IMG/VR virus record: IMGVR_UViG_3300030012_001663
Location: 31,397-95,396 of that record
Length of the DNA: 64,000 bases
Direction: 5' to 3' (one strand)
From: a virus
The position numbers were made by a program, and so were the translations under genes. The notes beneath the pieces were generated by a model, which had not been told where the DNA came from, made no database searches, and saw only the letters and a program-made list of their open reading frames with translations. The first letter of the stretch is position 1. The number at the start of each line of letters is the position of its first letter. Shown piece after piece: positions 1 through 64,000 of the stretch.

Positions 1-948
1 ACCTGCTGTACTTGTAAATTCAAGATTTGATCCGTTTAATGCAACATTAGTTATACCTAACCAACTAGGCATTTGTAATGCACGTGATTGAAATCCAGTT
101 ACGTGACCAAATTGATCAAGCTTAAGACCATTATTATTATTATTTGGATCCTGTCCAACAAGTAATTGAGGATCAATTGTATTACCATAACTTAAAGTTA
201 TAGCTGAACCAGCCGAAGTACCTGTAGCAGTAGGTGTACCATGATCAATAGTACCACCTGATACAGTAATTAGATTACCACCTGTTAGTGTTGTACCACC
301 AGCTGCTGTCTCAATTATATTACCATCTGTATCTACAGATAAATTATAAGTTGCTGTACCTGTCTTATTACCTTGACCATAGTCAACAAGCTTTACATTC
401 TTATGAATATCTACTATTTCTGCACCTGCTGTTGTTTTAATTTCAATTACTGGGTTATTACCAGCAGCACCAAGTCTTATACCAGCACCTGAATAATTAT
501 ATACAAATGCAAATCCATCTCCATCATCATCCCAACCAAAACTTGCTTTGAAGTTATTATCTTGTTTAATCAAAAATTCAGGATCACCTCCTGTAACTGA
601 GCTAGGTTTGTTTATAAAGAACCTATCACAGTTATTAAATCTCATTTGATACATACCGTTACTTAGTGGTGGTGATTGAGATAATTGACTATTCTCAATA
701 CTATCTCCACTTGCAGTAAACATAGGGATAGTTCTTTCAGAACCTGAGCCAGATATTTCTCCTACATCAAAGTAGGCTTTTAAATCTTTTAATCTAATGA
801 GTTCATTATGCATCTTAGGAGCCGTGAACATCATATCAACATCTAGCTTAGGTGTCTTACCTAAAACAAGAAAGTCCTGATCTTCACCAGTTTTTGTAAC
901 CTTTTTACGGGTTAACAGACCCATCATGTCTAATAACATATTTCCCAT
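1..948 (-). CDS. Fibre-like structural protein, truncated at the left window edge (not in ORF track)
   Basis: ATG at 948 overlaps the upstream TAA (TAATG). The frame is open to position 1: MGNMLLDMMGLLTRKKVTK... G/T/S/N-rich fibre-like C-terminal part. N-terminus resembles that of 2248..2853. Confidence 0.75.
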   Translation of the reverse strand, partial: MGNMLLDMMGLLTRKKVTKTGEDQDFLVLGKTPKLDVDMMFTAPKMHNELIRLKDLKAYFDVGEISGSGSERTIPMFTASGDSIENSQLSQSPPLSNGMYQMRFNNCDRFFINKPSSVTGGDPEFLIKQDNNFKASFGWDDDGDGFAFVYNYSGAGIRLGAAGNNPVIEIKTTAGAEIVDIHKNVKLVDYGQGNKTGTATYNLSVDTDGNIIETAAGGTTLTGGNLITVSGGTIDHGTPTATGTSAGSAITLSYGNTIDPQLLVGQDPNNNNNGLKLDQFGHVTGFQSRALQMPSWLGITNVALNGSNLEFTSTAG

Positions 949-1190
949 TATCTTTTCTTTCCTTTATGTAAACCATGCTTAGCATGTTGTTTACCTTTTT
1001 TAGTTGCTGCTCTTTTCTTTTTATTTGCTGCAGCTAGCTTAGCTCTACCTTTCTTAGTGCTTTTTAGCCTAGATATAGTTTTAGCAGGAGCATATACTTC
1101 TCCTGTCTCAGAACTCTTTTTACCAGATGCGGTTCTCCACTTCTGTTTTGTCCATCTATCTAAGCTCTTTTGTCTAGCTGTTTTAGCCAT
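948..1190 (-). CDS. Small basic protein, similar to the C-terminal half of DUF5872-like proteins
   Basis: 80 aa, very K/R-rich. Motifs QKSLDRWTKQKWRT, TGEVYAP, KKGKQ. Confidence 0.75.
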   Translation of the reverse strand: MAKTARQKSLDRWTKQKWRTASGKKSSETGEVYAPAKTISRLKSTKKGRAKLAAANKKKRAATKKGKQHAKHGLHKGKKR

Positions 1191-1192
1191 AA

Positions 1193-1327
1193 CTACTCAC
1201 TTTGTGCTGCAGCATGTGAGCCATCACAATTTCCTTCAGGATCTTGTGTGTTTCCACATACGCAGGGATTAATTCCATTATTCATTGCTATGTACATTTG
1301 TATACCTTCGTTTAACCAGTGATTCAT
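1193..1327 (-). CDS. Minimal CDGSH-type (3Cys-1His) iron-sulfur peptide, 44 aa
   Basis: ATG at 1327, 4 nt after the holin stop. Contains CVCGNTQDPEGNCDGSH. Confidence 0.65.
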   Translation of the reverse strand: MNHWLNEGIQMYIAMNNGINPCVCGNTQDPEGNCDGSHAAAQSE

Positions 1328-1331
1328 AATT

Positions 1332-1787
1332 TTACTTCTTAATAGTTTGAAACTTTTCAAATCCACGTGATCCAAAATAAGCCACGTAAATAGTAACAAG
1401 GAGTGTCTTGAGTAATTCTACCCAACTCTCATCTATATCAAAAGCAATATCAAGTGAGTCTAATACAATATAAAGAGATGTAATAACAGTAAGATATATT
1501 AGTGTCATTGGTCTAGTATTCTTACTTAACCAAGAATCAGATTTCATATCTGAGTCCCAACGCTTGCTTACTTCTTGCATCTCAATCATATCAAGCTCTA
1601 AAAGCTTCATTGCTTTTTCTTTATCTTCTGGTGTTAGTGAGGGCTCATTATCAATTAAACCTTTTACTACACCTAATACACCTGCGTCAGGTAAAACATC
1701 TCCAACTACACCTAATATACTAGGTACTTTATCAGTTAGAAACTTACCAACCTTGGTATCTTTAAATTTTTTCTTAGGTTTTGACAT
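1332..1787 (-). CDS. Holin, GTA_holin_3TM-like
   Basis: SDSWLSKNTRP followed by two hydrophobic helices and a terminal YFGSRGFEK motif typical of this family. Confidence 0.75.
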   Translation of the reverse strand: MSKPKKKFKDTKVGKFLTDKVPSILGVVGDVLPDAGVLGVVKGLIDNEPSLTPEDKEKAMKLLELDMIEMQEVSKRWDSDMKSDSWLSKNTRPMTLIYLTVITSLYIVLDSLDIAFDIDESWVELLKTLLVTIYVAYFGSRGFEKFQTIKK

Positions 1788-1984
1788 TATTTCTTTTTTC
1801 CTCTATAACCTCCACCGGCTGCTTTATATGCTTTTGCAAGCATTTGAGCTTTACGTGCTGACCACTGACCTGGTCTTCCACCTTTGCTACCCGCTTTGAT
1901 TCTATTAAACAATCTTTTACGCATTGTAGGCTTTGTATAATTACCTGATGCGTTTACTGTACTTTTTTTCTTTTTTGCTGGCAT
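1787..1984 (-). CDS. Small basic protein, similar to the N-terminal half of DUF5872-like proteins
   Basis: Start at ATG 1984 (MPAKKKK), 65 aa. Motif YTKP...KGGRPGQWSARKAQMLAKAYKAAGGGY. Confidence 0.75.
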   Translation of the reverse strand: MPAKKKKSTVNASGNYTKPTMRKRLFNRIKAGSKGGRPGQWSARKAQMLAKAYKAAGGGYRGKKK

Positions 1985-2003
1985 AATTATTCTTTTATAA
2001 CAT

Positions 2004-2237
2004 TTACTTGCTATGTCTCTTCTGTACTTTAAAGTTAGCAACTAAGGATGCTCCCTTGTGAGGTACAAACTTTCCAGAGTGCTTCATAAGTCTAAAACCA
2101 GATCCACTTTTCATCCAATGGAATCCTGCTGGAGCTTTTACCCCTTTAGTTCCAGTTGAACCACCTTTTTTATAGTTTACAACGCTTTTAGGCATTGTTC
2201 CTTTTTTCTTTGCTGCTTTTATTTTTTTTGCTGGCAT
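2004..2237 (-). CDS. Small basic hypothetical protein
   Basis: 77 aa, K-rich. Motifs YKKGG and VKAPAGFHWMK. Packed tightly in the operon. Confidence 0.7.
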   Translation of the reverse strand: MPAKKIKAAKKKGTMPKSVVNYKKGGSTGTKGVKAPAGFHWMKSGSGFRLMKHSGKFVPHKGASLVANFKVQKRHSK

Positions 2238-2247
2238 ATCTATAATT

Positions 2248-2853
2248 TTATATTGCTTCTGTTCCTAGTGTTCCATCATTAGCTACAGTCAATTTATATA
2301 CTGTACCGTTTGGTGATGATAACCTAACTTCAGTTGCAGGTCCTATTGTAATTTGATGCGTATTGTTTGAAACAGTTACGCCATCTCCCTTTAATGATTT
2401 AAATTGTAAAGTCTCTCCACTCTTTTGAGCAAACACTCCTGAGCCATCACCAACTGATTGACCCCATAGGTTTTCACCAGTATTAGGCTCACCTAAAGTG
2501 TTAATCTCTAAGAAGTCTCCGTTCTCAGCTACACTAAGATTCAGAGATAAAGACTTTAACTTTCTCAAATTTACTGTACAGTCTTCTGTCTCAGGATCAA
2601 TTACTGTATCTTTATAGACACCTGCTGTACTAGTAAGGTTTCCTGTTGGTACATTTACAAATGTGCATACATCTGCAGGTACCTTTAAATCAGAAACCTT
2701 TATAAGCTTAACTGACTTATATGGAATAGGAGAAGCAACACCGGTCATATCAGGCTTCTCATGTATACCAATAGGTATAACATCATTAGACTTAGCCTTC
2801 TTAATCAGCTTACCTCTCTTTAATAAACTTAATACGTCAGTAAGAATATTCAT
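2248..2853 (-). CDS. Putative virion fibre/decoration protein, 201 aa
   Basis: Likely start ATG 2853 (MNILTDVLSLL), 1 nt after the upstream stop. Contains N-x-G-x-G-x-GVF...L-x-FKSL fibre-like repeats and a C-terminal LSSPNGTVYKLTVANDGTL motif. Confidence 0.65.
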   Translation of the reverse strand: MNILTDVLSLLKRGKLIKKAKSNDVIPIGIHEKPDMTGVASPIPYKSVKLIKVSDLKVPADVCTFVNVPTGNLTSTAGVYKDTVIDPETEDCTVNLRKLKSLSLNLSVAENGDFLEINTLGEPNTGENLWGQSVGDGSGVFAQKSGETLQFKSLKGDGVTVSNNTHQITIGPATEVRLSSPNGTVYKLTVANDGTLGTEAI

Positions 2854-2854
2854 T

Positions 2855-3106
2855 TTATTTCTTTTTAGATGCTGTCCATCCACCCATTTTATATGCCTGC
2901 ATTCTCTTCTTAGAACCACCGTCACCGTAAACATATCTTTTTGTCTCAGATCCGTTTCTCATTTTTTGTTCCATGTTGTCAGCCATATCCATAGATGCAC
3001 CACCATAAGTCATCTTATTTAAAAGAGACTCACCACCGTTTTTCTTATAGCCCATTGCTTTTAGTTTATTAAACAAAGCTTGAGCGCCTTTCTTTTTTTC
3101 AGCCAT
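2855..3106 (-). CDS. Small basic protein built of xxxGG repeats
   Basis: Start MAEKKK at 3106. Contains KKNGG, MTYGG, MRNGS, YGDGG, YKMGG. Confidence 0.7.
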   Translation of the reverse strand: MAEKKKGAQALFNKLKAMGYKKNGGESLLNKMTYGGASMDMADNMEQKMRNGSETKRYVYGDGGSKKRMQAYKMGGWTASKKK

Positions 3107-3107
3107 T

Positions 3108-3254
3108 TTATTCAATATTTAATGTTAATGTACATACTAATAAAAACAACCTTGCGGTTGTAAATGCATGCTTCTCATCAGGAAGAAAAAACTCCCATCC
3201 TAGAGCACACCTTTCATGAGGCCAATGAAAGGCTATTTCTAAATCCCAATTCAT
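3108..3254 (-). CDS. 48-aa beta-rich hydrophobic peptide (not in ORF track)
   Basis: MNWDLEIAFHWPHERCALGWEFFLPDEKHAFTTARLFLLVCTLTLNIE*. ATGA overlap with the upstream gene; fills the gap exactly. Confidence 0.65.
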   Translation of the reverse strand: MNWDLEIAFHWPHERCALGWEFFLPDEKHAFTTARLFLLVCTLTLNIE

Positions 3255-3385
3255 CTTCCTTGACCTCTATATTTCTTTTTGTAGTTCTTACTAAGCTTAT
3301 TAACTGATGTCTTTGTCTTAGCATGAACTCCTGGTCTCTTTTTCTTAGCGGGCTTAACGTAAGCTTTTAGTACTAATCTAGCCAT
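3251..3385 (-). CDS. 44-aa basic peptide ending YRGQGR (not in ORF track)
   Basis: MARLVLKAYVKPAKKKRPGVHAKTKTSVNKLSKNYKKKYRGQGR*. Overlaps neighbours on both sides (TAATG, ATGA). Confidence 0.75.
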   Translation of the reverse strand: MARLVLKAYVKPAKKKRPGVHAKTKTSVNKLSKNYKKKYRGQGR

Positions 3386-3633
3386 TACTTTTTCTTTCTT
3401 GGTCTACCTCTACGTTTTTTACCCTTAGCAGCATCTACTACATCACCAGCTTGATCAGCTACTTCTGAGATAGCATCTGCTACATCTTTCATTTCTTCTT
3501 TAACCCTCTTCACTCTTTGCTTAGTTGCTTTTACAACAGCAGTGGCTCTCTCATCAACTGTAGTCTTTGACCAGACCCAGTCCCATGCACTCTTTACAGA
3601 GGATTTAATTTGGTTTAATACTTTTTTAAACAT
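3385..3633 (-). CDS. Small helical protein with C-terminal AT-hook
   Basis: Amphipathic helices; ends KKRRGRPRKKK (RGRP core). Confidence 0.7.
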   Translation of the reverse strand: MFKKVLNQIKSSVKSAWDWVWSKTTVDERATAVVKATKQRVKRVKEEMKDVADAISEVADQAGDVVDAAKGKKRRGRPRKKK

Positions 3634-3656
3634 TTTGTTTTATTTTGGTTATATAC

Positions 3657-3668
3657 TAAATATACAAA
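3657..3668 (-). promoter_or_regulatory. Phage promoter-like motif, variant TTTGTATATTTA
   Basis: Intergenic, upstream of the ATG at 3633, same orientation as the gene. Near-match to the repeated 12-mer. Confidence 0.5.
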
Positions 3669-3688
3669 AATTCAATCTTTTATCCAAT

Positions 3689-4003
3689 TTATACATTTTT
3701 AAGTCTATCATTCTCTTTTTCTAAGAACTCAACTTTTACAGTTAACTCGCCAACTTCCTTTGTTAAGCTAAGTATCTGTGCTCTCATAAGATCTTTTTCT
3801 TCTGAGCTGTCTTGTAATAATTTTTCAAGTCGTTTGACTCTTTCTCTAAGATCGTCTCTGTACATGTTTTGATCATTAATTTCTCTTTCTTCTGCCCTTG
3901 CTTTGTTGCTGATGTATCTTTCGTAAAATCTCCAAGCGCCAGCTGAAAACAAAACACCTATGAGTGTTACTACTACTGTCGTAATATTATCTAAGTTCTG
4001 CAT
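3689..4003 (-). CDS. Membrane-anchored coiled-coil protein, possibly lysis-associated
   Basis: N-terminal TM (TVVVTLIGVLFSAGAW) followed by a long heptad coiled coil. Confidence 0.65.
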   Translation of the reverse strand: MQNLDNITTVVVTLIGVLFSAGAWRFYERYISNKARAEEREINDQNMYRDDLRERVKRLEKLLQDSSEEKDLMRAQILSLTKEVGELTVKVEFLEKENDRLKNV

Positions 4004-4367
4004 TGTTCTTCTTTCTATAGTAATGTTTAGTAATCTGATATAATATTATACCTGACATCATTATAGTAGTTAACCATATCCAGGCAAAAGGATTAATCAT
4101 AACACCTGAAAGACACAAGTAGATGTTTACAAAAACTGAAAATATGAAGGAGCCATAAGCTAAAGATTTTCTAACTCTTAAGTTATGAATGCATGTGGAT
4201 TTGATAAGGGCAAGTCCTAGAAGAATACTAGGTACAACTAAATAAAGTTTAAACCCTAAAGATAAAGTAGAAATCATTGGGAATAGGATAGCCCAAATAA
4301 ACCCCAAAATAAGTTCAAGGGGTTCAGAATCATAATAGGTAAAAATATTTACTACTTTTTTAATCAT
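3987..4367 (-). CDS. Four-TM integral membrane protein
   Basis: Four hydrophobic segments and a basic C-terminus; overlaps the downstream gene. Confidence 0.65.
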   Translation of the reverse strand: MIKKVVNIFTYYDSEPLELILGFIWAILFPMISTLSLGFKLYLVVPSILLGLALIKSTCIHNLRVRKSLAYGSFIFSVFVNIYLCLSGVMINPFAWIWLTTIMMSGIILYQITKHYYRKKNNAELR

Positions 4368-4420
4368 TACAGAAATATAAACACTATATTTGTGACTAGG
4401 TGTTATGCTTAGTCCTATAA

Positions 4421-4432
4421 ATAATATACAAA
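4421..4432 (-). promoter_or_regulatory. Phage promoter-like motif TTTGTATATTAT
   Basis: Exact 12-mer in the divergent intergenic region, upstream of the ATG at 4367. Confidence 0.55.
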
Positions 4433-4476
4433 TTTATTTGGATATTATAAACTTAAACACTTTAAATTTTATATAT

Positions 4477-4668
4477 ATGAATGCAATAGAACAAGATGAA
4501 AGTGGATTTGGATTCCACTTTAATTTATTACCCCCAGAGAGTTTATTAGGTTTTAAAACCATCAACTGTGAAGTACGTTGTAAAGATGAAGAATGGAGAT
4601 CACTAAAAGGTCTTGAAGTAGGATTTTTGTTTTTCACTTTAACTTTTAAATATATTCCCTGGAAATAA
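4477..4668 (+). CDS. Small beta-rich hypothetical protein, 63 aa
   Basis: Likely start MNAIEQDESG at 4477. Residue pattern resembles the 3108..3254 and 10731..10865 peptides. Confidence 0.55.
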   Translation: MNAIEQDESGFGFHFNLLPPESLLGFKTINCEVRCKDEEWRSLKGLEVGFLFFTLTFKYIPWK

Positions 4669-4714
4669 TTTGTAAGGCACATCAATTTTTCTTAAATTGA
4701 ATATAGTGAATAAC

Positions 4715-4750
4715 AAGCAGTATGACCCTAGGGCTGTACTGCTTTCTTGT
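4715..4750 (+). terminator. Stem-loop upstream of nrdB (terminator or leader hairpin)
   Basis: AAGCAGTAT-GACCCTAGGGCT-GTACTGCTT followed by TCTTGTCTT. Confidence 0.45.
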
Positions 4751-4774
4751 CTTAACTCATAAATACTTAATAGA

Positions 4775-5755
4775 ATGAATAAAAATATCTTTGAACCACG
4801 CACTAATATCCTGCCTTATGAATACCCACAACTACTAGAGTATAAAGACGCCATAAGGCATTCTTATTGGATAGATACAGAATACAATTTTACTGAAGAC
4901 ATTAGTGACTTTATGACTAGAGTCAACTCAATGGAAAGAGAAGCAATTAAAAGGACTATGCTTGCTATTGCACAGATAGAAGTTAATGTCAAAACTTTTT
5001 GGGGTGACTTGTATAAACGTATGCCTATCACAGAAATTGGTGATGTTGGATTTACTTTTGCTGAATCAGAGGTAAGACACAAAGATGCTTATGCTAGACT
5101 TCTCAGAATACTTGGATTAGAAGAAGAGTTTAAGAACGTTATAAAAGAGCCTGCTATTGAAGGTAGGCTTAAGTACTTAAAGAAGTACTTAGATGGTACA
5201 AGATCTAGAGATAATAAAATGTATACTAAATCTGTTTTATTATTCTCTCTATTTATAGAACATGTTAGTTTATTTAGCCAGTTTCTTATCATGATGTCTT
5301 TTAACAAAGAGAAAAATATATTTAAAGGTATTTCTAATGTTGTTGAAGCTACATCTAAAGAAGAAGATATACATGGTAACTTTGGTGCTGAATTAATTAA
5401 TATTATTAAAAGTGAAAACCCTGAGTGGTTTGATGCAGAGTTTGAAGAACTAATATACTCTGCATGTAGAAAAGCATACAAAGCAGAATGTGGTATTGTT
5501 GATTGGATCTTTGAACAAGGTGAGTTAAACTTCTTACCTAAGAATACTATATTCAATTTCATAAAGAATAGATTTAATAATTCACTTAAAAAAATAGGTA
5601 TGAACCCAATCTTTGATGTGGATGATGCTATACTTATGGATACTATGTGGTTTGAGGTTGAGATTACTTCTACCAAAGAAGGAGACTTCTTCTATAAAAA
5701 GTCTATAGATTATAATAAAAAGAGTAAGAGCATCACTGTTGATGACTTATTTTAA
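4775..5755 (+). CDS. nrdB: Class I ribonucleotide reductase beta subunit, class Id-like
   Basis: Ferritin-like ligands E69, E99xxH102, second-half E and ExxH. Y106 retained; K73 in IEVNVKTFW. C-terminal SITVDDLF, as recalled for flavobacterial NrdB. Confidence 0.93.
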   Translation: MNKNIFEPRTNILPYEYPQLLEYKDAIRHSYWIDTEYNFTEDISDFMTRVNSMEREAIKRTMLAIAQIEVNVKTFWGDLYKRMPITEIGDVGFTFAESEVRHKDAYARLLRILGLEEEFKNVIKEPAIEGRLKYLKKYLDGTRSRDNKMYTKSVLLFSLFIEHVSLFSQFLIMMSFNKEKNIFKGISNVVEATSKEEDIHGNFGAELINIIKSENPEWFDAEFEELIYSACRKAYKAECGIVDWIFEQGELNFLPKNTIFNFIKNRFNNSLKKIGMNPIFDVDDAILMDTMWFEVEITSTKEGDFFYKKSIDYNKKSKSITVDDLF

Positions 5756-5766
5756 AACCAAAATAA

Positions 5767-7392
5767 ATGGAGTACACTAAATACTATTGGCTGAATGAAG
5801 ACAGCCGTAAATTTTTATCAAGAGGATATATATCAGAGGAACCAGAACAAAGAATAAAAGACATAGCAAATACTGCAGAAAAGTATTTGAATATGCCAGG
5901 CTTTGCACAGAAGTTTGAAAACTATATGTCAAAAGGTTTCTATAGTTTATCTACACCAGTATGGATAAACTTTGGTAAGCAAAAAGGTTTACCTATTAGT
6001 TGCTACGGATCAAACATAGATGATAATCTAGATAGCATACTAAATGCTGGACGTGAAATAGGCATGATGTCTAAGTATGGTGGTGGTACTAGTTGTTACT
6101 TAGGTAATATTAGACCAAGAGGATCTGAAATTAGTACAGGAGGCCATGCTGATGGTCCTGTACACTATGCTAGAATATATGATACAGTTGTTGATGTGTG
6201 TAAACAATCTGAAGCAAGGCGTGGGGCGTGTGCTGCATACTTACCTTTAGAGCACCCAGACATCATGGAGTTCTTAGATATTGGTACTGAGGGAAACCCT
6301 ATACAAAACTTACAGTATGGTGTTACTGTGACCAATAACTGGATGGAGCAGATGCGGGCTGGAGATAAAGACAAACGTAAAGTGTGGGCTAAAGTCATTC
6401 AAAGAAGAAGTGAATTTGGTTTTCCTTACATAATGTTTAAGGACAACTCTAATGATAACTCTCCTTATAAAGAGATTGGTATGGAGATCACCGCATCTAA
6501 TTTATGTTCTGAGATACAACTACCAACAGACACCTATAACTCTTTTGTTTGTTGTCTTGGTTCTATTAACCTATTACACTGGGATGAGATCCTAAAGACT
6601 GATGCAATAGAAACATATGTGTTCTTCCTTAATGCTGTTATGGATGAGTTTATCAAAAAGGCTGAAGTAAAAGCTGGACTAAAAAGAGCATATAACTTTG
6701 CTAAACAACACAGAGCTATAGGTTTAGGTGTTCTTGGATACCATAGTTTATTCCAATCAAAGCTTATTGAGTTTGAGTCACTTGCAGCTAAACAACTCAA
6801 TAATCATATATTTAAGCATTTAAAAGAAGTATCTGATAATGCATCTAGATGGTTGTATGAACACAGAGGCTACAGGTCCTTGCGTGAAGGTTTTGCAAAT
6901 ACAACACTAATGGCTATTGCGCCTACTAAATCTAGTTCATTTATACACGGTGCAGTATCTATGGGTATTGAACCAATCAAGTCCAACTACTTTATTAAAG
7001 ATCTTGCTAAATCAAAAACTGTTTATAAAAATCCTTTCTTAGAGTGTGAATTAGAAAAGTATGGATTAAATAATAAAAAGACTTGGGATAGTATACTTAA
7101 GAAAGATGGGTCTGTTCAACACTTAGACTTTCCTACTAAGGCTGTATTTAAGTCATTTGTAGAGATAACACCAAAAGAGTTAGTTCTTCAAGCGGCACAA
7201 AGACAAAAGTATATTGATCAATCACAGTCACTAAACTTAATGATACACCCTTCTGTTCCAGCAAAAGATATAAACGCTTTGTATATATATGCATATGAAG
7301 AAGGTGTAAAAACATTATACTATCAGTTTAGTCAAAACTCAGCTCAAGCATTCTCCAGAAATATCTTAGAGTGTGCAAGTTGTGAAGGCTAA
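5767..7392 (+). CDS. nrdA: Class I ribonucleotide reductase alpha subunit, no ATP cone
   Basis: PISCY, SNLCSEI, VCCLGSINL, IAPT, KTLYY and C-terminal CASCEG. Only 541 aa. Confidence 0.95.
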   Translation: MEYTKYYWLNEDSRKFLSRGYISEEPEQRIKDIANTAEKYLNMPGFAQKFENYMSKGFYSLSTPVWINFGKQKGLPISCYGSNIDDNLDSILNAGREIGMMSKYGGGTSCYLGNIRPRGSEISTGGHADGPVHYARIYDTVVDVCKQSEARRGACAAYLPLEHPDIMEFLDIGTEGNPIQNLQYGVTVTNNWMEQMRAGDKDKRKVWAKVIQRRSEFGFPYIMFKDNSNDNSPYKEIGMEITASNLCSEIQLPTDTYNSFVCCLGSINLLHWDEILKTDAIETYVFFLNAVMDEFIKKAEVKAGLKRAYNFAKQHRAIGLGVLGYHSLFQSKLIEFESLAAKQLNNHIFKHLKEVSDNASRWLYEHRGYRSLREGFANTTLMAIAPTKSSSFIHGAVSMGIEPIKSNYFIKDLAKSKTVYKNPFLECELEKYGLNNKKTWDSILKKDGSVQHLDFPTKAVFKSFVEITPKELVLQAAQRQKYIDQSQSLNLMIHPSVPAKDINALYIYAYEEGVKTLYYQFSQNSAQAFSRNILECASCEG

Positions 7393-7413
7393 TAAAATTA
7401 ATACTTGACAGAT

Positions 7414-7449
7414 AAGAACCGGTTAGAAATGGCCGGTTCTTTTTTGTTT
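7414..7449 (+). terminator. Rho-independent terminator of nrdBA
   Basis: AAGAACCGGTTA-GAAA-TGGCCGGTTCTT followed by TTTTGTTT. Confidence 0.88.
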
Positions 7450-7461
7450 ACACATATTTAA

Positions 7462-7473
7462 TTTGTATATTAT
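7462..7473 (+). promoter_or_regulatory. Phage promoter-like motif TTTGTATATTAT for the envelope cassette
   Basis: Exact 12-mer just after the nrdA terminator and 42 nt before the ATG at 7516. Confidence 0.6.
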
Positions 7474-7515
7474 AGTATAAACCAACTCAAGATTATTAAC
7501 ATAAAAATAGTAATT

Positions 7516-7890
7516 ATGAGTTTTCTTAAAGATAAAGAACTAAGAGGATACCTTGGTGCAGCCACTGTATTCTTATTAGTAATGGGTCTTCTACTCTTCT
7601 TAGCATTTTTTGAAATACCTGATACAAACAATGATATATTCAAAGTTATTGTAGGTATGCTTGTTGGCTCACTATCTGTTGTTATCTATACTTTTATAGG
7701 TAAAAACCCAGAAGAAGTTGAGTCACTTAAAGCTAAGAATGAAGCATTAGAAGATAAAGTCAGTCAGATGGTGATAGAAAAAGATAAATTAGAGCTTTTA
7801 CTCAGAGACCTACAAACAGAGGTTATTGATAAGCTATCTCTTACAGGAGAGCATTTTGCCTTTTCATCACTTGAAGAAGATGAAGAATAG
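7516..7890 (+). CDS. Two-TM membrane protein with C-terminal coiled coil
   Basis: Two hydrophobic helices joined by an IPDTNND loop, then heptad repeats. Holin-like topology. Confidence 0.7.
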   Translation: MSFLKDKELRGYLGAATVFLLVMGLLLFLAFFEIPDTNNDIFKVIVGMLVGSLSVVIYTFIGKNPEEVESLKAKNEALEDKVSQMVIEKDKLELLLRDLQTEVIDKLSLTGEHFAFSSLEEDEE

Positions 7891-8272
7891 AATAAAACTT
7901 TTTACACTTGTATTTGTATTATGCAATATTATGCATGCACAGCAAATACCTGAAGATAAAAAATTACACTTTGCTGCTGGTAGTATTATAGGTGCAGCAG
8001 GTTATGTCTGGTCTTATCAAAAACATCAAGATAAAACTAGAGCAATGATAACAGGAATATGTTTAGCATTTGCAGCAGGTGTAACAAAAGAAATGTATGA
8101 CGGACAGATAAAAGGTGGGTACGTAGAACTAGGTGATATAGCCGCAACAACATTAGGAGGAATAACATGGAGTGTTACAATACCACTGTTTCAAGAAAAA
8201 AGAAAATATTATAAATTTAAACCTGATAGGAAAAAAAGAAAGCCCAAATCTAAAAGAAAGTGTGGCAGATAA
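7880..8272 (+). CDS. YfiM/DUF2279-like membrane protein
   Basis: Likely start MKNRIKLF at 7880. Signal-like N-terminus; DKKLHF...KEMYD...DIAATTLG motif; basic tail. Confidence 0.65.
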   Translation: MKNRIKLFTLVFVLCNIMHAQQIPEDKKLHFAAGSIIGAAGYVWSYQKHQDKTRAMITGICLAFAAGVTKEMYDGQIKGGYVELGDIAATTLGGITWSVTIPLFQEKRKYYKFKPDRKKRKPKSKRKCGR

Positions 8273-8288
8273 AATTAAATTAAATAAC

Positions 8289-9509
8289 ATGAAACAACTA
8301 CTTACAATTATACTAGCATTATTCTTTGTTACAGATTCTAATGCTCAATTCTTTAAAGAGTTATATAAAGACTTTTTAAAGTATGGAACCGTCTATGCTG
8401 CTGGTGATTATAGATCAGCATATGAGACATCAGATAAAAAATATTTAATTAGAACACCAGACGGTGCTGGTATATATGATGTACCTGAAGTAGTAGATGT
8501 AACGGAATACTTCCCTGCAGACTACAGATATGGTTTTGGTATCCGTAAACTTGCACGTTTTGACTATGAAAGAAAGCCAGGAAACTTTTGGACTGGAGAT
8601 CAAAATAGAGAGAGACAAAACGGATTGCTTGCACCTACCTCTGCTATAAAAGGATTTGAATATCTATTCCACTGGGAGAAAGAGAGACGCAGAGGAGAAG
8701 AATGGGACAATGAAAGATTCTTCATTAGACATACAGGTAAATATCATATTGTAAAGCTTGAGCAAAGATACCAAGGTGCATATGATTTTAACTATCAGTC
8801 TGCTGATGTAAGAGCTAGAATACCTATTGGTAAAAAGTTTGCTTTATCTTTAGGTGCTGCATATAGAACACATGAAAGAGTATATGGTGTAAACCCTTAT
8901 GAGATCTGGGTTAGCGCTTTAAATGATGATGGTTCACAAGCTAACTACTGGTATGAGCTTGCCTATGAGTATGGTTATCAGGATGCTTTCTATGCTACTA
9001 CTATTGTAAATCCACAAACCGGAGAAGAAGAAGAAATATTTGGATACTTCTGGTGGGATCCTCAAGGAAATAGAATTGCATCATCTGATTTACAATTCAG
9101 AGATGGTCCATATAAAAGATTAATATCAAAATATAATAGAGATATATTAGGAGAAACTTCACAGTTTGGTTTGGTTAGTCCTGTAGTGGGATTTGACTTT
9201 TATCATTATGATAGCAAGTTTTGGATTCACTTATATGGTACAGCATACTTACCTTATCACAAGTATGTCAAAGGAGATAAAGATGACTATGGTAGAGTAC
9301 CTTTATCTTATCTATTCAGAAACAGTTGGGATCAGTATGGTCTAGCTGATGCAGCAAAAGGAGAGCAATGGTGGGATTATCAAGGTGGTGCTAATATTGG
9401 AATCAAAATTGGTAAGTCAATAGGAATCTTTGCTGACGCAGAATATACTAGAATGTGGGATTCAGAGTTTTTTATAACATCATTTGGAATAAATTATACA
9501 TTTAGATAA
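8289..9509 (+). CDS. Putative outer-membrane beta-barrel protein
   Basis: Start MKQLLTIILALFFVTDSNAQ (SPI signal, cleavage before Q). Aromatic/Gly alternating strands; C-terminal FFITSFGINYTFR beta-signal-like strand. Confidence 0.7.
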   Translation: MKQLLTIILALFFVTDSNAQFFKELYKDFLKYGTVYAAGDYRSAYETSDKKYLIRTPDGAGIYDVPEVVDVTEYFPADYRYGFGIRKLARFDYERKPGNFWTGDQNRERQNGLLAPTSAIKGFEYLFHWEKERRRGEEWDNERFFIRHTGKYHIVKLEQRYQGAYDFNYQSADVRARIPIGKKFALSLGAAYRTHERVYGVNPYEIWVSALNDDGSQANYWYELAYEYGYQDAFYATTIVNPQTGEEEEIFGYFWWDPQGNRIASSDLQFRDGPYKRLISKYNRDILGETSQFGLVSPVVGFDFYHYDSKFWIHLYGTAYLPYHKYVKGDKDDYGRVPLSYLFRNSWDQYGLADAAKGEQWWDYQGGANIGIKIGKSIGIFADAEYTRMWDSEFFITSFGINYTFR

Positions 9510-9790
9510 TGGCAAAGCAATTAGGAGAAGATACTAAGGTTACACTTGATCTTAAAACATTAGGAATGATTGGTGCTGGGATAGCGTCACTAGTGGGTAT
9601 GTGGTTTGCTCTGCAATCAGATATTCAAGAAGCTAAAGAACTACCAGCTCCTGTTATTGATAGAATTGAATATGACCTTAAAGATGAGTTAGTGCGTCAA
9701 ACTATAATGGACACACAAGATGACGTTGATGATATCAAAGATAAACTAGATAAGATAGATCAACGTTTGTATGAACTACAACAAAGGTAG
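9509..9790 (+). CDS. Single-TM protein with acidic coiled coil
   Basis: TM LGMIGAGIASLVGMWFAL, then DVDDIKDKLDKIDQRLYEL. TAATG-coupled to the barrel gene. Confidence 0.75.
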   Translation: MAKQLGEDTKVTLDLKTLGMIGAGIASLVGMWFALQSDIQEAKELPAPVIDRIEYDLKDELVRQTIMDTQDDVDDIKDKLDKIDQRLYELQQR

Positions 9791-9792
9791 AT

Positions 9793-10191
9793 ATGAAAAA
9801 CATTATAACTTTACTACTATTACTACTACCGTTTATTTCTTTTTCACAAGAGTGGGTTGATGATCAATCAATTGATAAAGTATTAAACTCAAAGAGTGCT
9901 TTTGGTGATGATGAGTCTAAGATAATAGTTATAGAATTTTGGGCTAAGTTTAATGAAGCAAATGCTTTTAGTGACTGGTCTAAAATTAATGAAGATTATT
10001 ACAGAGTAGATATTGGTAAAGCACCTAGTGCAAAAAAGAAATATAGAGTAAGAATGGCCCCTACCATAATTATATTTAAAGATGGAGTGGCTGAGGAAAG
10101 CTTCAAGGCAGGTCTAGATTTAGAATGTCCTGTAAGCTTGGAAGAATTGCAAGAAGCAATTAAAGAGGTTAAAACCGCGGGAGCATTTTAA
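9793..10191 (+). CDS. Exported thioredoxin-fold protein lacking CxxC
   Basis: Signal peptide. IIVIEFWAKFN replaces VDFWAxWC; YRVDI and MAPTIIIFKDG (cis-Pro strand) retained. Confidence 0.75.
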   Translation: MKNIITLLLLLLPFISFSQEWVDDQSIDKVLNSKSAFGDDESKIIVIEFWAKFNEANAFSDWSKINEDYYRVDIGKAPSAKKKYRVRMAPTIIIFKDGVAEESFKAGLDLECPVSLEELQEAIKEVKTAGAF

Positions 10192-10200
10192 ATTAAAAAA

Positions 10201-10734
10201 ATGAAAAAATTATTACTAATATTATTGTGTTTCTTTGTTTTTACAAGTTGTGAAAAAGAAGAAATATTACCTTCAATTGAAATGAGTTTAGATGGACAAT
10301 CATTTGATCCTTATGATAGATACGCACAAATCAAAACATTTGCTGGTAAAAAAAATGAAGCTGATACAGTAAAGAAAATCTTTATTCTTTATCTACAAGT
10401 AGATGATGGAGAACCAAGATTAGATAGACAACACTTTGCTTTATACTGTTTGGATTCAGATGCAAATGATGATAACAAACTATTAGACTTAGGTAATTAC
10501 ACTTGGGAAAACCCAGATAATAAGTTTGCTGGTGTTGAGATACCTGGTGATCAAGAGTATGTTGTTTGGAATAGCGTGGATGTTTTAAGTGTGAGCAACG
10601 GTATTTCTTTGCAGGCACAAGGAGAGTTTTTTAATCCTTATGTTCAAAGGAATATGACTGTTGACTTAAGACTAGAAAATTGGCCAATAGGTTTAGATGT
10701 AGATGCTACTCCTTATGGGTACTTGCTAGACTAG
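10201..10734 (+). CDS. Lipoprotein, possibly surface-exposed
   Basis: MKKLLLILLCFFVFTS-C lipobox followed by EKEE, resembling the Bacteroidota K(D/E)2 export signal. Confidence 0.75.
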   Translation: MKKLLLILLCFFVFTSCEKEEILPSIEMSLDGQSFDPYDRYAQIKTFAGKKNEADTVKKIFILYLQVDDGEPRLDRQHFALYCLDSDANDDNKLLDLGNYTWENPDNKFAGVEIPGDQEYVVWNSVDVLSVSNGISLQAQGEFFNPYVQRNMTVDLRLENWPIGLDVDATPYGYLLD

Positions 10735-10865
10735 CCCCATCTCCAAGAAAGACAGAATACTATCATATAGAGATTGAACTCATTCCAATCATCTTCATGT
10801 TCTTTTGGCATATACTGTATTCCTACTAATGGTCCGTGTGCTAATGCTATTATTTTAAAATCCAT
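10731..10865 (-). CDS. 44-aa beta-rich hydrophobic peptide (not in ORF track)
   Basis: MDFKIIALAHGPLVGIQYMPKEHEDDWNEFNLYMIVFCLSWRWG*. TAATG-coupled to the 1913-aa gene; shares a CTAG stop palindrome with the convergent lipoprotein gene. Confidence 0.6.
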   Translation of the reverse strand: MDFKIIALAHGPLVGIQYMPKEHEDDWNEFNLYMIVFCLSWRWG

Positions 10866-13800
10866 TAATCTATATAAAAGTCTTGTCTCTTAAGGAAACC
10901 TTCCCATTTTTGTATGGTGTATAATGCAGGTATAGCATCAAACCATTCTTTTCTCATCTTGAGCATTCCTTTCTTAGGTCTATTCTGATAATATAACTGA
11001 GAGTTATTCATCATGTTATATCTCTCCATTGGAGATATTGTAAACCTAGCTTCATTATCTGTTGCTCTTGTTAAGAATGCTCCAGTGTTTGCAAGAGTAT
11101 ATCTTGTAGTTGCTTGTAGTGCTTCACCTATAGCTCCTAATGTTCTTGTTGATGCAATTGGATCACTAATCATTTCTCCCATTTGTACAAGACCATCTGG
11201 CACTACCGGCATAAACATTACAAGTTCACTGTAGGTTCTATCTGTTTGATAAATAGCCAAGTTCTTTAGTCTCTTAAGTGTTGGGTTATCATCATCGTCA
11301 TCATCAAATAATCCAAGGAGTATATTCTTAAGCATTAATGTTGCTAACACCATAGATATATCAGCCATGGTTCTTTGGAAACCAAATATTTTATTTTCTA
11401 TTTTCTGATCTACTTGCTCACTTACTTCACCATAACCTCTCTCCTTCATAAAGCCTTCTTTATATGTAGCTACATTTAAATTAAGCTTTCCAAGTTGTTT
11501 AGTTATATAGGCCATCATTTCCCACCATGACTTATATCTACCTTCCATCCATCCTAGATTCTCATCAAAGTATTCTCTCTGGAATCTTGCTCTGATAGCA
11601 GGTGCAACCCATTTGTGGAATTGTGCAAGAAGTTGTCCCAAGTTTCTTCTCTGGATAACCATTCTATCTTCTCTAGCATAGTTACCATGAATTTGCTTAT
11701 TAACTTCACGGATCTTCATTCTTGTATCAAACCTAAAGTTTTCTGTAAACTCTTTCTTTATTTCTTTAGGATTCTCTATTCCTTTTGTCTCAACAATAGT
11801 ATCATAACCTTCTTTTAGCTTTGCAGTTTGTGTTTTAGAATCAAACTCATAAGCATCAAAAAGATTAAGTCTTTCTCCTGTAGAACTGTTTTCTATTATA
11901 GTATCCATTAATAAAGCCATACCAACAGTAGTCTGTACTTTATATTCCGCTGCATCCTGTAATGAATAACCAAATGCTTTTATATTATCTAATGAGAAAA
12001 AGTTTGTGTTTAGAGCATCATTACCTTGTATATTCTCACGGATATCAGCATCTGCATCCATCATTTGAAATTGCATAGCTAATGCTTCCCATTTAGTCAT
12101 GGGTAATCTTGGGTCATATCTTTGCCCAGCACCTCTTGATGCAGCGTATGCTGTTCTTTTAATCATACTTTGTCCAATCTGACCTAAGTAAAATTCTTTA
12201 TTTGCTCTGAGATAGCTTGATCTAGTATAGAATCTACCACCTAATGCTTCTATTGTATTGTTGACAGATGCAATTGCTAAGTTGTTTAAGTTACCTATAG
12301 CGTTGAATGCTACATAAGATAAAGAAGAATATGATATTAATTGTTGAACTGCTTTATCTGCTACTGTTCTATTAATTTCATCTGAGTTGTAATAAACCAT
12401 TTTAAACCAAGCCTTGACTCTTTTTACAGTATTAGATTCTTCTTGTGTCTCTGAACCTTTTTTACCCACCATTCTAAGAGCAGCATTACCTACTGCATCA
12501 GCACCTTTTGATACAGCTCTTCTTAGAGTTCCTGTTTTAGTATCTGCATCATAATAAGTTCTATCTTCAACAATAGTTTTTATAGCTTTCAAAGTATCAC
12601 TTATATCATCCATCTGCTGATAGTTTTCAGCCATTGCTGTAAACTTAATTAAGCTATCAGCAAAGTCCATACTAATCTCATCAGCACCAGGTTTACCAAG
12701 AAGGGTTTGAACCTCAGCTTTTGCTATACCTATTTCTTTTTCATACTGATATTTTTTAATCTTACCTTGTTTGTATTGTAATTTTATAGCTTCAACTTTT
12801 TCTTCAGCAGCTTTTAGTTTTTTCTCATCTGCAGGTCTACCTACAAATAGTATAGGTAGAGAGTCAATTAAGTTTCCATTATCATCAACTGATACTCTTC
12901 TAAATTTACTAGTTGTTGAAAAACCTTTTTTGAGCCAGTCTGCTTTATTACGTATCCATGCTTCAAAACCTAATTTAGTTCCTGCTTGATTCTTAGCATG
13001 AGATATCATCTTACCTCTCACTAATGGTGCTCTACCTAACATCTGATCTCTAACAGCCATAGGTAGTTTTTTAAGCATATCATCATATCTCTCTGTATAT
13101 GCCATATAGAAATCTCTTTGTGCTCTACCCAGTGCATCTGTAGGATTCATTATCTTGTTATACTTTTCACTAGTCATAACTTTACCACTACGTGTGGTTT
13201 CTTTAGCTACTCTGTATTTTCTTTTTGGGTAGTAAGAAGTACCTGGAATAAGTCTACCAGTTGGTTCTCCATTCTTTTTTTCCATGAATAGAGCGTCTTC
13301 TTTCTGATCCTGATATTTTAATCTAAACTCTGCTTGCTCTTCTGGAGAAACACCGGGTTTAAATATCCAATATCCATGAGCACCTGATGGTACAAACGTT
13401 TGATATCTTGCTCTTATATCTTTCCACTCTTGTGTATATTCATGAAACTCTCCGTCTACAAGTTTACCGTCTTCTATAGTCTCTGCTCTCCAAAAATCAG
13501 CATATGCTTGTTTCTTTTGATATAAATCTAAGTTATGTTTAATATCAGCTGGGTCAGCTGTTTCTAGATCATCAATCATTACATACTCAATAGGATCACC
13601 ATTATCATACTTTAAAGCATCTCTAAGTCTATCCGCTTGCAAGTAATATTGTTGACCTAATTTTCTAATTGTAAGTCCTGTAAATCTACCATCCTCATCC
13701 ATTTCAGCCATAAACTCATAAATCTTTCTTGGATCTTGAGTACCTGTAAGTTTTGCTAGTCTATTACCCAGACTTCTAATTTCTGCATTTAATGCTTCAG

Positions 13801-16606
13801 CTCTTTCCTGTCCTCTAAGTCTGGCTCTACTCCATTCTTTTGCAATTAATGCTGATAAAGTATCAGGAGATGTAGCAAGATCTCTTGTTTCAAGATCCCA
13901 CCAAGTTATATCCTGCTCTTCTACTAACATTTTATTTAGTTCTTCTTCTGTAAAATCTCTATTAGAATTTTCTCTAACATATTCTCTTACATAGTCTATA
14001 ACAGCTTCTTTAATAAGTCCTGTCTCATAGTTATCTCCTTGAACTTCTCTTAGCTTTTGCTCTAATGTAAGTAATAGAGATGCCTCAGTCTTGTTTAGTA
14101 TACCACTATCTTTGATAGATTTTAAACCAAGGAATGTAGAAGCAAACTTGTCAAAGTTCAATGCATATGTAATAAACTCTTTCTTATTAAAGTTAGCTGG
14201 GTCTTTTATATAGTCAATAAAAGAATTAATTTCTTTAATAGAATCTCTAAGTAGGTTTGCATATACACTACCCATAAGTTGTGCATCACCTTCTAGCGGA
14301 TCTAATGCAAGTTCAATTGCAGCTATAGCATTATTTGTATATGTCAAAGCAACATCATTTGTCTTATCAACAAACAATTGCTTTTTATAATTTTCTATAG
14401 CTTCTCTTCTTTTCTTTAAATCTGTGTGATGATTTTTAAGAACAGTCTTAAGTGACTCATATCTATTATCATCAAACTGTGGACTAGTTGGATAATCAAC
14501 GTTGTCTTCTAAGAAGTTAAGATCATCTACAGGATTAAACATTTCTCCTTTAGATACATCTTGATCAATTTTTTCTTTGGCTACTGTATCTACGTTTAGT
14601 GGAATTAGCTTATCTACAATATGATTATTGTAAGATGGTTTATGTGTAACCATACCATCCATTCTATAAGAACCATTAAACTTTTGGTTAGTACCTTTAC
14701 CTGTAATATCTACATGTATATGAAAAGTTTGTGCACCATAGTCTGATTGATCTACAGTATAACCCATGTTCTCAAACATTCTTCTATACATGTTTACTTG
14801 AGCACCATGCTTACCCCTAGTAGATAACTTCTCTACACCTTTATCTTTTAGTAAGCTATCATCTTGTAAAGCCCACTCTCTTTTGTATTGTTCTTTTGCT
14901 GTGCTTGCATATGCAGTCTTACTGGTTTTAAGATCTATAATCTTTATCTCACCTGTTGGTGTAATACCAACAATATCTGCTGTACCAGCAATTTTTGTTT
15001 TCTTATCATATACAACAACCTGTGGTATAAATACTGTACCGTCAGCTTTTAATCCAGTTATAAATGCAGATAAGTCTGCAAAAGCTTTTTCTACTAATGC
15101 TTTATCATCTTTTAATACACTTTTAGAGTCTGCTTGCAAGTCTTGGAATACTTGGTCAAGGGTTTTATCTGAGAGAATACCATCTACTATAGAGTCAAAA
15201 TCATTACCTATTGCAATGTTTAGTGCAACTTCTTGCTCGTTAAACATCTTACCATTAATGGCTGTAGTAGCTGAAGTGTATTGATCATTAAGGTCTGTTA
15301 TATCATAGTATGTATGATTCTCTTCATTAAGTACAACTATACTATCACCCGTCTTTGTATCTTGTGGGCCTGCAGATAATGAATCTATTGTATCACTCTG
15401 CTTCATGGCAATATTAAAAAGCCTATCAATTATAGCTCTCTGTGCTGTATTAGCCTGAGCTTTGACATGGTTTACTATCTTTTGTAATCTATCAGATAGT
15501 GCATATCTTACTTTTCTATCTACAACCTTTTGTATTTCAAAAGTTATATCAGAGGTGTTAAGCATTCTTGCAATGTCTGACATTGTGGTGCTAGGTTTTA
15601 TCTGACTTGCTTTTAACACAGGTAAACCTGCATCTGTAACATACTTATGTAAGTCACTGATAATATTAAAGAACCATTTAATTATATCTGCTATCTTATC
15701 TAAGTAGCTTTTTGTAGGTGTATTCTCATACTCTTGTCTGAAATGTCTTACAAGTGCTTGAGTTACAAGCTCTAAGTTTCTGTGTGTTTCATTAAAACCA
15801 AGCTTGTCTTTGTATGATGCTTCTATCTGTTGTGCTAAGACAGGAAAGTTTTCTTTTGTCTCAGCTAACAATGAGTCAAATAACTCTGGGTTCTCTGCTT
15901 TGATTGCATCTACAAATGGGTGTAACACCTCTTCTACTGCTGTATTAGCATCTACTCTACCGTCTATAAGTACAGCTTTACCATTTACATAAAATGATTT
16001 TATATCATCAAACTTTACTTTTGACTTCTGCCCTGCTGGTAGAGAGTTATAATATTCTTTTGCTGCACTGACTGACATCACCTGAACATCTATCTGAGGA
16101 AACATTCTCTCAAGATGCACTATAATATCTGTAGTTTTTAAATCACCTCTTGTTTGTGGTAGGATATCTTGTATACTAAATAAATTATCTCTTACAATAA
16201 TCTTTGCTGATCTTGTTGTCTTTAAGATCTGTACTGTGTCTTGTGGAATATTATTTATCTCAAGATATCTTCTGATCTTTTTTATATTCTTATCTAGAAT
16301 ATTTTTATCTGCTACAAAACTCAGTCCGTCAGTTGCATTTACATAGTTGTAACCTTTATATTTTTTTGTAACAAGCTTCTTAGATATAAGATTAGAAATA
16401 ACAGACTCTGCAAACTCTCTCTTTCTTACTGATAGAGCAGTCTGGTTGTCATCAACAAAATCCATTGCTTCCTGTATAGAAGGTATAGTGTCTGTATTAT
16501 TAAGATCTTGATAAGCATTTATCAAGTTATCTGTAACAATATTAGACCCAAACTCTTCATAGAGTGCTTTGTATTCTGCTGTATTTCTATTTGGACACTT
16601 TGCCAT
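10865..16606 (-). CDS. Large ejected virion protein with degenerate zincin and PD-(D/E)XK/RecB-like nuclease domains
   Basis: 1913 aa, directly downstream of the RNAP gene. EEVLH (degenerate HExxH); IAGTADIV...IIDLKTS...QVNMY; C-terminal IHGNY...QFHKW region. Confidence 0.75.
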   Translation of the reverse strand: MAKCPNRNTAEYKALYEEFGSNIVTDNLINAYQDLNNTDTIPSIQEAMDFVDDNQTALSVRKREFAESVISNLISKKLVTKKYKGYNYVNATDGLSFVADKNILDKNIKKIRRYLEINNIPQDTVQILKTTRSAKIIVRDNLFSIQDILPQTRGDLKTTDIIVHLERMFPQIDVQVMSVSAAKEYYNSLPAGQKSKVKFDDIKSFYVNGKAVLIDGRVDANTAVEEVLHPFVDAIKAENPELFDSLLAETKENFPVLAQQIEASYKDKLGFNETHRNLELVTQALVRHFRQEYENTPTKSYLDKIADIIKWFFNIISDLHKYVTDAGLPVLKASQIKPSTTMSDIARMLNTSDITFEIQKVVDRKVRYALSDRLQKIVNHVKAQANTAQRAIIDRLFNIAMKQSDTIDSLSAGPQDTKTGDSIVVLNEENHTYYDITDLNDQYTSATTAINGKMFNEQEVALNIAIGNDFDSIVDGILSDKTLDQVFQDLQADSKSVLKDDKALVEKAFADLSAFITGLKADGTVFIPQVVVYDKKTKIAGTADIVGITPTGEIKIIDLKTSKTAYASTAKEQYKREWALQDDSLLKDKGVEKLSTRGKHGAQVNMYRRMFENMGYTVDQSDYGAQTFHIHVDITGKGTNQKFNGSYRMDGMVTHKPSYNNHIVDKLIPLNVDTVAKEKIDQDVSKGEMFNPVDDLNFLEDNVDYPTSPQFDDNRYESLKTVLKNHHTDLKKRREAIENYKKQLFVDKTNDVALTYTNNAIAAIELALDPLEGDAQLMGSVYANLLRDSIKEINSFIDYIKDPANFNKKEFITYALNFDKFASTFLGLKSIKDSGILNKTEASLLLTLEQKLREVQGDNYETGLIKEAVIDYVREYVRENSNRDFTEEELNKMLVEEQDITWWDLETRDLATSPDTLSALIAKEWSRARLRGQERAEALNAEIRSLGNRLAKLTGTQDPRKIYEFMAEMDEDGRFTGLTIRKLGQQYYLQADRLRDALKYDNGDPIEYVMIDDLETADPADIKHNLDLYQKKQAYADFWRAETIEDGKLVDGEFHEYTQEWKDIRARYQTFVPSGAHGYWIFKPGVSPEEQAEFRLKYQDQKEDALFMEKKNGEPTGRLIPGTSYYPKRKYRVAKETTRSGKVMTSEKYNKIMNPTDALGRAQRDFYMAYTERYDDMLKKLPMAVRDQMLGRAPLVRGKMISHAKNQAGTKLGFEAWIRNKADWLKKGFSTTSKFRRVSVDDNGNLIDSLPILFVGRPADEKKLKAAEEKVEAIKLQYKQGKIKKYQYEKEIGIAKAEVQTLLGKPGADEISMDFADSLIKFTAMAENYQQMDDISDTLKAIKTIVEDRTYYDADTKTGTLRRAVSKGADAVGNAALRMVGKKGSETQEESNTVKRVKAWFKMVYYNSDEINRTVADKAVQQLISYSSLSYVAFNAIGNLNNLAIASVNNTIEALGGRFYTRSSYLRANKEFYLGQIGQSMIKRTAYAASRGAGQRYDPRLPMTKWEALAMQFQMMDADADIRENIQGNDALNTNFFSLDNIKAFGYSLQDAAEYKVQTTVGMALLMDTIIENSSTGERLNLFDAYEFDSKTQTAKLKEGYDTIVETKGIENPKEIKKEFTENFRFDTRMKIREVNKQIHGNYAREDRMVIQRRNLGQLLAQFHKWVAPAIRARFQREYFDENLGWMEGRYKSWWEMMAYITKQLGKLNLNVATYKEGFMKERGYGEVSEQVDQKIENKIFGFQRTMADISMVLATLMLKNILLGLFDDDDDDNPTLKRLKNLAIYQTDRTYSELVMFMPVVPDGLVQMGEMISDPIASTRTLGAIGEALQATTRYTLANTGAFLTRATDNEARFTISPMERYNMMNNSQLYYQNRPKKGMLKMRKEWFDAIPALYTIQKWEGFLKRQDFYID

Positions 16607-16610
16607 GCTT

Positions 16611-19600
16611 TTATATTTTTAAGGTACACTTAATGTTTTCTAAGAAAGCATCATCACTTATACCAAATTTAAGGTTTTTTCTTTTCTTTAGGAAGTCATC
16701 AAAGCTATTTATATCTTCCTTATCTGCAAGTATTGCTAACCTATCATTGAAAGGACCTATGTTTTCATTCCAATAATTAGTCATCTTCTCAACATCCATT
16801 TCAGATCTTTTAGGTTTAAGCATAGCTTTTAATTTACTTGGAGTTTCTACATCATCTTCAACAGCAGTTCCTGTCTCAAACTCTTCTACTCCCTCTATCT
16901 GTTGCTCTGCTCTTTCAAGTGCTGTTGCTTGTGCTTTTGTAAGTTTAGATACAAACTTAGATATATTAGTATTATTTACTTGTACGTTAACACCATCAAA
17001 TGATATATCCTCTGCACCAGAAAAATAATTAGGATCATTTATTCCTGCAGCTCTTTCAAAGTCTTCTAGATCATTTTCTTTGTTCTTCTCTACTACTGTT
17101 TCAAATATTGTTTTACCAGTAGGTCTAGTAAACTCAACTGTATCAAACATAAACCCAATACCATTTTGACTTGTAGAACCTGTAGAGTTTACAATTAGAT
17201 AATTTGTTTTCTTGTTTACAATATTAATATCTTGTCTATCTCCTGTATCCTCTAGTTCATATAAAACTTTATTAATTCTAAGATACATTGGTGCTATATA
17301 ACCATTAGGAGTAATTTCAAATGCTTGTAGGTCTGAAGCTCTTGCACCCTCTGCAGCAAAATCTATAGTAAGACCTTTGTCATTTATGCTAATAACATTG
17401 CTACCGCTTGGCGGTGTATAAAGAGTTTTTACAAAAGACTGAGAAGAAGAAGACTTTAGGTATCCTTCTACAAACTCTTTAGTTAGTTCTTGTATGCTTT
17501 TACCAAATACATCTATAACTCTATTTGGATCATTTTTCTGAGATAAGAATTCTTTTGCAACTACTTCAGAGTTCTGAATAAATCTATCCATAACAAAAGG
17601 TGTGAGTGCTTCTAATAAAGAGCCTTCTGCAAATTGTAAACCATCTTTTACCATTACATAATGTAATATATGTATAGCATCTTCCTTAGTGTTTACCTCA
17701 CCATAAATTTTAGCAAAACCATTTTGTAGTTTTATTTTTTGATTATCACTTAGTCTAGCAAAAGTATTTGACACAGCTGTATTCAAACCTGTATTGTTAT
17801 TTGCATCTTTAAATGATCTGTTATACACAAAGAAATCTAAGAAGTAATTATCTTCATCTTTATATAACTTCTTTAATCTATCTACTACTACATTTATATT
17901 TTCATCTGTAATACTATTAGGATATATCATTGTGTTAGATAGTGATCCTGATCCTATTTTTGCTTCTGTATTTAGTAATTGATTTCTATAAGCTGTAATA
18001 GTTAAAAAAGATAATAAATCAGTAGATATTTTTCTTATATCATTTTCTCTTAGTTGTTTTGTGTTAAAACCAAGAGTAGCTAACATAACTTTAAAGTCTG
18101 TACTGTGTGTCATGAGGATGTTTGGTAATAATACATCCTTAAATTCTTTGTGTATTTTATAGTTTGTTGCATGGAAACTATCACCCTCAAAAATCTTTCT
18201 GACATCAAAAGGTACAGTCTTACCACCTTTTATTCTGTGTTGCTTGAACTCTTTGTTAGTTAGCCCTAATCCTAATTGACTTGCTGCACTTTCTTTACCA
18301 ACAATATCAGCTAAGTTCTTACCATGACCTTGCATTAAGTTAATAAGTGCAGTTGCATTAATACTGTGATTAGTTATAGTATTTACTTTTTGTAATACTC
18401 TAAGAATACCAACTGTTTGAGATTTTGTAACATCTTTATCATTTAAGGCTTTTAATAAAACACCATCTGTAACTTTAGCTGGCTTAGCTTTTAATTCTCG
18501 TATTCTAGCATTAATATTAAAATCTGATACACCTTCTTCTATTAATGCAACAACTTCAGGATTATTTACAAAATATATTGAAGTCTCAAGTGGTACACCT
18601 AAACTTACCATAGTAGTAACATAACCAAGAGCAGTTTTGTTAAGACCTAGCTTAGATGCTAATCTTTCTTTTGCATTATCAGTCATTGCTGTAATCAACT
18701 CAGATAATATATATTGTATTCTATCTCCTTTTTTATTCTGTCTATTATTCTCTAGTACGTAGTCTACACCAAATGTTTTAAATGTAGAATTATTTATACT
18801 AAAGTGATATTGTGGATCAAGCTTAATACCAAACTCAGCAAATAAACTATAATATAAGTTGGGTTTTACAACAACACCAATAGAGTCTGCACCTTCTTTA
18901 TTGTTTTTGAATGATAAAGTTTTACCAAGTAAACTATTTACATCTGTTTTAACATCTGCTGTTCTCTTAGCAAACTCTGGTGCATCTACTTCTAATGACT
19001 TTCTTATCTCTGTAAGTCTTGTAAGCCCTGTACCTTCATAAGATATAGCTACATTATTTTTACCATCTATATTTCTAGGTGTAGTTACAAAGTCATTACC
19101 AAGTAAAGCAAACTTATAATCTAGATCTTTGTTTGATAAAGCACCCGCATATGGTTCACCATAAGTTTCAACATAGGTATTATACTGTTCTAGTGTAATA
19201 GGCATACCAAGCATCTTGAGTGCTTTAATAGAGTCTAGTTCTAAACCTGATGTTCTTCCTATTGCAGTATTGTCATCATCAAGCTTGATAGTTTCTGATC
19301 CTTTGTTTCTTTTATCTAGCGCTTCTTTATAGATATTCTTACCCCTAGCTTTTATTTTACTATTAACGTATTCTACATAGTCTGCATAACCATTTGTACC
19401 ATACTCAACAAACTCATTACCTTTTTGATAAAACTCTTTAAAGTGTGTATATAGTTTATCAATATCAAAGTCAGCACCTGATATCTCTAATAAGTCTACA
19501 GGAAATACAGCAGTTGAGCCAAGATAAGTTGGTAAGAAATCTATCAACTTAAGATTAATAGCTGAGTGATTATCTTGAGAAGGTATACGTACACCATATG

Positions 19601-22600
19601 CTTTTGCAACAGCGTCTGGCATAGATGCATTTGTATTTTTTATTCCTGTCACTACTTCACTGTGGTGTGCAGGCATTAAAAACTCAGAATATCTTTGTCC
19701 TGTATATTTACCATTACTATCATATTCTTTCAATCCCATTCTTGGTTTATCAAGAACAATAACTCCTTGACCTTCTGATGCTTCTATAAGTCCAGCAAGT
19801 CCGTCCATATCTCTTGATATATCCAACACTGGTTTTTCATTACCAAATTGTTTGTGGTAAACATCTTCTCTAATAATTTCTTGTCTGTCTATATTACCGT
19901 TCTCATCTAAAGACAATACTCTTCTATACACTTTAACACCATAACCTGACATTAAAGCAAGAGATGTTCCTGGTAATTTATCAGCCATTACACTCTTACT
20001 GAAATATGCCATAAACAATTGCTCTGCTTTTGCAATAACATTAGGTGTGTTGAGACCATACTTCATAGAACCATCTTCATTTGTCATAAACTGTTCTATA
20101 ATATTAGAACTAGCTTGTGATGCTTTTAAAGATTCTGTTGCATACTGCAAGAAGTTATATAGATCTAACTGTAAATCAACACCAGGTTGTAATAACTCAT
20201 CTGACTTAACACCATCTAAATTATCAAAGTCAACTAGTAAGTTTCTTTTTTGTATATGACTAAGTAGTATCTTTTGTGAGTTGTTTTTATTGTACTGTTC
20301 TTTAATGTCTTTGACAGTAAACTCAGTACCATTTATAGTAACCTTTGTATTATCTTTTTGCTCTCCTGTAATTAATGTTTTCATCTGTGTAGGAGATGTT
20401 ATCTGCATTTTATTAGATGGATTTACTACCTGTAATCCCATAAAGTCTGTAGATAACTCAGTTACATTATTTTTATCTATTGCAGATGCACTAAATGCTT
20501 GGTCATGAGTCAATACATTCTGCTTTAACATCTTAAGAGCTGAGGTAGGAGCACTGAATATAACAGTTTCATTTGCTCTTTCATACTCTTCCATTTTAAT
20601 CCTCATATTATGAAGCTCTACCTTATTAGGTTTTGGAATAGTATATTCTCCATTTTCATCTTTAAGTGAAGTAAGCTCTGGTGTTAGTGCTACAGCTGAC
20701 ATTTTTATGTATGTACTACCATCAAAGTATACCAGCTTCATAGAGTTCATAACATGCTGGTCAGATACATAACCTCTTGTGTCTTCTGATCCAAAGAATT
20801 GATCTGCTGTCACCTCTTCACCTGATTGTACTTGATCATGTAATTGTGCAAAACCTTTATTGAGTCTACCCATACCAAAGTTAGAATATCTAGATCCTTT
20901 GGTTGTCATATAAACTTGTGCATCTGTTTCTTCTGATAACTTATCATCTGCCTTTCTTTGATACATAGGATCATTAAATGGCAGTACGCCAAAAGAACTA
21001 AGTTTGTGATTAATACCTAACTCAGGTGCAACAAAAGGCACAGTAATATTCTTATGTGCTGCATTTTGTCCTTTACCTCTTTTTACCTGATCTACTGCAT
21101 CTTTAAGAGTTCTACTCTCATCTCCAAGCAACAATTGATTGATTGCGGTAGTATTTAATTTATCATTAAAATATATCTGAGCTAAATTAAATGATGCATC
21201 TGATCTTTTTAAATTTAATTGTTCCATTGCTAAGTCTACGTCAGCATCTAATTTTCCTGACTTGTTTACTAAACCTGTAGCTGCAACTGGAATATCTGAA
21301 CCTAATACTCTAAGCTGAGCTATTGTATCTAAAAATTCATCAAACTCATTCATTAAATTAGTTTGTACATGATTGTACAACTTACCTTTTAGTGTTGTAA
21401 GTTTCTTAACTGCATCTTCAAAAGATAGTTCTCCTTTATTTGCTATCTCTTCTAGTTCTGTTGCTACTTCTTCTGATAGATAACCTCTAGATGTAAATAG
21501 CTTATATGCTCTACCGTTTTCATCTGAGTTATATCCTTCAATTCTATCTTGAGTAGGTTCAACAACTTCTTTTACAATTCTATTATATTCTTGTCTAAGT
21601 ATATCTACAAACTCATCTAGTACTGGTACAGCAATAGTCATATCAGAACCTGTTCCTTCAACAGCTTTGGTTACTGGTAATAGCATCATATCACCTGTAT
21701 TAGATGCTTCAAGCACTCTAATTAAAGATGGTGCAAGCGCAACCTTTTCTCCATTTACCTCTACTGTTTTGTTCTTAGAGTTACTAGTATTATATAGATA
21801 GGTATATGCATTAATAAGATTTACTAAAAACTCTTTGGCTGTTTGTTTTCCATATGTAGTAGAATCTTGTTTAACCAAACCACCGTCTCCAATGATCTGA
21901 CCTGCTTCACTTTGTTCTATACTTGCAACTCTTGAACCAGCTATTCTTAATATAGATATTTGATCTGTCTCAGATAATAAATTAAATGCATCTGATTTTA
22001 GCAAGTAGTTATTAGGATATTTCTCTTTAAGCTCTGCAATAAAATCACCATCATTCATTTGTACAGCCATCTTACTGTGGAATGTTGGTAACTGATGTAA
22101 GTAAACCTGGTTACCATCAGCATTTATATATGTACTAGCACCTACATTCTCATCAAACTGCTCATTTGCTATAGCCATTCTAATAAGTCTAGACTCCATG
22201 CCTTCAACACCTTTGTCAAAAATGTTACCTGACTTATCTTCTTTTAATGTAGCACTACTAACAATATCTCTAAATGTAACAAAGTCTTTAGATGACAATG
22301 GTTCTACATTTTGATATTGTTTTATAAATGTCTTTTGTGCTTTTGTAGGTTCTAGAATAGCTTTGCCTTCATTTGCCACAAGCATGCTGTACTTAATATA
22401 TCCTGTGCTAAGTAGTATACCTGTACTATTGTATAACTTTTCTCTAATAATCTCTGCCTCTTTAGATAAAGCTTTTTCAGAAATAGACTTTCTGCTTCTT
22501 GAAAGTTTACCTATTGCATAGTCAAACGTTTGTGTTGCTTGGCTCTTGCTAGATGCATTTCTTTTAATCTCATTTAGTTTTACATCATAAGCTGCTGACC

Positions 22601-25600
22601 ATATATTTATCTGTGATCTTGCAGCATCTCTTGAAGCAGCATCATATAAATAAGTTTTATTATTAGCCGGGTCTTTCTGTACAAATAGGTAGTTAAACCT
22701 GGAGTTTTGGAAAGACTTAATAACCTGTATCAAGAATGCAGGATTATTAACTTGTACTGGCATTTGTTTATTATCAACAAGCATTTGTACATCTTCTTGA
22801 CTCATACCAGCATCATTAAATAATCTATCAACAAATGCTTTTGTGTGCATATTGTCTTGGCCATAATTATATAATGCAAGTAATATGTCTTCTGGTGTAT
22901 TAAGATTCTTCACTGCTTTTAATGCACCATTATATACTCTATCTACATCTACTGGAACAATTAATCTTGCCCCTTCTTTTGTTACTTCACCTCCTACACC
23001 AATAGTTTGATCAACTATAAATTCATTACCAAATATATCTGTGTCTTCTACAGTAATAGTACCTATGTATTGTTTAATTTGTGTAGGTATATTAGAAGCA
23101 CCACCAATCAAACTAGCATCTTTATCCCACTCACTTACATCACGTAGCCCTAAGTTTTCTTCAATAACTTCATTTATATCTGCCTTCTTATCATACTGTA
23201 AGTCATAAAACTCTAATTGTTTTCTCACAGCTTGTATAATAGGGAATGAGCCAGGAGACTCTTCAAACATTAATGCTGTATTTATTTCTACAAGTTGGTC
23301 ATACAATTCATCAGATAATTCATTATATCTAGTTTGTTCTGGATCATAAAGCTCATAGTATTCATCATACATTTGATCTTCAACAGCCTGTAAAGTCATT
23401 TTAGGATTCTTTTCTTTTATTTGTAAGAATCTTGCCGCCATACTGCTGACTAGGAAAGTAGATATATTAGGATCAAGATATTCAAAATCTACAGTTCTTT
23501 CTCCTGCTATTTCTTTTATAGGTAAAAGTTTATATGCATCCAGAGTAACACCCTGATTAATCAACTCATCTGTATAAAGGTTATCTGTAGTACCTCTAGA
23601 TCTAAACTTACCTGCATCAATTGATTCATACAAGCTTTGTAGTTCATTTTTAGAATACTTACCAAATACAGATTTTATCCATGCAATAAATCTGTTAAAC
23701 AAAGATTTAATAAATGATGCTGTCTGAGTATCTTTTGGATTCTTTTTAAATAACTCAAACTGATCTGCCATATACTCTTCAAAGAACTCTTGCTCTAATC
23801 TCTTACGTGACATAGAACCATAGAGATCTGCAGAGTTTTTAAACTTCTGTATTTCTGTTTCAAAGTTCTTACCTTCTGATCTTAGTTTTGCTCTAAGTTC
23901 TTTTTCTGCTAAAGCTAAGTATTGTTTCTGCTCTTCTGGTGATAGTAACATTCTAAATACTGCATGGAAAGCTTCATGGTATCTAAACCCATGATCACCA
24001 ACGTATATAGTTCCGTTGATGTCTAAACCTCCTGCAAGAGAATCAAGAGCTAAAACAAATTTACCAACAGTGACTCCGTTTTCTTTTAGTCTGTTACCTA
24101 CTTCATTAATATCTTTTATAGTAATAAAGTTAGGTAGATTGTTTTCTGCCCATGACAAGAATGAATCAATCTTTTCAGTTTCTACTTCTGCAAACTCTGC
24201 AGGTAGTATTTTGTATGCACTAGAATTATTTAATTTTTTTCTAGCATTATCCACTTCTTTTTGTAAGCTTTGGTACTCTGTATTTTCATCAAGTGCTTTC
24301 TTTCTAGGTACACCGTCTTCTTTTGCCTGCTCATATATAGCTTTCTTAAGAGCATTGGCCTGTGCTTGTAGTTTATTAAACTCTTCTATCTGCTCTTGTC
24401 TTTCAGATACTTGTTCTGACTTAGCCGCTATTTCATCAAGCTTACCTATGTTAAGAGTTTCTTCCTTCTTAGTAGTCTCTTCTTTAACAACCTTTGTACT
24501 TATGATCTTGTCTTTATCAGCCTGTGTAGAGTCAACAGAAAAATGTAATTTTCTTTTTGGTTGTCTAAACTGTATAGTAGTATTAGTTTGATCTAATATC
24601 TCATCTACCGTAGCTGTTTCTGATATAGGCTCCTTAAAGCTTTCAGCACTAAGTGTATTATTTGGATTAACTTTATTGTATTCTGTAATTAAACTTGCAA
24701 GAACATCTGTTGCACCTGTCTCACCAATTGCACCATCTATAAGTTTTTGTATAGCATTTGCTTTGATCTCAACCTTTTTACCACCCATCATGTCTAATGT
24801 AATAGACCCATAAGGTGTAACCTGTACAGCTATTTGTGTACCTGCTTTACCAGCTAGATAGTAATCTGCCTTAATTTCTTTATTCCAATCTGTATTATAA
24901 GAATTAGATTTTACTTTACCTTTTTTATCTACATTTGATTTAGCTGTATCTAATGCTCTTTGTATAATTGTTTTAACAAAGTACTCTTGTATATCTTCTT
25001 TTGGATTTAGATTAAGTGGTGCTAGTTTAATAGTACCATCTGGTCTCTTCATCACTGCAGTGTAACCAGTTCTTAATGCTATCTTATATAAGTTATTATC
25101 CTTAAGATCTTTAACAACCTTATCATACAATGCTTGTGCTGCGTCAGAACCTTTTTCCAAACTACTCTCAAATGTTACAACTTGTTTGCCATTTACAGTT
25201 CTTCTAATTAATACAAACTTATTACCATCATAGGTATTGTTTTCTATTTCATTTACACTAACAGCTGGACCATTGTAATCAAAGCTTTCTCCTTGTATCT
25301 TTATATTAAGACCAAGATCTTTTAGTTCTGATATAGATACTGATGATTTACCATCTGCAAATAATTTATCAAATATTCTTACAACACTTCTAGAAGAGTT
25401 AAACTCACTTAAGATGTGGTTTCTATCTGCAAAGCCTTCAAACATATACTCTAAAGAAGACAAAGGATTATCATTGATGCTAAGTCTCTTGTTATCTTGA
25501 TTTACAAACAAGTATTGTCTATTAGGCATATACGCAACTGGTTGTCCTTCATAGGTTAGAGTAATAGTATACTTCTCATTTACTTTCTTTATAAATGGAT

Positions 25601-28600
25601 TCTCTAGTTTATCACCTATCTTCCAGCCTTTCTCTGGGACACTAACTGCAGGATTCTGTCCTATAGTTATTTCTAGATCATTGATATCTATTACATCAAT
25701 AAGATCTCTAAATCTTTTCTCAGCATCTTCTTTTGACTCACCGTCATTTCTATGAGCATATATACCAGTTAGTTCTCCTGGTCTTACTTTGCTATAGTTA
25801 GCTTTATTTTCAATAATCTTTTCTCTAAAGTTTACTTTGTCTTTAGTGTAGAGTTTAGCAAAGCCTACTTCTTGTACTAAAATGCTATCATCTCTCTTAG
25901 CATTAAAAGGTAGTAATGATATCTTGTTACCATCTACAAGACTTGTTGGTGATCCTAATATATAGAATCCTTGCCCTACAGAATTATAAACTACATCTCC
26001 TTCTTTTAGTTCTACACCATCAAAGACATATGTAGAAGTATCAGAGCCTTGTTTCATCAATGTCTTCCAATCAGCATGTGCTTTAGTCTGGCTTGTATAG
26101 ACACCAATGCTATTTAAATTTGCTTTTGTAAACATATAACCAGGCAATGACTTACCAAAGTTATCTGTAATTCTATAAGTTTTTTCTTTCTTACCGTTTA
26201 CTTCTGTAGTAACCTCTAGTATATTAATACCGGGTCCTTTTTGTACCCACTTTCTTGTTGGACTTTGTACTGTATCTAAACCTTCTTGACTCAAGTCTTG
26301 CTCTACTACATCTGCAATATTAACTGCACCTTTTGCTAAAATAGTTCTTACACCAACTTTACTAGAGTTTTGTGTTAACCATTCACCAAACTTGCTTTCA
26401 TCTACAGCTTCTTCTGTTGGTAAAGTTTCCATCCACATATTTCTAAGCTCTTGTAATGCATAGAATGCTTTTCTTGTAGACGCTAGATTTAACCACTCAG
26501 TTTCACTTATAGGCTGCTCACCAGTATTCAGGGTGTTAACTTTATACTTATCATATAACTTAGTTAAAGAAGACTCAAGACTACCTTGTATCTCATCCTT
26601 TTTTATTGGTGGAAGTTTTGATTCTTGTGCATCAATATTTTCAAAGGTTTGGGTGTCTTGAATTTCAGCTGCTTCCACATCAGGTTCAGCATTTTCTTCT
26701 TGAACATCTTCTTCTGTTTGAGCTTGCTGCTTGTATACTGATATGGCGTCCTGGATTTTTGCATACTTATCTGGATTTGTTTCTTCTGTAACTTGACCAG
26801 CTTCATCTTCAAAGTATTTTAATACAGATGCATCACCTGTAGTTAAGAAGTGCATTGCTGTTTGAGGATCAAGTACAACACCTAATTTATTCAGTTGGTT
26901 TAATAATGTATTCTTTTCTACATCATTAACAGATGCTTTAATAATTTTTCTGAATGTCTTTCTGCTATTCTTAAATATGTTAGCCATTATAGGCTCTATT
27001 CTTTCTGCTAGTTTATCTAGATTATCTGGATCTCTTAATATCTCAATTGCTTTGTCATAAGCTCTTGTTCTTTCTTTAAGAGTACCATAATCAAGAAGTA
27101 ATCTTAATGCCCTATCAACAGCTTCAGTATTTTTAAATGTACCTTTTTCTTCTGCTAATACATTAATATAATCTAAAAATGCTTTTCTTACTTTAACTAT
27201 ATTTTTTTTGCTTCTGCTAAACCTATCACCTTTTTTTGTTTGGTTCTCAGGTGCTGTAATTACATCATAGTAGTTCTGTAAAGCTTTAACTTTTTTCTTT
27301 TTGTTAGCTATATCTGTTCTAAAGTTACCTTTTGTATCTTTAAGAGTTTGTATTTCTTGCTCTAGTAAACTTATTTCTTTTTGTATTGTAGGTGCATCAG
27401 CAAGTACTTGTATATCATTAGCAGCACCTTCTGTAGCAAATATAGGTTCTGTTGCTAATTCATTATAAATACTAGTAGATCTTTCTAAAGCTCTTTGGAA
27501 ACCATCTTCAGTAAATAAATTCAAAAATCTAGCATGCTCATATGCTCTCCACTTAATCAATTCAAGAGTGTGCTCACGTGTACCTTTCTTAAACTTTTCT
27601 GGATTATATTTATTTTGATATTTATTTTTGTGGTTTCTATATCTTTTCTCTTGCTTCTCTATTCTATTGATAAGATTATTTAGTCTTTCTCTACGTTTAC
27701 CCGGTGTTTCTTCTTTAGCTCCTTCAGGGAAAGCTTCTATAAGTTCCTCATCAGATAACTGAGCAAGATCTCTTAATGCATCTGTGTAAAAATGAGTTCT
27801 ACCATTATCAAATAATGTCATAGAGTGTTGGAACTGTGCAAAATCTTTTGCGTCAAAGAAACCAAGAGGATCTCCTTCATAGTTGTATACATCCATTTCT
27901 TTGCTGGTATCATGCTGTACTGCAAAGTTTAATTTGTCTGGATTAAACTGACCATCAGGACTATCTAGCATTTCATTATAACCTTTGTTATACTGTTCTA
28001 CTAGTTTCTCTATGTATTCAGTCTTTTGTTTTTGGTATTCCTGAAACTGTGCTTTGTTTACAAAACGGTTATACATATTAGGCATACCCTGAAATAAAAT
28101 TCTTTGAGGTCCTTGTACTAATCCACCCATTAAGAAACCATGCATAAATGTTTCAAAACCTCTTGCTGACATTTGACTATCTACAGCTGAAGCAAACGCA
28201 TGATCCATTGCTTGATGATGTCCTGCAGATGGATGTTCTAGTATTTGAGAATAAAAGTCTTTCGTACCAACAGCAACTGCTTCTTGATAAACTTCTTGAA
28301 AACCTTCTGCAAAGTTAGCTGCAAAGTATCTTATAGCACCATGAGCACCTGCTCTAGCAGTACCACCTACTGTCCAAGACTTAATTCTTTTCATAGAAGG
28401 TAGACCAAGCCACCCTTCTCCTACATCTTCAAAAACATCTCTAGATGCTTTACCTACTGCATCTCTTAATGGTTTAGTTCTTAGTATCCTTCTACCATAG
28501 TTAGTAAGTTGCTCATTAAATATTCTACCTAATGAACCACCTCTACCACTTAATGCTTTTTGTAATACAAATTTATTTGTAAGCCATATAAATGGAGCAT

Positions 28601-29891
28601 TTAATCGTAATGTGCTATATGCAGCTTTTGATGCATTCTCATGAACTTCTTGAAATTCTTCAGGAGTCAAATCTCTACCTAATTCATTAGACTTAATAGC
28701 ATATGCATTACCAAGTTGGTTTCCATATACCATACCAGCTTCCATTTTACCTTCTGCTATAGCTAAATTTAATGCTCTTATATCCCTATAAAATCCTCCA
28801 AATAGTAATGATGCTTTACCTATATTACCAAGACCTTGAGCAGCTACTTTAGTACTATTGAGTTCTTTAAGAGCTCTCATTGTATCAGTGAATAAGAATT
28901 GACCAACTGTAGATTCACCGGTTCTTATAGCATTCCACCAACTTCTTGCATGATCAACCCTGTTAAGACCACTTAGCATTCTTTGAGTAGCTTTTGCTGT
29001 CTTATATATATTAAAAGTATTACCTATGGCTTTAGCTCCTCTATATAGATTTCTACCAGTACCCGCAACAAATGCACCTATACCAGTTGGAGCACCTACA
29101 CCAGTCATTGTTACAGCTGCTGATCCCATAGCAAGAGCTAGTTCTTCTGCTGCTATAGATCCTATAATACCAAATGTATAAGCACTATTTAAAAGAAAAT
29201 TATTAGCACTAGCACCAAAACCATCTCTAGAACTAGAGCCTATTCTCATACCTTGTTCCATAGCCATAGCACCTTCAATATCAGGGTCTCCTAGGTCACC
29301 AGAAAAATAATCACCTATTGCTCTATATCCACTAAAAAATGCTGAGCCAAACAAACCTCCAAACTGTCCCCACATTCTACTTCTGTCATCAGATAAAGAA
29401 CTATTTGCATTATAAATTTCTTCCATATCTATTCTATAGGGTGTAAATCCTATAGCTGCAAACTTTGGGTGTTCATAGTATCTGTCAAATCCTGTATCTG
29501 CTACACTAAACCTAAATGGCTTCTGAGTCTTAAAAGGACCTGGCTCACCAGGTAATTCTATATTATGTTTCTTTAGAAGTGCTGCCGGGTTACGGCTTTC
29601 AAACTTTAACTTATCTGTAATAGAAGGTTGTTTACCTAAGACATTAAGTCCTTCAGGCATAAAGAAAGCATTAGCCTTTGCTTCTTGAGCAAACTCTGCT
29701 TGTCTTGCTTCATCTAAAAAATCATTTACTGGAATATCACCCAAGGGTATTTTAAACACATCACTAATAGGTAAATGTGAAAGATTATCTACACTGTTCA
29801 AACCTAACTGTGTATTTATAGGATTAGGTGCTAGAACTGACTCTGTCTCCCTTGGTGATGGAACAGAGGTTATGTTTCTTTCTTCTGCCAT
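16611..29891 (-). CDS. Giant virion-packaged DNA-dependent RNA polymerase (crAss/phi14:2 gp66-like) fused to a zincin domain and an N-terminal hydrophobic region
   Basis: 4426 aa. RIPSQ...GADFDIDK catalytic motif (nt 19458-19472), TDAQVY and TDNAKE motifs. HEAFH...EEYMAD zincin (nt 23964-23978). Confidence 0.9.
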   Translation of the reverse strand: MAEERNITSVPSPRETESVLAPNPINTQLGLNSVDNLSHLPISDVFKIPLGDIPVNDFLDEARQAEFAQEAKANAFFMPEGLNVLGKQPSITDKLKFESRNPAALLKKHNIELPGEPGPFKTQKPFRFSVADTGFDRYYEHPKFAAIGFTPYRIDMEEIYNANSSLSDDRSRMWGQFGGLFGSAFFSGYRAIGDYFSGDLGDPDIEGAMAMEQGMRIGSSSRDGFGASANNFLLNSAYTFGIIGSIAAEELALAMGSAAVTMTGVGAPTGIGAFVAGTGRNLYRGAKAIGNTFNIYKTAKATQRMLSGLNRVDHARSWWNAIRTGESTVGQFLFTDTMRALKELNSTKVAAQGLGNIGKASLLFGGFYRDIRALNLAIAEGKMEAGMVYGNQLGNAYAIKSNELGRDLTPEEFQEVHENASKAAYSTLRLNAPFIWLTNKFVLQKALSGRGGSLGRIFNEQLTNYGRRILRTKPLRDAVGKASRDVFEDVGEGWLGLPSMKRIKSWTVGGTARAGAHGAIRYFAANFAEGFQEVYQEAVAVGTKDFYSQILEHPSAGHHQAMDHAFASAVDSQMSARGFETFMHGFLMGGLVQGPQRILFQGMPNMYNRFVNKAQFQEYQKQKTEYIEKLVEQYNKGYNEMLDSPDGQFNPDKLNFAVQHDTSKEMDVYNYEGDPLGFFDAKDFAQFQHSMTLFDNGRTHFYTDALRDLAQLSDEELIEAFPEGAKEETPGKRRERLNNLINRIEKQEKRYRNHKNKYQNKYNPEKFKKGTREHTLELIKWRAYEHARFLNLFTEDGFQRALERSTSIYNELATEPIFATEGAANDIQVLADAPTIQKEISLLEQEIQTLKDTKGNFRTDIANKKKKVKALQNYYDVITAPENQTKKGDRFSRSKKNIVKVRKAFLDYINVLAEEKGTFKNTEAVDRALRLLLDYGTLKERTRAYDKAIEILRDPDNLDKLAERIEPIMANIFKNSRKTFRKIIKASVNDVEKNTLLNQLNKLGVVLDPQTAMHFLTTGDASVLKYFEDEAGQVTEETNPDKYAKIQDAISVYKQQAQTEEDVQEENAEPDVEAAEIQDTQTFENIDAQESKLPPIKKDEIQGSLESSLTKLYDKYKVNTLNTGEQPISETEWLNLASTRKAFYALQELRNMWMETLPTEEAVDESKFGEWLTQNSSKVGVRTILAKGAVNIADVVEQDLSQEGLDTVQSPTRKWVQKGPGINILEVTTEVNGKKEKTYRITDNFGKSLPGYMFTKANLNSIGVYTSQTKAHADWKTLMKQGSDTSTYVFDGVELKEGDVVYNSVGQGFYILGSPTSLVDGNKISLLPFNAKRDDSILVQEVGFAKLYTKDKVNFREKIIENKANYSKVRPGELTGIYAHRNDGESKEDAEKRFRDLIDVIDINDLEITIGQNPAVSVPEKGWKIGDKLENPFIKKVNEKYTITLTYEGQPVAYMPNRQYLFVNQDNKRLSINDNPLSSLEYMFEGFADRNHILSEFNSSRSVVRIFDKLFADGKSSVSISELKDLGLNIKIQGESFDYNGPAVSVNEIENNTYDGNKFVLIRRTVNGKQVVTFESSLEKGSDAAQALYDKVVKDLKDNNLYKIALRTGYTAVMKRPDGTIKLAPLNLNPKEDIQEYFVKTIIQRALDTAKSNVDKKGKVKSNSYNTDWNKEIKADYYLAGKAGTQIAVQVTPYGSITLDMMGGKKVEIKANAIQKLIDGAIGETGATDVLASLITEYNKVNPNNTLSAESFKEPISETATVDEILDQTNTTIQFRQPKRKLHFSVDSTQADKDKIISTKVVKEETTKKEETLNIGKLDEIAAKSEQVSERQEQIEEFNKLQAQANALKKAIYEQAKEDGVPRKKALDENTEYQSLQKEVDNARKKLNNSSAYKILPAEFAEVETEKIDSFLSWAENNLPNFITIKDINEVGNRLKENGVTVGKFVLALDSLAGGLDINGTIYVGDHGFRYHEAFHAVFRMLLSPEEQKQYLALAEKELRAKLRSEGKNFETEIQKFKNSADLYGSMSRKRLEQEFFEEYMADQFELFKKNPKDTQTASFIKSLFNRFIAWIKSVFGKYSKNELQSLYESIDAGKFRSRGTTDNLYTDELINQGVTLDAYKLLPIKEIAGERTVDFEYLDPNISTFLVSSMAARFLQIKEKNPKMTLQAVEDQMYDEYYELYDPEQTRYNELSDELYDQLVEINTALMFEESPGSFPIIQAVRKQLEFYDLQYDKKADINEVIEENLGLRDVSEWDKDASLIGGASNIPTQIKQYIGTITVEDTDIFGNEFIVDQTIGVGGEVTKEGARLIVPVDVDRVYNGALKAVKNLNTPEDILLALYNYGQDNMHTKAFVDRLFNDAGMSQEDVQMLVDNKQMPVQVNNPAFLIQVIKSFQNSRFNYLFVQKDPANNKTYLYDAASRDAARSQINIWSAAYDVKLNEIKRNASSKSQATQTFDYAIGKLSRSRKSISEKALSKEAEIIREKLYNSTGILLSTGYIKYSMLVANEGKAILEPTKAQKTFIKQYQNVEPLSSKDFVTFRDIVSSATLKEDKSGNIFDKGVEGMESRLIRMAIANEQFDENVGASTYINADGNQVYLHQLPTFHSKMAVQMNDGDFIAELKEKYPNNYLLKSDAFNLLSETDQISILRIAGSRVASIEQSEAGQIIGDGGLVKQDSTTYGKQTAKEFLVNLINAYTYLYNTSNSKNKTVEVNGEKVALAPSLIRVLEASNTGDMMLLPVTKAVEGTGSDMTIAVPVLDEFVDILRQEYNRIVKEVVEPTQDRIEGYNSDENGRAYKLFTSRGYLSEEVATELEEIANKGELSFEDAVKKLTTLKGKLYNHVQTNLMNEFDEFLDTIAQLRVLGSDIPVAATGLVNKSGKLDADVDLAMEQLNLKRSDASFNLAQIYFNDKLNTTAINQLLLGDESRTLKDAVDQVKRGKGQNAAHKNITVPFVAPELGINHKLSSFGVLPFNDPMYQRKADDKLSEETDAQVYMTTKGSRYSNFGMGRLNKGFAQLHDQVQSGEEVTADQFFGSEDTRGYVSDQHVMNSMKLVYFDGSTYIKMSAVALTPELTSLKDENGEYTIPKPNKVELHNMRIKMEEYERANETVIFSAPTSALKMLKQNVLTHDQAFSASAIDKNNVTELSTDFMGLQVVNPSNKMQITSPTQMKTLITGEQKDNTKVTINGTEFTVKDIKEQYNKNNSQKILLSHIQKRNLLVDFDNLDGVKSDELLQPGVDLQLDLYNFLQYATESLKASQASSNIIEQFMTNEDGSMKYGLNTPNVIAKAEQLFMAYFSKSVMADKLPGTSLALMSGYGVKVYRRVLSLDENGNIDRQEIIREDVYHKQFGNEKPVLDISRDMDGLAGLIEASEGQGVIVLDKPRMGLKEYDSNGKYTGQRYSEFLMPAHHSEVVTGIKNTNASMPDAVAKAYGVRIPSQDNHSAINLKLIDFLPTYLGSTAVFPVDLLEISGADFDIDKLYTHFKEFYQKGNEFVEYGTNGYADYVEYVNSKIKARGKNIYKEALDKRNKGSETIKLDDDNTAIGRTSGLELDSIKALKMLGMPITLEQYNTYVETYGEPYAGALSNKDLDYKFALLGNDFVTTPRNIDGKNNVAISYEGTGLTRLTEIRKSLEVDAPEFAKRTADVKTDVNSLLGKTLSFKNNKEGADSIGVVVKPNLYYSLFAEFGIKLDPQYHFSINNSTFKTFGVDYVLENNRQNKKGDRIQYILSELITAMTDNAKERLASKLGLNKTALGYVTTMVSLGVPLETSIYFVNNPEVVALIEEGVSDFNINARIRELKAKPAKVTDGVLLKALNDKDVTKSQTVGILRVLQKVNTITNHSINATALINLMQGHGKNLADIVGKESAASQLGLGLTNKEFKQHRIKGGKTVPFDVRKIFEGDSFHATNYKIHKEFKDVLLPNILMTHSTDFKVMLATLGFNTKQLRENDIRKISTDLLSFLTITAYRNQLLNTEAKIGSGSLSNTMIYPNSITDENINVVVDRLKKLYKDEDNYFLDFFVYNRSFKDANNNTGLNTAVSNTFARLSDNQKIKLQNGFAKIYGEVNTKEDAIHILHYVMVKDGLQFAEGSLLEALTPFVMDRFIQNSEVVAKEFLSQKNDPNRVIDVFGKSIQELTKEFVEGYLKSSSSQSFVKTLYTPPSGSNVISINDKGLTIDFAAEGARASDLQAFEITPNGYIAPMYLRINKVLYELEDTGDRQDINIVNKKTNYLIVNSTGSTSQNGIGFMFDTVEFTRPTGKTIFETVVEKNKENDLEDFERAAGINDPNYFSGAEDISFDGVNVQVNNTNISKFVSKLTKAQATALERAEQQIEGVEEFETGTAVEDDVETPSKLKAMLKPKRSEMDVEKMTNYWNENIGPFNDRLAILADKEDINSFDDFLKKRKNLKFGISDDAFLENIKCTLKI

Positions 29892-29897
29892 CTTATG

Positions 29898-32800
29898 TTA
29901 TTTTTGTTGGTTGTTAAGAAAATTTTGTTTTTTCTGAGTATTGATTACCATTCTATCTCTTAATTCTCTTCTATATGCTTGAATAATATAATCTATCTCA
30001 GCTGATGTTGCTGGTACTTTACCTGCTTCATCTATTGTTACAATCATAGGTGATATCTTATCATTTACCACAAAATCTTGTTTGTCATCACTCCAGCTTA
30101 CATAATTACCAGTCATCATAAAATTAGCGCCATCTTTATAGAAAGATAAAGAACCTCCAGCATCAACATCAAAGGTAACATTATTATCATCACTATATGT
30201 CATATCTATTTCATAATCTGAATAACCTCTACCAAAAGCATTTTCTACAGAGTATTGACTTTTATCAGACTCTTGAGGGAATATAATACTTAACTCACCT
30301 AATAGTCCTCTTAGTTCAGCTTCTGTTACACCTTGAGTTTCTGCATCATATTTACTTACAAATTGTTTTATGTAATCATCATCAAATTTAAGTACATATG
30401 CAGCATGAGTTTTATCCCCTTGATTTGGAGGGCCAGCTACCGGCATATATTCTATTTGAACTCTTGGGTTCTTGCCTTCTCCAGATTTATCTATTATAAA
30501 AGCTTGTATATCTTGAACAGCTTGCTCAAAAAACTTTTCTGCTACAGGTTCGTCTTTACCTAATTGGGCATTTGCTTCATCAGCATCAACTTGGCTTTCT
30601 GTTATATTCCCAAACTGAATAACTGCAGTACCTGAGTTAAATTGTTCTATAGCACCATTCAATAAAAATGCACCCTGTTGTGTTGGTGCTTTAGGGTTAA
30701 ATGTTGCATCATACCCTCTAAATTGTCTTGCAGAATCACCCGTCATTAAACTAGGAGAAACATTTTCTAAACCTTCAGCATAAGACCATCTTTGAAAAGG
30801 TGATTTAAAATCTGAATCTTTTTCTGTAGCATGAGTATTAATAGCGCCATTAAGCGTACCATTAATTAACATTTTTTGTTGATCATACTGTACTTTAGCA
30901 TCTTCTCTAGCTTTACCTATTTTAAAAAAATCTTTCTTAAGAATTAAACCATATCTATTATTTCGTCTAACCTCTTGAGCATAAGCATTATTACGGTCCT
31001 CACCATATAACTCATCCATTTCTTTTCTAGACATGGTTCTATTGTAAACATAGTTTTTGAAATCCTTGCTAAGCTCACCTGATTGAGCTCTTCTTACATA
31101 CTCATTTATAAAATCTTCTTCAGATAGTTTAACTACATTACCATTTGCATCTTTAGAAAAAATTCTAGGAACATTATATTTCTTTACATTATTTAAAATG
31201 TCTTTGCCATATTCTGTTTGGGCTGCAAACTCAAAATTGTTATAAGCTATCTCGTTCCCTTTATTAGTAAGCATAATAGATTTATTATCCTCTCTTCTTA
31301 TATCATCAGCTCTATCTCTGAAACCATCTTTTATTTGGTTTATTTTATCATTTTCTTCTTTGCTCCTTGATGTATTTGGATTTGAATTTTTCTCTAATAT
31401 AGTTGATGAGTATGTTTCAAATAATTCATTTGCTATTGCAGAATTTGCTGGATTGCTTAAAAATATTTGTGCCTCATTAATACTCATTGCACCTTGACCT
31501 GGTATTTCTATCACTGATGGTTTACCACCTTCTATATTAGATTGTATTTGTTGATGAGCATCTTTTATAAATTCAGCCTTAGATCTTTGATTTAAATTTA
31601 AATGTTTTTGTTTTGTTAACTCATCTTCTCCTATATTATCTCTAGTTAGACTTACAATATTATTATTTCTGTCTACCTCCATATCAACATTTGCAGCAGA
31701 CTTTCTACTAACACCTGGGATCATTGGGCCAATAAAAGGATTCTCCAATGATTTCTTATACTCTTCTAGTTGTGCTTTAAGTTCATATTCTTTATACATT
31801 TTATTCATATCCATTTTGTGCTTCTCTAAAGCTACACCGTATGGATTGGCTTTGATAGACTCCTTATAATCTATCATACTATATGACTTAGCTGCAGCCA
31901 TCATATCATCATTGATATTATACTGCATATTCATCATGAATGCTTTATTCATTAAGTCTTTATCTCTTGTACCTTGAGCTGATACAGCATTGTTTACAAT
32001 ATCTTCTCCTTGCTCTATCTCTTGTCTTATAGCTAAATATCTGCTTATAAAATCTTCACCTCTTTTACCATCAGGAGTATCAGCACCAATGTTGTATTTT
32101 TCATTATATTCTTTCCAAAGATCAGCTGATACTTTCATTACCTGAGCCTTTTTCTTTTTATCTTTTAGTAATGCTGCTGTGTTAGTGCTTATTTCTTCTA
32201 TAGTGGTATTAGCCCACATCTCCTCACCTTGAGCAACTGAAGCAACCTCTCCTGCTTCAAGTCTTGCATTAGCAAAGTTTCTTGCTTGTACTCTTGCGCT
32301 TGTTTTATATGCTTCTATAACTCTAGGATCATCCATAAGAGCTCTATTTAAATAAGCATATGCTTGATCTGTTACAAGTGCACCATTCTTTTGGGTTATA
32401 ATCCATCTACCTTTTTCGTCAAGTCTATCTATCTCAACGTTAAAGCCTTGTTCTTTTAATAAGGCAAGGGATGTTTCATATAAATTAGCATTAGGTACAT
32501 AGTTACCTATACCCATATTTAATGCTTCATCTGGACTTGCATTAATATAATCTTGCATTTGGATATTTAAATCCTGCACTCCAGTTTCCCAATAAAGATC
32601 TCTTTTAGCTTTGTCATTGCTATTCTTTAAAAACTCTGCATTCTTGATACCGTATTTAAAGTTAGCTGTGTTTGTAAGGTCTCTTATTATGGCATCATCT
32701 TCATAGAAAGGTTTAAATATACCCTTAGCCATATCTACATTTTGACGTAGAGATAAATCAAATCCAGATACTTGCTCCATCTTTGGTGCAATCTGTTGTG

Positions 32801-33002
32801 CAAACTGATCTCTCTTTTCCTTATTATCATCTCTACTTAGATCAGCATATACAACTTTGCTATAAGCATCATTAAGTGCCTGATAATTTGTATCATATCT
32901 GTTCTGTCTTGTTTCTAAGACTGTAGATAAAAACTTATAATCAGGTACAAAAGGCTTAGCCTCTCTGTCGTACATTTGATATCCTTGAACGTATGTTGCC
33001 AT
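29898..33002 (-). CDS. Internal virion/ejection (cargo) protein
   Basis: 1034 aa, helical, no Cys seen. Lies between the cargo genes and the RNAP as in crAss-like genomes. Confidence 0.6.
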   Translation of the reverse strand: MATYVQGYQMYDREAKPFVPDYKFLSTVLETRQNRYDTNYQALNDAYSKVVYADLSRDDNKEKRDQFAQQIAPKMEQVSGFDLSLRQNVDMAKGIFKPFYEDDAIIRDLTNTANFKYGIKNAEFLKNSNDKAKRDLYWETGVQDLNIQMQDYINASPDEALNMGIGNYVPNANLYETSLALLKEQGFNVEIDRLDEKGRWIITQKNGALVTDQAYAYLNRALMDDPRVIEAYKTSARVQARNFANARLEAGEVASVAQGEEMWANTTIEEISTNTAALLKDKKKKAQVMKVSADLWKEYNEKYNIGADTPDGKRGEDFISRYLAIRQEIEQGEDIVNNAVSAQGTRDKDLMNKAFMMNMQYNINDDMMAAAKSYSMIDYKESIKANPYGVALEKHKMDMNKMYKEYELKAQLEEYKKSLENPFIGPMIPGVSRKSAANVDMEVDRNNNIVSLTRDNIGEDELTKQKHLNLNQRSKAEFIKDAHQQIQSNIEGGKPSVIEIPGQGAMSINEAQIFLSNPANSAIANELFETYSSTILEKNSNPNTSRSKEENDKINQIKDGFRDRADDIRREDNKSIMLTNKGNEIAYNNFEFAAQTEYGKDILNNVKKYNVPRIFSKDANGNVVKLSEEDFINEYVRRAQSGELSKDFKNYVYNRTMSRKEMDELYGEDRNNAYAQEVRRNNRYGLILKKDFFKIGKAREDAKVQYDQQKMLINGTLNGAINTHATEKDSDFKSPFQRWSYAEGLENVSPSLMTGDSARQFRGYDATFNPKAPTQQGAFLLNGAIEQFNSGTAVIQFGNITESQVDADEANAQLGKDEPVAEKFFEQAVQDIQAFIIDKSGEGKNPRVQIEYMPVAGPPNQGDKTHAAYVLKFDDDYIKQFVSKYDAETQGVTEAELRGLLGELSIIFPQESDKSQYSVENAFGRGYSDYEIDMTYSDDNNVTFDVDAGGSLSFYKDGANFMMTGNYVSWSDDKQDFVVNDKISPMIVTIDEAGKVPATSAEIDYIIQAYRRELRDRMVINTQKKQNFLNNQQK

Positions 33003-33060
33003 AATCTAAATTAATAAAATTTTTTAAGTGTATAAAATATTAATAATACACTTTTAATGT

Positions 33061-35559
33061 TTATGTTCCCATCTTGCCTGTATAAAACGGCACAGCATAA
33101 CGTTTTACTTCTTTACCTTTCTTACCAGCAGGCTGATTTTGGTAACCTAAGTTGTTTATTCCTACACCTTGTACAGAAGCCTGAAGGTTATTCATAGAAG
33201 GAGATACCTGTGGGTTATAAATACTAGCTAGTATCTTCCCATCAGGGTCTTTAACACCAGCATTTTCCATCATAGTTTTGATCTTTGCAAGCTCTGTAAT
33301 TTTCTTGTAAGGATCTTCAGGTTGTACTGGGTCAAATGCTTTTGTATCTGTTATCTCAATATTACCACCTGTCCCTGGCATAATATCAAAGTAGGGGAAC
33401 AATGTATTCAAATTATATGTGTTCATCTTATTAGTTACAGCATCAGCAAACATATCAGCCATTTGCTCTCTATCAAGATTCTGCTCATCCATATATCTTT
33501 GACTTGCAAGAACAGTATTGTCATATAATCTTTTTGATCTATCTCTCTCAGCTGCATTAGTATTCATATCTACCTGTGCTTGGAAAGCATCAGCTTTATT
33601 TAGAATACCTACGTTTGCTGCATCATATCTTGCAGTAGTATCAGCCACTGCTTTTAACGCAGTACCAGCATTCTTAGAGCTTCTTGCACTGAATGACTGC
33701 GGTCCAGCAAACTGTGCCAAAGCAGAATCAGATATATTTTTTTGTTCATTGATAGCTGCAATAGCTCTTGTAGGATCCATTAGTTGTGGATCTAGCTCCA
33801 CTCTTTCAACAGGTTGTTCAAATGGTAAAAATAAATCTCTATCTCTTGCTGCCAATGCAGACATCTTAACTTTATCTTGTAAATAAAACTCAGGCTCTCT
33901 TGGTGTATAACCTTCAAGTTTCTTTTCTGGTTCTACCTCTACTTCTGGTTCTGGTTCTGGATCTTCAGTTACTTCAGGTTCAGGTATACCTGTAAAGTCT
34001 CTTCTATTCAAAGTATATTCACCAAATAAACCATCAACAGCATTAGTGCCTTTTGACTTACTAGCATCAAAACCATATTGATTAACAAATTGATCTTTTG
34101 TAATACCTTCTTTTTCAAAGTATTCTCTTACTTTAGGGTCATTATCCCATGTAGTAGCTAATGCTTTGTTTTTATTTTCTTGGAATGACTTAACAAACTT
34201 TTTATTCTTTTGCCAGTCTTCACCTTCTTTCTTTACAAGATCATCATATGATTCATAACCCATAGCTTGTAAAACCATTTTGTTATTATCATACCACTGT
34301 GATATATTATCTTGTGTTACATCTCCATAGAAGCCTGACTCTGTATTTCTTCTTTGCATGTTTGCAATACCAGCGTCACCAACATCCATAATATCCTGAA
34401 CGTCAATACCTTGATTTCTTAATATACCATCCATTTTGGTAGCTATATCACTTAAAACTGGTATTCTATCATCAGGTAACTTATCTTTTTCTTTAGATAT
34501 TTTTTCAGCTACTTCAGTATTATTAGATGTTACTACTTCAACAACATCATCTGTACCTTGATTAGATCCAAAATTTCCAAAGTTTTCTCTAAATGCTTCA
34601 TCTGTAATACTTAAGTCACCAGCATTAGCTCTTGATCTTGCAGTAAATACATCATAGTTTTCTATTGTAGGTACTAAAGCTTTACCGTACATTTTGATTT
34701 CATCAGCAGATAATGTTTGTAAAAATCCATCTTCTAGATTACCGTCAAAATCTCTGTGCATATCATTTCTAATCATATAGTCAATATATTCAGCTCTATC
34801 AACCTTTCGTCCTAAAATAAAATATGATTTAGTTTCTCTTCCTTCTTGTGCTTTCTCACCGCCTTTTTTTGCTTGTTGCATTGATTGATTTCTTTGATCC
34901 ATACTAGCTGCAAACTCAAATGGATTCTGACCTATAGATTGTAAGTAAGGATATGCTGCTAAAGGCACACCATCTTCAAATAATTTTTTAGACTCTTGAC
35001 CAAATGCAAGTTTAGAAAGCTTCATCATATTTTTTTCTAACATAAGCTCAGCGCTTTTCTCAGTAATATGATCAGCATCATCCTCAGCTCTTGCTCCTAA
35101 GAATTCATTTAGTTGATATCTCTTAGAAACATCTGCGGGTGTCATTTTCTTTCTTGACTCAATACCAAATTGTGCTAGTTCTTTACTAGATAATTTCATT
35201 TTATTAGTATCTGAGAATATAAAAGATTGTTCTGGTAAGAACATAGGTACACCGCCTTGTGAGTGTCTAGGACCTTTTATATCATAAAGACCAAAGGTAC
35301 CATTATTATTTAAATCAGTGAGAACTGTCTCACCACCTTCTGCTTCTAGATTAGCCATTTCTCTTGGTACAGAAGATAAACTAAATCTAACATCTACATC
35401 ATTAGCATCATTTACAGAGTCATGAGTATAACCTGTAGCAAGACCATAACCAGCTTGATCACCAGTAACATAACCACCGTGTGACATTTTTTCTATAACC
35501 TTACCGTCTTTTACTTCAAAGCCTTCAGGTAATTTTTTTATTCTAATCTTTTTACTCAT
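33061..35559 (-). CDS. Internal virion cargo protein
   Basis: 832 aa. ANLEAEGGET...GPRHSQGGVP...FIFSD block recalled from crAss-like cargo proteins; xxxGG motifs; no Cys seen. Confidence 0.6.
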   Translation of the reverse strand: MSKKIRIKKLPEGFEVKDGKVIEKMSHGGYVTGDQAGYGLATGYTHDSVNDANDVDVRFSLSSVPREMANLEAEGGETVLTDLNNNGTFGLYDIKGPRHSQGGVPMFLPEQSFIFSDTNKMKLSSKELAQFGIESRKKMTPADVSKRYQLNEFLGARAEDDADHITEKSAELMLEKNMMKLSKLAFGQESKKLFEDGVPLAAYPYLQSIGQNPFEFAASMDQRNQSMQQAKKGGEKAQEGRETKSYFILGRKVDRAEYIDYMIRNDMHRDFDGNLEDGFLQTLSADEIKMYGKALVPTIENYDVFTARSRANAGDLSITDEAFRENFGNFGSNQGTDDVVEVVTSNNTEVAEKISKEKDKLPDDRIPVLSDIATKMDGILRNQGIDVQDIMDVGDAGIANMQRRNTESGFYGDVTQDNISQWYDNNKMVLQAMGYESYDDLVKKEGEDWQKNKKFVKSFQENKNKALATTWDNDPKVREYFEKEGITKDQFVNQYGFDASKSKGTNAVDGLFGEYTLNRRDFTGIPEPEVTEDPEPEPEVEVEPEKKLEGYTPREPEFYLQDKVKMSALAARDRDLFLPFEQPVERVELDPQLMDPTRAIAAINEQKNISDSALAQFAGPQSFSARSSKNAGTALKAVADTTARYDAANVGILNKADAFQAQVDMNTNAAERDRSKRLYDNTVLASQRYMDEQNLDREQMADMFADAVTNKMNTYNLNTLFPYFDIMPGTGGNIEITDTKAFDPVQPEDPYKKITELAKIKTMMENAGVKDPDGKILASIYNPQVSPSMNNLQASVQGVGINNLGYQNQPAGKKGKEVKRYAVPFYTGKMGT

Positions 35560-35561
35560 AT

Positions 35562-36812
35562 CTATAAAATTTCTATATCAGCACCTGATGCTAATAGTCT
35601 TGTTAAAGTTTTATCATCAACCTCTACCTCACCACCGTCTTTTCCATAAGCTGTTGTAACGCTCATATCTGGTTGCATAAGTCCTGTGTTTGCATCATAC
35701 AAACCTCTTTTACCTTCAGGATCTTCATATACACCAAAAGCATTATCAGCCATAGTAAGTTCTCTCAATTCTTTTTTTGCCTCTATAGCTTTCTTGTCAA
35801 GGAAGTAATCATTTATAATACCAGCTCCTTGAACAGCTAATTGGCTAAGTTCACCATATCCTTCCATAAATCTACTATCCATTAGTCTATTTATACCACC
35901 CTGAATATTGTTTGTTCTTTTAACTTCAGGGGCATCATATGGTGTTACAACAACTTCATCTAACTCTATTGTACCTTCAGGTACTTCAAACTCATCATTA
36001 CTTGCAGATCTTTGTTGTCGTGGAGGTATAATACTTTGAGTATCTCTCATATAATCTGTTTGAGCTTGTCCTTGTATATATTCTCCAAAATCATCTGTAA
36101 ATGGATTAAAGCCTTGTGGACCACCTAATTGTGCTTTAGGTGTAATCTTAGATAATAAACTCATCTTATCTTCAGGACACTTATAACCCTTTACGTAAGG
36201 TAATAAGCCATTGTAATTTTCACCACCTTTTTTAAATGGTAACTTAACACCACTAAATGCTTTAGTAACTGTATCTACAATTTCTTCTTGATTCATACCC
36301 TCTCTGTATAACTTCATCTCTTCATCTGACAGTATGTTAGAATCAGATTCTCTAGATGCTAAAAAAATTCTATTTCTACCATCTTTATCTACATTGTATT
36401 TAGTAAACTTATCTATATCTTCTAAATACTGATCATCAGTTCTAATAGGTGTCATATTATTAGCACTCTTTGATGCATTAAATAACTCTACAGCATCTGA
36501 CTGTGCAAAGTTGTAATCATTTGGATCATTCTCATCTATGTTTACATCATAGTTATAGTACTGACCAGCTTTTCTTTTTTGGATGGCTCTTTTTCTCTTA
36601 CCATCTCTAAAGAAACCATCCTTCAACCCATCACCATCTTTGTCCTTGCCACTAAATAAACCAGCAACATTACTAGCAAAGTTAGCTACATCACCAATAT
36701 TAAAATTACCTACCTCTAAACCTATGTTCAAAGGTATATATCTTGGCCTTGCTCTATAGCCGCCATCCTGATAATCTTTTAAACTTTTTTTATGTAACTT
36801 ACTCCTACTCAT
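35562..36812 (-). CDS. Putative internal virion protein
   Basis: 416 aa. YQDGG, FKKGGE, AQLGG, GKDGGE motifs; DKDGDG Ca-loop-like motif. Confidence 0.55.
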   Translation of the reverse strand: MSRSKLHKKSLKDYQDGGYRARPRYIPLNIGLEVGNFNIGDVANFASNVAGLFSGKDKDGDGLKDGFFRDGKRKRAIQKRKAGQYYNYDVNIDENDPNDYNFAQSDAVELFNASKSANNMTPIRTDDQYLEDIDKFTKYNVDKDGRNRIFLASRESDSNILSDEEMKLYREGMNQEEIVDTVTKAFSGVKLPFKKGGENYNGLLPYVKGYKCPEDKMSLLSKITPKAQLGGPQGFNPFTDDFGEYIQGQAQTDYMRDTQSIIPPRQQRSASNDEFEVPEGTIELDEVVVTPYDAPEVKRTNNIQGGINRLMDSRFMEGYGELSQLAVQGAGIINDYFLDKKAIEAKKELRELTMADNAFGVYEDPEGKRGLYDANTGLMQPDMSVTTAYGKDGGEVEVDDKTLTRLLASGADIEIL

Positions 36813-36821
36813 AATATATTA

Positions 36822-36833
36822 ATAATATACAAA
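36822..36833 (-). promoter_or_regulatory. Phage promoter-like motif TTTGTATATTAT
   Basis: Exact 12-mer 9 nt upstream of the ATG at 36812, preceded by an imperfect hairpin. Confidence 0.55.
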
Positions 36834-36856
36834 TAATTAGTCAAAATATCTAATGT

Positions 36857-39622
36857 TTAACTAGTTACTATGTTTGTCATAATGTAATTGGCTGGAGACA
36901 TTCCAGCTTCTTTTGCCTCTTTATAATATACTCTATTAAGTCTGTCAAACACTTTTTCTGCTTCAGGGTAACTTTCTGATGTGTCAAATTCACCCATAAT
37001 AAAATCTTTGTAAATCTTAAACATATTAGATTCACCTCCTGCTTGATATAAATCTACTATAGGTGTATAATCTTTTGATTCTAATGCTTGCTTATATTGA
37101 ATATTGAACTCAGGATTCTTACCTAATATTTTTTCTATATAGTCCTTAGACTCTGGATTTATACCATTTAACCAATCAAGAGAATTATAAATATCATATT
37201 TTCCTTTTAATTTAGTAAGATTTTTAAGTGCTCCTGATGGACCTCTATTGTAAGCATACAAAGCTTTTGCTAGTTGTACTTCATCTGTACCTTTTGCAAC
37301 AAACGGTTTACTTTGTATATACTTCATATAAGCTTTTTGTGCTTCAACAGCTTGTTGTGGGTTAAAAATATCAAAGTCTTCATTTACAAAACCTAATCTT
37401 TGTAGTTCCTTTATAGTAGTAGGTGTAAATTGTGTTAGACCTTGTGCACCAGCTGGTGACTCTGCGCTAGGATTAAAAGAAGATTCTGCAAAAGCTTGTC
37501 TTCTTAACATATCATTTTGTTTTTCAATTATCTCTGCACCGTATTGACGTCTTCTTCTTTTTTTATTAGTTGTTTGAGGTATAATAACACGGGTATTAAG
37601 TGGCTCAGCTTGTATCTCATTAGGCACATTGAGATTTATTGTTTCTCCTTTTAGAGTAGATAGTGGTACAATCTCTTCTTTTGGAGCTTGCATGTATAAC
37701 TCTTTAAGATCATCTATTTGTTTTTGTATCTTAGGAGTTTGACCTACATATCTATAAAACTCATGTTGTTCTGAAAAGTCATCTCTATCATCTCCTGATT
37801 CTATATTAGGTCCTAATTCAAATTCATCTTTACCAAAATATAATCTACTACCACCTTGTGCATTATATACTTCTATGTATGGAGTACCATCATCATATTC
37901 TGCTTTTTTATTTAATATAGTAGTATGATGTGGTCTAAACACTCGTGGTGCATCAGACATAGTATATTCTAATGGAGCACTATTATATTGTATAGCTATA
38001 TCACCTGGCTCTGCATCTTCTACTGATACTTTTTCAAAAGGTACATTACCTGCTGTTTTATATCCAGAACCATAAGCTCCTTCTGTAAAAGTATAATTAC
38101 CACCTATAATGTCTACATCAGTTGCTCCTGCTTTTTGATATGGGAAACAACCAAAGGGTGTACAATACAATTCCCTACTAGGATCTTGTCCGCCTTTCCA
38201 TGTATCATCTTTATATGAATAAGATGCTACATTGTATTTACCTTGTTGTGGTAGTACATCTTTTACTTCTTGTGGCAAAGCTTCTCTTGCTGCTGCAAGT
38301 TCTTTAGGATTATTTGCATATGTATAATTTTCCCAAAGTTCTACAAGTTTCTGATCTTCTTTTGTTATAGGGTTATTTATTCTGTCAGCTATTTTACTAT
38401 CAGCTATATCTATCTCTTCACTAACTTGAGGTACTCTAGATCTTATATCATTAACTCTATTTTGCTCTTCTTCTAATTGCTTATAGAGCTGTAACATTTG
38501 TTCTCTTATTTGAGTTCTTGTTTGTTGTTCGCCACCTTCTTGCTCTTTAGGTAAATAATATCTATCATAAAACTCATAAGGTTTTATTACATTATTTAAT
38601 GCTCCTTTGAAATCATACTTATCATATATAGATATATACTTTTGTTTTTTATCTTCATCATATCCTACACTTACTTTAAAGTTTTGTAGAGGATCAATTT
38701 GTTCAAACTCTGTTTCATCCATAAATCCTTTCTTAAGAAATGGAGCAAGAGATTCAAAATATTGTACATGATCTACATCTTTACTACTAAGTTCTTTCAT
38801 TATCTTACTGTAGTCAATAACATCATCATGCAACTTGTAATATTTAGCATCTGGATCTTCTGCACTTGAAGGCTTGTATTGTTCTTGAGGAATAATATAT
38901 TTATCCTTTGTAGACACACCTAAAGACTTAGCCCAAGCTTCATCACCTATTTGATAATCTCCATCACTATCCAAAGCAGGTGGTGTAGTAGTATCAAAAC
39001 CAGCTTTCTTAAGTAATAAATTAGTAGCTGTAGTTGTCATTGTAGTAAATGTTGGATAACTTAAAGGTCTGACGTTGTCAAATATAAACTGTCTGTCTTC
39101 TTGTGTTATCTCAGGTTTTACCATATTATATATATCATCAGTTTTTTCTGTAATAAAATCTGATGTTGCATCTGCAGCAGCTGCTAATTTTTTTAGTAAT
39201 GGAAAAGCAATTTTGTCATCAAGATCATTTCCACCTCTTTGTTTTATAGGTAGTTCTAAACCATCCTCTGCTTTTTCACAACTACCTTTACTGTACGCCA
39301 TCTTACCTGACACAGGTTTATATCCTGGCCAACACCTGCCCCCATCTGCCATCATAGGTAGTTCTACAACCATATCACCAGGAAATGTGTATTGTGCACC
39401 TGGCATCATTACTTGAGAATTACCTAAGTTATCAGTTCCTAATATAGGAAACTCAACATCTTTCATACTAATATTACTTGAGGGAATGACATTAAATGTA
39501 TTATCCTTGTCAGGACTATTAATCTTATATCCCTCAACAGAAATTGCACCAGTAATCTCTGTGATCTCCTCATTAGGTCCACCTGGTAATCCTCTTGATA
39601 TTGTCTTTTTAAACTTCTTCAT
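36857..39622 (-). CDS. Virion-associated peptidoglycan hydrolase (SLT domain plus putative CHAP/NlpC-P60-like domain)
   Basis: AESSFNPSAESPAGAQGLTQF...AYNRG...ESKDYIEKI (SLT motifs). YCT...EPGDIAI...HHTTI (Cys-His hydrolase-like). Confidence 0.8.
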   Translation of the reverse strand: MKKFKKTISRGLPGGPNEEITEITGAISVEGYKINSPDKDNTFNVIPSSNISMKDVEFPILGTDNLGNSQVMMPGAQYTFPGDMVVELPMMADGGRCWPGYKPVSGKMAYSKGSCEKAEDGLELPIKQRGGNDLDDKIAFPLLKKLAAAADATSDFITEKTDDIYNMVKPEITQEDRQFIFDNVRPLSYPTFTTMTTTATNLLLKKAGFDTTTPPALDSDGDYQIGDEAWAKSLGVSTKDKYIIPQEQYKPSSAEDPDAKYYKLHDDVIDYSKIMKELSSKDVDHVQYFESLAPFLKKGFMDETEFEQIDPLQNFKVSVGYDEDKKQKYISIYDKYDFKGALNNVIKPYEFYDRYYLPKEQEGGEQQTRTQIREQMLQLYKQLEEEQNRVNDIRSRVPQVSEEIDIADSKIADRINNPITKEDQKLVELWENYTYANNPKELAAAREALPQEVKDVLPQQGKYNVASYSYKDDTWKGGQDPSRELYCTPFGCFPYQKAGATDVDIIGGNYTFTEGAYGSGYKTAGNVPFEKVSVEDAEPGDIAIQYNSAPLEYTMSDAPRVFRPHHTTILNKKAEYDDGTPYIEVYNAQGGSRLYFGKDEFELGPNIESGDDRDDFSEQHEFYRYVGQTPKIQKQIDDLKELYMQAPKEEIVPLSTLKGETINLNVPNEIQAEPLNTRVIIPQTTNKKRRRRQYGAEIIEKQNDMLRRQAFAESSFNPSAESPAGAQGLTQFTPTTIKELQRLGFVNEDFDIFNPQQAVEAQKAYMKYIQSKPFVAKGTDEVQLAKALYAYNRGPSGALKNLTKLKGKYDIYNSLDWLNGINPESKDYIEKILGKNPEFNIQYKQALESKDYTPIVDLYQAGGESNMFKIYKDFIMGEFDTSESYPEAEKVFDRLNRVYYKEAKEAGMSPANYIMTNIVTS

Positions 39623-42600
39623 TATCTGTATGACAACTGTAATTTAGTATTGTGTAATCTTAATAACATTTTTCTTCTCTCAGATCTGTTTCTTCTTAGT
39701 AATACTTTGTTATAGTAATGTCTAAGTTTTTTTCTTTGCGTCTCAGCTTTGTTATAATCTAAGTTATTTGCATTAAGATCTTTTATATATCCGTTTAACC
39801 TTGTCACAAATATTGGTTGCTCAAAGTTGCTAAACTCTCCTCTATCTCTTGTAATATCCCAAAACTGATTAAATCTATACTTCTGTTCCTCCTTAGAGTA
39901 AAGAATATCTATATCATTAGCATTGATAATAGGATACTGTAAAGCATCTATAGGTTGTTCTTTAGGTGTAATATTTAGTTTTAATAAACCTGATACCTGC
40001 TCACTATTGTATAATATAGCTTCATCAAAATTAAAATCTAAGTCATGCCATCTATCATCATTACATGCATCATGGTCCTTACCTTTGTATACATAAGACT
40101 CTAAATGATATTCAACACTCCTAATAGTATTTACAGCTTGACCTGTTTGTTGTATCAATTCTATCTCCCAAGGATAATCAACACCATAAAAGTTAGAATA
40201 TAAATCACATCTATAGTTATGTCTCCATAATCCTGATTCTACATTACTTGGAGTAGTTGTTTCTAATCCAAAGTAGTTACACATCTTTGGAGTTGGGTTT
40301 ATGTAAGTACTACTACCAACTAAGAATGTATCAGGACAAGTTCCTGACTCAGTTGTTGTTCCTGATGGGAATGGAGAAGGTGGACATTCACATTCTACCT
40401 TTCTACATATAGGTGGGTTTTCATTATCACATGTTCCATTTGGTAATACATACTCTCCACCAACACCATTTGGATAAACTAAAGTATATCCTGGAGGACA
40501 TTCACATTCATAGTCTGTACCACAAGCTGCACTTGTTACAGCATTAGCAACAGCACTTGGAGAATTAGGTCCAGTTGTTTGATTAGCTGCTATTGTAAAT
40601 TGATTAGCTGAAACATTACAAGTAACAGCATCTAAAATACCCTGACCACCAGCTGGAGGAGTTGGATTTGTTGGATCACAAAATACTCCTATTACTTCAT
40701 ATCCTGCTTGATTCTGATATTGACATCCCACTGGATTACCACCTGGTCCAGCAGTTGCCGGGCCACATATAGTATTATTACCATCAGTCATTAAAATTAA
40801 AACATTTCTAAAACTTGGTAGTGCTGATCTATCACCTAACTGTGAAGTAGCTTTATTAGATAATATATTTGCACCACCATTTAACCCAGCACATACGTTT
40901 GTTCCTCCAGTAGAACCTGCTGCATAATATGTTTGAACTTGTGCCGGAGTTACAGTATTACTCATACTAAATCCGTTAGGATTCATTGAACTTACTTGAG
41001 TAGCATTCCATCTTGTAAATCCTATTTGTATATCACCTGAAGCCATTTGAGCTGATATATTGGGATCATTTAAAAAAGCTTGTACAAAAGCTCTTTGTGC
41101 ATCAATTCTAAATGGTGGACCAGGAGGATCATCTGTACTACCTGAAACATCCATAGCAATAACAATATCAACTAAACAATTTTCAGGTCCACCTGTTATT
41201 GTTGCAGCTACCTCATCTACATTAACTGGAGCCGGTTCAAAAATGTTTTGTCCTCTTTCACATAGTCCTGTTGTAGAATTATAAACATAACCATCTGGAC
41301 ATATAGGTGTGTCTGACTCAGCTGTTTTTGTTGTAAGGAAATGATTTATACTGTGTAAATGCATTTCTGGATGCCAGTCATGGAATGATATCCATGATTT
41401 AATTTTAGGATCATATGATACTGTCCAAGAACAATCTTCAAAGTATGTAGGATCTCCTATCTCTACATCTATAACTATACCTGCAGGTGTAGTAAACTTT
41501 ACTTGAGATTTTTCATAGTCAAAAGACATTTCACCAGCAATCTTCTTTTTAACTCTGTAGTCTTTCTTACAGAAGTATACTATGTCATCATTAGCGTCAT
41601 ATATAGTTTGACAACCAACACCTGCAACTGGGTTGTCTGCTAATGGATGACCTTCTAACTCTGGTAAATCTTTTATTAATTGACATGGTAAGTATTTGTT
41701 AAACCACCATTTCATTCCTGCATCAGCTATATTAACAAGACCTCTACCAGTATATTGGAATATTTTACCTTGTTGTTGAGACATAAAGAATAAACCTGTT
41801 GGTGTATTTACAATACTTCTCAAACTTTCTACAGATCCATATTCATGTGATACATCTGAATTAGTTATATTTTGTGGTTCTCTATTAAACAAACCTCCGT
41901 CACCAACTGTTACTTTATTTCCAAGGTCTGTTTGTAATGTATCAACACCTTGGAACATTTGTGGAGACTGATAAGGGAAGAATATAACAGCACCTGTCTT
42001 ATTCATAGGTTTAATAGCGCTTACAGTGCTTTTAAAGTCCTTATAATTATTTGGTAAGAATACCCTCCAGAAATCTTTTTTAGCTTCTTGTTGAGCTCTT
42101 AATGAATATATTAATCTTTTTGGATAATAGTCATGACATGCATCAGCAATAAGCGGATCATAATCTCTAGGTTGAATATTACCTGCGCTAATAAGATTCA
42201 TCTGAAATCTACTATTACTCAGAGAGTAGTCATATCTATAGAAGTTATCTTCTTTAATTATGTCTGCATGTAATAATCCATTTATATCATTGTCATTATA
42301 TATATCAAATACTCTTTCCTCTGATTTTGCACCATAATCTCTATACGCTAAGTTTATTTCTGATTCAACAAAGAAGTCAGATATACCATTAATATGCGTA
42401 TAGATATATGCATACTTCATTACAAATGTAGGACCATCACTGCCTCCAAATAAATCACTTAGAGCACTAGTAAAGTTTCTTCTATCCAAGTAGTATAAAT
42501 CATCAGGAAAAGCTTGATCAGTAGAACTTAAACCTAAACTTATAATCTCTTGTGCTAACTGACCTGTATCATACCTTTCAGATGATAACCAGTATCTTGG

Positions 42601-45600
42601 ATAAGGTATATTAGTATAGTTTCTATAATCAAAATTAAATTCATCAGGTTGACCATTTAAGAAATCTGTAAATATTGGCATTATACATTTTTCTGTATAT
42701 CTTCCAATATAAGTGTCACCTGCAAGAATTGGTTCTGTAGAATATTTTGTTGAGGCCGGTAATGTTGGATCAATGTAATTAACACATCCTCTCATTTGCA
42801 CTTGCTTTATACCATCAAGTTGACCATATTGATTTTCAAAATTAAATTTAAGAGCACCATAAAAAGCTGATATATTTCTTTTAACTTTAGTTTCTGGTTT
42901 TTTATATCTTGAAGGTGTAGCGTTATCAATATCTCCACCAATAGCAAATCTTGATTTATCAGTTACAGTAGGATCTGTAAATTCGTTTTCTGTAGATACA
43001 ACTACAGTTTTAGGTCTAAATAAATTATTAATTTTATATTTAGAAGAATCAAAATTTTGGAATGAAGAACCTAAGTAATTAGAATCTTCATTTTTACTTC
43101 TAAATCTACTACCATTGGGTAATGTTTTAAACTTGTTCAAGAAACCATAACTGTTCATCTTCATAGCATACTCTTGAACTTTAACAATATTATATAAAAG
43201 TTCTATCATTTCATTAGCACCAACAGCAATATTATTTTTAGCCATTATCATACCAACACCTGTTAGTAGTTGTATTGTTGTTGGCACTGCACCAGCTGGA
43301 TTATCTATAGCAAATCCTTGTCTAAATTTTCCAGAATCTACACCAGGAACTGCAGAAGCAGCAACGTTTGTTGCCCGTTGTCCTTGTAAACCAAGTTGAG
43401 TACCAAATGCACCGGTACCATAAAGTGATCCTAAACTAGTTAAATCCTGTAAAAGAGTTTGTAAAGCAGCACTAGCAAGACCAGCTCCACCAGCAGCAAG
43501 AGCACCAGCACCCGAAGATGCTAGAGTATTTAAGTAACCATCACTAAGTAGATTTGCAACAGGAAATGGAAGACTTCCTCCACTTCCAACCGCAAGGGCA
43601 AAATCACTTGCTCTAATAGCGCTTATATGATTACTAGCTCCCTCTAATGAATAGTTTTCATTACCTCTTACTGCACCAATAGCGTATCCTACACCTATTA
43701 TACCTGAAATTGTAGCAGCTGCGTTTTTGAGTAATTTAAATCTTGGATGTTTTTCAGAATGTCTAAAACTTCCTGTCATTGCCCCATGAATCTCACCATA
43801 AAATCTAGTTTCATAAGCATTTAGAAATGGTTTTCTAAAATTTAAATCTGGTGAGTGAAATGTAAATACATCTTTTGTATAACCACTTAGGGAGTCATGC
43901 CTTGATTTTGTTGACCCATATGTACTATTGCCTTCAGCATGTTCATTAGAATCTATGTGAAACCAGTCATCTCTTAAATCATTAAAAGGATAGTTAGGAT
44001 ATAAACCTTGAGTATTTGCATTGATAAGATCATCTGCATCAGGTATATTATACTTACGCATATTCTTAAACATACCTTTAGCTAAAATAGATTTAGCTCC
44101 TTCTCTTGATCCTCTTAGTATTTCATATCCTACAATATTTTCTATATATAAATTTTTATTGTCTTTTGGTCTTTCTATATTACTAAACTCTACCCCTAAT
44201 ATTCTAATTGATGTACCATCATTGTTTGTAAGTTTTAAATTAGGGTGTAGTTCTTCAGTTGGCATCTTATGGTGTCTTATTGGTAAACCACATAAGTTAC
44301 CCCATATGTCTGGCCTTGTTGCTGGATATCTTTCTGTTGATTCCCAGTATCCCATCTCACCTCTGGCAAGTATTATACCTCCGTCAGTATCTGGTGTATT
44401 TATACTAGTTTGAGTTGTTGTAGCTGTATTAAATACTTGGAAACCATACTCTTCACTACTCAAAGCGTTTTGTCCTCCAAACACAGCTGTCTCATTAACT
44501 ATACTTCCTGTTTGAGTTGTACCATTTGTTTTTGGTGCTCTACCAGGAATATGATATGAAGAAGATCTTTCTCCTGTATTATATATCCATCTAATAAAAA
44601 AAGCGTACTGTTCATCACGCATGAAACCAACTTGATTACCACCTTTGCTGTAGTAAGCTGCAGGATACTCTTTAACAACCCAGTTAGTTACAATATTATT
44701 TGCAATAGGTTGATAGTTGAAATCAAATTGTGTAGTTGGTCCTTTTCTTATCAAGTAATCATTTACAACATACATTGCATCTGACTTCTCATAAGCTGGA
44801 GTTCTGAGCGGTATAAACTCAACAGGAACAGAAAGTAAACTTGGATCTATAAAGTCTATCCCTATGCTGCTTTGTTGTGTACTGTATATACCAAGTTTTT
44901 TTGCAACAAGATTATTCTGATTATTACTGAGTATAACTAATTCATAATATTCAAACTGATCTATATCAAGGTTTGTAATTTTAATATCTAGTGCACCACC
45001 TGTACCAGCGTGTTCCCACAAAGATTGCTGGTTAGAAACACCTATGTAATCTGTAACTCTTTGCTCATTAACTACATAAGCAATGTAAGCTTGATACATA
45101 CCATTTCTTAACTGACCACCATCTTCTGACTTTTTTAAAGAAACGCATGGTGTAGAAAGTAGTGGTGCTAGTCTAAGCTTTTCACAATCTAATTCATTAA
45201 GATCTGTAAATTCAATACAATCATCAGATGGGTTAGATGTTATCTCTCTTTTATATGGTATATCATCTAAATTTAATGTTCTAGAAGGATTTAAACCGTC
45301 ATCCCAGTATACCTGCCAAGAACAGTCATAATTTTCTTTTGCTGCTCCTACAATAAGATGAGAGGTTTTAAAACCTAAGCAAGGATCATTTACTAAAGGT
45401 TTATATTCACATTTACTATCATCAAATAATCCTATCTCTGAGTTTACATTGTCTGTAGCATATAACACCCATTCATCACCATATGTATGAATAGCACCTA
45501 TAATTGTATAAGGAACAGAAGCACACTCTAAATTAGCTGGCTCATTACCTATAACAGATAAATCACCATCATTACTATGGTTCATAGCATTCCTAGCGTG

Positions 45601-45714
45601 TGACCAATTAGTACTTGGTTGCACGGAACCATGTATGTCTTTTATCATTCCTTTATTAAAGGAATTTGTAGACACATTTGAAGTATTTTGTTTAGGTGCC
45701 TTCTTCTTTGCCAT
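39622..45714 (-). CDS. Tail stabilisation/muzzle protein with an inserted vWA domain and Cys-rich segments
   Basis: 2030 aa, after the ring genes. NSFNKGMIKD N-terminus; WTVSYDP...WISFHDWHP; insert IAMDVSGS...LMTDG. Confidence 0.8.
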   Translation of the reverse strand: MAKKKAPKQNTSNVSTNSFNKGMIKDIHGSVQPSTNWSHARNAMNHSNDGDLSVIGNEPANLECASVPYTIIGAIHTYGDEWVLYATDNVNSEIGLFDDSKCEYKPLVNDPCLGFKTSHLIVGAAKENYDCSWQVYWDDGLNPSRTLNLDDIPYKREITSNPSDDCIEFTDLNELDCEKLRLAPLLSTPCVSLKKSEDGGQLRNGMYQAYIAYVVNEQRVTDYIGVSNQQSLWEHAGTGGALDIKITNLDIDQFEYYELVILSNNQNNLVAKKLGIYSTQQSSIGIDFIDPSLLSVPVEFIPLRTPAYEKSDAMYVVNDYLIRKGPTTQFDFNYQPIANNIVTNWVVKEYPAAYYSKGGNQVGFMRDEQYAFFIRWIYNTGERSSSYHIPGRAPKTNGTTQTGSIVNETAVFGGQNALSSEEYGFQVFNTATTTQTSINTPDTDGGIILARGEMGYWESTERYPATRPDIWGNLCGLPIRHHKMPTEELHPNLKLTNNDGTSIRILGVEFSNIERPKDNKNLYIENIVGYEILRGSREGAKSILAKGMFKNMRKYNIPDADDLINANTQGLYPNYPFNDLRDDWFHIDSNEHAEGNSTYGSTKSRHDSLSGYTKDVFTFHSPDLNFRKPFLNAYETRFYGEIHGAMTGSFRHSEKHPRFKLLKNAAATISGIIGVGYAIGAVRGNENYSLEGASNHISAIRASDFALAVGSGGSLPFPVANLLSDGYLNTLASSGAGALAAGGAGLASAALQTLLQDLTSLGSLYGTGAFGTQLGLQGQRATNVAASAVPGVDSGKFRQGFAIDNPAGAVPTTIQLLTGVGMIMAKNNIAVGANEMIELLYNIVKVQEYAMKMNSYGFLNKFKTLPNGSRFRSKNEDSNYLGSSFQNFDSSKYKINNLFRPKTVVVSTENEFTDPTVTDKSRFAIGGDIDNATPSRYKKPETKVKRNISAFYGALKFNFENQYGQLDGIKQVQMRGCVNYIDPTLPASTKYSTEPILAGDTYIGRYTEKCIMPIFTDFLNGQPDEFNFDYRNYTNIPYPRYWLSSERYDTGQLAQEIISLGLSSTDQAFPDDLYYLDRRNFTSALSDLFGGSDGPTFVMKYAYIYTHINGISDFFVESEINLAYRDYGAKSEERVFDIYNDNDINGLLHADIIKEDNFYRYDYSLSNSRFQMNLISAGNIQPRDYDPLIADACHDYYPKRLIYSLRAQQEAKKDFWRVFLPNNYKDFKSTVSAIKPMNKTGAVIFFPYQSPQMFQGVDTLQTDLGNKVTVGDGGLFNREPQNITNSDVSHEYGSVESLRSIVNTPTGLFFMSQQQGKIFQYTGRGLVNIADAGMKWWFNKYLPCQLIKDLPELEGHPLADNPVAGVGCQTIYDANDDIVYFCKKDYRVKKKIAGEMSFDYEKSQVKFTTPAGIVIDVEIGDPTYFEDCSWTVSYDPKIKSWISFHDWHPEMHLHSINHFLTTKTAESDTPICPDGYVYNSTTGLCERGQNIFEPAPVNVDEVAATITGGPENCLVDIVIAMDVSGSTDDPPGPPFRIDAQRAFVQAFLNDPNISAQMASGDIQIGFTRWNATQVSSMNPNGFSMSNTVTPAQVQTYYAAGSTGGTNVCAGLNGGANILSNKATSQLGDRSALPSFRNVLILMTDGNNTICGPATAGPGGNPVGCQYQNQAGYEVIGVFCDPTNPTPPAGGQGILDAVTCNVSANQFTIAANQTTGPNSPSAVANAVTSAACGTDYECECPPGYTLVYPNGVGGEYVLPNGTCDNENPPICRKVECECPPSPFPSGTTTESGTCPDTFLVGSSTYINPTPKMCNYFGLETTTPSNVESGLWRHNYRCDLYSNFYGVDYPWEIELIQQTGQAVNTIRSVEYHLESYVYKGKDHDACNDDRWHDLDFNFDEAILYNSEQVSGLLKLNITPKEQPIDALQYPIINANDIDILYSKEEQKYRFNQFWDITRDRGEFSNFEQPIFVTRLNGYIKDLNANNLDYNKAETQRKKLRHYYNKVLLRRNRSERRKMLLRLHNTKLQLSYR

Positions 45715-45728
45715 AGCGTTTTAGTGTC

Positions 45729-46604
45729 TTAGCTTTTAAACATGTTGTAGTAGTTGCTATATTGAGCTCTTCTATTTAACCACCACACCTTTTCCAACTC
45801 AGCAAAGTCAGGAGTATTTACAAATGTCAACGCATTATTTCTTGATGCTCTTAATCTTTGCTCAATCAAACCTAATTGCTGAGAAACATTTTCTCCAGCA
45901 AATAACATATTTTCAAGTATTCTTTGTTTCAAAGCATACTCATAATATTCATTACAATAAGGTTGGTCTAGTACAAGAAGGTTGCCACCAGCATCTTCCA
46001 TAGCTCCTTGATAGCTAATATATACCTTACCTGTCTCAAAAGAAGTAAGAACAAAATTATCTTTTATCTCTGCTATATCTGATGCCTGTGCTCCTACATC
46101 AACACATGTACCACATACTTTATCATTAATATTTTTTATTCTAAGAGGAGTAAATGCTGTAAATGTTCTGTACTTACTATCTCCTACCCTTTGAATCAAC
46201 TGATAACCTTTGCCATCATCACATGTTTTTATAACGCATGTATCTTCACATGTATCATCTGTGCTGCAAGGTTCAGTTTCTCCAGGAGCTGGTACATATG
46301 GAACGTCATTAAATGTTTCCACTGTAGTTCCTCCTGGCATTCTATCTAGTATAGTATACTCACCACATTTAAAAATATAATTGAGATAAGCAAAATCATT
46401 TGGCAGTTTAGCTTTACAATGTTCTATATCTAGTACAATTTCTTTAGTTCTGTGTATACGTAGACCTAAGTCATAATTTACACGTGTAGCAACTTTAATT
46501 AACTGCTGAGGTTCTATCATACCTTCCAAAGCATATGTAGAAAAATCAACCATTACATCTTCTAATAGTTGATCAAAGGTTCTAAATTTATGTGATAGTG
46601 CCAT
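45729..46604 (-). CDS. Tail ring/tubular protein
   Basis: 291 aa. LDIEHCKAKLPNDF and TSFETGKVYISY motifs; immediately before the muzzle gene. Confidence 0.7.
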   Translation of the reverse strand: MALSHKFRTFDQLLEDVMVDFSTYALEGMIEPQQLIKVATRVNYDLGLRIHRTKEIVLDIEHCKAKLPNDFAYLNYIFKCGEYTILDRMPGGTTVETFNDVPYVPAPGETEPCSTDDTCEDTCVIKTCDDGKGYQLIQRVGDSKYRTFTAFTPLRIKNINDKVCGTCVDVGAQASDIAEIKDNFVLTSFETGKVYISYQGAMEDAGGNLLVLDQPYCNEYYEYALKQRILENMLFAGENVSQQLGLIEQRLRASRNNALTFVNTPDFAELEKVWWLNRRAQYSNYYNMFKS

Positions 46605-46606
46605 CT

Positions 46607-47278
46607 TTATCTATTTAAGTTACGTTTGTCATCTTTGTTATCTTCTGGGATTTGTTTTGTACCCATCATAGATGCTATCACTTGCTGTTCTATTTCAGGA
46701 AATAATGCTTCAGGAATATAAATTTCTTGCTTATATCTTGGTATACAATCATCTGTTGTCTCACAAGTATATGCAGATACATCATCATTAAATACTCCTT
46801 CTATCTTTATTGCATCCCAATCTATATTAGGTGAATAGATATAACCATCTAAGTACCAAAAATATTTTTTCTTATTATACCTGAATGAAGTGGTTTTAGT
46901 CATTGATGTATATGTACCAGGTTGAGTTGGTTGTAATTCAAAAGAACCATCAATAGAACTTACTGTTCTAATAAGTGGTCCCCAATAACCTTCTATCATT
47001 TCTGGTAGTCTATCTTTTGTACGTTTAAATGTACAACCGCTTTCAATTCCTGAGCAGGATGCTTCTACTTTATCTACCTCAATCATTTCTACAAAAGGTA
47101 GAGCTTTCCATACAGCATTAAATTTCATTAGCTTATTGGCATAATCTTGACGTCTCATCAATAATTGAGCACTTTTGATTATTAAGCTATAAACATATCT
47201 ATCAGTAACAAAGGCATCTTGAACACCAACTTTAACCTGACCTCTGATCCTTGATATAACTTCTGCTATTGTTGCCAT
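46607..47278 (-). CDS. Tail ring/adaptor protein
   Basis: 223 aa. TIAEVISRIR N-terminal helix, YFWYLDGYIY, EGVF. crAss-like synteny. Confidence 0.65.
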   Translation of the reverse strand: MATIAEVISRIRGQVKVGVQDAFVTDRYVYSLIIKSAQLLMRRQDYANKLMKFNAVWKALPFVEMIEVDKVEASCSGIESGCTFKRTKDRLPEMIEGYWGPLIRTVSSIDGSFELQPTQPGTYTSMTKTTSFRYNKKKYFWYLDGYIYSPNIDWDAIKIEGVFNDDVSAYTCETTDDCIPRYKQEIYIPEALFPEIEQQVIASMMGTKQIPEDNKDDKRNLNR

Positions 47279-47281
47279 AAT

Positions 47282-47845
47282 TTATATTTCAAATTCATTA
47301 TAATCTTTTAGTTCTTTGTTGATGTTCTCTTTAGGTTCATATAGATATGCAACTCTGTATTTATCTTTCATTACTGAATACTTTGTCCAATTCTTTGGAT
47401 ATTCCTTTGCAACATTTCTTTTAAACTCTCTACAAGCAACAAACCCCCATAATCCTCTATTCTTGAATCTATATTTAGTTGTATAGTTTGTATAGAATAT
47501 TTTAGCCATTTTACCATCTGTCTCCCAGTTTTTGTTTTGTATAACTTTACCATACTGTGCAGATACCTGATAGTTAGTATTAACTACCTTACCTGCAGGG
47601 CAAGTTCCTATAAACAAGAACCCAAGAGAATCCGGTAACTCAACTCCATCTCTATACTCTATGACACCTTTCCATAGTTTTTCATTGTACAGTTGAATTA
47701 TTTTTTTTAACTTTGAATCATCAATGTTAGAATACAAAGGTTTTTTATCTTTAAATTCTTTAATTGTTTCTTTATTTAATAGACCTAATCTTTTTTCTCT
47801 ATATCTTGGAGCCTTCAGATCAGGTTTTTTAAAATTATTGATCAT
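47282..47845 (-). CDS. IHF/HU-like protein of the crAss-like tail module
   Basis: Basic 187 aa. Helix followed by DGVELPDSLGFLFI, matching the HU-type VxLxxxGxF pattern. Conserved position. Confidence 0.6.
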   Translation of the reverse strand: MINNFKKPDLKAPRYREKRLGLLNKETIKEFKDKKPLYSNIDDSKLKKIIQLYNEKLWKGVIEYRDGVELPDSLGFLFIGTCPAGKVVNTNYQVSAQYGKVIQNKNWETDGKMAKIFYTNYTTKYRFKNRGLWGFVACREFKRNVAKEYPKNWTKYSVMKDKYRVAYLYEPKENINKELKDYNEFEI

Positions 47846-47855
47846 AGTTACACTT

Positions 47856-47867
47856 ATAATTTACAAA
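47856..47867 (-). promoter_or_regulatory. Promoter-like motif variant TTTGTAAATTAT
   Basis: One mismatch to the 12-mer; fused to the terminator U-tract; 10 nt before the ATG at 47845. Confidence 0.45.
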
Positions 47868-47899
47868 AAAAACACCACTAAAAAAAGTTTCAGAGGTGC
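47865..47899 (-). terminator. Rho-independent terminator
   Basis: GCACCTCTGAAA-CTT-TTTTAGTGGTGT followed by a T run, right after the phosphoesterase stop. Confidence 0.7.
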
Positions 47900-47902
47900 T
47901 CT

Positions 47903-49129
47903 TTATATTGCTTGATAGGTTAATTCACATATATTACCCATAGTTGGATGTTGAAGTTCTAGTTTACCAGACCTTCTATTACCTGTATACTTGTTATGAT
48001 AATGGTAATAATCTGTCTTACATAAGCTGGGTAATGTCTTATGTATAAATCCACTATTTTCAGAAGTTGTTATATACTCTACCTTTCTTTCTTGATGAAA
48101 GTGTCCTGTGTATAAAGTACGGTTTCTAGTAGTACCCCACTCTTTTGCAAACTCACTTGCATATATAAGTGGTGTATTCTTAGAAGGTTTATCACCATGC
48201 TCAAATGCATTAAAGTTATCATTCCAAACATGCACTTTTCTTTCTAAATATTCTATGTCCCAGCTTATCTTATCTGAGTCAATAGATTTAGATAGAGCAT
48301 GTGCCAAATGAAAAGATGATAACCTATCATGATTACCTGGTATATACACTACAGCTAACTCATTACAAAATGCTTTAAGATAGTTTATAGCCCAGTGCAT
48401 TGCATCAAAAGCTTGAATATAAGAATCTGTAGCTGTAGCACAGTTATCTAAAGGTGTCCCGCTTGTAGTTGAGCCACTAAAGGTATCCATATTAATAAGA
48501 TCTCCCCCTACTATAAAATATAACTTTTCTATATAGTGAGTGGCTGTACCTCTAGATATAAGATTTCTTATAGTATCCTCAAAGTCTTTATCTATAGTCT
48601 CATTACCCTCTTTACCAAAATGAATATCCTGTAATGATATAATACCACAAACTTTTTCTTTATCCTTTTTTAGTTTTGGTATATCTGCTTTTGGTACATA
48701 AAACTTTTTAGGTCTCCAGTTCTTTAGTAACTCTTCAAATAGTTGATCTTGTGGATCTTTTACTTTAGTTACTAAAGCAGATACTCTCCAATGGTCACCC
48801 ATTTGTTTGTTCCAATACTGAGAAAGCTTCCATTGCTTGGTGTCAATCTTTAATAGTTTTACTATTTCTTCAGCTGACTTTGGTTCAAAATCAAAGGTAC
48901 CTGATAATTTACCTGTACCTTTTTCTAAATCAATTGATTCAACAAGCTGTGCATTATCTGCAGCTTTATTAAAGAATTTAGTTTTACTTCTATCTTGCTT
49001 CCTTTCTTTTAAAACTTCTTTCTTTAATCTTTTATATTCTTTTAATGATATTCCTAACTTCTCTGAAACATATTCCGGACTCTTTTTCCATTTCAATGTT
49101 TCTCTTACTTGACTTTTTATAAATGACAT
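47903..49129 (-). CDS. Calcineurin-like metallophosphoesterase (Mre11/SbcD-like fold) with N-terminal HTH-like region
   Basis: Motifs DIH, GD, GNHD, HGD, GHFH all present. Confidence 0.85.
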   Translation of the reverse strand: MSFIKSQVRETLKWKKSPEYVSEKLGISLKEYKRLKKEVLKERKQDRSKTKFFNKAADNAQLVESIDLEKGTGKLSGTFDFEPKSAEEIVKLLKIDTKQWKLSQYWNKQMGDHWRVSALVTKVKDPQDQLFEELLKNWRPKKFYVPKADIPKLKKDKEKVCGIISLQDIHFGKEGNETIDKDFEDTIRNLISRGTATHYIEKLYFIVGGDLINMDTFSGSTTSGTPLDNCATATDSYIQAFDAMHWAINYLKAFCNELAVVYIPGNHDRLSSFHLAHALSKSIDSDKISWDIEYLERKVHVWNDNFNAFEHGDKPSKNTPLIYASEFAKEWGTTRNRTLYTGHFHQERKVEYITTSENSGFIHKTLPSLCKTDYYHYHNKYTGNRRSGKLELQHPTMGNICELTYQAI

Positions 49130-49151
49130 GAATATTTAGGTTTAAATTTAT

Positions 49152-49159
49152 CAAATATA
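49152..49159 (-). promoter_or_regulatory. Bacteroidota-type -7 promoter element TATATTTG
   Basis: Matches TAnnTTTG; 22 nt upstream of the ATG at 49129 and downstream of a terminator. Confidence 0.6.
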
Positions 49160-49174
49160 TAAATTTTTTTTGTT

Positions 49175-49206
49175 AATAAAAAGGGGCCCTGTTTCCAAGA
49201 CCCCTT
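49175..49206 (-). terminator. Rho-independent terminator
   Basis: AAGGGGTCTTG-GAAA-CAGGGCCCCTT followed by TTTATT. Confidence 0.85.
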
Positions 49207-49256
49207 CCAACTTGGTGATAGAAAACCAACAAACCATCACTCTTGTTGTTTTTTTC

Positions 49257-49805
49257 TTATGAGGATAAGGTAGTAAACATTATTTCAATTGGTTTACAAG
49301 AGCCTGGTGCTCCTACAGTTTCTACCTTTATCTTATACATTACATTTGGTGTTAAACCTGTAACTACTTGTGTGAATACACTTGTTGCTACTGGACTAGT
49401 ATTAACAAGCTGCCAACCTGTTGGGCTACCTGCATTATCATAATATATATTATGACCAGTGCTTAAACTTGAAACACCATTCCATACTACAGTAACACCT
49501 GTAGATGTTATTGCAGTTGCATATACGTTATATGGATTATGATTTATATCTTCACTATTACAAGATCCAACTCCGTTAACAATCATGCTTGCAAACTTCT
49601 GTATAATAGAATCTAATCTTTCTCCAGAATGTATAGATAGTAACTGGTTAGCTTCTCCTATTTGAAAACCTGTACCTGTATAACTAACACATGCTGCATC
49701 ACATACAGAATCACACCTTTCATTTCCTACACTACAATCTGTATAAGAACAAGGATTAGTTAATCCAGAATCAGAGCATCCACAAGGTTGATTATTACAT
49801 ATCAT
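49257..49805 (-). CDS. Cys-rich structural protein with C-terminal FN3-like domain
   Basis: CVSYTG N-terminal domain; PYNVYATAITSTGVTVVW...VTGLTPNVMYKIKV FN3 signature. Confidence 0.65.
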   Translation of the reverse strand: MICNNQPCGCSDSGLTNPCSYTDCSVGNERCDSVCDAACVSYTGTGFQIGEANQLLSIHSGERLDSIIQKFASMIVNGVGSCNSEDINHNPYNVYATAITSTGVTVVWNGVSSLSTGHNIYYDNAGSPTGWQLVNTSPVATSVFTQVVTGLTPNVMYKIKVETVGAPGSCKPIEIMFTTLSS

Positions 49806-49817
49806 AATTATTTATTT

Positions 49818-52064
49818 TTAAGGGTTTGAGCAACTTGCAATTAGTACACTATCTATTACTGAAACATCTGCGCTTACATTAAACGCACCACCAGTTTGAG
49901 TTGCTAACTCTTGCCATGGATAAACTGTTGAACCATTATGATTATAATCTTCCTCAACTCCAGCACCGCATACAATTACTTTAACATTTTGACTATTTGC
50001 TGTTGCAATTAATGATTGAATTGTTGCATAATCAGCTGCTCCAAATGATCCATCATCACCACCAGAAAGATTATCTGTAACTACAACAATATATTTAGCA
50101 ACATTATTTCTAAATGCACCAAATAATGGATTAGTTGCTGCCATTACTAATTCTATTGCTATATCTGTTGGCTCAGCTCCACCAGGTGCTCCACTTCCTA
50201 AGTTTATACAAGATGAAGTGTTTCCTGTGCTACCTCCAGCTAATTTTTGAACTTGTGTATTTGCAGAAGTACCATTATTATTTGAGAACATTTCCCATGC
50301 AGTAATAACCGCTTTTGCATTTGGGCTAGTAAATTCACGTTTTTGAGCTGCTGGTAAACTTATATAATCTGCACAACCTGAATAAGTTGGAGTGCCTGTA
50401 GGTCCATATTCGTCTACAGTTGCAACCCCTACTCTATAGTTATTAGCACCACTTGCTGTATCTATTGAATTAATTAAAGTTGTAAATCCAGATTTAAAGC
50501 TCTGAATAGGACCGTTCATAGAACCAGTGTAATCAACTAAGAATGCTACATCCATACCATCACTACATGGAGGTGCTCCATCTAGAGATGAAAAGTCTAC
50601 ATCTGGACATTGTTTTGTTTGTCCTCCAACTACAATAGTTAGTCTAACTTTGTAATCACTATTAGCACTTAATGCACTAAATGTTTGAGTAACAGAACTA
50701 CCTTGATTAGCTAATATATGTGTTTCTGATGCTGTACTATTTGTTGAACCTGTTGTAGTATTGTGCTCAAATGCTTCAATAGTAAATAGTGCAGATGTTC
50801 CAAAAGTATTAGTAAATGATACATCAAACCCTGAAGTAGTTTCATTACTAGAAGTCAGAGTTGGACATTCTATTACACCTGCCACTGTTTTGTTTATAGA
50901 ACCTTCACAGTTGTTAGTACCATCATTAAAACACCAATTCATTGATACTGATAAATCACCAAATGTATTAAGAGAACTTACTGAAACATTAACACCAGAT
51001 GGATTACTTTGTAATGATGTTACTTGCTCAGTTGCAACTACGCTAACACCATTTACATCTGTAATTGTTATTGTTTGGAATCCTCCACAATCATTAAATG
51101 ATGATGGGATACTAGAACCAACAAAGTTAAGATTTACTTGTGATACATTTCCTGTACCTGAATCAATAACACTTGTTGCAACTAGATCCACTGTGATTGA
51201 ATCACAAGCTCCTGGGCAACAGTTAAGTTGAATATCTTGTATAGCATTATAAAGATCATCTAATACAATCCATTGATTTTGTACAGACTGTGCTAATGTA
51301 GTAGTAGACGTATGCCATCCTGTTTGGCTTCCATAATTAGTTGATGGATTACTTAACAATGTATAATTACTTGTTAAACTTTGCTGTGATATTGCATTGT
51401 TAATTAAAGTAGGAGTACCTGTAGCAGTCTCTAAGGCACAGAACCTTGTCTCTAATGCTAATAATACTACTGATACATTTGTAAGTTGTCCGCCTGGTAC
51501 AACGCACTGAGAAATGATTTGAGCTTCATTTACTGAACCAGAACTACATGGTAATACACAATTCTCTAGTATAGTAATTCTATCTCCTAAACTAGTGAGG
51601 GTATTATTTATAGTAGTAATAGAATCAAGTATGTCACATACTTTGTTTCCTACCAATAAAGCATATTGCTCTAATGGTAATGATGTCACTACAGCTCCTG
51701 TAGCTGGATCATTATACTGTAGATTAGTACATAAGTTTATGTTTGGTAAAGTAGTTGTGCCTCCGCTTCCTCCTGTAGGTAAATCACAAATATAATCTAC
51801 AATAGCCTGTAGATTATCTTTTAATGTAGAAGGTGCAGTCCCTGTAGGTAAAGCACATTTAAGATCAAAGCCTGATAAATCTGGTTCTGATTGTACACCA
51901 GAAATTATATCACATAATTTTTCTGCTAGTTTTGCAACAACTTCACTTACAGTATCACCTGTACATAAGTCTATACAGGCAATGTCTGGGCCTTGCCAAA
52001 TAACGCAATTAGATGAGATATTATTGCACCCATTTGTGTCTGAGCTTGATTGTGTAGGAATCAT
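49818..52064 (-). CDS. Structural fibre/decoration protein (Cys-rich N-domain, coiled coil, FN3-like, C-terminal vWA)
   Basis: CVIWQGPDIAC; ITTINNTLTSLGDRITILE; FSALSANSDYKVRL; DVAFLVDYTGSM...VVVTD...LATQTGG. Confidence 0.7.
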   Translation of the reverse strand: MIPTQSSSDTNGCNNISSNCVIWQGPDIACIDLCTGDTVSEVVAKLAEKLCDIISGVQSEPDLSGFDLKCALPTGTAPSTLKDNLQAIVDYICDLPTGGSGGTTTLPNINLCTNLQYNDPATGAVVTSLPLEQYALLVGNKVCDILDSITTINNTLTSLGDRITILENCVLPCSSGSVNEAQIISQCVVPGGQLTNVSVVLLALETRFCALETATGTPTLINNAISQQSLTSNYTLLSNPSTNYGSQTGWHTSTTTLAQSVQNQWIVLDDLYNAIQDIQLNCCPGACDSITVDLVATSVIDSGTGNVSQVNLNFVGSSIPSSFNDCGGFQTITITDVNGVSVVATEQVTSLQSNPSGVNVSVSSLNTFGDLSVSMNWCFNDGTNNCEGSINKTVAGVIECPTLTSSNETTSGFDVSFTNTFGTSALFTIEAFEHNTTTGSTNSTASETHILANQGSSVTQTFSALSANSDYKVRLTIVVGGQTKQCPDVDFSSLDGAPPCSDGMDVAFLVDYTGSMNGPIQSFKSGFTTLINSIDTASGANNYRVGVATVDEYGPTGTPTYSGCADYISLPAAQKREFTSPNAKAVITAWEMFSNNNGTSANTQVQKLAGGSTGNTSSCINLGSGAPGGAEPTDIAIELVMAATNPLFGAFRNNVAKYIVVVTDNLSGGDDGSFGAADYATIQSLIATANSQNVKVIVCGAGVEEDYNHNGSTVYPWQELATQTGGAFNVSADVSVIDSVLIASCSNP

Positions 52065-52172
52065 AGATATTTTATTTTTTCTAGTATACTGTATACACGT
52101 ATATGTATAATATACAAAAGTTTAATAAATCAAACAAGCGTTTTGATATATTAAAGTATAAATAAAATATCT
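52065..52172. repeat. 13-bp perfect inverted repeat enclosing an inner hairpin and a promoter motif
   Basis: AGATATTTTATTT (52065-52077) / AAATAAAATATCT (52160-52172). Inner TTTAATAAATCAAA / TTTGATATATTAAA (52121-52155). Confidence 0.65.
52107..52118 (-). promoter_or_regulatory. Phage promoter-like motif TTTGTATATTAT
   Basis: Exact 12-mer 42 nt upstream of the ATG at 52064. Confidence 0.55.
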
Positions 52173-52181
52173 GTATTTACT

Positions 52182-52475
52182 TTATTTTTCTGTTTCTGCA
52201 GGCTCTTCTTCAATAGGAGTAATGGTTCCGTCTTCTATACTAATGTTACAACGTCCATATTTTTCTTCTAGTGTAGTGCCAATTTCTTGTAGTTCCTTTT
52301 GTGCAGCACCATAGTCTGCAAGCATTTTAGTTTTTTGAACTTCAGCTTGGCCAATTGCATTGGTAATTCTACCAATAACAGAATTAAGCTCTTGAATTTT
52401 ACTAAGTTCTTCTTTAGAAACTTTTTCAACCTTTGGAGCTTTTGTTGATTTTGTTGATTTTTTTGCTTTTGCCAT
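52182..52475 (-). CDS. Small coiled-coil protein, possibly a fibre chaperone
   Basis: Helical hairpin ending LEEKYGRCNISIEDGTI. Confidence 0.6.
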   Translation of the reverse strand: MAKAKKSTKSTKAPKVEKVSKEELSKIQELNSVIGRITNAIGQAEVQKTKMLADYGAAQKELQEIGTTLEEKYGRCNISIEDGTITPIEEEPAETEK

Positions 52476-52496
52476 TTTAAATAAAGTTTATTTTAA

Positions 52497-52527
52497 CAAA
52501 TATATTAGATATTCTTTAAATATCAAA
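52497..52527 (-). promoter_or_regulatory. Consensus Bacteroidota housekeeping promoter
   Basis: TTTG-N19-TATATTTG upstream of the ATG at 52475. Confidence 0.75.
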
Positions 52528-52535
52528 ATTCTTTT

Positions 52536-52874
52536 TTATTCTTCTGTTACCCAAGGTAGATCATCTCTGATTACATCTCTTGGTACATGTTGGTTATTTA
52601 TGTTTTCAGCTAATACATCTTGCATGTGTTGCATATCTACTGTAGCTTCTATCCATTCAATTACTTTTTCTTCAGTAACATCTGCATAAGGTATAAATGT
52701 ACCGCCTTCTGAAGGATCATCAATAGCTATAGAACCAAGTGTTTGTGCAGTCAATGTATTACCATCTCTTTCATCACTTGCATGATATATAAATTCTATT
52801 CCTAAAATAACATCTGCGTTATCACCTAACTGTGGTGCTGTTTTAAGACGTTTTATTTCATATGTGTATTCCAT
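52536..52874 (-). CDS. Tail-fibre-associated small acidic protein
   Basis: FIPYADVTEEKVIEWI...LPW motif, typical of proteins next to fibre genes. Upstream TAACTTTG at 52891-52898. Confidence 0.6.
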   Translation of the reverse strand: MEYTYEIKRLKTAPQLGDNADVILGIEFIYHASDERDGNTLTAQTLGSIAIDDPSEGGTFIPYADVTEEKVIEWIEATVDMQHMQDVLAENINNQHVPRDVIRDDLPWVTEE

Positions 52875-52918
52875 AATTTTATATTTATTTCAAAGTTAAT
52901 AATTTTTTTCCAATAATC

Positions 52919-53566
52919 CTATGGCTGAAAGCCATCACCTGGTCCACCTGGTCCACCTGGCCCATCTGGATCTCCTGGGTCTCCACCACCACAACTACAA
53001 TCAGTAGCTGTAACTGTTCTTACATTACCATATCCTGTTCCAACAGAATTAGTAGCATAAGCTCTAATATAATAATTCATACTACCACAACAACATGGTA
53101 CCATAATAGCTTGCGTTTGATCACTATAGAAAAAACTAGTACTATTCTGATTAGTGCCACTTACAAGTTTAGTAGTTCCAAACTGTCCAATTGTAGGAGT
53201 AGTATTCATTGAACTATATACAAATCCATATTCAGTTGTTGGTGGCGTATTATTTGATACATTACCACTCATGTTGAGTTGACCACCTCCTCCACAACTA
53301 AAACTAGCTTGGAAAGTTAAAACACCTGGTACTGCTCCTGGTGGTGCCTTGTCATGATCATAATTATAAAACTCAGTCATAGCATGAGGTGCAACACCAT
53401 CTGGTCTATCAGCTATAGCATTATTAGTATTAATAGCACCATTATTGCCAGTTGACATATCTTTTAATGAAACATTACTAAATGTGTTGCTTCCACTATA
53501 GTTGTTATTATGCAACTCATTACGTATACCTCTTAGACTTATTGATCCTGATGCTGGTACTGCCAT
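52919..53566 (-). CDS. Putative fibre-tip adhesin (SGxIS N-domain, FN3-like domain, Gly/Pro tail)
   Basis: MAVPASGSISLRGIRNEL; YYIRAYATNSVGTGYG; GGDPGDPDGPGGPGGPG. Coupled to the S74 fibre gene. Confidence 0.6.
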   Translation of the reverse strand: MAVPASGSISLRGIRNELHNNNYSGSNTFSNVSLKDMSTGNNGAINTNNAIADRPDGVAPHAMTEFYNYDHDKAPPGAVPGVLTFQASFSCGGGGQLNMSGNVSNNTPPTTEYGFVYSSMNTTPTIGQFGTTKLVSGTNQNSTSFFYSDQTQAIMVPCCCGSMNYYIRAYATNSVGTGYGNVRTVTATDCSCGGGDPGDPDGPGGPGGPGDGFQP

Positions 53567-56500
53567 TATTTCTCATTTATTTGTTGTTTGAGATCTGCTA
53601 CTTCAGCTTTTAATTCTTTGACAGCTTCTATAAGAACCGCTGTAAGTTTTTCATAATCTACAGTTTTGTATAGTTCTTCACTCTCATCTAAAAGAGGCAT
53701 TTTCTTTTCTCTAACAACTTCAGGTATTACTTCCTCTACCTCTTGTGCAATAACTCCTATATCTCTCTGATCTTTTCTACTACCTTTATTCCAAGTATAT
53801 TCAACACCTCTAAGTTTACATACTTTATCTAAAGCTCCATCAATTGTAAGCACATTATCTTTTAATCTTTCATCAGATATAGTACTTGAGTATGCAATAA
53901 CATCTCTCTCTACATGAAGATCACCATCATTTTCAAGACGCATATCTTCTGCCCCATCTAAAAAGAAACCTATAGTTGTAGTTCTAATTTGTATTTTATC
54001 TGATGTTCCAGCTCTACCTAATTGTAAATCTTCATTGTGTGATCTTATGACACCCCCATCAACTTGTACTTCCTTATTAAAATAAAATCTTGCTCTATCT
54101 GTTTGAAAATGTGCATATGATGTATTTTGAGCACCAATTTGTACATTACCACTTGGTGTATTTACTTGCCAGTATCCTGTAGTACCGCTTGATGGTGTAA
54201 GACTATAAGATGTATTATCTTTGTCTCTAAAATTAGTACCATCTACATTACCAGCTGATCTTATATTTTGACCTTGGACACCTTGGTCTACAGAAAATGC
54301 ATATGTGTCTAAGTTTTCATATGTGCTACCTTGTGTGCTATAACCTAATATAGAGTTTTGTATAACCGGTGTAACTGCAGTGTGAGATCCAAAATCATCT
54401 ATATCACCTTGCTCATATACGTTGACTTCATAAGTAGATGCAACAGTTACATATACTTGTAATTTTTTATTACCATATGTTTGATCTCCATCTTTTAAAA
54501 CTCTTACACCAGTAATTCTGTTTGAGTGACCACCTGTATTTAATACTGTATAATGTGAATCAGCATAACTACGCATCCATTCTATTCTTATATAAGAATG
54601 ATCACCACTATCTCCATCTGTAACAATAATCTCTCCAGCTTGTCTATTGCTTGTGTTTTCTGCAACTGTCATCCAACCAGGTCCAACATTTGCACTAGTT
54701 TTACCTGTTCTTCTAAAAAATCTAGTTGCTTCAAAACCATCAACTCTATCAGCATCTAACCCTGATCCTGAACCATCATTACCTGCATGCCATGCTGTAT
54801 TTCCTCTTATGTATACATTTCCAGTACAATAATGATTTAGATATAAATGTCCATCCCTACCTGCATCTATATGCAAATTATCATTTGAGTTTCTTATTCT
54901 TGAAATACCAGCTGAGTTTGAAGTTGTCCAACCTCCAATATAAAGTTTCTTGTTATATGAACTATTTTCAAAAACTAATCCCTGAGTATCTGTAGCTGCC
55001 CAAGTATATGTAACTCCTGCACTTACTCCGTCATCTGCATTACTTCTTAAAAAATCACTAGCATGTAAGCTATCTACTGTATCAGCGTTACTTACTGATT
55101 GTGAACCAATGTTACCAGTATGTATAAACTCTCTCCAACTACTTAATGAACCGCTTACATTTCTTCTAAAGTAAATATCATCACTGTGAAAACAAGCTGC
55201 TATATCAACATAGTAACCATTACTGTTACCATGATTCATTATTAAATGATGGAACCAATCACTAAATGGATTACCTGGTGTAGATCCATTCTGTCCTGTG
55301 CCACCACTACCACTCTGATCCATCCACTGTAAATAGCTTCCACCATATGATATTGTAGATTCTTCATAAAGCTTACTGTGTTGATGGCTATTATTAGCAA
55401 CAACTGTAGTTAATGTAGCGTTTCCTGAGCCGTCCCAACTAACACTACCTGAAACATCACCATTTAAAGTTAATGTTCTTGCTGTAGTCCATTTTGCAGC
55501 AGATGATGCAGTTGAAGCATTACCTGATAATGCCCCTACAAATGTTGCTGCTTGAAGAGAGGCATTGTTTGTTGAACCATCACAATCAAAATGAAATCTT
55601 CCAACTCCATTAGCATCATCAAATCTAATAAAATCATTGTTTGCAAATTTTATTTTATTAGAAGATCCAACAACAGGAGTGTTCATTGTTATTGTGTTGA
55701 ACGTACAAGATGTTGTTGTAGAAGCACCTCTACCTGTTACTGTTGCTAGTGTGTCTGCTTCAGCAGCTGATCCACTATTATCTGTAAAGTTTGCAGATAT
55801 TGTTCCTCCATCATTCTGTGTAAGGGTTATAGTCTTTGTGCTTGTACCTGTTACTGCAATACCTGTAATATGATTATTAGAAGCTGTATTCCACTCGTCT
55901 ATAGTTGTTTGTGAAAAATTTGCAGATGTCCAAACATCATGATAAGTACCCCATCCTTCACAACAATCTCTTAGTGCTCTTATCTTTAGTTTTCCTTCAT
56001 CTGAACTATGCCAACCTGTAGACAATTCAAAACCAAGACTAGTAGTAGGCATAACTTGTAACGTAGCATCATAGGTAAATGGTCTATTACTTCCTGAAGA
56101 ATAACCACTATAAGCCCATACTCCTTGGCCGTGATTACCTCTATTACTAGTTGATGTACTACTTGCTACATAATTTATATTTTGCCCCAAACCAGCACCT
56201 CCTCTATAATAAGTACCATGTTGACCATCAAGTTTATCTGCATCTAATCCTGAAAGTGCTCCGTCATTGCCAGCGTGCCATATGGTATTACCCTTGTGAG
56301 TTATACCACTAGAACTAAAAGCCAATTCATAATTTGTGTTTCCAGATGTTGAAAATTTCATCGCATCTGGAGATCCTTCATGGTAAAATATACCATAAGA
56401 AGTTGCACCTTTTAATTCTATAATAGGAGCAACGCTTCCTGCTGTCCAATCATAAACAAGTTTATCAAACTCTAAAGTTCCCCCAACCAAATTAGTGAAT

Positions 56501-58836
56501 GTATCTGTAGCATCACTTCTTAAGTAAGACGAACCTTGAACACCATCTAATAAGTCTGCATCTAAACCTGAACCAGAGCCATCGTTACCAGTGTTCCATA
56601 ATTTATATTCAGTAGCTTGAACATAACCAGTAGGTGCTGATGTACTGCCATTATTTGAATCAAATGGTGTTATACTACCATCACTTATATGACCTGTAGC
56701 AGTTAATTCTGAAAATTGACCAACTCTAACATATATATCTGTAGCAGATGTACTAACATCTACTTGTCCTACTTCATCAACAACTTCATCTGTGGCACTA
56801 GCATTATAATAAACTATATCATAATTATTGTCATTATTAAATTGACCAACAATTTTACCAAAAGCAGGTAAAGTTCCATCACTATATGAACTGCTTCTAC
56901 CTGCTAATTCAATTATAAACCTTGATGATTGGCCTCCGCTAATTCTAGCTATTCTATAATATTGATTACTAGAAGATGCTGTATTTTGTAAAGCCCTCCA
57001 ACTGTGAAAGCTATTATTACCATCACTTGAAAAACCATCATCTGCCTGTAATACTCCTTCTACAGTTATATCACCTTCAAATGTACCACCAGCTTTCAAT
57101 ACGTATCTATCATCGTGAGTATGACTGTTATTTACAACTTGAGCAGAAAGAGTTACATTTGCTGATCCGTCTAAAGTAACAGAACCGTTTAAATCTCCAG
57201 ATAAAGTTATAGTTCTACCAGTTGTCCAAGCATCTGCGTTAGGGTGATAATTATCTGCAAAAACTCTTTGGCCTGTCCCCCATGTACTCCCATTCCAAGC
57301 ACCTTTCCAAATATACATTTTTGGATCACCTGTGTTTTGGCCTTTATGAAAAGTAATTGCATTGGGTCCACCAGCGGAACTATCTGAATAAGTGTCAAGG
57401 GCAATCATATCTAAATATGATCCTCCTTGATTTCCTGTCATACCGTTAAATGTAGTAAAGAAAGGTCTTATTGCTTGAACTCCACTAACAATTCCAGTAG
57501 CACTTGGTTTTACATCTCTGTCATCAGTTGAATCTAATCTATGATGAAAGTGACTATCATCTGCTACTTGTCCTGATAATGTTACGTTTGCAGAACCATC
57601 TATAGATACAGATCCACTTAAGTCACCTCCTAATGTAATAGTTCTGGCAGTTGTCCACTTATCTGCATTCGGATGATAACTATCATGAAAAATTTTATTA
57701 TCATAACTTGTACCATCACCTATATAAAGACTTCCAGCATTATTCATCAACCATTTTTCATTTGAAGTACCAAAAGTTGATGTACCAGTATTACCAGCTG
57801 CAAGCATTATAGGACCAGTTCTCATAAAACCTTGAACTTGAAGTTTTGCAGAGGAACTTGCTGATATTTCCCCACCTAGATTTAATTGAGTACCTTCAGT
57901 TTCTACATCTTTTCTTAAATATCTTGTGTCATGGTTATGTGAAGCTGGAGGATCACCTATTGCTGCTGCCCCAATATCACTACGTACTTGAGCTGCAGAT
58001 CTAGTTTTAATTACTCCACTATCACTTGTTAAAAATACAGATGCAGCAGAACCTAAAGCACCAAGAGTATATAAAGTTGTACCTGTAGAATCCCATCCAA
58101 TTCTTCTTGTACCTCCTGTAGAAATATCTACATGATCACCAGCAGAACTATAAATACCTGTATTAGTATCATTAGCGTTTACTGAATGTCTTCTACCAAA
58201 GTTAATTGCTGGTATTGCTTCTGTTCCTGGTGGAACCTCTATATAAGAATTATTAGTAACTTGTAGTCCTACAAATTTTACAAAAGTAGTTCCTCCATTA
58301 CTTGTAATTTGTAAAGGTGTTGTATTATCACTATCATGTATATAGGTACCTGTACTACTTTGAAATATTCTACTAGTAACAAGATTATCATTAGATGAAA
58401 ATACTGGAAGTCTTCCTGTGTTTCCTACACCTGTCCTGGTAACTACTGTATTACCGCCTATAGTTAAAGAAGAAAATGCACCTGCCTGAGCATAAATAGA
58501 GCGCCATTTATAAGATGTGCCACCTAAGTCATAACCTAAATCAACAGAAGGCTGTAAATGTTGATTAAATAACCATGAATTTCTAGCATCATTCCAAACT
58601 ATAGTATAGTCAGATCCACCTTTAAGAGTTATACCTCCTCCATCAGCTGTTGTATCTGATGGTGTACTTACTTGACCTATAATAATATTCTTATCTTCTA
58701 CAATAAGATTCTGTGTATCTAAAGTAGTAGTTGATCCGCTGACAGTTAAATCACCGCCAACAACAACATCTCCGTTACTTGTATAAGTATCAGATGTAAG
58801 TAATAGATGTCTCTTTGATGATGTAACTGTTGCCAT
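53566..58836 (-). CDS. Long tail fibre with C-terminal peptidase S74 intramolecular chaperone
   Basis: SDERLKDNV...GVIAQEVEEVIPE...VDYEKL...EAVKEL. Repeated WTTARTITL/DGSANVTL and WHAGNDGxxSGLDAD modules. Confidence 0.88.
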   Translation of the reverse strand: MATVTSSKRHLLLTSDTYTSNGDVVVGGDLTVSGSTTTLDTQNLIVEDKNIIIGQVSTPSDTTADGGGITLKGGSDYTIVWNDARNSWLFNQHLQPSVDLGYDLGGTSYKWRSIYAQAGAFSSLTIGGNTVVTRTGVGNTGRLPVFSSNDNLVTSRIFQSSTGTYIHDSDNTTPLQITSNGGTTFVKFVGLQVTNNSYIEVPPGTEAIPAINFGRRHSVNANDTNTGIYSSAGDHVDISTGGTRRIGWDSTGTTLYTLGALGSAASVFLTSDSGVIKTRSAAQVRSDIGAAAIGDPPASHNHDTRYLRKDVETEGTQLNLGGEISASSSAKLQVQGFMRTGPIMLAAGNTGTSTFGTSNEKWLMNNAGSLYIGDGTSYDNKIFHDSYHPNADKWTTARTITLGGDLSGSVSIDGSANVTLSGQVADDSHFHHRLDSTDDRDVKPSATGIVSGVQAIRPFFTTFNGMTGNQGGSYLDMIALDTYSDSSAGGPNAITFHKGQNTGDPKMYIWKGAWNGSTWGTGQRVFADNYHPNADAWTTGRTITLSGDLNGSVTLDGSANVTLSAQVVNNSHTHDDRYVLKAGGTFEGDITVEGVLQADDGFSSDGNNSFHSWRALQNTASSSNQYYRIARISGGQSSRFIIELAGRSSSYSDGTLPAFGKIVGQFNNDNNYDIVYYNASATDEVVDEVGQVDVSTSATDIYVRVGQFSELTATGHISDGSITPFDSNNGSTSAPTGYVQATEYKLWNTGNDGSGSGLDADLLDGVQGSSYLRSDATDTFTNLVGGTLEFDKLVYDWTAGSVAPIIELKGATSYGIFYHEGSPDAMKFSTSGNTNYELAFSSSGITHKGNTIWHAGNDGALSGLDADKLDGQHGTYYRGGAGLGQNINYVASSTSTSNRGNHGQGVWAYSGYSSGSNRPFTYDATLQVMPTTSLGFELSTGWHSSDEGKLKIRALRDCCEGWGTYHDVWTSANFSQTTIDEWNTASNNHITGIAVTGTSTKTITLTQNDGGTISANFTDNSGSAAEADTLATVTGRGASTTTSCTFNTITMNTPVVGSSNKIKFANNDFIRFDDANGVGRFHFDCDGSTNNASLQAATFVGALSGNASTASSAAKWTTARTLTLNGDVSGSVSWDGSGNATLTTVVANNSHQHSKLYEESTISYGGSYLQWMDQSGSGGTGQNGSTPGNPFSDWFHHLIMNHGNSNGYYVDIAACFHSDDIYFRRNVSGSLSSWREFIHTGNIGSQSVSNADTVDSLHASDFLRSNADDGVSAGVTYTWAATDTQGLVFENSSYNKKLYIGGWTTSNSAGISRIRNSNDNLHIDAGRDGHLYLNHYCTGNVYIRGNTAWHAGNDGSGSGLDADRVDGFEATRFFRRTGKTSANVGPGWMTVAENTSNRQAGEIIVTDGDSGDHSYIRIEWMRSYADSHYTVLNTGGHSNRITGVRVLKDGDQTYGNKKLQVYVTVASTYEVNVYEQGDIDDFGSHTAVTPVIQNSILGYSTQGSTYENLDTYAFSVDQGVQGQNIRSAGNVDGTNFRDKDNTSYSLTPSSGTTGYWQVNTPSGNVQIGAQNTSYAHFQTDRARFYFNKEVQVDGGVIRSHNEDLQLGRAGTSDKIQIRTTTIGFFLDGAEDMRLENDGDLHVERDVIAYSSTISDERLKDNVLTIDGALDKVCKLRGVEYTWNKGSRKDQRDIGVIAQEVEEVIPEVVREKKMPLLDESEELYKTVDYEKLTAVLIEAVKELKAEVADLKQQINEK

Positions 58837-60576
58837 TTATCTTAATCTTTTTCTAGTTATTTTAAACTTAATATTTGAATTCTTTGCAGCATCATGCATA
58901 CTACCATAAGATACAAATAAAAACCCTTTATTCCCAATATAATAAGGTGCCATATCAGGTTGACCCGTTGCAGTAAACTTAACTCTTAACTGTGTTCCTG
59001 ATGTTCCAAAGGTATGTGACTCATCACTTGTTCTATCAAATGTTTCCCATGTACTACCATTATCATTAGAAACATATACTGTTAAAGTGCAACCACTAGG
59101 TACCTTAAAATTATTAGAATTACCTACATAAACTTGATCTATATTTGCACTATTAGCAAGAGTAAAAGTACCAAACACAGCTTCCCAATTTCCTATAAGT
59201 TGATTTGGATAATCTGTTTCTTCCCATATTTTAAATGAATGACCATCATTACTATAACCCATTTGTATCCAATAGTTAGTACCATTAGCAGATGACATTA
59301 AAACCATAGGAGAACCATAATCAGATCTATATGATCTACCTCTGCCACCTGTTGTTGTATCCTCAGTAATATTATCATGTCTTAAAACTATAGCTGTTTG
59401 TTCATTTTCAAAATCTACAAAACCTCTAATAGTAGCCCATCCTCTATCAGGTGATGTAACACAATGACTTGGGTATCCAGGTAACTTATCCATAGGTGTA
59501 CCTGTTGTTTTTTGATATTTGTTACCAAATCTAAAGTTTACTGGTACTTCAAAATTGTTTGCCCAATTATTAAAAAACTCAACTCTTTTTTGAATTGTAG
59601 GTGGATTACCAGAAAAACATGGTGTAATATCCATTTTAAGTAATCTTGAAGATCCTCCGGTACAAATAATATTAGGTGCATTTACTGGATCTTCTATGAA
59701 TAAACCTTGTTCATAACCATCATCTCCTTCACCTGCATCTGCTACATCACACCAAATAGTTCTTGGTGATGCTGAAGATGCATCTTCTACTACTGTAAAC
59801 ATAGCATTATAAAATGGGAACCAAAATACTCTATCATTTACTTCATCATAAAATAAAGTATGTCTGTATCCATTTCTATCTATTGGTGATGTTCCTGATT
59901 TATAAACAGAAGAGCTTGTCATATCAAGTATTTCTTCTGTACCGGATACAGTCCTTCTCATTAGTTTTTTATAGTGACGTGCATTATGTTCTCCTGCATA
60001 TATCCATTGTCCTGCTGCAACAAGACCGCTTGTATATGAATTACCAACTCTTCTTATAGTAGAGCCAGATGTATTTGAACTGCCTATAAAATATTGTGGA
60101 TTAGAATGAGATGGTCTAGCATCTTTAACAAATGTTGTACCTCCATTCAAACAACCACTATAATCAAATGTTGTATAGCCATTTACATTATAAGTCATTA
60201 CAACACCTTTTTTATTTATTTTATCTATAGCTACAGATTGTAAGTGATTATATGTAGCTGAGGTGTCTCTATAAAGAAATTGGGTTTCTTGAAATATTTT
60301 AGTTAGAGTTCCATCATTATTTAATCTTCTACAAGCAAACCCATCTCCCCAACCTACTGTAAATAATAAATCACCATCTATTTCATAACCATTAGGAAAA
60401 CCAATTACTCTATCACCTCCATCATATTCACCACTACTAGAACTTGTATGTAAATTAGACATACCACCTTTAAATACAGGTATAAGACCAAACTGACCTC
60501 TAGAGGCAGCTATAGCACAACCTGTAAGTGACAAATCATTGCTATTATCTAAAAGTACTGTCTTAAAGTTAGCCAT
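58837..60576 (-). CDS. Putative tail receptor-binding protein, beta-propeller-like
   Basis: 579 aa, rich in short beta-strand repeats. C-terminal VYVSNDNGSTWET Asp-box-like motif. Confidence 0.5.
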   Translation of the reverse strand: MANFKTVLLDNSNDLSLTGCAIAASRGQFGLIPVFKGGMSNLHTSSSSGEYDGGDRVIGFPNGYEIDGDLLFTVGWGDGFACRRLNNDGTLTKIFQETQFLYRDTSATYNHLQSVAIDKINKKGVVMTYNVNGYTTFDYSGCLNGGTTFVKDARPSHSNPQYFIGSSNTSGSTIRRVGNSYTSGLVAAGQWIYAGEHNARHYKKLMRRTVSGTEEILDMTSSSVYKSGTSPIDRNGYRHTLFYDEVNDRVFWFPFYNAMFTVVEDASSASPRTIWCDVADAGEGDDGYEQGLFIEDPVNAPNIICTGGSSRLLKMDITPCFSGNPPTIQKRVEFFNNWANNFEVPVNFRFGNKYQKTTGTPMDKLPGYPSHCVTSPDRGWATIRGFVDFENEQTAIVLRHDNITEDTTTGGRGRSYRSDYGSPMVLMSSANGTNYWIQMGYSNDGHSFKIWEETDYPNQLIGNWEAVFGTFTLANSANIDQVYVGNSNNFKVPSGCTLTVYVSNDNGSTWETFDRTSDESHTFGTSGTQLRVKFTATGQPDMAPYYIGNKGFLFVSYGSMHDAAKNSNIKFKITRKRLR

Positions 60577-60730
60577 TCTGTAATTCTTGTATTTTGCTAT
60601 TAGCTTCTGCTAATCCAATTTTTAATAATATAATAAGCTGATCATCTTCATTTCTTTCTATTTCTATTTGAAGATCCTCTTCTCTATCAGCTTTAATTTT
60701 TTCCCAATATTCTAAACTATCTGCTTCCAT
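60569..60730 (-). CDS. 53-aa acidic helical peptide (not in ORF track)
   Basis: MEADSLEYWEKIKADREEDLQIEIERNEDDQLIILLKIGLAEANSKIQELQNG*. Overlaps both neighbours. Confidence 0.65.
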   Translation of the reverse strand: MEADSLEYWEKIKADREEDLQIEIERNEDDQLIILLKIGLAEANSKIQELQNG

Positions 60731-63700
60731 TATGTCACTGTTGTTTCAACCCAGAACTGATGATAGTTGAGGTTATTGTTACCACTTATTTCATACATAT
60801 AACTTTTATTCATGCCAGAATATATCAAAGTAGCTGATGACCTTGATAAACTTCCTTGACTAGCGTGTTCATGTTTGTATACATTATATGCTGTAACAAA
60901 TCTTGCATTACTGCTTGGTGGATCCCATTGTATATAAAACGCAGTATTTAAATTTACTACACTCATATTAGTTGGCTCAACCGGAGTTGTAACCGTATAT
61001 GTTATACTACCTGATAATGCATTAGACATTACTCCTGTCTTCATTGCATATACTCTGTATGCTTGAGCTCCAGAATCATCAAAAGAATCATCTATAACAC
61101 TCATAGTAGCACTCATTGAGGCAGGTTCTATTACAGAAATCAATGAATAATCACCACCATTAGCTGAACCAAATACTAGGTATTGATCTATATTTGATGT
61201 ACTTGATGCATTAAATGTTACATTTACTGTATTGTTTACTATACTTAAATTTAAGTTAGTTGGTGCACTCGGTGCAGTTACTGTAGTACCTTGTAAGTCA
61301 CTCCAAGATGCTGTTATTGTACCCCCGTCATTTTGATTTAATGTAAGGGTTTTTGTAGATGTACCTGATACAGAAGCACTAATAATCATATTATCATGTG
61401 CCTCATTCCATGTTGTAGAAGTACCACCTGTTGCAGCTATTACTCCATTAACAGTTAATCCATCATTTATATAAACATCACCTGAGCCAGATTGTAAGGT
61501 TAATTGATATGGATTTGCTGTTTGTATAAATCCGTTTGTATATAGTCTAATAGCGTCAGGATCATTAGTACCATGTATAGAAACATAATCTGTACTTGCA
61601 TTATCATCTGAAGGCACTAAGTGTAATACACCTTCATTTTGTTCATTTGGAGAAGCACTTTCAGATGTTTCATGCATTATATATCCAGGATCATTACTAT
61701 TAGTTCCTGCCTGAAAATATATATATGACTTATCTGTTGAAGAGTCTGCAAAAGTATCTGCTATACTTGTTGTACCATTCTCTGTATATATGTCTATTCT
61801 AGGATTATTACCCGTTTCTCCAACAAACAAATGATCAAAATGTCCTTCTGCCCATTTATTTGCATTTGATCCTAGATCATATGTAGAGTCTGCTGATGGT
61901 ATAATATCACCAGCAAAAGAACCAAACTGTGATACATAATTAGCTGTTGTTAAAACAAGTGCGTTAGTTGCGTGATTAGTGCTTGATCCAAATCTTAAAT
62001 CAGCAGAAGAATCAACTCCTAAGTATCTTGAGAAACCACTACCTGAAGAAGGAGACACAGTAAAGTTAATGCCTACTTGCATTGTAGAAGCGGCACTTCT
62101 TTTTACCGTTAAAGGATTTGCTATATTACCATCATCTACAACAGCACCAAGAATATTACCTTGTGGATCAAAAGTTCCTGTAACAGTAGTGTTTTCATTA
62201 AGAGTTATAGCACTACTTGTAATAGTCATTGAGTTAACTGTAGAGCCATTTGCCTGGAAGGCTATGCTACCAGTATTGTTGTCTAAAGTAAAGTTACCAG
62301 AAGTGTTACCTGTCATATCCACTTGCGTGTTAGACTGGTTCATACTTATTGACCCTTCAGATATTACATTACCACTTTGATCTACGGTAAATACTACGTT
62401 TCCTGCAGCGTATGTACTTGTATTAGATAGTATTTGGAATTCATGTGTATTTTCATCATTGTTAGCATCTACATAAAACCTATGTCCTTGATTAGATATA
62501 TAATTTATATAAGCAGCTGTGTTGTTTTGTATTTTATCTTTAGTATGTAAATTATCAAAATACCCATGTTGAAATCTAACACCATTAGTACCTATAGTAT
62601 GTGTAGAATCTGCATTAGTTCTAAGACCATTTATGGTTATATTATTATCTGTTACTGAGCCTCTTTCTACTACAGTATCTAATGTATCTTGTTCAGTAAT
62701 TCCTGCTATTGCATTATCTACATAAGTTTTATTTGCTGCATCTGTTCCTGCACTAACTGTATCTACACCTTGTATTCTACCTGTACCACCTAAAATAATA
62801 TCTCCACCACTTACAGTTATATCACCTGCAAAAGTTACAGCACCACCTCCACTAGTATTTATATCTGAAATATTTATTAATTCTAAATTATTGGTACCTG
62901 AAACTCTCCTAAAGCCATTTAAAAAACTGTTACCTGCATTGTTTTTAAACTTTAATGTTCCTCCGGCAAGAAAATTGTTATCAGATTGTATGTAGGAAGT
63001 GGCTTCTATATTGCCTGTAAAAGTTCCGTTACCACTAACTGTTAGTGAGCCATTTGGTATACTAACATCCCCATCATAACTAACTCTAAAACTTTCTGCT
63101 AAACCACTACTGTTACCAGACTCATCGCTTCCAATAGGAGCTGTATATACCACAAATGAACCAGCACCTTCTTTTGATATTGCGTTAGCATCTGCATCAG
63201 GACCAACCTGAGCACCTATACGTACTTGAGGTGTGAAATTTGCATTAGTATCAGTAAACTTAAAGTCTATAAAACTTTGTTGCTGTGATATATCATTACC
63301 AACGTTATTATCAAGTTCTAAAAAAGTAGTACCAGTTGAACTGCCAGATGTGTTTGTTGATAAACCAATTTCTAAAGCACCAGTCATTGTATCACCGGTA
63401 ACATTTACGTATCTTGTGTCAGCATCTGCTTGTGTTATACCAGAACCACCAGTAGATACACTACCATCAGCCATCAAGAACTGTGAAGATGTACCGCCTG
63501 ATTTTATAAACGAAGTAGAGGTCAGTCCTTGAAAAGTACCATTTCTATGTAACTCAACTCTTGTTGTTCCTGAGTCTTGTATTCTTAGCAAGTCATCATT
63601 ATCTCCATCTAATCCAGTGACGTTTATTCTAAAACCACTTGCATTATTAGTGGAGTTTGCAACTAAAATAGGACCAGCGTTACTTATACGTATATTACCA

Positions 63701-63999
63701 ATAAACTCATTAGTTCCAGTGCCATTTACATCTAAAACACCTGCAAACGTGGCGTCACCAGTAGCTGTTAGTGATAAAGCTATTACACTATTTGTGTCTG
63801 TATGTGTATTTTTAAACTGAAAACCTCTACCTGATACTCCATGGGTTGCCATCCAATCACTGTCAGCAAGTTTTCTAAATTGATTATTTGCATAAAAGTT
63901 ATTTTCAGTCCACACACCAGCTTCATTAATTCTAGACCTTCTTGTTCCATCGGTAGCTATTGATACTTGTTCTTTATTATTTGATGCATCATAATCTTC
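60730..63999 (-). CDS. Tail fibre with two C-terminal FN3-like domains, 5' end outside the window
   Basis: Frame stays open from 63915 to the right edge. Fibre repeats (DAANKTYVD, YVNVTGDTMTG); APSAPTNL and EPTNM FN3 starts. Confidence 0.8.
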   Translation of the reverse strand, partial: EDYDASNNKEQVSIATDGTRRSRINEAGVWTENNFYANNQFRKLADSDWMATHGVSGRGFQFKNTHTDTNSVIALSLTATGDATFAGVLDVNGTGTNEFIGNIRISNAGPILVANSTNNASGFRINVTGLDGDNDDLLRIQDSGTTRVELHRNGTFQGLTSTSFIKSGGTSSQFLMADGSVSTGGSGITQADADTRYVNVTGDTMTGALEIGLSTNTSGSSTGTTFLELDNNVGNDISQQQSFIDFKFTDTNANFTPQVRIGAQVGPDADANAISKEGAGSFVVYTAPIGSDESGNSSGLAESFRVSYDGDVSIPNGSLTVSGNGTFTGNIEATSYIQSDNNFLAGGTLKFKNNAGNSFLNGFRRVSGTNNLELINISDINTSGGGAVTFAGDITVSGGDIILGGTGRIQGVDTVSAGTDAANKTYVDNAIAGITEQDTLDTVVERGSVTDNNITINGLRTNADSTHTIGTNGVRFQHGYFDNLHTKDKIQNNTAAYINYISNQGHRFYVDANNDENTHEFQILSNTSTYAAGNVVFTVDQSGNVISEGSISMNQSNTQVDMTGNTSGNFTLDNNTGSIAFQANGSTVNSMTITSSAITLNENTTVTGTFDPQGNILGAVVDDGNIANPLTVKRSAASTMQVGINFTVSPSSGSGFSRYLGVDSSADLRFGSSTNHATNALVLTTANYVSQFGSFAGDIIPSADSTYDLGSNANKWAEGHFDHLFVGETGNNPRIDIYTENGTTSIADTFADSSTDKSYIYFQAGTNSNDPGYIMHETSESASPNEQNEGVLHLVPSDDNASTDYVSIHGTNDPDAIRLYTNGFIQTANPYQLTLQSGSGDVYINDGLTVNGVIAATGGTSTTWNEAHDNMIISASVSGTSTKTLTLNQNDGGTITASWSDLQGTTVTAPSAPTNLNLSIVNNTVNVTFNASSTSNIDQYLVFGSANGGDYSLISVIEPASMSATMSVIDDSFDDSGAQAYRVYAMKTGVMSNALSGSITYTVTTPVEPTNMSVVNLNTAFYIQWDPPSSNARFVTAYNVYKHEHASQGSLSRSSATLIYSGMNKSYMYEISGNNNLNYHQFWVETTVT

Positions 64000-64000
64000 A

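Follow-up and report, generated by a model that had tools for sequence, protein, structure and literature searches.

A phage gene trio encoding a predicted outer-membrane barrel, an inner-membrane helix protein and a thioredoxin-fold protein, and its possible part in host cell lysis

Introduction

What does a phage do with a set of adjacent genes whose products are all directed to the membranes or the periplasm of its host? The question is raised by a cassette of six plus-strand open reading frames, termed g1–g6 (positions 7516–10734), found by open reading frame analysis of a 64 000 nt stretch of DNA from an uncultured marine phage, here called the window. A sequence-only reading of this DNA proposed three options: a lysis function at the outer membrane, superinfection exclusion or receptor masking, and a nutrient pore. 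Linkage to endolysin and holin genes in related phages, together with a late-type promoter motif, favours the lysis option. The reading we prefer, with a probability of roughly 40%, is that g3, g4 and g5 (the trio) form a phage-specific, mobile and late-expressed envelope module with a part in the outer-membrane step of lysis, spanin-like in its topology but without being a spanin. Its basis is the observed topology signals, folds, conservation, synteny, lysis-gene linkage and shared promoter motif. No description of a barrel/thioredoxin lysis module was found in the literature.

Table 1. Features of the window referred to in the text
Feature	Position	Strand	Description
Intrinsic terminator after nrdA	7414–7441	+	12-bp stem, 5 GC pairs, then T-run
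Promoter-like motif TTTGTATATTAT	7462–7473	+	43 nt upstream of g1 start codon
g1, 124 aa	7516–7890	+	Two TM segments, acidic coiled-coil tail; holin-like form
g2, 130 aa	7880–8272	+	Exported, YfiM-like; Gly-rich hydrophobic segments, strongly basic C-terminus
g3, 406 aa	8289–9509	+	Signal peptide; predicted ~14-strand outer-membrane beta-barrel
g4, 93 aa	9509–9790	+	Type II inner-membrane protein; TM 17–35, then charged helical periplasmic tail
g5, 132 aa	9793–10191	+	Exported thioredoxin-fold protein without CxxC
g6, 177 aa	10201–10734	+	Lipoprotein; lipobox FTSC, Cys17; Bacteroidota surface-export signal
Basic amphipathic 82-aa protein	3385–3633	-	Same family in trio/endolysin cluster of other phages
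TM coiled-coil protein	3689–4003	-	PHROG 2658 match; TIGR03495 'Rz-like LysB' E 0.013, below cut-off
4-TM protein	3987–4367	-	Small gene, operon under TTTGTATATTAT
Holin of window phage	1332–1787	-	PHROG 3427 'holin' E 3.9e-18; 6.5 kb from cassette

Gene layout and transcription signals

The six genes are tightly packed, with successive intergenic gaps from g1 to g6 of -11, 16, -1, 2 and 9 nt, and membrane or export signals are present in all six proteins (Table 1). The terminator after nrdA sets the cassette apart from the nrdBA unit. The motif TTTGTATATTAT, which precedes g1, has 12 matches at one mismatch or fewer, compared with 2.65 expected, and none of 100 shuffled sequences reaches 12. 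Exact copies are found upstream of g1, of a minus-strand operon that starts at 4367 and of the genes starting at 36812 and 52064. The minus-strand operon, whose copy of the motif is at 4421–4432, consists of small genes with the holin gene at its end; the other two genes belong to a block of virion genes, also on the minus strand. The motif resembles a late-type promoter, and the cassette would then be expressed late. This layout agrees with the sequence-only reading, which described six tightly spaced genes that all carry TM or export signals, insulated by the nrdA terminator, led by a motif common to structural and lysis genes and running opposite to the virion genes.

Conservation and distribution

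Of 71 related IMG/VR loci, 69 have the trio in synteny, and they represent at least three different genome contexts. With the window the set comprises 72 loci, and g1, g2 and g6 are each present in 6–15 of them. The conserved unit is g3-g4-g5, with g4-g5 as its core, and g1, g2 and g6 come and go. The co-occurrence of neighbouring genes in viral databases, suggested earlier as a check, is therefore seen for the trio, but the idea of a conserved six-gene unit does not hold.

A sample of a phage clade drawn independently of the trio showed all three genes in 22 of 39 loci, g4 and g5 only in six and none of the three in nine. Three complete genomes have g4 and g5 without g3. These genomes, and the nine clade loci that lack the whole set, show that g3 is not required and that phages can do without the set or replace it. 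The trio is 76–80% identical between phages with unrelated structural genes. It thus appears to move horizontally, and a mobile lysis-type module would be expected to show such an identity pattern.

Ocean metagenomes, Tara samples among them, contain the trio. Among the INPHARED cultured phages there was no DNA match to the cassette, and tblastn gave no match for g3, g4, g1 or a 748-aa protein encoded at 49818–52064. A search for close relatives of the phage by way of a 416-aa protein (35562–36812) found none. Bacterial and archaeal genomes gave no match to single-sequence patterns, and alignment-based patterns matched only MAG contigs with phage gene content. Relatives of g3 number 2141 in a set of 5.8 billion proteins, and the family has 353 clusters at 50% identity; the atlas clusters are 97–100% viral, and the family looks virus-only. 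These data support the earlier view that the genes are of phage origin; they do not map to a host operon.

Properties of the trio proteins

The g3 protein has a Sec-type signal peptide, MKQLLTIILALFFVTDSNAQ, and neither a lipobox nor Cys residues. Its AF2 model, of middling confidence (pLDDT 73), displays about 14 long strands. The top 20 VIA matches to this model are all outer-membrane barrels (Z 8.3–11.2), and the best are 12–14-strand barrels with Z 9–11. Foldseek also returned outer-membrane barrels only, with low TM-scores. Signal peptide and modelled fold together support the prediction that g3 is an outer-membrane beta-barrel protein. The sequence-only reading had proposed such a barrel with a beta-signal. 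The barrel is upheld by the model and by both structural searches; the family C-terminus, …GINYTFR, has a penultimate Phe and fits the beta-signal pattern except for the extra terminal Arg that follows the aromatic residue.

No Pfam, PHROG or NCBIfam family was found for g3, and a search with ten divergent full-length members found no Pfam family either. An alignment that averages 60% identity has 78 invariant columns. A long loop at residues 88–121 is conserved and has low model confidence. The possibility that g3 is an OMPLA-type enzyme was considered and rejected: the HxSNG motif was sought by eye and not found, and many invariant His, Glu and Arg residues were the sole support.

The start codon of g4 overlaps the stop codon of g3. 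Homologues of g4 are present in 69 of 71 loci with 40–80% identity, and g4 is the most conserved member of the core. The tail that follows its TM segment is about 57 aa in length, with no two-helix hinge visible, and the protein has no Cys. A weak match to PHROG 1009 was observed.

The g5 protein scores 25.5 bits against Pfam Thioredoxin PF00085 (cut-off 23.5), and its family profile matches solved thioredoxins in the PDB at E 8e-9. The cis-Pro loop is conserved in all homologues. Where thioredoxins have WCxxC, all 51 unique g5 homologues have WAKFN, and the single Cys of g5 is not conserved. By these sequence properties g5 is a true thioredoxin homologue that lacks the CxxC motif, as had been described, and it differs from the PF00085 family in being exported by a signal peptide. 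Since WAKFN replaces WCGPC in every homologue, g5 cannot carry out thiol-disulfide exchange. The gene always follows g4, and in loci L051–L056 g4-g5 is duplicated as a pair. Prediction of a complex of g3 (residues 21–406), g4 and g5 (residues 20–132) with alignments gave a score of 0.00, which is uninformative either way.

Accessory genes

The g1 protein has hydrophobic 19-mers at residues 13–31 and 44–62 and an acidic, helical tail. It shows a weak match to PHROG 9990, Pfam 2TM/leucine-zipper matches below cut-off and weak PADLOC '4TM effector' matches. Homologues that are 85–89% identical are found in 9–10 related loci, no more than 2.5 kb from the trio.

The g2 protein matches NCBIfam NF008028, 'YfiM family lipoprotein', with E 1.3e-10 and 41 bits, below the 117-bit cut-off, and PHROG 26616, 'lipoprotein', with E 4e-7; Pfam gave no DUF2279 match. 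Thus the likeness to YfiM that had been proposed holds only as a remote one. The N-terminus of g2 (…FVLC) does not conform to a canonical lipobox. In 5–6 related loci g2 stands between the trio and an M15 endolysin gene.

The g6 protein, correctly recognized earlier as an SPII lipoprotein, continues after its lipobox as C17-E-K-E-E-I. Nine homologues show the pattern C-[ET]-K-[ED]-E, in which C, K and E are invariant. The optimal signal for export of lipoproteins to the cell surface in Bacteroidota is C-X-K-(D/E)2-X (Lauber et al., 2016; PMC5080379). The g6 sequence fits this signal, and surface exposure is predicted. It differs from the Bacteroidota surface lipoproteins in being phage-encoded, in belonging to no known family and in its uncertain fold. 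The AF2 model (pLDDT 63) is a small all-beta fold with a best Z of 6.4, and matches to small beta-barrels of the LpqH, YceI and TbpB types (Z ≤6.4) are too weak to name the fold.

Lysis-gene linkage and comparison with spanins

In 48 of the 72 loci an endolysin gene lies no more than 1 kb from the trio, and the number rises to 51 when the distance is extended to 2.5 kb. These endolysins are of three unrelated types, Peptidase_M15_3, PG_binding_1 plus Amidase_2 and T7-like Amidase_2. In 13 loci a holin gene of PHROG 3427 is found within 1 kb. A group of ~170-kb phages has the gene order amidase, 2-TM protein, g3, g4, g5; this position is the one occupied by spanin genes in lambda-type cassettes (Kongari et al., 2018; PMC6139136).

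The adjacency is a property of the relatives. The window has no endolysin gene that could be found, and its holin gene lies at a distance and on the other strand. Searches of the 95-kb record (83% complete) for Peptidase_M15_3 and Amidase_2 endolysins gave no match, and the sole lytic-type match is a lysozyme domain in a virion protein. DUF5675 also had no match in the record, but the same search was without a match in any control genome and carries no weight.

Like the two-component spanins (lambda Rz/Rz1), the trio combines a type II protein of the inner membrane, whose helical tail reaches into the periplasm, with an outer-membrane partner, is adjacent to holin and endolysin genes in most carriers, and is mobile and very diverse. 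The g4 protein has the N-terminal TMD and periplasmic helix of an i-spanin, with a tail that is short and in which a hinge is not visible. In contrast, the outer-membrane partner is not a small lipobox lipoprotein of the o-spanin kind: g3 is far larger and has a Sec signal, and g6 is of the surface-export type and is absent from 57 of the 72 loci. The trio also adds a third component, the thioredoxin-fold protein, and g4-g5 can occur without g3. Intermolecular disulfides are a general feature of spanins (PMC6139136), but neither g3 nor g4 has a Cys. The layout of a unimolecular spanin of the T1 gp11 type (N-terminal lipobox and C-terminal TMD) is found in none of g1–g6. Proteins with this layout are encoded near the trio elsewhere (e.g. 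family 38, L114).

No Rz1-type embedded or adjacent lipoprotein reading frame was found near the TM-coil genes of the window, an observation that, with the topology of g4 and the barrel nature of g3, speaks for a role in lysis. Against such a role are the missing endolysin gene of the window, the dispensability of the set, the short, hingeless g4 tail and the lack of Cys in g3 and g4. In addition, 27 of the 72 loci encode, alongside the trio, lipoproteins of two spanin-like kinds, those rich in Pro and those that have a TM segment at the C-terminus. The sequence-only reading had suggested looking for an anticorrelation with canonical spanins; a simple lipobox/TM heuristic applied to 37 clade loci showed no clear pattern.

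Proposed mechanism

The preferred role in lysis, in which the trio would belong functionally with the lysis genes, can be pictured as follows. The g4 protein would be in the inner membrane with its helical tail in the periplasm, and the redox-dead g5, as the partner of g4, would be a binding domain in the periplasm. The BAM machinery of the host would place g3 in the outer membrane. After removal of the cell wall by holin and endolysin, the trio would weaken or open the outer membrane and virions would escape, which is the task of spanins elsewhere. We infer the physical contacts within the trio, the timing and the effect on the outer membrane. The holin-like g1, the YfiM-like g2 and the surface lipoprotein g6 may be exchangeable accessories of the cluster.

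Alternative functions

Phage-encoded proteins at the cell surface have precedents. Lambda Lom, Bor and T5 Llp, known from lysogenic conversion, are outer-membrane proteins or surface lipoproteins that the infected cell produces, often from genes near those for lysis or tails. They are single genes without fixed inner-membrane and periplasmic partners, and Lom is an 8-strand barrel of the Ail/Lom type. Unlike these proteins, g3 belongs to a large, conserved, virus-only looking family, and Pfam and PHROG show no sequence or family link between g3 and Lom.

The trio could thus serve in surface remodelling or superinfection exclusion, with the barrel and g6 altering or masking the cell surface and g4 and g5 as helpers in assembly or anchoring; we consider this unlikely. 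In that case further phages would be unable to adsorb, or progeny would escape loss on cell debris, as with T5 Llp. The surface-export signal keeps exclusion or receptor masking alive as a role for g6, but no more than 15 of the 72 loci have this gene. Genes for a glycosyltransferase (GT2), an epimerase and PAP2 also adjoin the trio in the ~170-kb phages, neighbours that fit surface remodelling, and the module is accessory within its clade, as exclusion genes usually are, and mobile between unrelated phages. However, the tightest neighbours are endolysins and holins, and TTTGTATATTAT is common to the holin operon and the virion block, not to nrdBA. In the g3 alignment with its 78 invariant columns, the loops predicted to be external show high conservation, unlike those of a surface protein in an arms race, and PADLOC showed no family above noise for g3–g6.

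A role in the timing of lysis appears improbable. The g4-g5 pair would be a periplasm-facing sensor or antiholin-like pair that acts on the holin, with g3 as an optional outer-membrane input; T4 RI offers a comparison in position. Genomes with g4 and g5 in which g3 is missing are consistent with this, as are the small size, single TM segment and high conservation of g4 and the holin-like 2-TM genes that adjoin the pair. Yet Pfam, PHROG and NCBIfam show no sequence or family link of g4-g5 to known antiholins, nothing points to a signal input, and this role does not explain why the pair co-occurs so strongly with a large outer-membrane barrel.

Very improbable is a nutrient or nucleoside pore, in which g3 would be a Tsx/CymA-like channel feeding the infected cell: Tsx (Z 10.1) and CymA (Z 11.1) belong to the best structural matches, and the cassette follows nrdA in the window and in loci L073, L025, L028 and L070, but autotransporter, LpxR and TamA barrels match equally well, so that the generic barrel fold is all the two channels have in common with g3, while the terminator and a promoter motif of its own separate the cassette from nrdBA, most loci have lysis and not metabolic neighbours, and g4 and g5 are left without a role.

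Concluding remarks

In the survey of Kongari et al. (2018; PMC6139136), approximately 13% of genomes have no recognizable spanins, including those of Bacteroides and Croceibacter phages, and the authors raise the idea that 'an OMP could act as an o-spanin'. Perhaps the trio represents a third class of outer-membrane disruption machinery in marine Bacteroidota phages, beside spanins and cationic disruptin-type peptides, in which a BAM-inserted barrel replaces the o-spanin lipoprotein and is coupled through a redox-dead thioredoxin to a short helix protein of the inner membrane, but this broader proposal is doubtful.

With more than 2000 protein relatives and 353 clusters at 50% identity, the trio is an abundant, concrete and genetically testable candidate for outer-membrane passage by phages without recognizable spanins. 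A role in lysis, if true, would bear on the annotation of lysis genes in marine viromes, on the release of cell contents from Flavobacteria-type hosts and on the search for proteins that destabilize the outer membrane. If the trio functions instead in surface remodelling, phages would encode an outer-membrane complex that is both widespread and new in its composition.

Organization of the cassette

The window covers the right-hand 64 kb of an IMG/VR virus record of 95 kb (completeness 83%, CheckV). A minus-strand block fills most of it; giant genes of 4426, 2030, 1913 and 1756 aa are among its members, and several of its genes match virion-structural PHROGs. An SbcD/Mre11-type DNA repair exonuclease is encoded in the middle of the virion-structural block. 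On the plus strand, nrdB and nrdA are followed by an intrinsic terminator, the promoter-like motif TTTGTATATTAT and six genes with membrane or export signals, g1 to g6, which are separated by successive gaps of -11, 16, -1, 2 and 9 nt. The motif is enriched (12 matches vs 2.65 expected). Exact copies are also found upstream of a minus-strand small-gene operon ending with the holin and of two minus-strand virion-block genes. Thus, by its terminator and shared motif, the cassette is a transcription unit of its own, and is probably of the late class.

Coordinates and properties of the features discussed (window positions, or locus:positions for related loci)
Feature	Location	Strand	Length (aa)	Properties
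Intrinsic terminator	7414-7441	+		clean; 3' of nrdA, 5' of cassette
Motif TTTGTATATTAT	7462	+		promoter-like; between nrdA terminator and g1
g1	7516-7890	+	124	two TM segments, then acidic coiled-coil tail
g2	7880-8272	+	130	signal-like N-terminus; very basic C-terminus
g3	8289-9509	+	406	signal peptide; Cys absent
g4	9509-9790	+	93	single TM segment near the N-terminus; charged helical tail of about 57 residues
g5	9793-10191	+	132	signal peptide; genuine thioredoxin domain
g6	10201-10734	+	177	lipoprotein, lipobox FTSC
TM coiled-coil protein	3689-4003	-	104	weak sub-threshold Rz-like LysB match; PHROG 'hol-like'
4-TM protein	3987-4367	-	126	3' end overlapped by TM coiled-coil gene; TTTGTATATTAT upstream
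Virion-block protein	36857-39622	-	921	lysozyme/transglycosylase-like domain ~680-835 (PHROG 669/342, 'internal virion protein with endolysin domain')
SbcD/Mre11-type exonuclease	47903-49129	-		PHROG 704, E 6e-43
g4 paralogue subfamily	L010:3079-3411, L013:2338-2661, L030:9140-9448		102-110	inserted motif RVKWPRGEMGALPDDAKQDL
Family 38 mini-lipoproteins	L002:9949-10119, L011:6135-6338, L018:12482-12670		56-67	lipobox (GCG), C-terminal TM segment
Family 17 lipoproteins	L028:3021-3386, L030:10741-11175 and 14 other loci		120-145	rich in Pro, Tyr, Asn
Short g3-like ORFs	L080:8001-8399, L081:6376-6579		131-173	31-34% identity

Conservation and mobility of the g3-g4-g5 trio

The sequence-only reading had treated the six genes as one cassette. 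When 71 viral loci were retrieved via g3 and all ORFs clustered, g4 and g5 were found beside g3 in 69, always adjacent and in the order g3-g4-g5 or g4-g5-g3. The accessory genes g1, g2 and g6 are present in only 10, 6 and 15 of 72 loci (the window counted), near the trio but at varying positions. Co-occurrence in other phages is thus a property of g3-g4-g5 and not of the whole cassette. The window trio shares 76-80% identity with copies carried by phages of unrelated neighbouring and structural gene content, and therefore the module moves between phages.

A sample independent of g3 was obtained via the giant protein A5, which precedes g3 in one clade. Among 78 further loci, 39 had enough downstream sequence for content to be judged. 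The trio is found in 22 of these, including divergent g3 at 30-34% identity; six have g4 and g5 only, two have g3 only, close to the locus edge, and nine lack all three. The counts were confirmed by HMMs. In addition, three CheckV-complete genomes (65.6-69.4 kb) with g4 and g5 have g3 nowhere in the genome. Thus, although common, the trio can be replaced; its tighter unit is g4-g5, from which g3 may be missing. In A5-clade relatives that lack g3, g4 and g5 altogether, another endolysin and a small TM protein are encoded; one such relative has a protein with a lipobox and a C-terminal TM segment, the u-spanin layout. Some genomes carry two g4-g5 pairs; accordingly, g4 and g5 duplicate together. 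A second g4 paralogue subfamily, marked by an inserted motif, occurs besides g4 in eight loci.

Properties of the proteins

The g3 protein has no family in Pfam, PHROG or NCBIfam. Its proposed identity as an outer-membrane barrel is favoured by an AF2 model from an alignment of 39 homologues (pLDDT 73), which has about 14 long strands. Every top VIA structural match of the model is an outer-membrane barrel (EstA, CymA, Tsx, NalP, KdgM, LpxR and TamA; Z 9-11), and Foldseek returned such barrels exclusively, with poor TM-scores. Should both g3 termini point into the periplasm, as they do in other barrels, a long loop (residues 88-121) would be periplasmic as well. This loop is nearly invariant (R90, F91, Y93, E94, K96, G103, E108) though poorly modelled, and may serve as a docking site.

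A large protein set contains 2141 relatives of g3 at E <= 0.001, and the family forms 353 clusters at 50% identity; its atlas clusters are 97-100% viral. No relative was found among 50,697 cultured-phage records, and among 185,579 species genomes g3 occurs solely on MAG contigs whose gene content is that of phages. Three such contigs (L073, L076, L077; PBPJ01), from a MAG labelled 'Candidatus Woesearchaeota archaeon RS366', have the trio or giant-protein context, as do 'Maricaulis sp.' MAG contigs. These look like misbinned phage contigs. Short divergent g3-like ORFs directly 3' of the giant protein gene in two loci may be truncated or remnant barrels.

The description of g5 as an exported thioredoxin fold without CxxC is borne out. 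The protein passes PF00085, its profile matches solved thioredoxins at E 8e-9, and WAKFN stands in place of WCGPC in all 51 unique homologues, with the cis-Pro loop retained. The YfiM likeness of g2 is upheld as a remote one (E 1.3e-10), but the score is below the family cut-off. Mature g6 begins with C-E-K-E-E, and across nine homologues this start conforms without exception to C-[ET]-K-[ED]-E. It fits the optimal lipoprotein export signal of the Flavobacteriaceae type, C-X-K-(D/E)2-X (Lauber et al., PMC5080379), which speaks for a host among the Bacteroidota and for display of g6 on the cell surface.

Association with lysis genes

The commonest neighbours of the trio are endolysins of three unrelated kinds (Peptidase_M15_3; PG_binding_1 plus Amidase_2; T7-lysozyme-like Amidase_2), one of which lies within 1 kb in 48 of 72 loci. 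Other frequent neighbours are the holin of PHROG 3427, a conserved 2-TM protein of 82 aa and a basic amphipathic protein of 76-82 aa. The gene order in the ~170-kb phages is amidase, 2-TM protein, g3, g4, g5, where the trio holds the place of the spanin genes in lambda-type cassettes.

In the window, the cassette stands apart from any endolysin, and none of the tested endolysin families was found in the 95-kb record. The sole peptidoglycan hydrolase recognised in the window is the lysozyme-like domain of the 921-aa virion-block protein. The window's own copies of the holin and of the basic amphipathic protein (82 aa) are encoded, together with the TM coiled-coil protein, in the minus-strand operon at 1332-4367. 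Neither the TM coiled-coil gene nor the 4-TM gene has a lipoprotein ORF embedded in it or next to it.

Comparison with spanins

Spanins were not found in about 13% of genomes analysed by Kongari et al., Bacteroides and Croceibacter phages included, and these authors state that 'an OMP could act as an o-spanin' (PMC6139136). The trio resembles spanins in the topology of g4 and in having an outer-membrane partner. However, it has no o-spanin lipoprotein, g3 and g4 lack cysteines, the periplasmic helix of g4 is short, and there is an additional thioredoxin-fold component. By these defining features the trio is not a spanin. An anticorrelation with spanins, looked for by a simple screen, cannot be claimed, since spanin-like lipoproteins are present both with and without the trio.

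In the ~170-kb phages, family 38 mini-lipoproteins are encoded within a few genes of the trio; they have the layout of the T1 u-spanin gp11, but are far shorter. Family 17 lipoproteins, which have no surface-export signal, adjoin the trio or the M15 endolysin. A family 17 gene lies between g3 and g4 in locus L028 and directly 5' of a g4-like gene in L085. Possibly these are o-spanin-like partners of g4.

Proposed function

Surface remodelling or exclusion ranks second and is rather unlikely. It draws on the surface-export signal of g6, on the accessory distribution of the module and on glycan and PAP2 neighbours: in the ~170-kb phages (L002-L008, L018, L022), the amidase-trio cluster is preceded, ~1-7 kb before g3, by genes for two GT2 glycosyltransferases and one NAD-dependent epimerase, and a PAP2 phosphatase is encoded directly 3' of g5, with a ClpS-like gene further on. 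Control of lysis timing by g4-g5 ranks lower and is improbable; a nutrient pore is very improbable. The reading ranked first, with a probability of roughly 0.4, is that the trio acts at the outer-membrane step of lysis. This ranking is based on the late-type promoter motif, the holins and the three kinds of endolysin encoded nearby, the spanin-like topology of g4 and the outer-membrane partner.

Follow-up and report, generated by a model that had tools for sequence, protein, structure and literature searches.

Lone Cysteines at the Facing Ends of Two Giant Cargo Proteins of a crAss-like Phage and a Possible Disulfide Link between Them

Two adjacent genes in a 64,000-nucleotide stretch of viral DNA (the window; IMG/VR record IMGVR_UViG_3300030012_001663, positions 31,397 to 95,396) encode giant proteins, gpA and gpB, each of which has a single Cys residue close to the end that faces the other protein. 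In this study, we found that this pair of terminal Cys residues is conserved and is not a product of chance. The best explanation, to which we assign a probability of about 65%, is that the C-terminal Cys of gpA and the N-terminal Cys of gpB form a head-to-tail intermolecular disulfide in the virion, giving a single near-linear chain that would be cut in the cytoplasm. This explanation draws on sequence comparisons and on analogy with a cyanophage structure.

Two giant cargo proteins with one cysteine each

Every ORF of at least 150 aa in the window was translated and its Cys residues were counted. A preliminary description of this DNA had reported, from a manual scan, one Cys in gpA (C4422) and one in gpB (C4), at the facing ends. 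The computational count matched this exactly, and no further internal Cys was found. In the remaining ORFs of the window, 136 of 11,220 codons encoded Cys (1.2%), and the proportion reached 5.5% in single tail or structural ORFs; the preliminary description had called the outer structural proteins Cys-rich. For gpA and gpB together, approximately 77 Cys residues were expected versus the 2 found (Poisson P for two or fewer, ~1e-30). The probability that two lone Cys residues would lie this near the facing ends by chance was ~2.4e-6. No possible start lies between the ATG of gpB and the preceding in-frame stop, and the first 15 residues of the protein are nearly invariant among relatives; therefore, C4 is translated. 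A fusion of gpA and gpB by readthrough or frameshift was rejected, since the spacers of relatives range from 2 to 34 nt, their frames vary, and only some loci are in frame. The features are listed in Table 1.

Table 1. Features of the cargo block, with positions in the window
Feature	Position	Strand	Description and basis
gpB	10865..16606	minus	1913 aa; module C, crAss001 gp49-like / phi14:2 gp076-like cargo protein
PD-(D/E)xK nuclease-like motif, gpB	14921..14989	minus	~residues 540-562; invariant columns, PF12705 matches in homologues
gpB N-terminal arm, residues 1-15	16562..16606	minus	Invariant in alignment: M1, C4, N6, N8, T9, A10, E11, Y12, L15
C4 codon (TGT)	16595..16597	minus	Only Cys in gpB
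Spacer, gpA stop to gpB start	16607..16610		4 nt; the two genes are in different frames
gpA	16611..29891	minus	4426 aa giant cargo protein; module A (crAss001 gp47-like) fused to module B (virion RNA polymerase); homology, BLAST module mapping
gpA C-terminal tail, last 14 residues	16614..16655	minus	Acidic-hydrophobic, helix-like motif; ends in K-C plus a stub of 1-4 residues; homologue tails, alignment
C4422 codon (TGT)	16626..16628	minus	Only Cys in gpA, five residues from the C-terminus/stop
DFDID catalytic motif, crAss-type two-barrel RNAP	19458..19472	minus	gpA residues 3474-3478
A/B fusion point within gpA, approximate	23442..23594	minus	~residues 2100-2150; no Cys, versus a Cys on each side of the same break in phi14:2 and crAss001
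1034-aa cargo-type protein, upstream of gpA	29898..33002	minus	Cys-free; also Cys-free in five near-complete relatives
832-aa cargo-type protein	33061..35559	minus	Cys-free; relatives have no Cys or inserted Cys clusters

Sequence searches of PHROG, Pfam, and PDB assigned no family to gpA or gpB. The junction and the last 600 aa of gpA had no match in GenBank phages by blastn or tblastn, and a first IMG/VR scan with the gpA tail as the query returned no matches. In tblastn, residues 3250-3750 of gpA matched the annotated RNAPs of crAss001, phi14:2, and p-crAssphage. BLAST aligned gpA with crAss001 gp50 (E 5e-13), crAss001 gp47 with residues 1912-2096 of gpA, and crAss001 gp49 with residues 1308-1714 of gpB (E 4e-23). 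The modules follow the cargo genes in the order A-B-C, as in the RNAP cargo block of Crassvirales. These results suggest that gpA and gpB are most likely part of the packaged, host-injected RNAP cargo block of an uncultured marine crAss-like phage. By homology, gpA fuses modules A and B, which are separate and Cys-tipped in phi14:2 and crAss001; this fusion was overlooked in the preliminary description.

The ORF census also bore out that the 1034-aa and 832-aa proteins are free of Cys. Having no Cys whatever, as in Schitoviridae, was thus a property of these two proteins and not of gpA or gpB. C212 of a 416-aa protein was considered as a third conserved lone Cys and was rejected because it is not kept in five relatives. 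The 416-aa and 1034-aa proteins gave no matches as scan queries.

Conservation of the terminal cysteines

Homologues were retrieved via internal regions of gpA and gpB, so that the sampling was unbiased for the termini. Among these phylogenetically non-independent sequences, a sole Cys was located 2-6 residues from the C-terminus in 116 of 120 gpA homologues (4200-5860 aa) and at position 3-5 in 116 of 120 gpB homologues; 119 of the 120 gpB homologues had a Cys within the first 8 residues. Both Cys residues were present in all 52 IMG/VR loci (52/52), at 34-60% identity. In the last 250 aa of the gpA homologues, mean column identity was 24%, and only the Cys and one other position were at least 90% conserved. 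C4 of gpB was invariant in the N-terminal alignment. True loss of the Cys was rejected for the exceptions, since three gpA homologues without it (P0106, P0057, and P0008) differ from relatives of 89-99% identity only in the last ~75 residues and P0237 is N-terminally truncated. The exceptions look like frameshifted, chimeric, or truncated gene calls.

The Cys residues could have been kept for a reason other than bonding: as packing residues where the proteins dock non-covalently, for thiol-based redox sensing, or as sites of another modification. The flanking motifs are conserved as well, and the co-fold described below weakly supports docking as such. However, Cys has been purged from thousands of residues elsewhere, which makes its retention for packing alone odd, and neither Ala, Ser, nor Val occurred at these positions in more than 230 homologues. 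We consider a role of this kind quite improbable.

Next to the homologues of gpA and gpB, 12 reference Crassvirales from three families, including phi14:2, crAss001, and p-crAssphage, were examined. At every split RNAP-module junction, both termini had a Cys no more than 9 residues from the end, when cr110_1 gp40 was counted from Met15 and not from its annotated start. Junction-facing ends carried the Cys in 30 of 30 cases versus 0 of 26 free ends (Fisher p ~1.5e-16, phylogeny ignored). In phi14:2, the first protein ends in its sole Cys, the RNAP (2180 residues) has no Cys other than C3 and C2179, and the third protein has only C3. As for fused modules, six gut AB fusions had no Cys near the mapped junction, and the Rudgehvirus BC fusion had none from residue 1802 to its end. 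Other BC fusions showed no closely spaced Cys pair, with their BC junctions placed only roughly. A conserved Cys near residues 2018-2041 in the gut AB fusions was rejected as a vestige of the junction because it maps inside module B. Two checks had been proposed earlier, namely the co-occurrence of the terminal Cys residues in adjacent giant genes and their loss upon gene fusion. Co-occurrence was near-universal in homologues, and Cys was absent wherever a fused junction could be located, in a split/fused covariation that rests on 13 genomes and one clade. A search with gpB for longer proteins found no single ABC polyprotein, which is weak evidence.

The C-terminal Cys of crAss001 gp47 is kept although its gene is on the strand opposite to gp50 and at a distance from it; therefore, the constraint is on the protein and not on the DNA junction. 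The same observation contradicts the idea that the TGT codons merely result from an element at the junction that acts at the nucleotide level, for example, a translational-coupling or regulatory signal. Such an element would agree with the use of TGT in 64 of 64 junction Cys codons examined, versus 87.5% elsewhere in the window, and with AAGTGT on both sides of the window's junction. However, the spacers differ in length (2-34 nt) and frame, the Cys lies at varying distances from the ends, and the DNA around the junction is not conserved. A nucleotide-level origin is therefore extremely unlikely.

We also considered whether the terminal Cys residues bond with other partners, either as A-A or C-C homodimers or with a portal, capsid, or tail protein. 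The outer virion proteins are Cys-rich, crAss001 has many inter-protein disulfides, and p-crAssphage gp47 and its Rudgehvirus counterpart have a lone C-terminal Cys for which no N-terminal partner is obvious. Gut crassviruses have 3-15 internal Cys residues in these RNAP-module proteins, and because these are tolerated, the pairing is ambiguous there. However, other partners would leave unexplained why Cys is found only at module-facing ends, with one at each end of the middle protein, and why both Cys residues are lost together in module fusions. In cyanopodophage A4, moreover, the pairing is between a C-terminus and the N-terminus of the neighbour. Bonding with other partners is therefore improbable.

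A candidate disulfide within the cargo

The last 250 aa of gpA and the first 500 aa of gpB were co-folded. The score was 0.41 versus 0.00 for the best of three controls, which is weak support; the runs agreed in at least 33% of contacts, and partner pLDDT was at least 48. In a benchmark whose counts hold only roughly because the alignments were self-made, 58 of 80 solved complexes passed the co-fold mark, as did 2 of 110 mismatched pairs. Passes at 0.60 or below comprised only 7 of the 80 solved complexes and both passing mismatches, and a pass of this weak class is wrong in most cases unless the guess is already likely. In the predicted structure of the N-terminal part of gpB (mean pLDDT 65), the residues before the helix at 10-19 were modelled as coil. 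This model had no Foldseek hit at E <=0.001, and its similarity to zincin / lethal-factor-like domains (Z <=7.3) was within the noise range. The intermolecular gpA-gpB disulfide put forward in the preliminary description thus agrees with the sequence checks and with the signature in the A4 cryo-EM structure, and its backing from the co-fold is weak.

In the proposed mechanism, selection would have purged Cys from ~8200 cargo residues, sparing only one residue at each of the facing tips (C-terminal in gpA, N-terminal in gpB). The gpA tail would dock on the N-terminal region of gpB, and in the assembled extracellular virion, the two thiols would oxidise to one intermolecular disulfide, so that gpA and gpB may become covalently joined into one near-linear chain. 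In fused neighbouring modules, the role of the disulfide would fall to a peptide bond. Since each Cys is only a few residues from its end, the link would leave only short side stubs, and the joined chain could thread a narrow tail channel. Once the chain is in the reducing cytoplasm, cleavage of the link would release the RNAP protein. We infer from this arrangement that the proteins may be threaded through the tail in order and released by reduction.

RNAP cargo proteins fold in the reducing cytoplasm, which counts against a disulfide. Assembly in this compartment would suit a metal bridge, in which the two thiols would act as ligands of a metal ion, as in a zinc clasp or hook-like bridge, possibly with several copies of each protein contributing and with no disulfide; such a bridge could form before packaging. 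Conservation of the Cys residues fits any thiol-based link between the termini, and phages with three proteins have exactly four junction Cys residues, the number for a tetrahedral site. However, two-protein phages such as this one supply just two Cys residues for each pair, and the gpA tail and gpB N-terminal alignments showed neither a conserved His nor a second Cys nearby. For the identical signature in A4, a disulfide was built into the cryo-EM density. Metal coordination is therefore an unlikely explanation.

An end-to-end disulfide between terminal Cys residues would turn a one-residue signature per module boundary into a testable hypothesis for the organisation of crassvirus cargo, which amounts to several megadaltons and includes the polymerase that starts infection. 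The hypothesis specifies the termini that should be in contact and the order of the chain, it implies that release depends on redox state, and it accounts for the free interchange of split and fused gene architectures in Crassvirales. Lone Cys residues at two facing termini of otherwise Cys-free giants may also help to recognise, from sequence, ejected protein chains in uncultured phages. Testing would be cheap, since phi14:2 is in culture and reduced and non-reduced mass-spectrometry data exist for crAss001 virions. More tentatively, covalent continuity of the injected protein train might be a general design rule of crAss-like and some cyanobacterial phages, provided by a peptide bond in fused modules or a terminal disulfide in split ones, with the RNAP entering as one ordered thread and being freed by host thiol reductants. 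On this broader view, the link would be a redox switch that signals arrival in the cytoplasm and possibly contributes to RNAP activation.

Comparison with known phage systems

Conserved suppression of Cys is also seen in the giant virion RNAP and ejection proteins of Schitoviridae (N4 gp50 vRNAP and DEV gp71-gp73), where it has been attributed to passage through the periplasm (PMC11445570). The earlier statement that the injected N4 vRNAP lacks Cys holds, as N4 gp50 and DEV gp71 have none (PMC11445570). However, Schitoviridae ejection proteins have zero Cys, whereas one is kept here at each facing terminus, and the RNAP types are unrelated (T7-like in Schitoviridae versus two-barrel here).

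The RNAP-block proteins of phi14:2 and crAss001 are packaged in the virion and translocated into the host (for crAss001, PMC10172136). The phi14:2 proteins are named gp078-gp077-gp076 in GenBank, where gp077 is the 2180-aa RNAP, or gp66 of the structure paper; phi14:2 gp66 carries the same catalytic motif as gpA (1361-DFDID-1365). The modules A, B, and C of phi14:2 (gp078-gp077-gp076) and crAss001 (gp47, gp50, and gp49) are homologous to those described here and follow the terminal-Cys rule at each junction. Both phages have three separate proteins and thus two candidate links, whereas A and B are fused here and one link is left. In p-crAssphage gp44 and the Suoliviridae AB proteins, a peptide bond between the same modules takes the place of the proposed disulfide; according to the literature, fused crAss RNAP polyproteins may be cleaved. 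In crAss001 virions, disulfides occur in the tail and portal vertex and inter-protein disulfides are numerous; the cargo was not resolved in the maps (PMC10172136). This cargo is considered to traverse the tail in a partly unfolded state (PMC10172136), close to what had been stated for crAss-like cargo, and LC-MS/MS data exist for reduced and non-reduced virion samples (PMC10172136). The phi14:2 and crAss001 papers mention neither a cargo disulfide nor these Cys residues, and we found no description of terminal Cys or of a cargo disulfide in Crassvirales in the literature. An end-to-end disulfide of the kind suggested here, by sequence and analogy, for crAss-like phages is known from the unrelated cyanophage A4.

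In the cryo-EM structure of cyanopodophage A4 (Anabaena phage A-4L), a disulfide joins Cys1715 of gp27 to Cys5 of gp26, both pre-ejectosome proteins (PNAS 2025, PMC12002296). The disulfide secures a C-terminal helix docked on the neighbouring protein, and it was presented as a structural detail and not as a general rule (PMC12002296). The A4 proteins are smaller than gpA and gpB (1717 and 1114 aa), lack an RNA polymerase, and are arranged as a five-fold ring about the portal axis. They have no detectable sequence or fold similarity to gpA and gpB (BLAST E 0.13 or worse; no A4 chain among the fold matches of the gpB N-terminal model, mean pLDDT 65), and A4 is a precedent by analogy. In NC_024358, we found that Cys1715 and Cys5 are the sole Cys residues of the 1717-aa protein and the adjacent 1114-aa protein. 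The identical lone terminal Cys signature is present in Leptolyngbya phage Lbo-JY46. As in A4, the proteins described here are large, are encoded by adjacent genes, and are probably internal or ejection proteins. The sole Cys of the upstream A4 protein is 3 residues from the C-terminus and that of the downstream protein is at position 5; correspondingly, the upstream protein here has C4422 of 4426 residues and the adjacent downstream protein has C4 of 1913.

Cysteine content and module identity of gpA and gpB

The window comes from a virus record of 95 kb; late genes in the window are on the minus strand. Cys residues were counted from the translation of every ORF in the window. The giant cargo protein gpA and the product of the next gene, gpB, each contain one Cys, and the 1034-aa and 832-aa ORFs upstream of gpA contain none. 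Both points had been claimed in a preliminary description and were borne out by this count. Other ORFs in the window have a mean Cys content of 1.2% (maximum 5.5%), and at this background rate about 77 Cys would be expected in gpA and gpB together. The probability of two lone Cys lying this near the facing ends by chance was ~2e-6, and chance is excluded as the source of the pair. The two genes are 4 nt apart in different reading frames. A 1061-aa ORF of the structural block is also Cys-free; its one match, to fn3 near the C-terminus, is below threshold.

Searches of gpA and gpB against Pfam, PHROG and PDB sequences gave no matches. DFDID, the catalytic motif of the phi14:2 virion RNAP, is present at gpA residues 3474-3478, and gpA 3250-3750 matches the annotated RNAPs of crAss001, phi14:2 and p-crAssphage. 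By BLAST, the end of crAss001 gp47 aligned to gpA 1912-2096, gp50 to gpA 3141-3487, and gp49 to gpB 1308-1714. This placement assigns gpA, by sequence, as module A fused with the RNAP module B, and gpB as module C; these modules are separate proteins in crAss001 and phi14:2. Since some relatives originate in Tara Oceans data, the clade is at least partly marine.

Several gpB homologues matched Pfam PF12705 (PDDEXK_1), and an injected nuclease domain in gpB is therefore possible. As gpB 427-617 also aligns with crAss001 gp47 residues 1658-1854, the domain of this region is placed in a different module in crAss001 than here. An AlphaFold model of gpB 154-326 weakly resembled zincin and anthrax lethal-factor N-domain-like folds (Z 6-7.3 over 140-163 aligned residues, rmsd about 4), a range typical of a common arrangement.

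Coordinates of the features discussed (window positions unless a stored locus, L-number, is given)
Feature	Location	Strand	Remarks
gpA	16611-29891	-	4426 aa; sole Cys C4422, five residues before C-terminus
gpB	10865-16606	-	1913 aa; sole Cys C4
Junction Cys codons	16595-16597, 16626-16628		
PD-(D/E)xK nuclease-like motif	14921-14989	-	gpB residues about 540-562
Modelled gpB region	about 15629-16147	-	residues 154-326
1061-aa ORF	60730-63915	-	
Same-frame junction	L002 5992-6003		also L047
832-aa-protein homologues with Cys clusters	L077 5155-7998; L079 2073-7427; L080 2846-7600		on reverse complement of each stored locus
cr110_1 gp40 start	L070 10639-10683		
p-crAssphage gp47	L060 4772-7345		Cys 856 of 857
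Rudgehvirus gene49	L064 4522-6795		Cys 747 of 757
Thioredoxin-like genes	L060 30162-30440 and 31160-31429; L063 30153-30422; L064 29812-30087	opposite to RNAP block	
Lbo-JY46 Cys-pair region	L066 3948-16854		PP438436; unclassified 125-kb cyanophage

Terminal cysteines in homologues and at gene breaks

Fifty-two IMG/VR loci match the gpB N-terminus at 34-60% identity. In all of them the downstream protein contains a single Cys, at position 3 or 4 (52/52), and the upstream ORF carries a Cys 2-5 residues from its C-terminus (52/52). The latter is the only Cys, as far as the locus extends, in 50 loci; the upstream reading frame is short in the other two. Spacers range from 2 to 34 nt, with variable frames. 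Because one scan pattern adjoins the Cys, the test was repeated on homologues recovered via internal regions of gpA and gpB. A single Cys was found 2-6 residues from the end in 116/120 gpA homologues (4200-5860 aa) and at position 3-5 in 116 of 120 gpB homologues. The three gpA homologues lacking it differ from 89-99% identical relatives solely over the last ~75 residues, as would frameshifted or chimeric gene calls; the only gpB homologue without a Cys near its start is N-terminally truncated. In an alignment of the C-terminal 250 aa of gpA homologues, columns average 24% identity; just two positions reach 90% conservation, and this Cys is one of them. The co-conservation of both Cys, named in the preliminary description as a check, is thus observed.

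Five near-complete relatives have no Cys in the N-terminal half of gpA, at the gpA N-terminus or in the 1034-aa protein. C212 of the window's 416-aa protein is not kept in these relatives and was rejected as a conserved Cys. Among homologues of the 832-aa cargo protein, some contain inserted Cys clusters (4-8 Cys, spaced in pairs 2-10 residues apart) and others have none; the cluster resembles a variable insert, metal-binding or disulfide-bearing, within an otherwise Cys-free protein. In one relative, the two giant ORFs share a frame, separated by one TAA and one sense codon; programmed readthrough is not favoured there, since other relatives use other frames.

The pattern extends across Crassvirales. 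The first protein of phi14:2 (1797 aa) ends in its sole Cys, the two Cys of the RNAP (2180 aa) are C3 and C2179, and the third protein (1421 aa) has C3 alone. In crAss001, gp47 (2341 aa) has C2339, gp50 (2412 aa) has C5, C2404 and one internal Cys, and gp49 has C5. Cys flank the single break on both sides wherever module A is separate from a BC fusion (p-crAssphage, cr8_1, Rudgehvirus, cr110_1) or an AB fusion from module C (cr118_1, cr125_1, cr114_1, cr109_1, cr50_1, cr7_1). For cr110_1, Met15 was taken as the true start of gp40, whose annotation probably begins 14 codons too early, and Met15-Ser-Cys matches the p-crAssphage gp44 N-terminus. In 13 genomes, a Cys lies within 9 residues of 30/30 junction-facing termini versus 0/26 free termini, a count that ignores phylogeny.

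All junction Cys codons examined, from the window and 32 IMG/VR loci, are TGT (64/64), compared with 87.5% of the window's other Cys codons; this may just reflect shared ancestry and AT-rich genomes. That a nucleotide-level element at the junction yields these codons is very improbable, being contradicted by the variable spacers and by crAss001, where the pattern persists despite gp47 lying on the opposite strand.

Absence of the Cys pair from fused junctions, also raised in the preliminary description, was observed for gpA and gut AB fusions, and for BC fusions with roughly placed junctions. No internal Cys occurs in gpA, and none lies close to the junction as mapped in gut AB fusions. The BC fusion of Rudgehvirus is free of Cys past residue 1802, and other BC fusions contain no closely spaced Cys pair. 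A conserved Cys near residue 2030 of gut AB fusions falls inside module B and was rejected as a junction Cys. It is unlikely that the two Cys pair with other partners rather than each other, as this accounts neither for Cys solely at junction-facing ends nor for the absence of both where modules are fused.

A further cargo-type protein, p-crAssphage gp47 and its Rudgehvirus counterpart gene49, has a lone Cys at or near the C-terminus, with no N-terminal Cys partner visible in the adjoining gene; Intestiviridae may have an additional link here, or a homodimer. Thioredoxin-like proteins are encoded just past the RNAP block in several gut crassviruses; a link to cargo thiol chemistry and a role in nucleotide metabolism only are both possible.

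Proposed disulfide between the facing ends

Ejection proteins of Schitoviridae show conserved Cys suppression, attributed to periplasm passage (PMC11445570). Inter-protein disulfides are present in the tail and portal vertex of crAss001 virions, whose cargo has to unfold in part to pass constrictions <50 angstroms (PMC10172136). In our best reading, the tail of gpA docks onto the N-terminal region of gpB, and the terminal thiols would form one disulfide in the virion, the covalent counterpart of the peptide bond where modules are fused. Since each Cys is so near its end that only short side stubs extend beyond it, we infer that the joined chain could still thread the channel, and that host reductants would cut the bond in the cytoplasm.

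A co-fold of the last 250 aa of gpA with the first 500 aa of gpB, using author-built alignments, scored 0.41 versus 0.00 for the best control; the co-fold mark was reached by 58/80 solved complexes and 2/110 mismatches, and at <=0.60 by only 7 of those 80 plus both passing mismatches. With these alignments the counts apply only roughly. The runs share at least 33% of contacts, with partner pLDDT of at least 48. This model weakly supports docking. The intermolecular disulfide suggested in the preliminary description is favoured by the Cys census, conservation, split/fused covariation and the A4 analogue, and weakly by the co-fold.

Precedents in cyanophages

Neither the phi14:2 RNAP paper nor the crAss001 structure paper (PMC10172136) mentions these terminal Cys or a cargo disulfide, and full-text literature searches found no such description for Crassvirales. 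Within the literature searched, neither the rule across the order nor its covariation with gene fusion seems to have been described; the bond type itself is already published, for cyanopodophage A4 (Anabaena phage A-4L). There, cryo-EM shows the C-terminal helix of gp27 inserted into gp26, with a disulfide between Cys1715 and Cys5 that stabilises it (PNAS 2025, PMC12002296). As encoded in the A-4L genome, these residues are the sole Cys of gp27 (1717 aa) and gp26 (1114 aa), respectively; therefore, the lone-terminal-Cys signature corresponds to a real disulfide in A4. A metal clasp formed by the terminal Cys would suit three-protein phages, which have four of them, but not the two-Cys case here, and with A4 showing a disulfide we consider it improbable.

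Like the window, A4 has large adjacent proteins, each with its sole Cys at the facing terminus. Homology of gpA or gpB to the A4 proteins was found neither by BLAST (E 0.13 or worse) nor among the fold matches of the gpB N-terminal model (mean pLDDT 65), and the disulfide proposed here relates to that of A4 by analogy of mechanism, without demonstrated common descent. In Leptolyngbya phage Lbo-JY46, a 1552-aa protein ends in its only Cys, and the 2748-aa protein encoded next has C4 as its only one. This phage shares a weakly similar domain with gpB (gpB 161-319, E 5e-6) and could be a bridge between the crAss and cyanophage cases.
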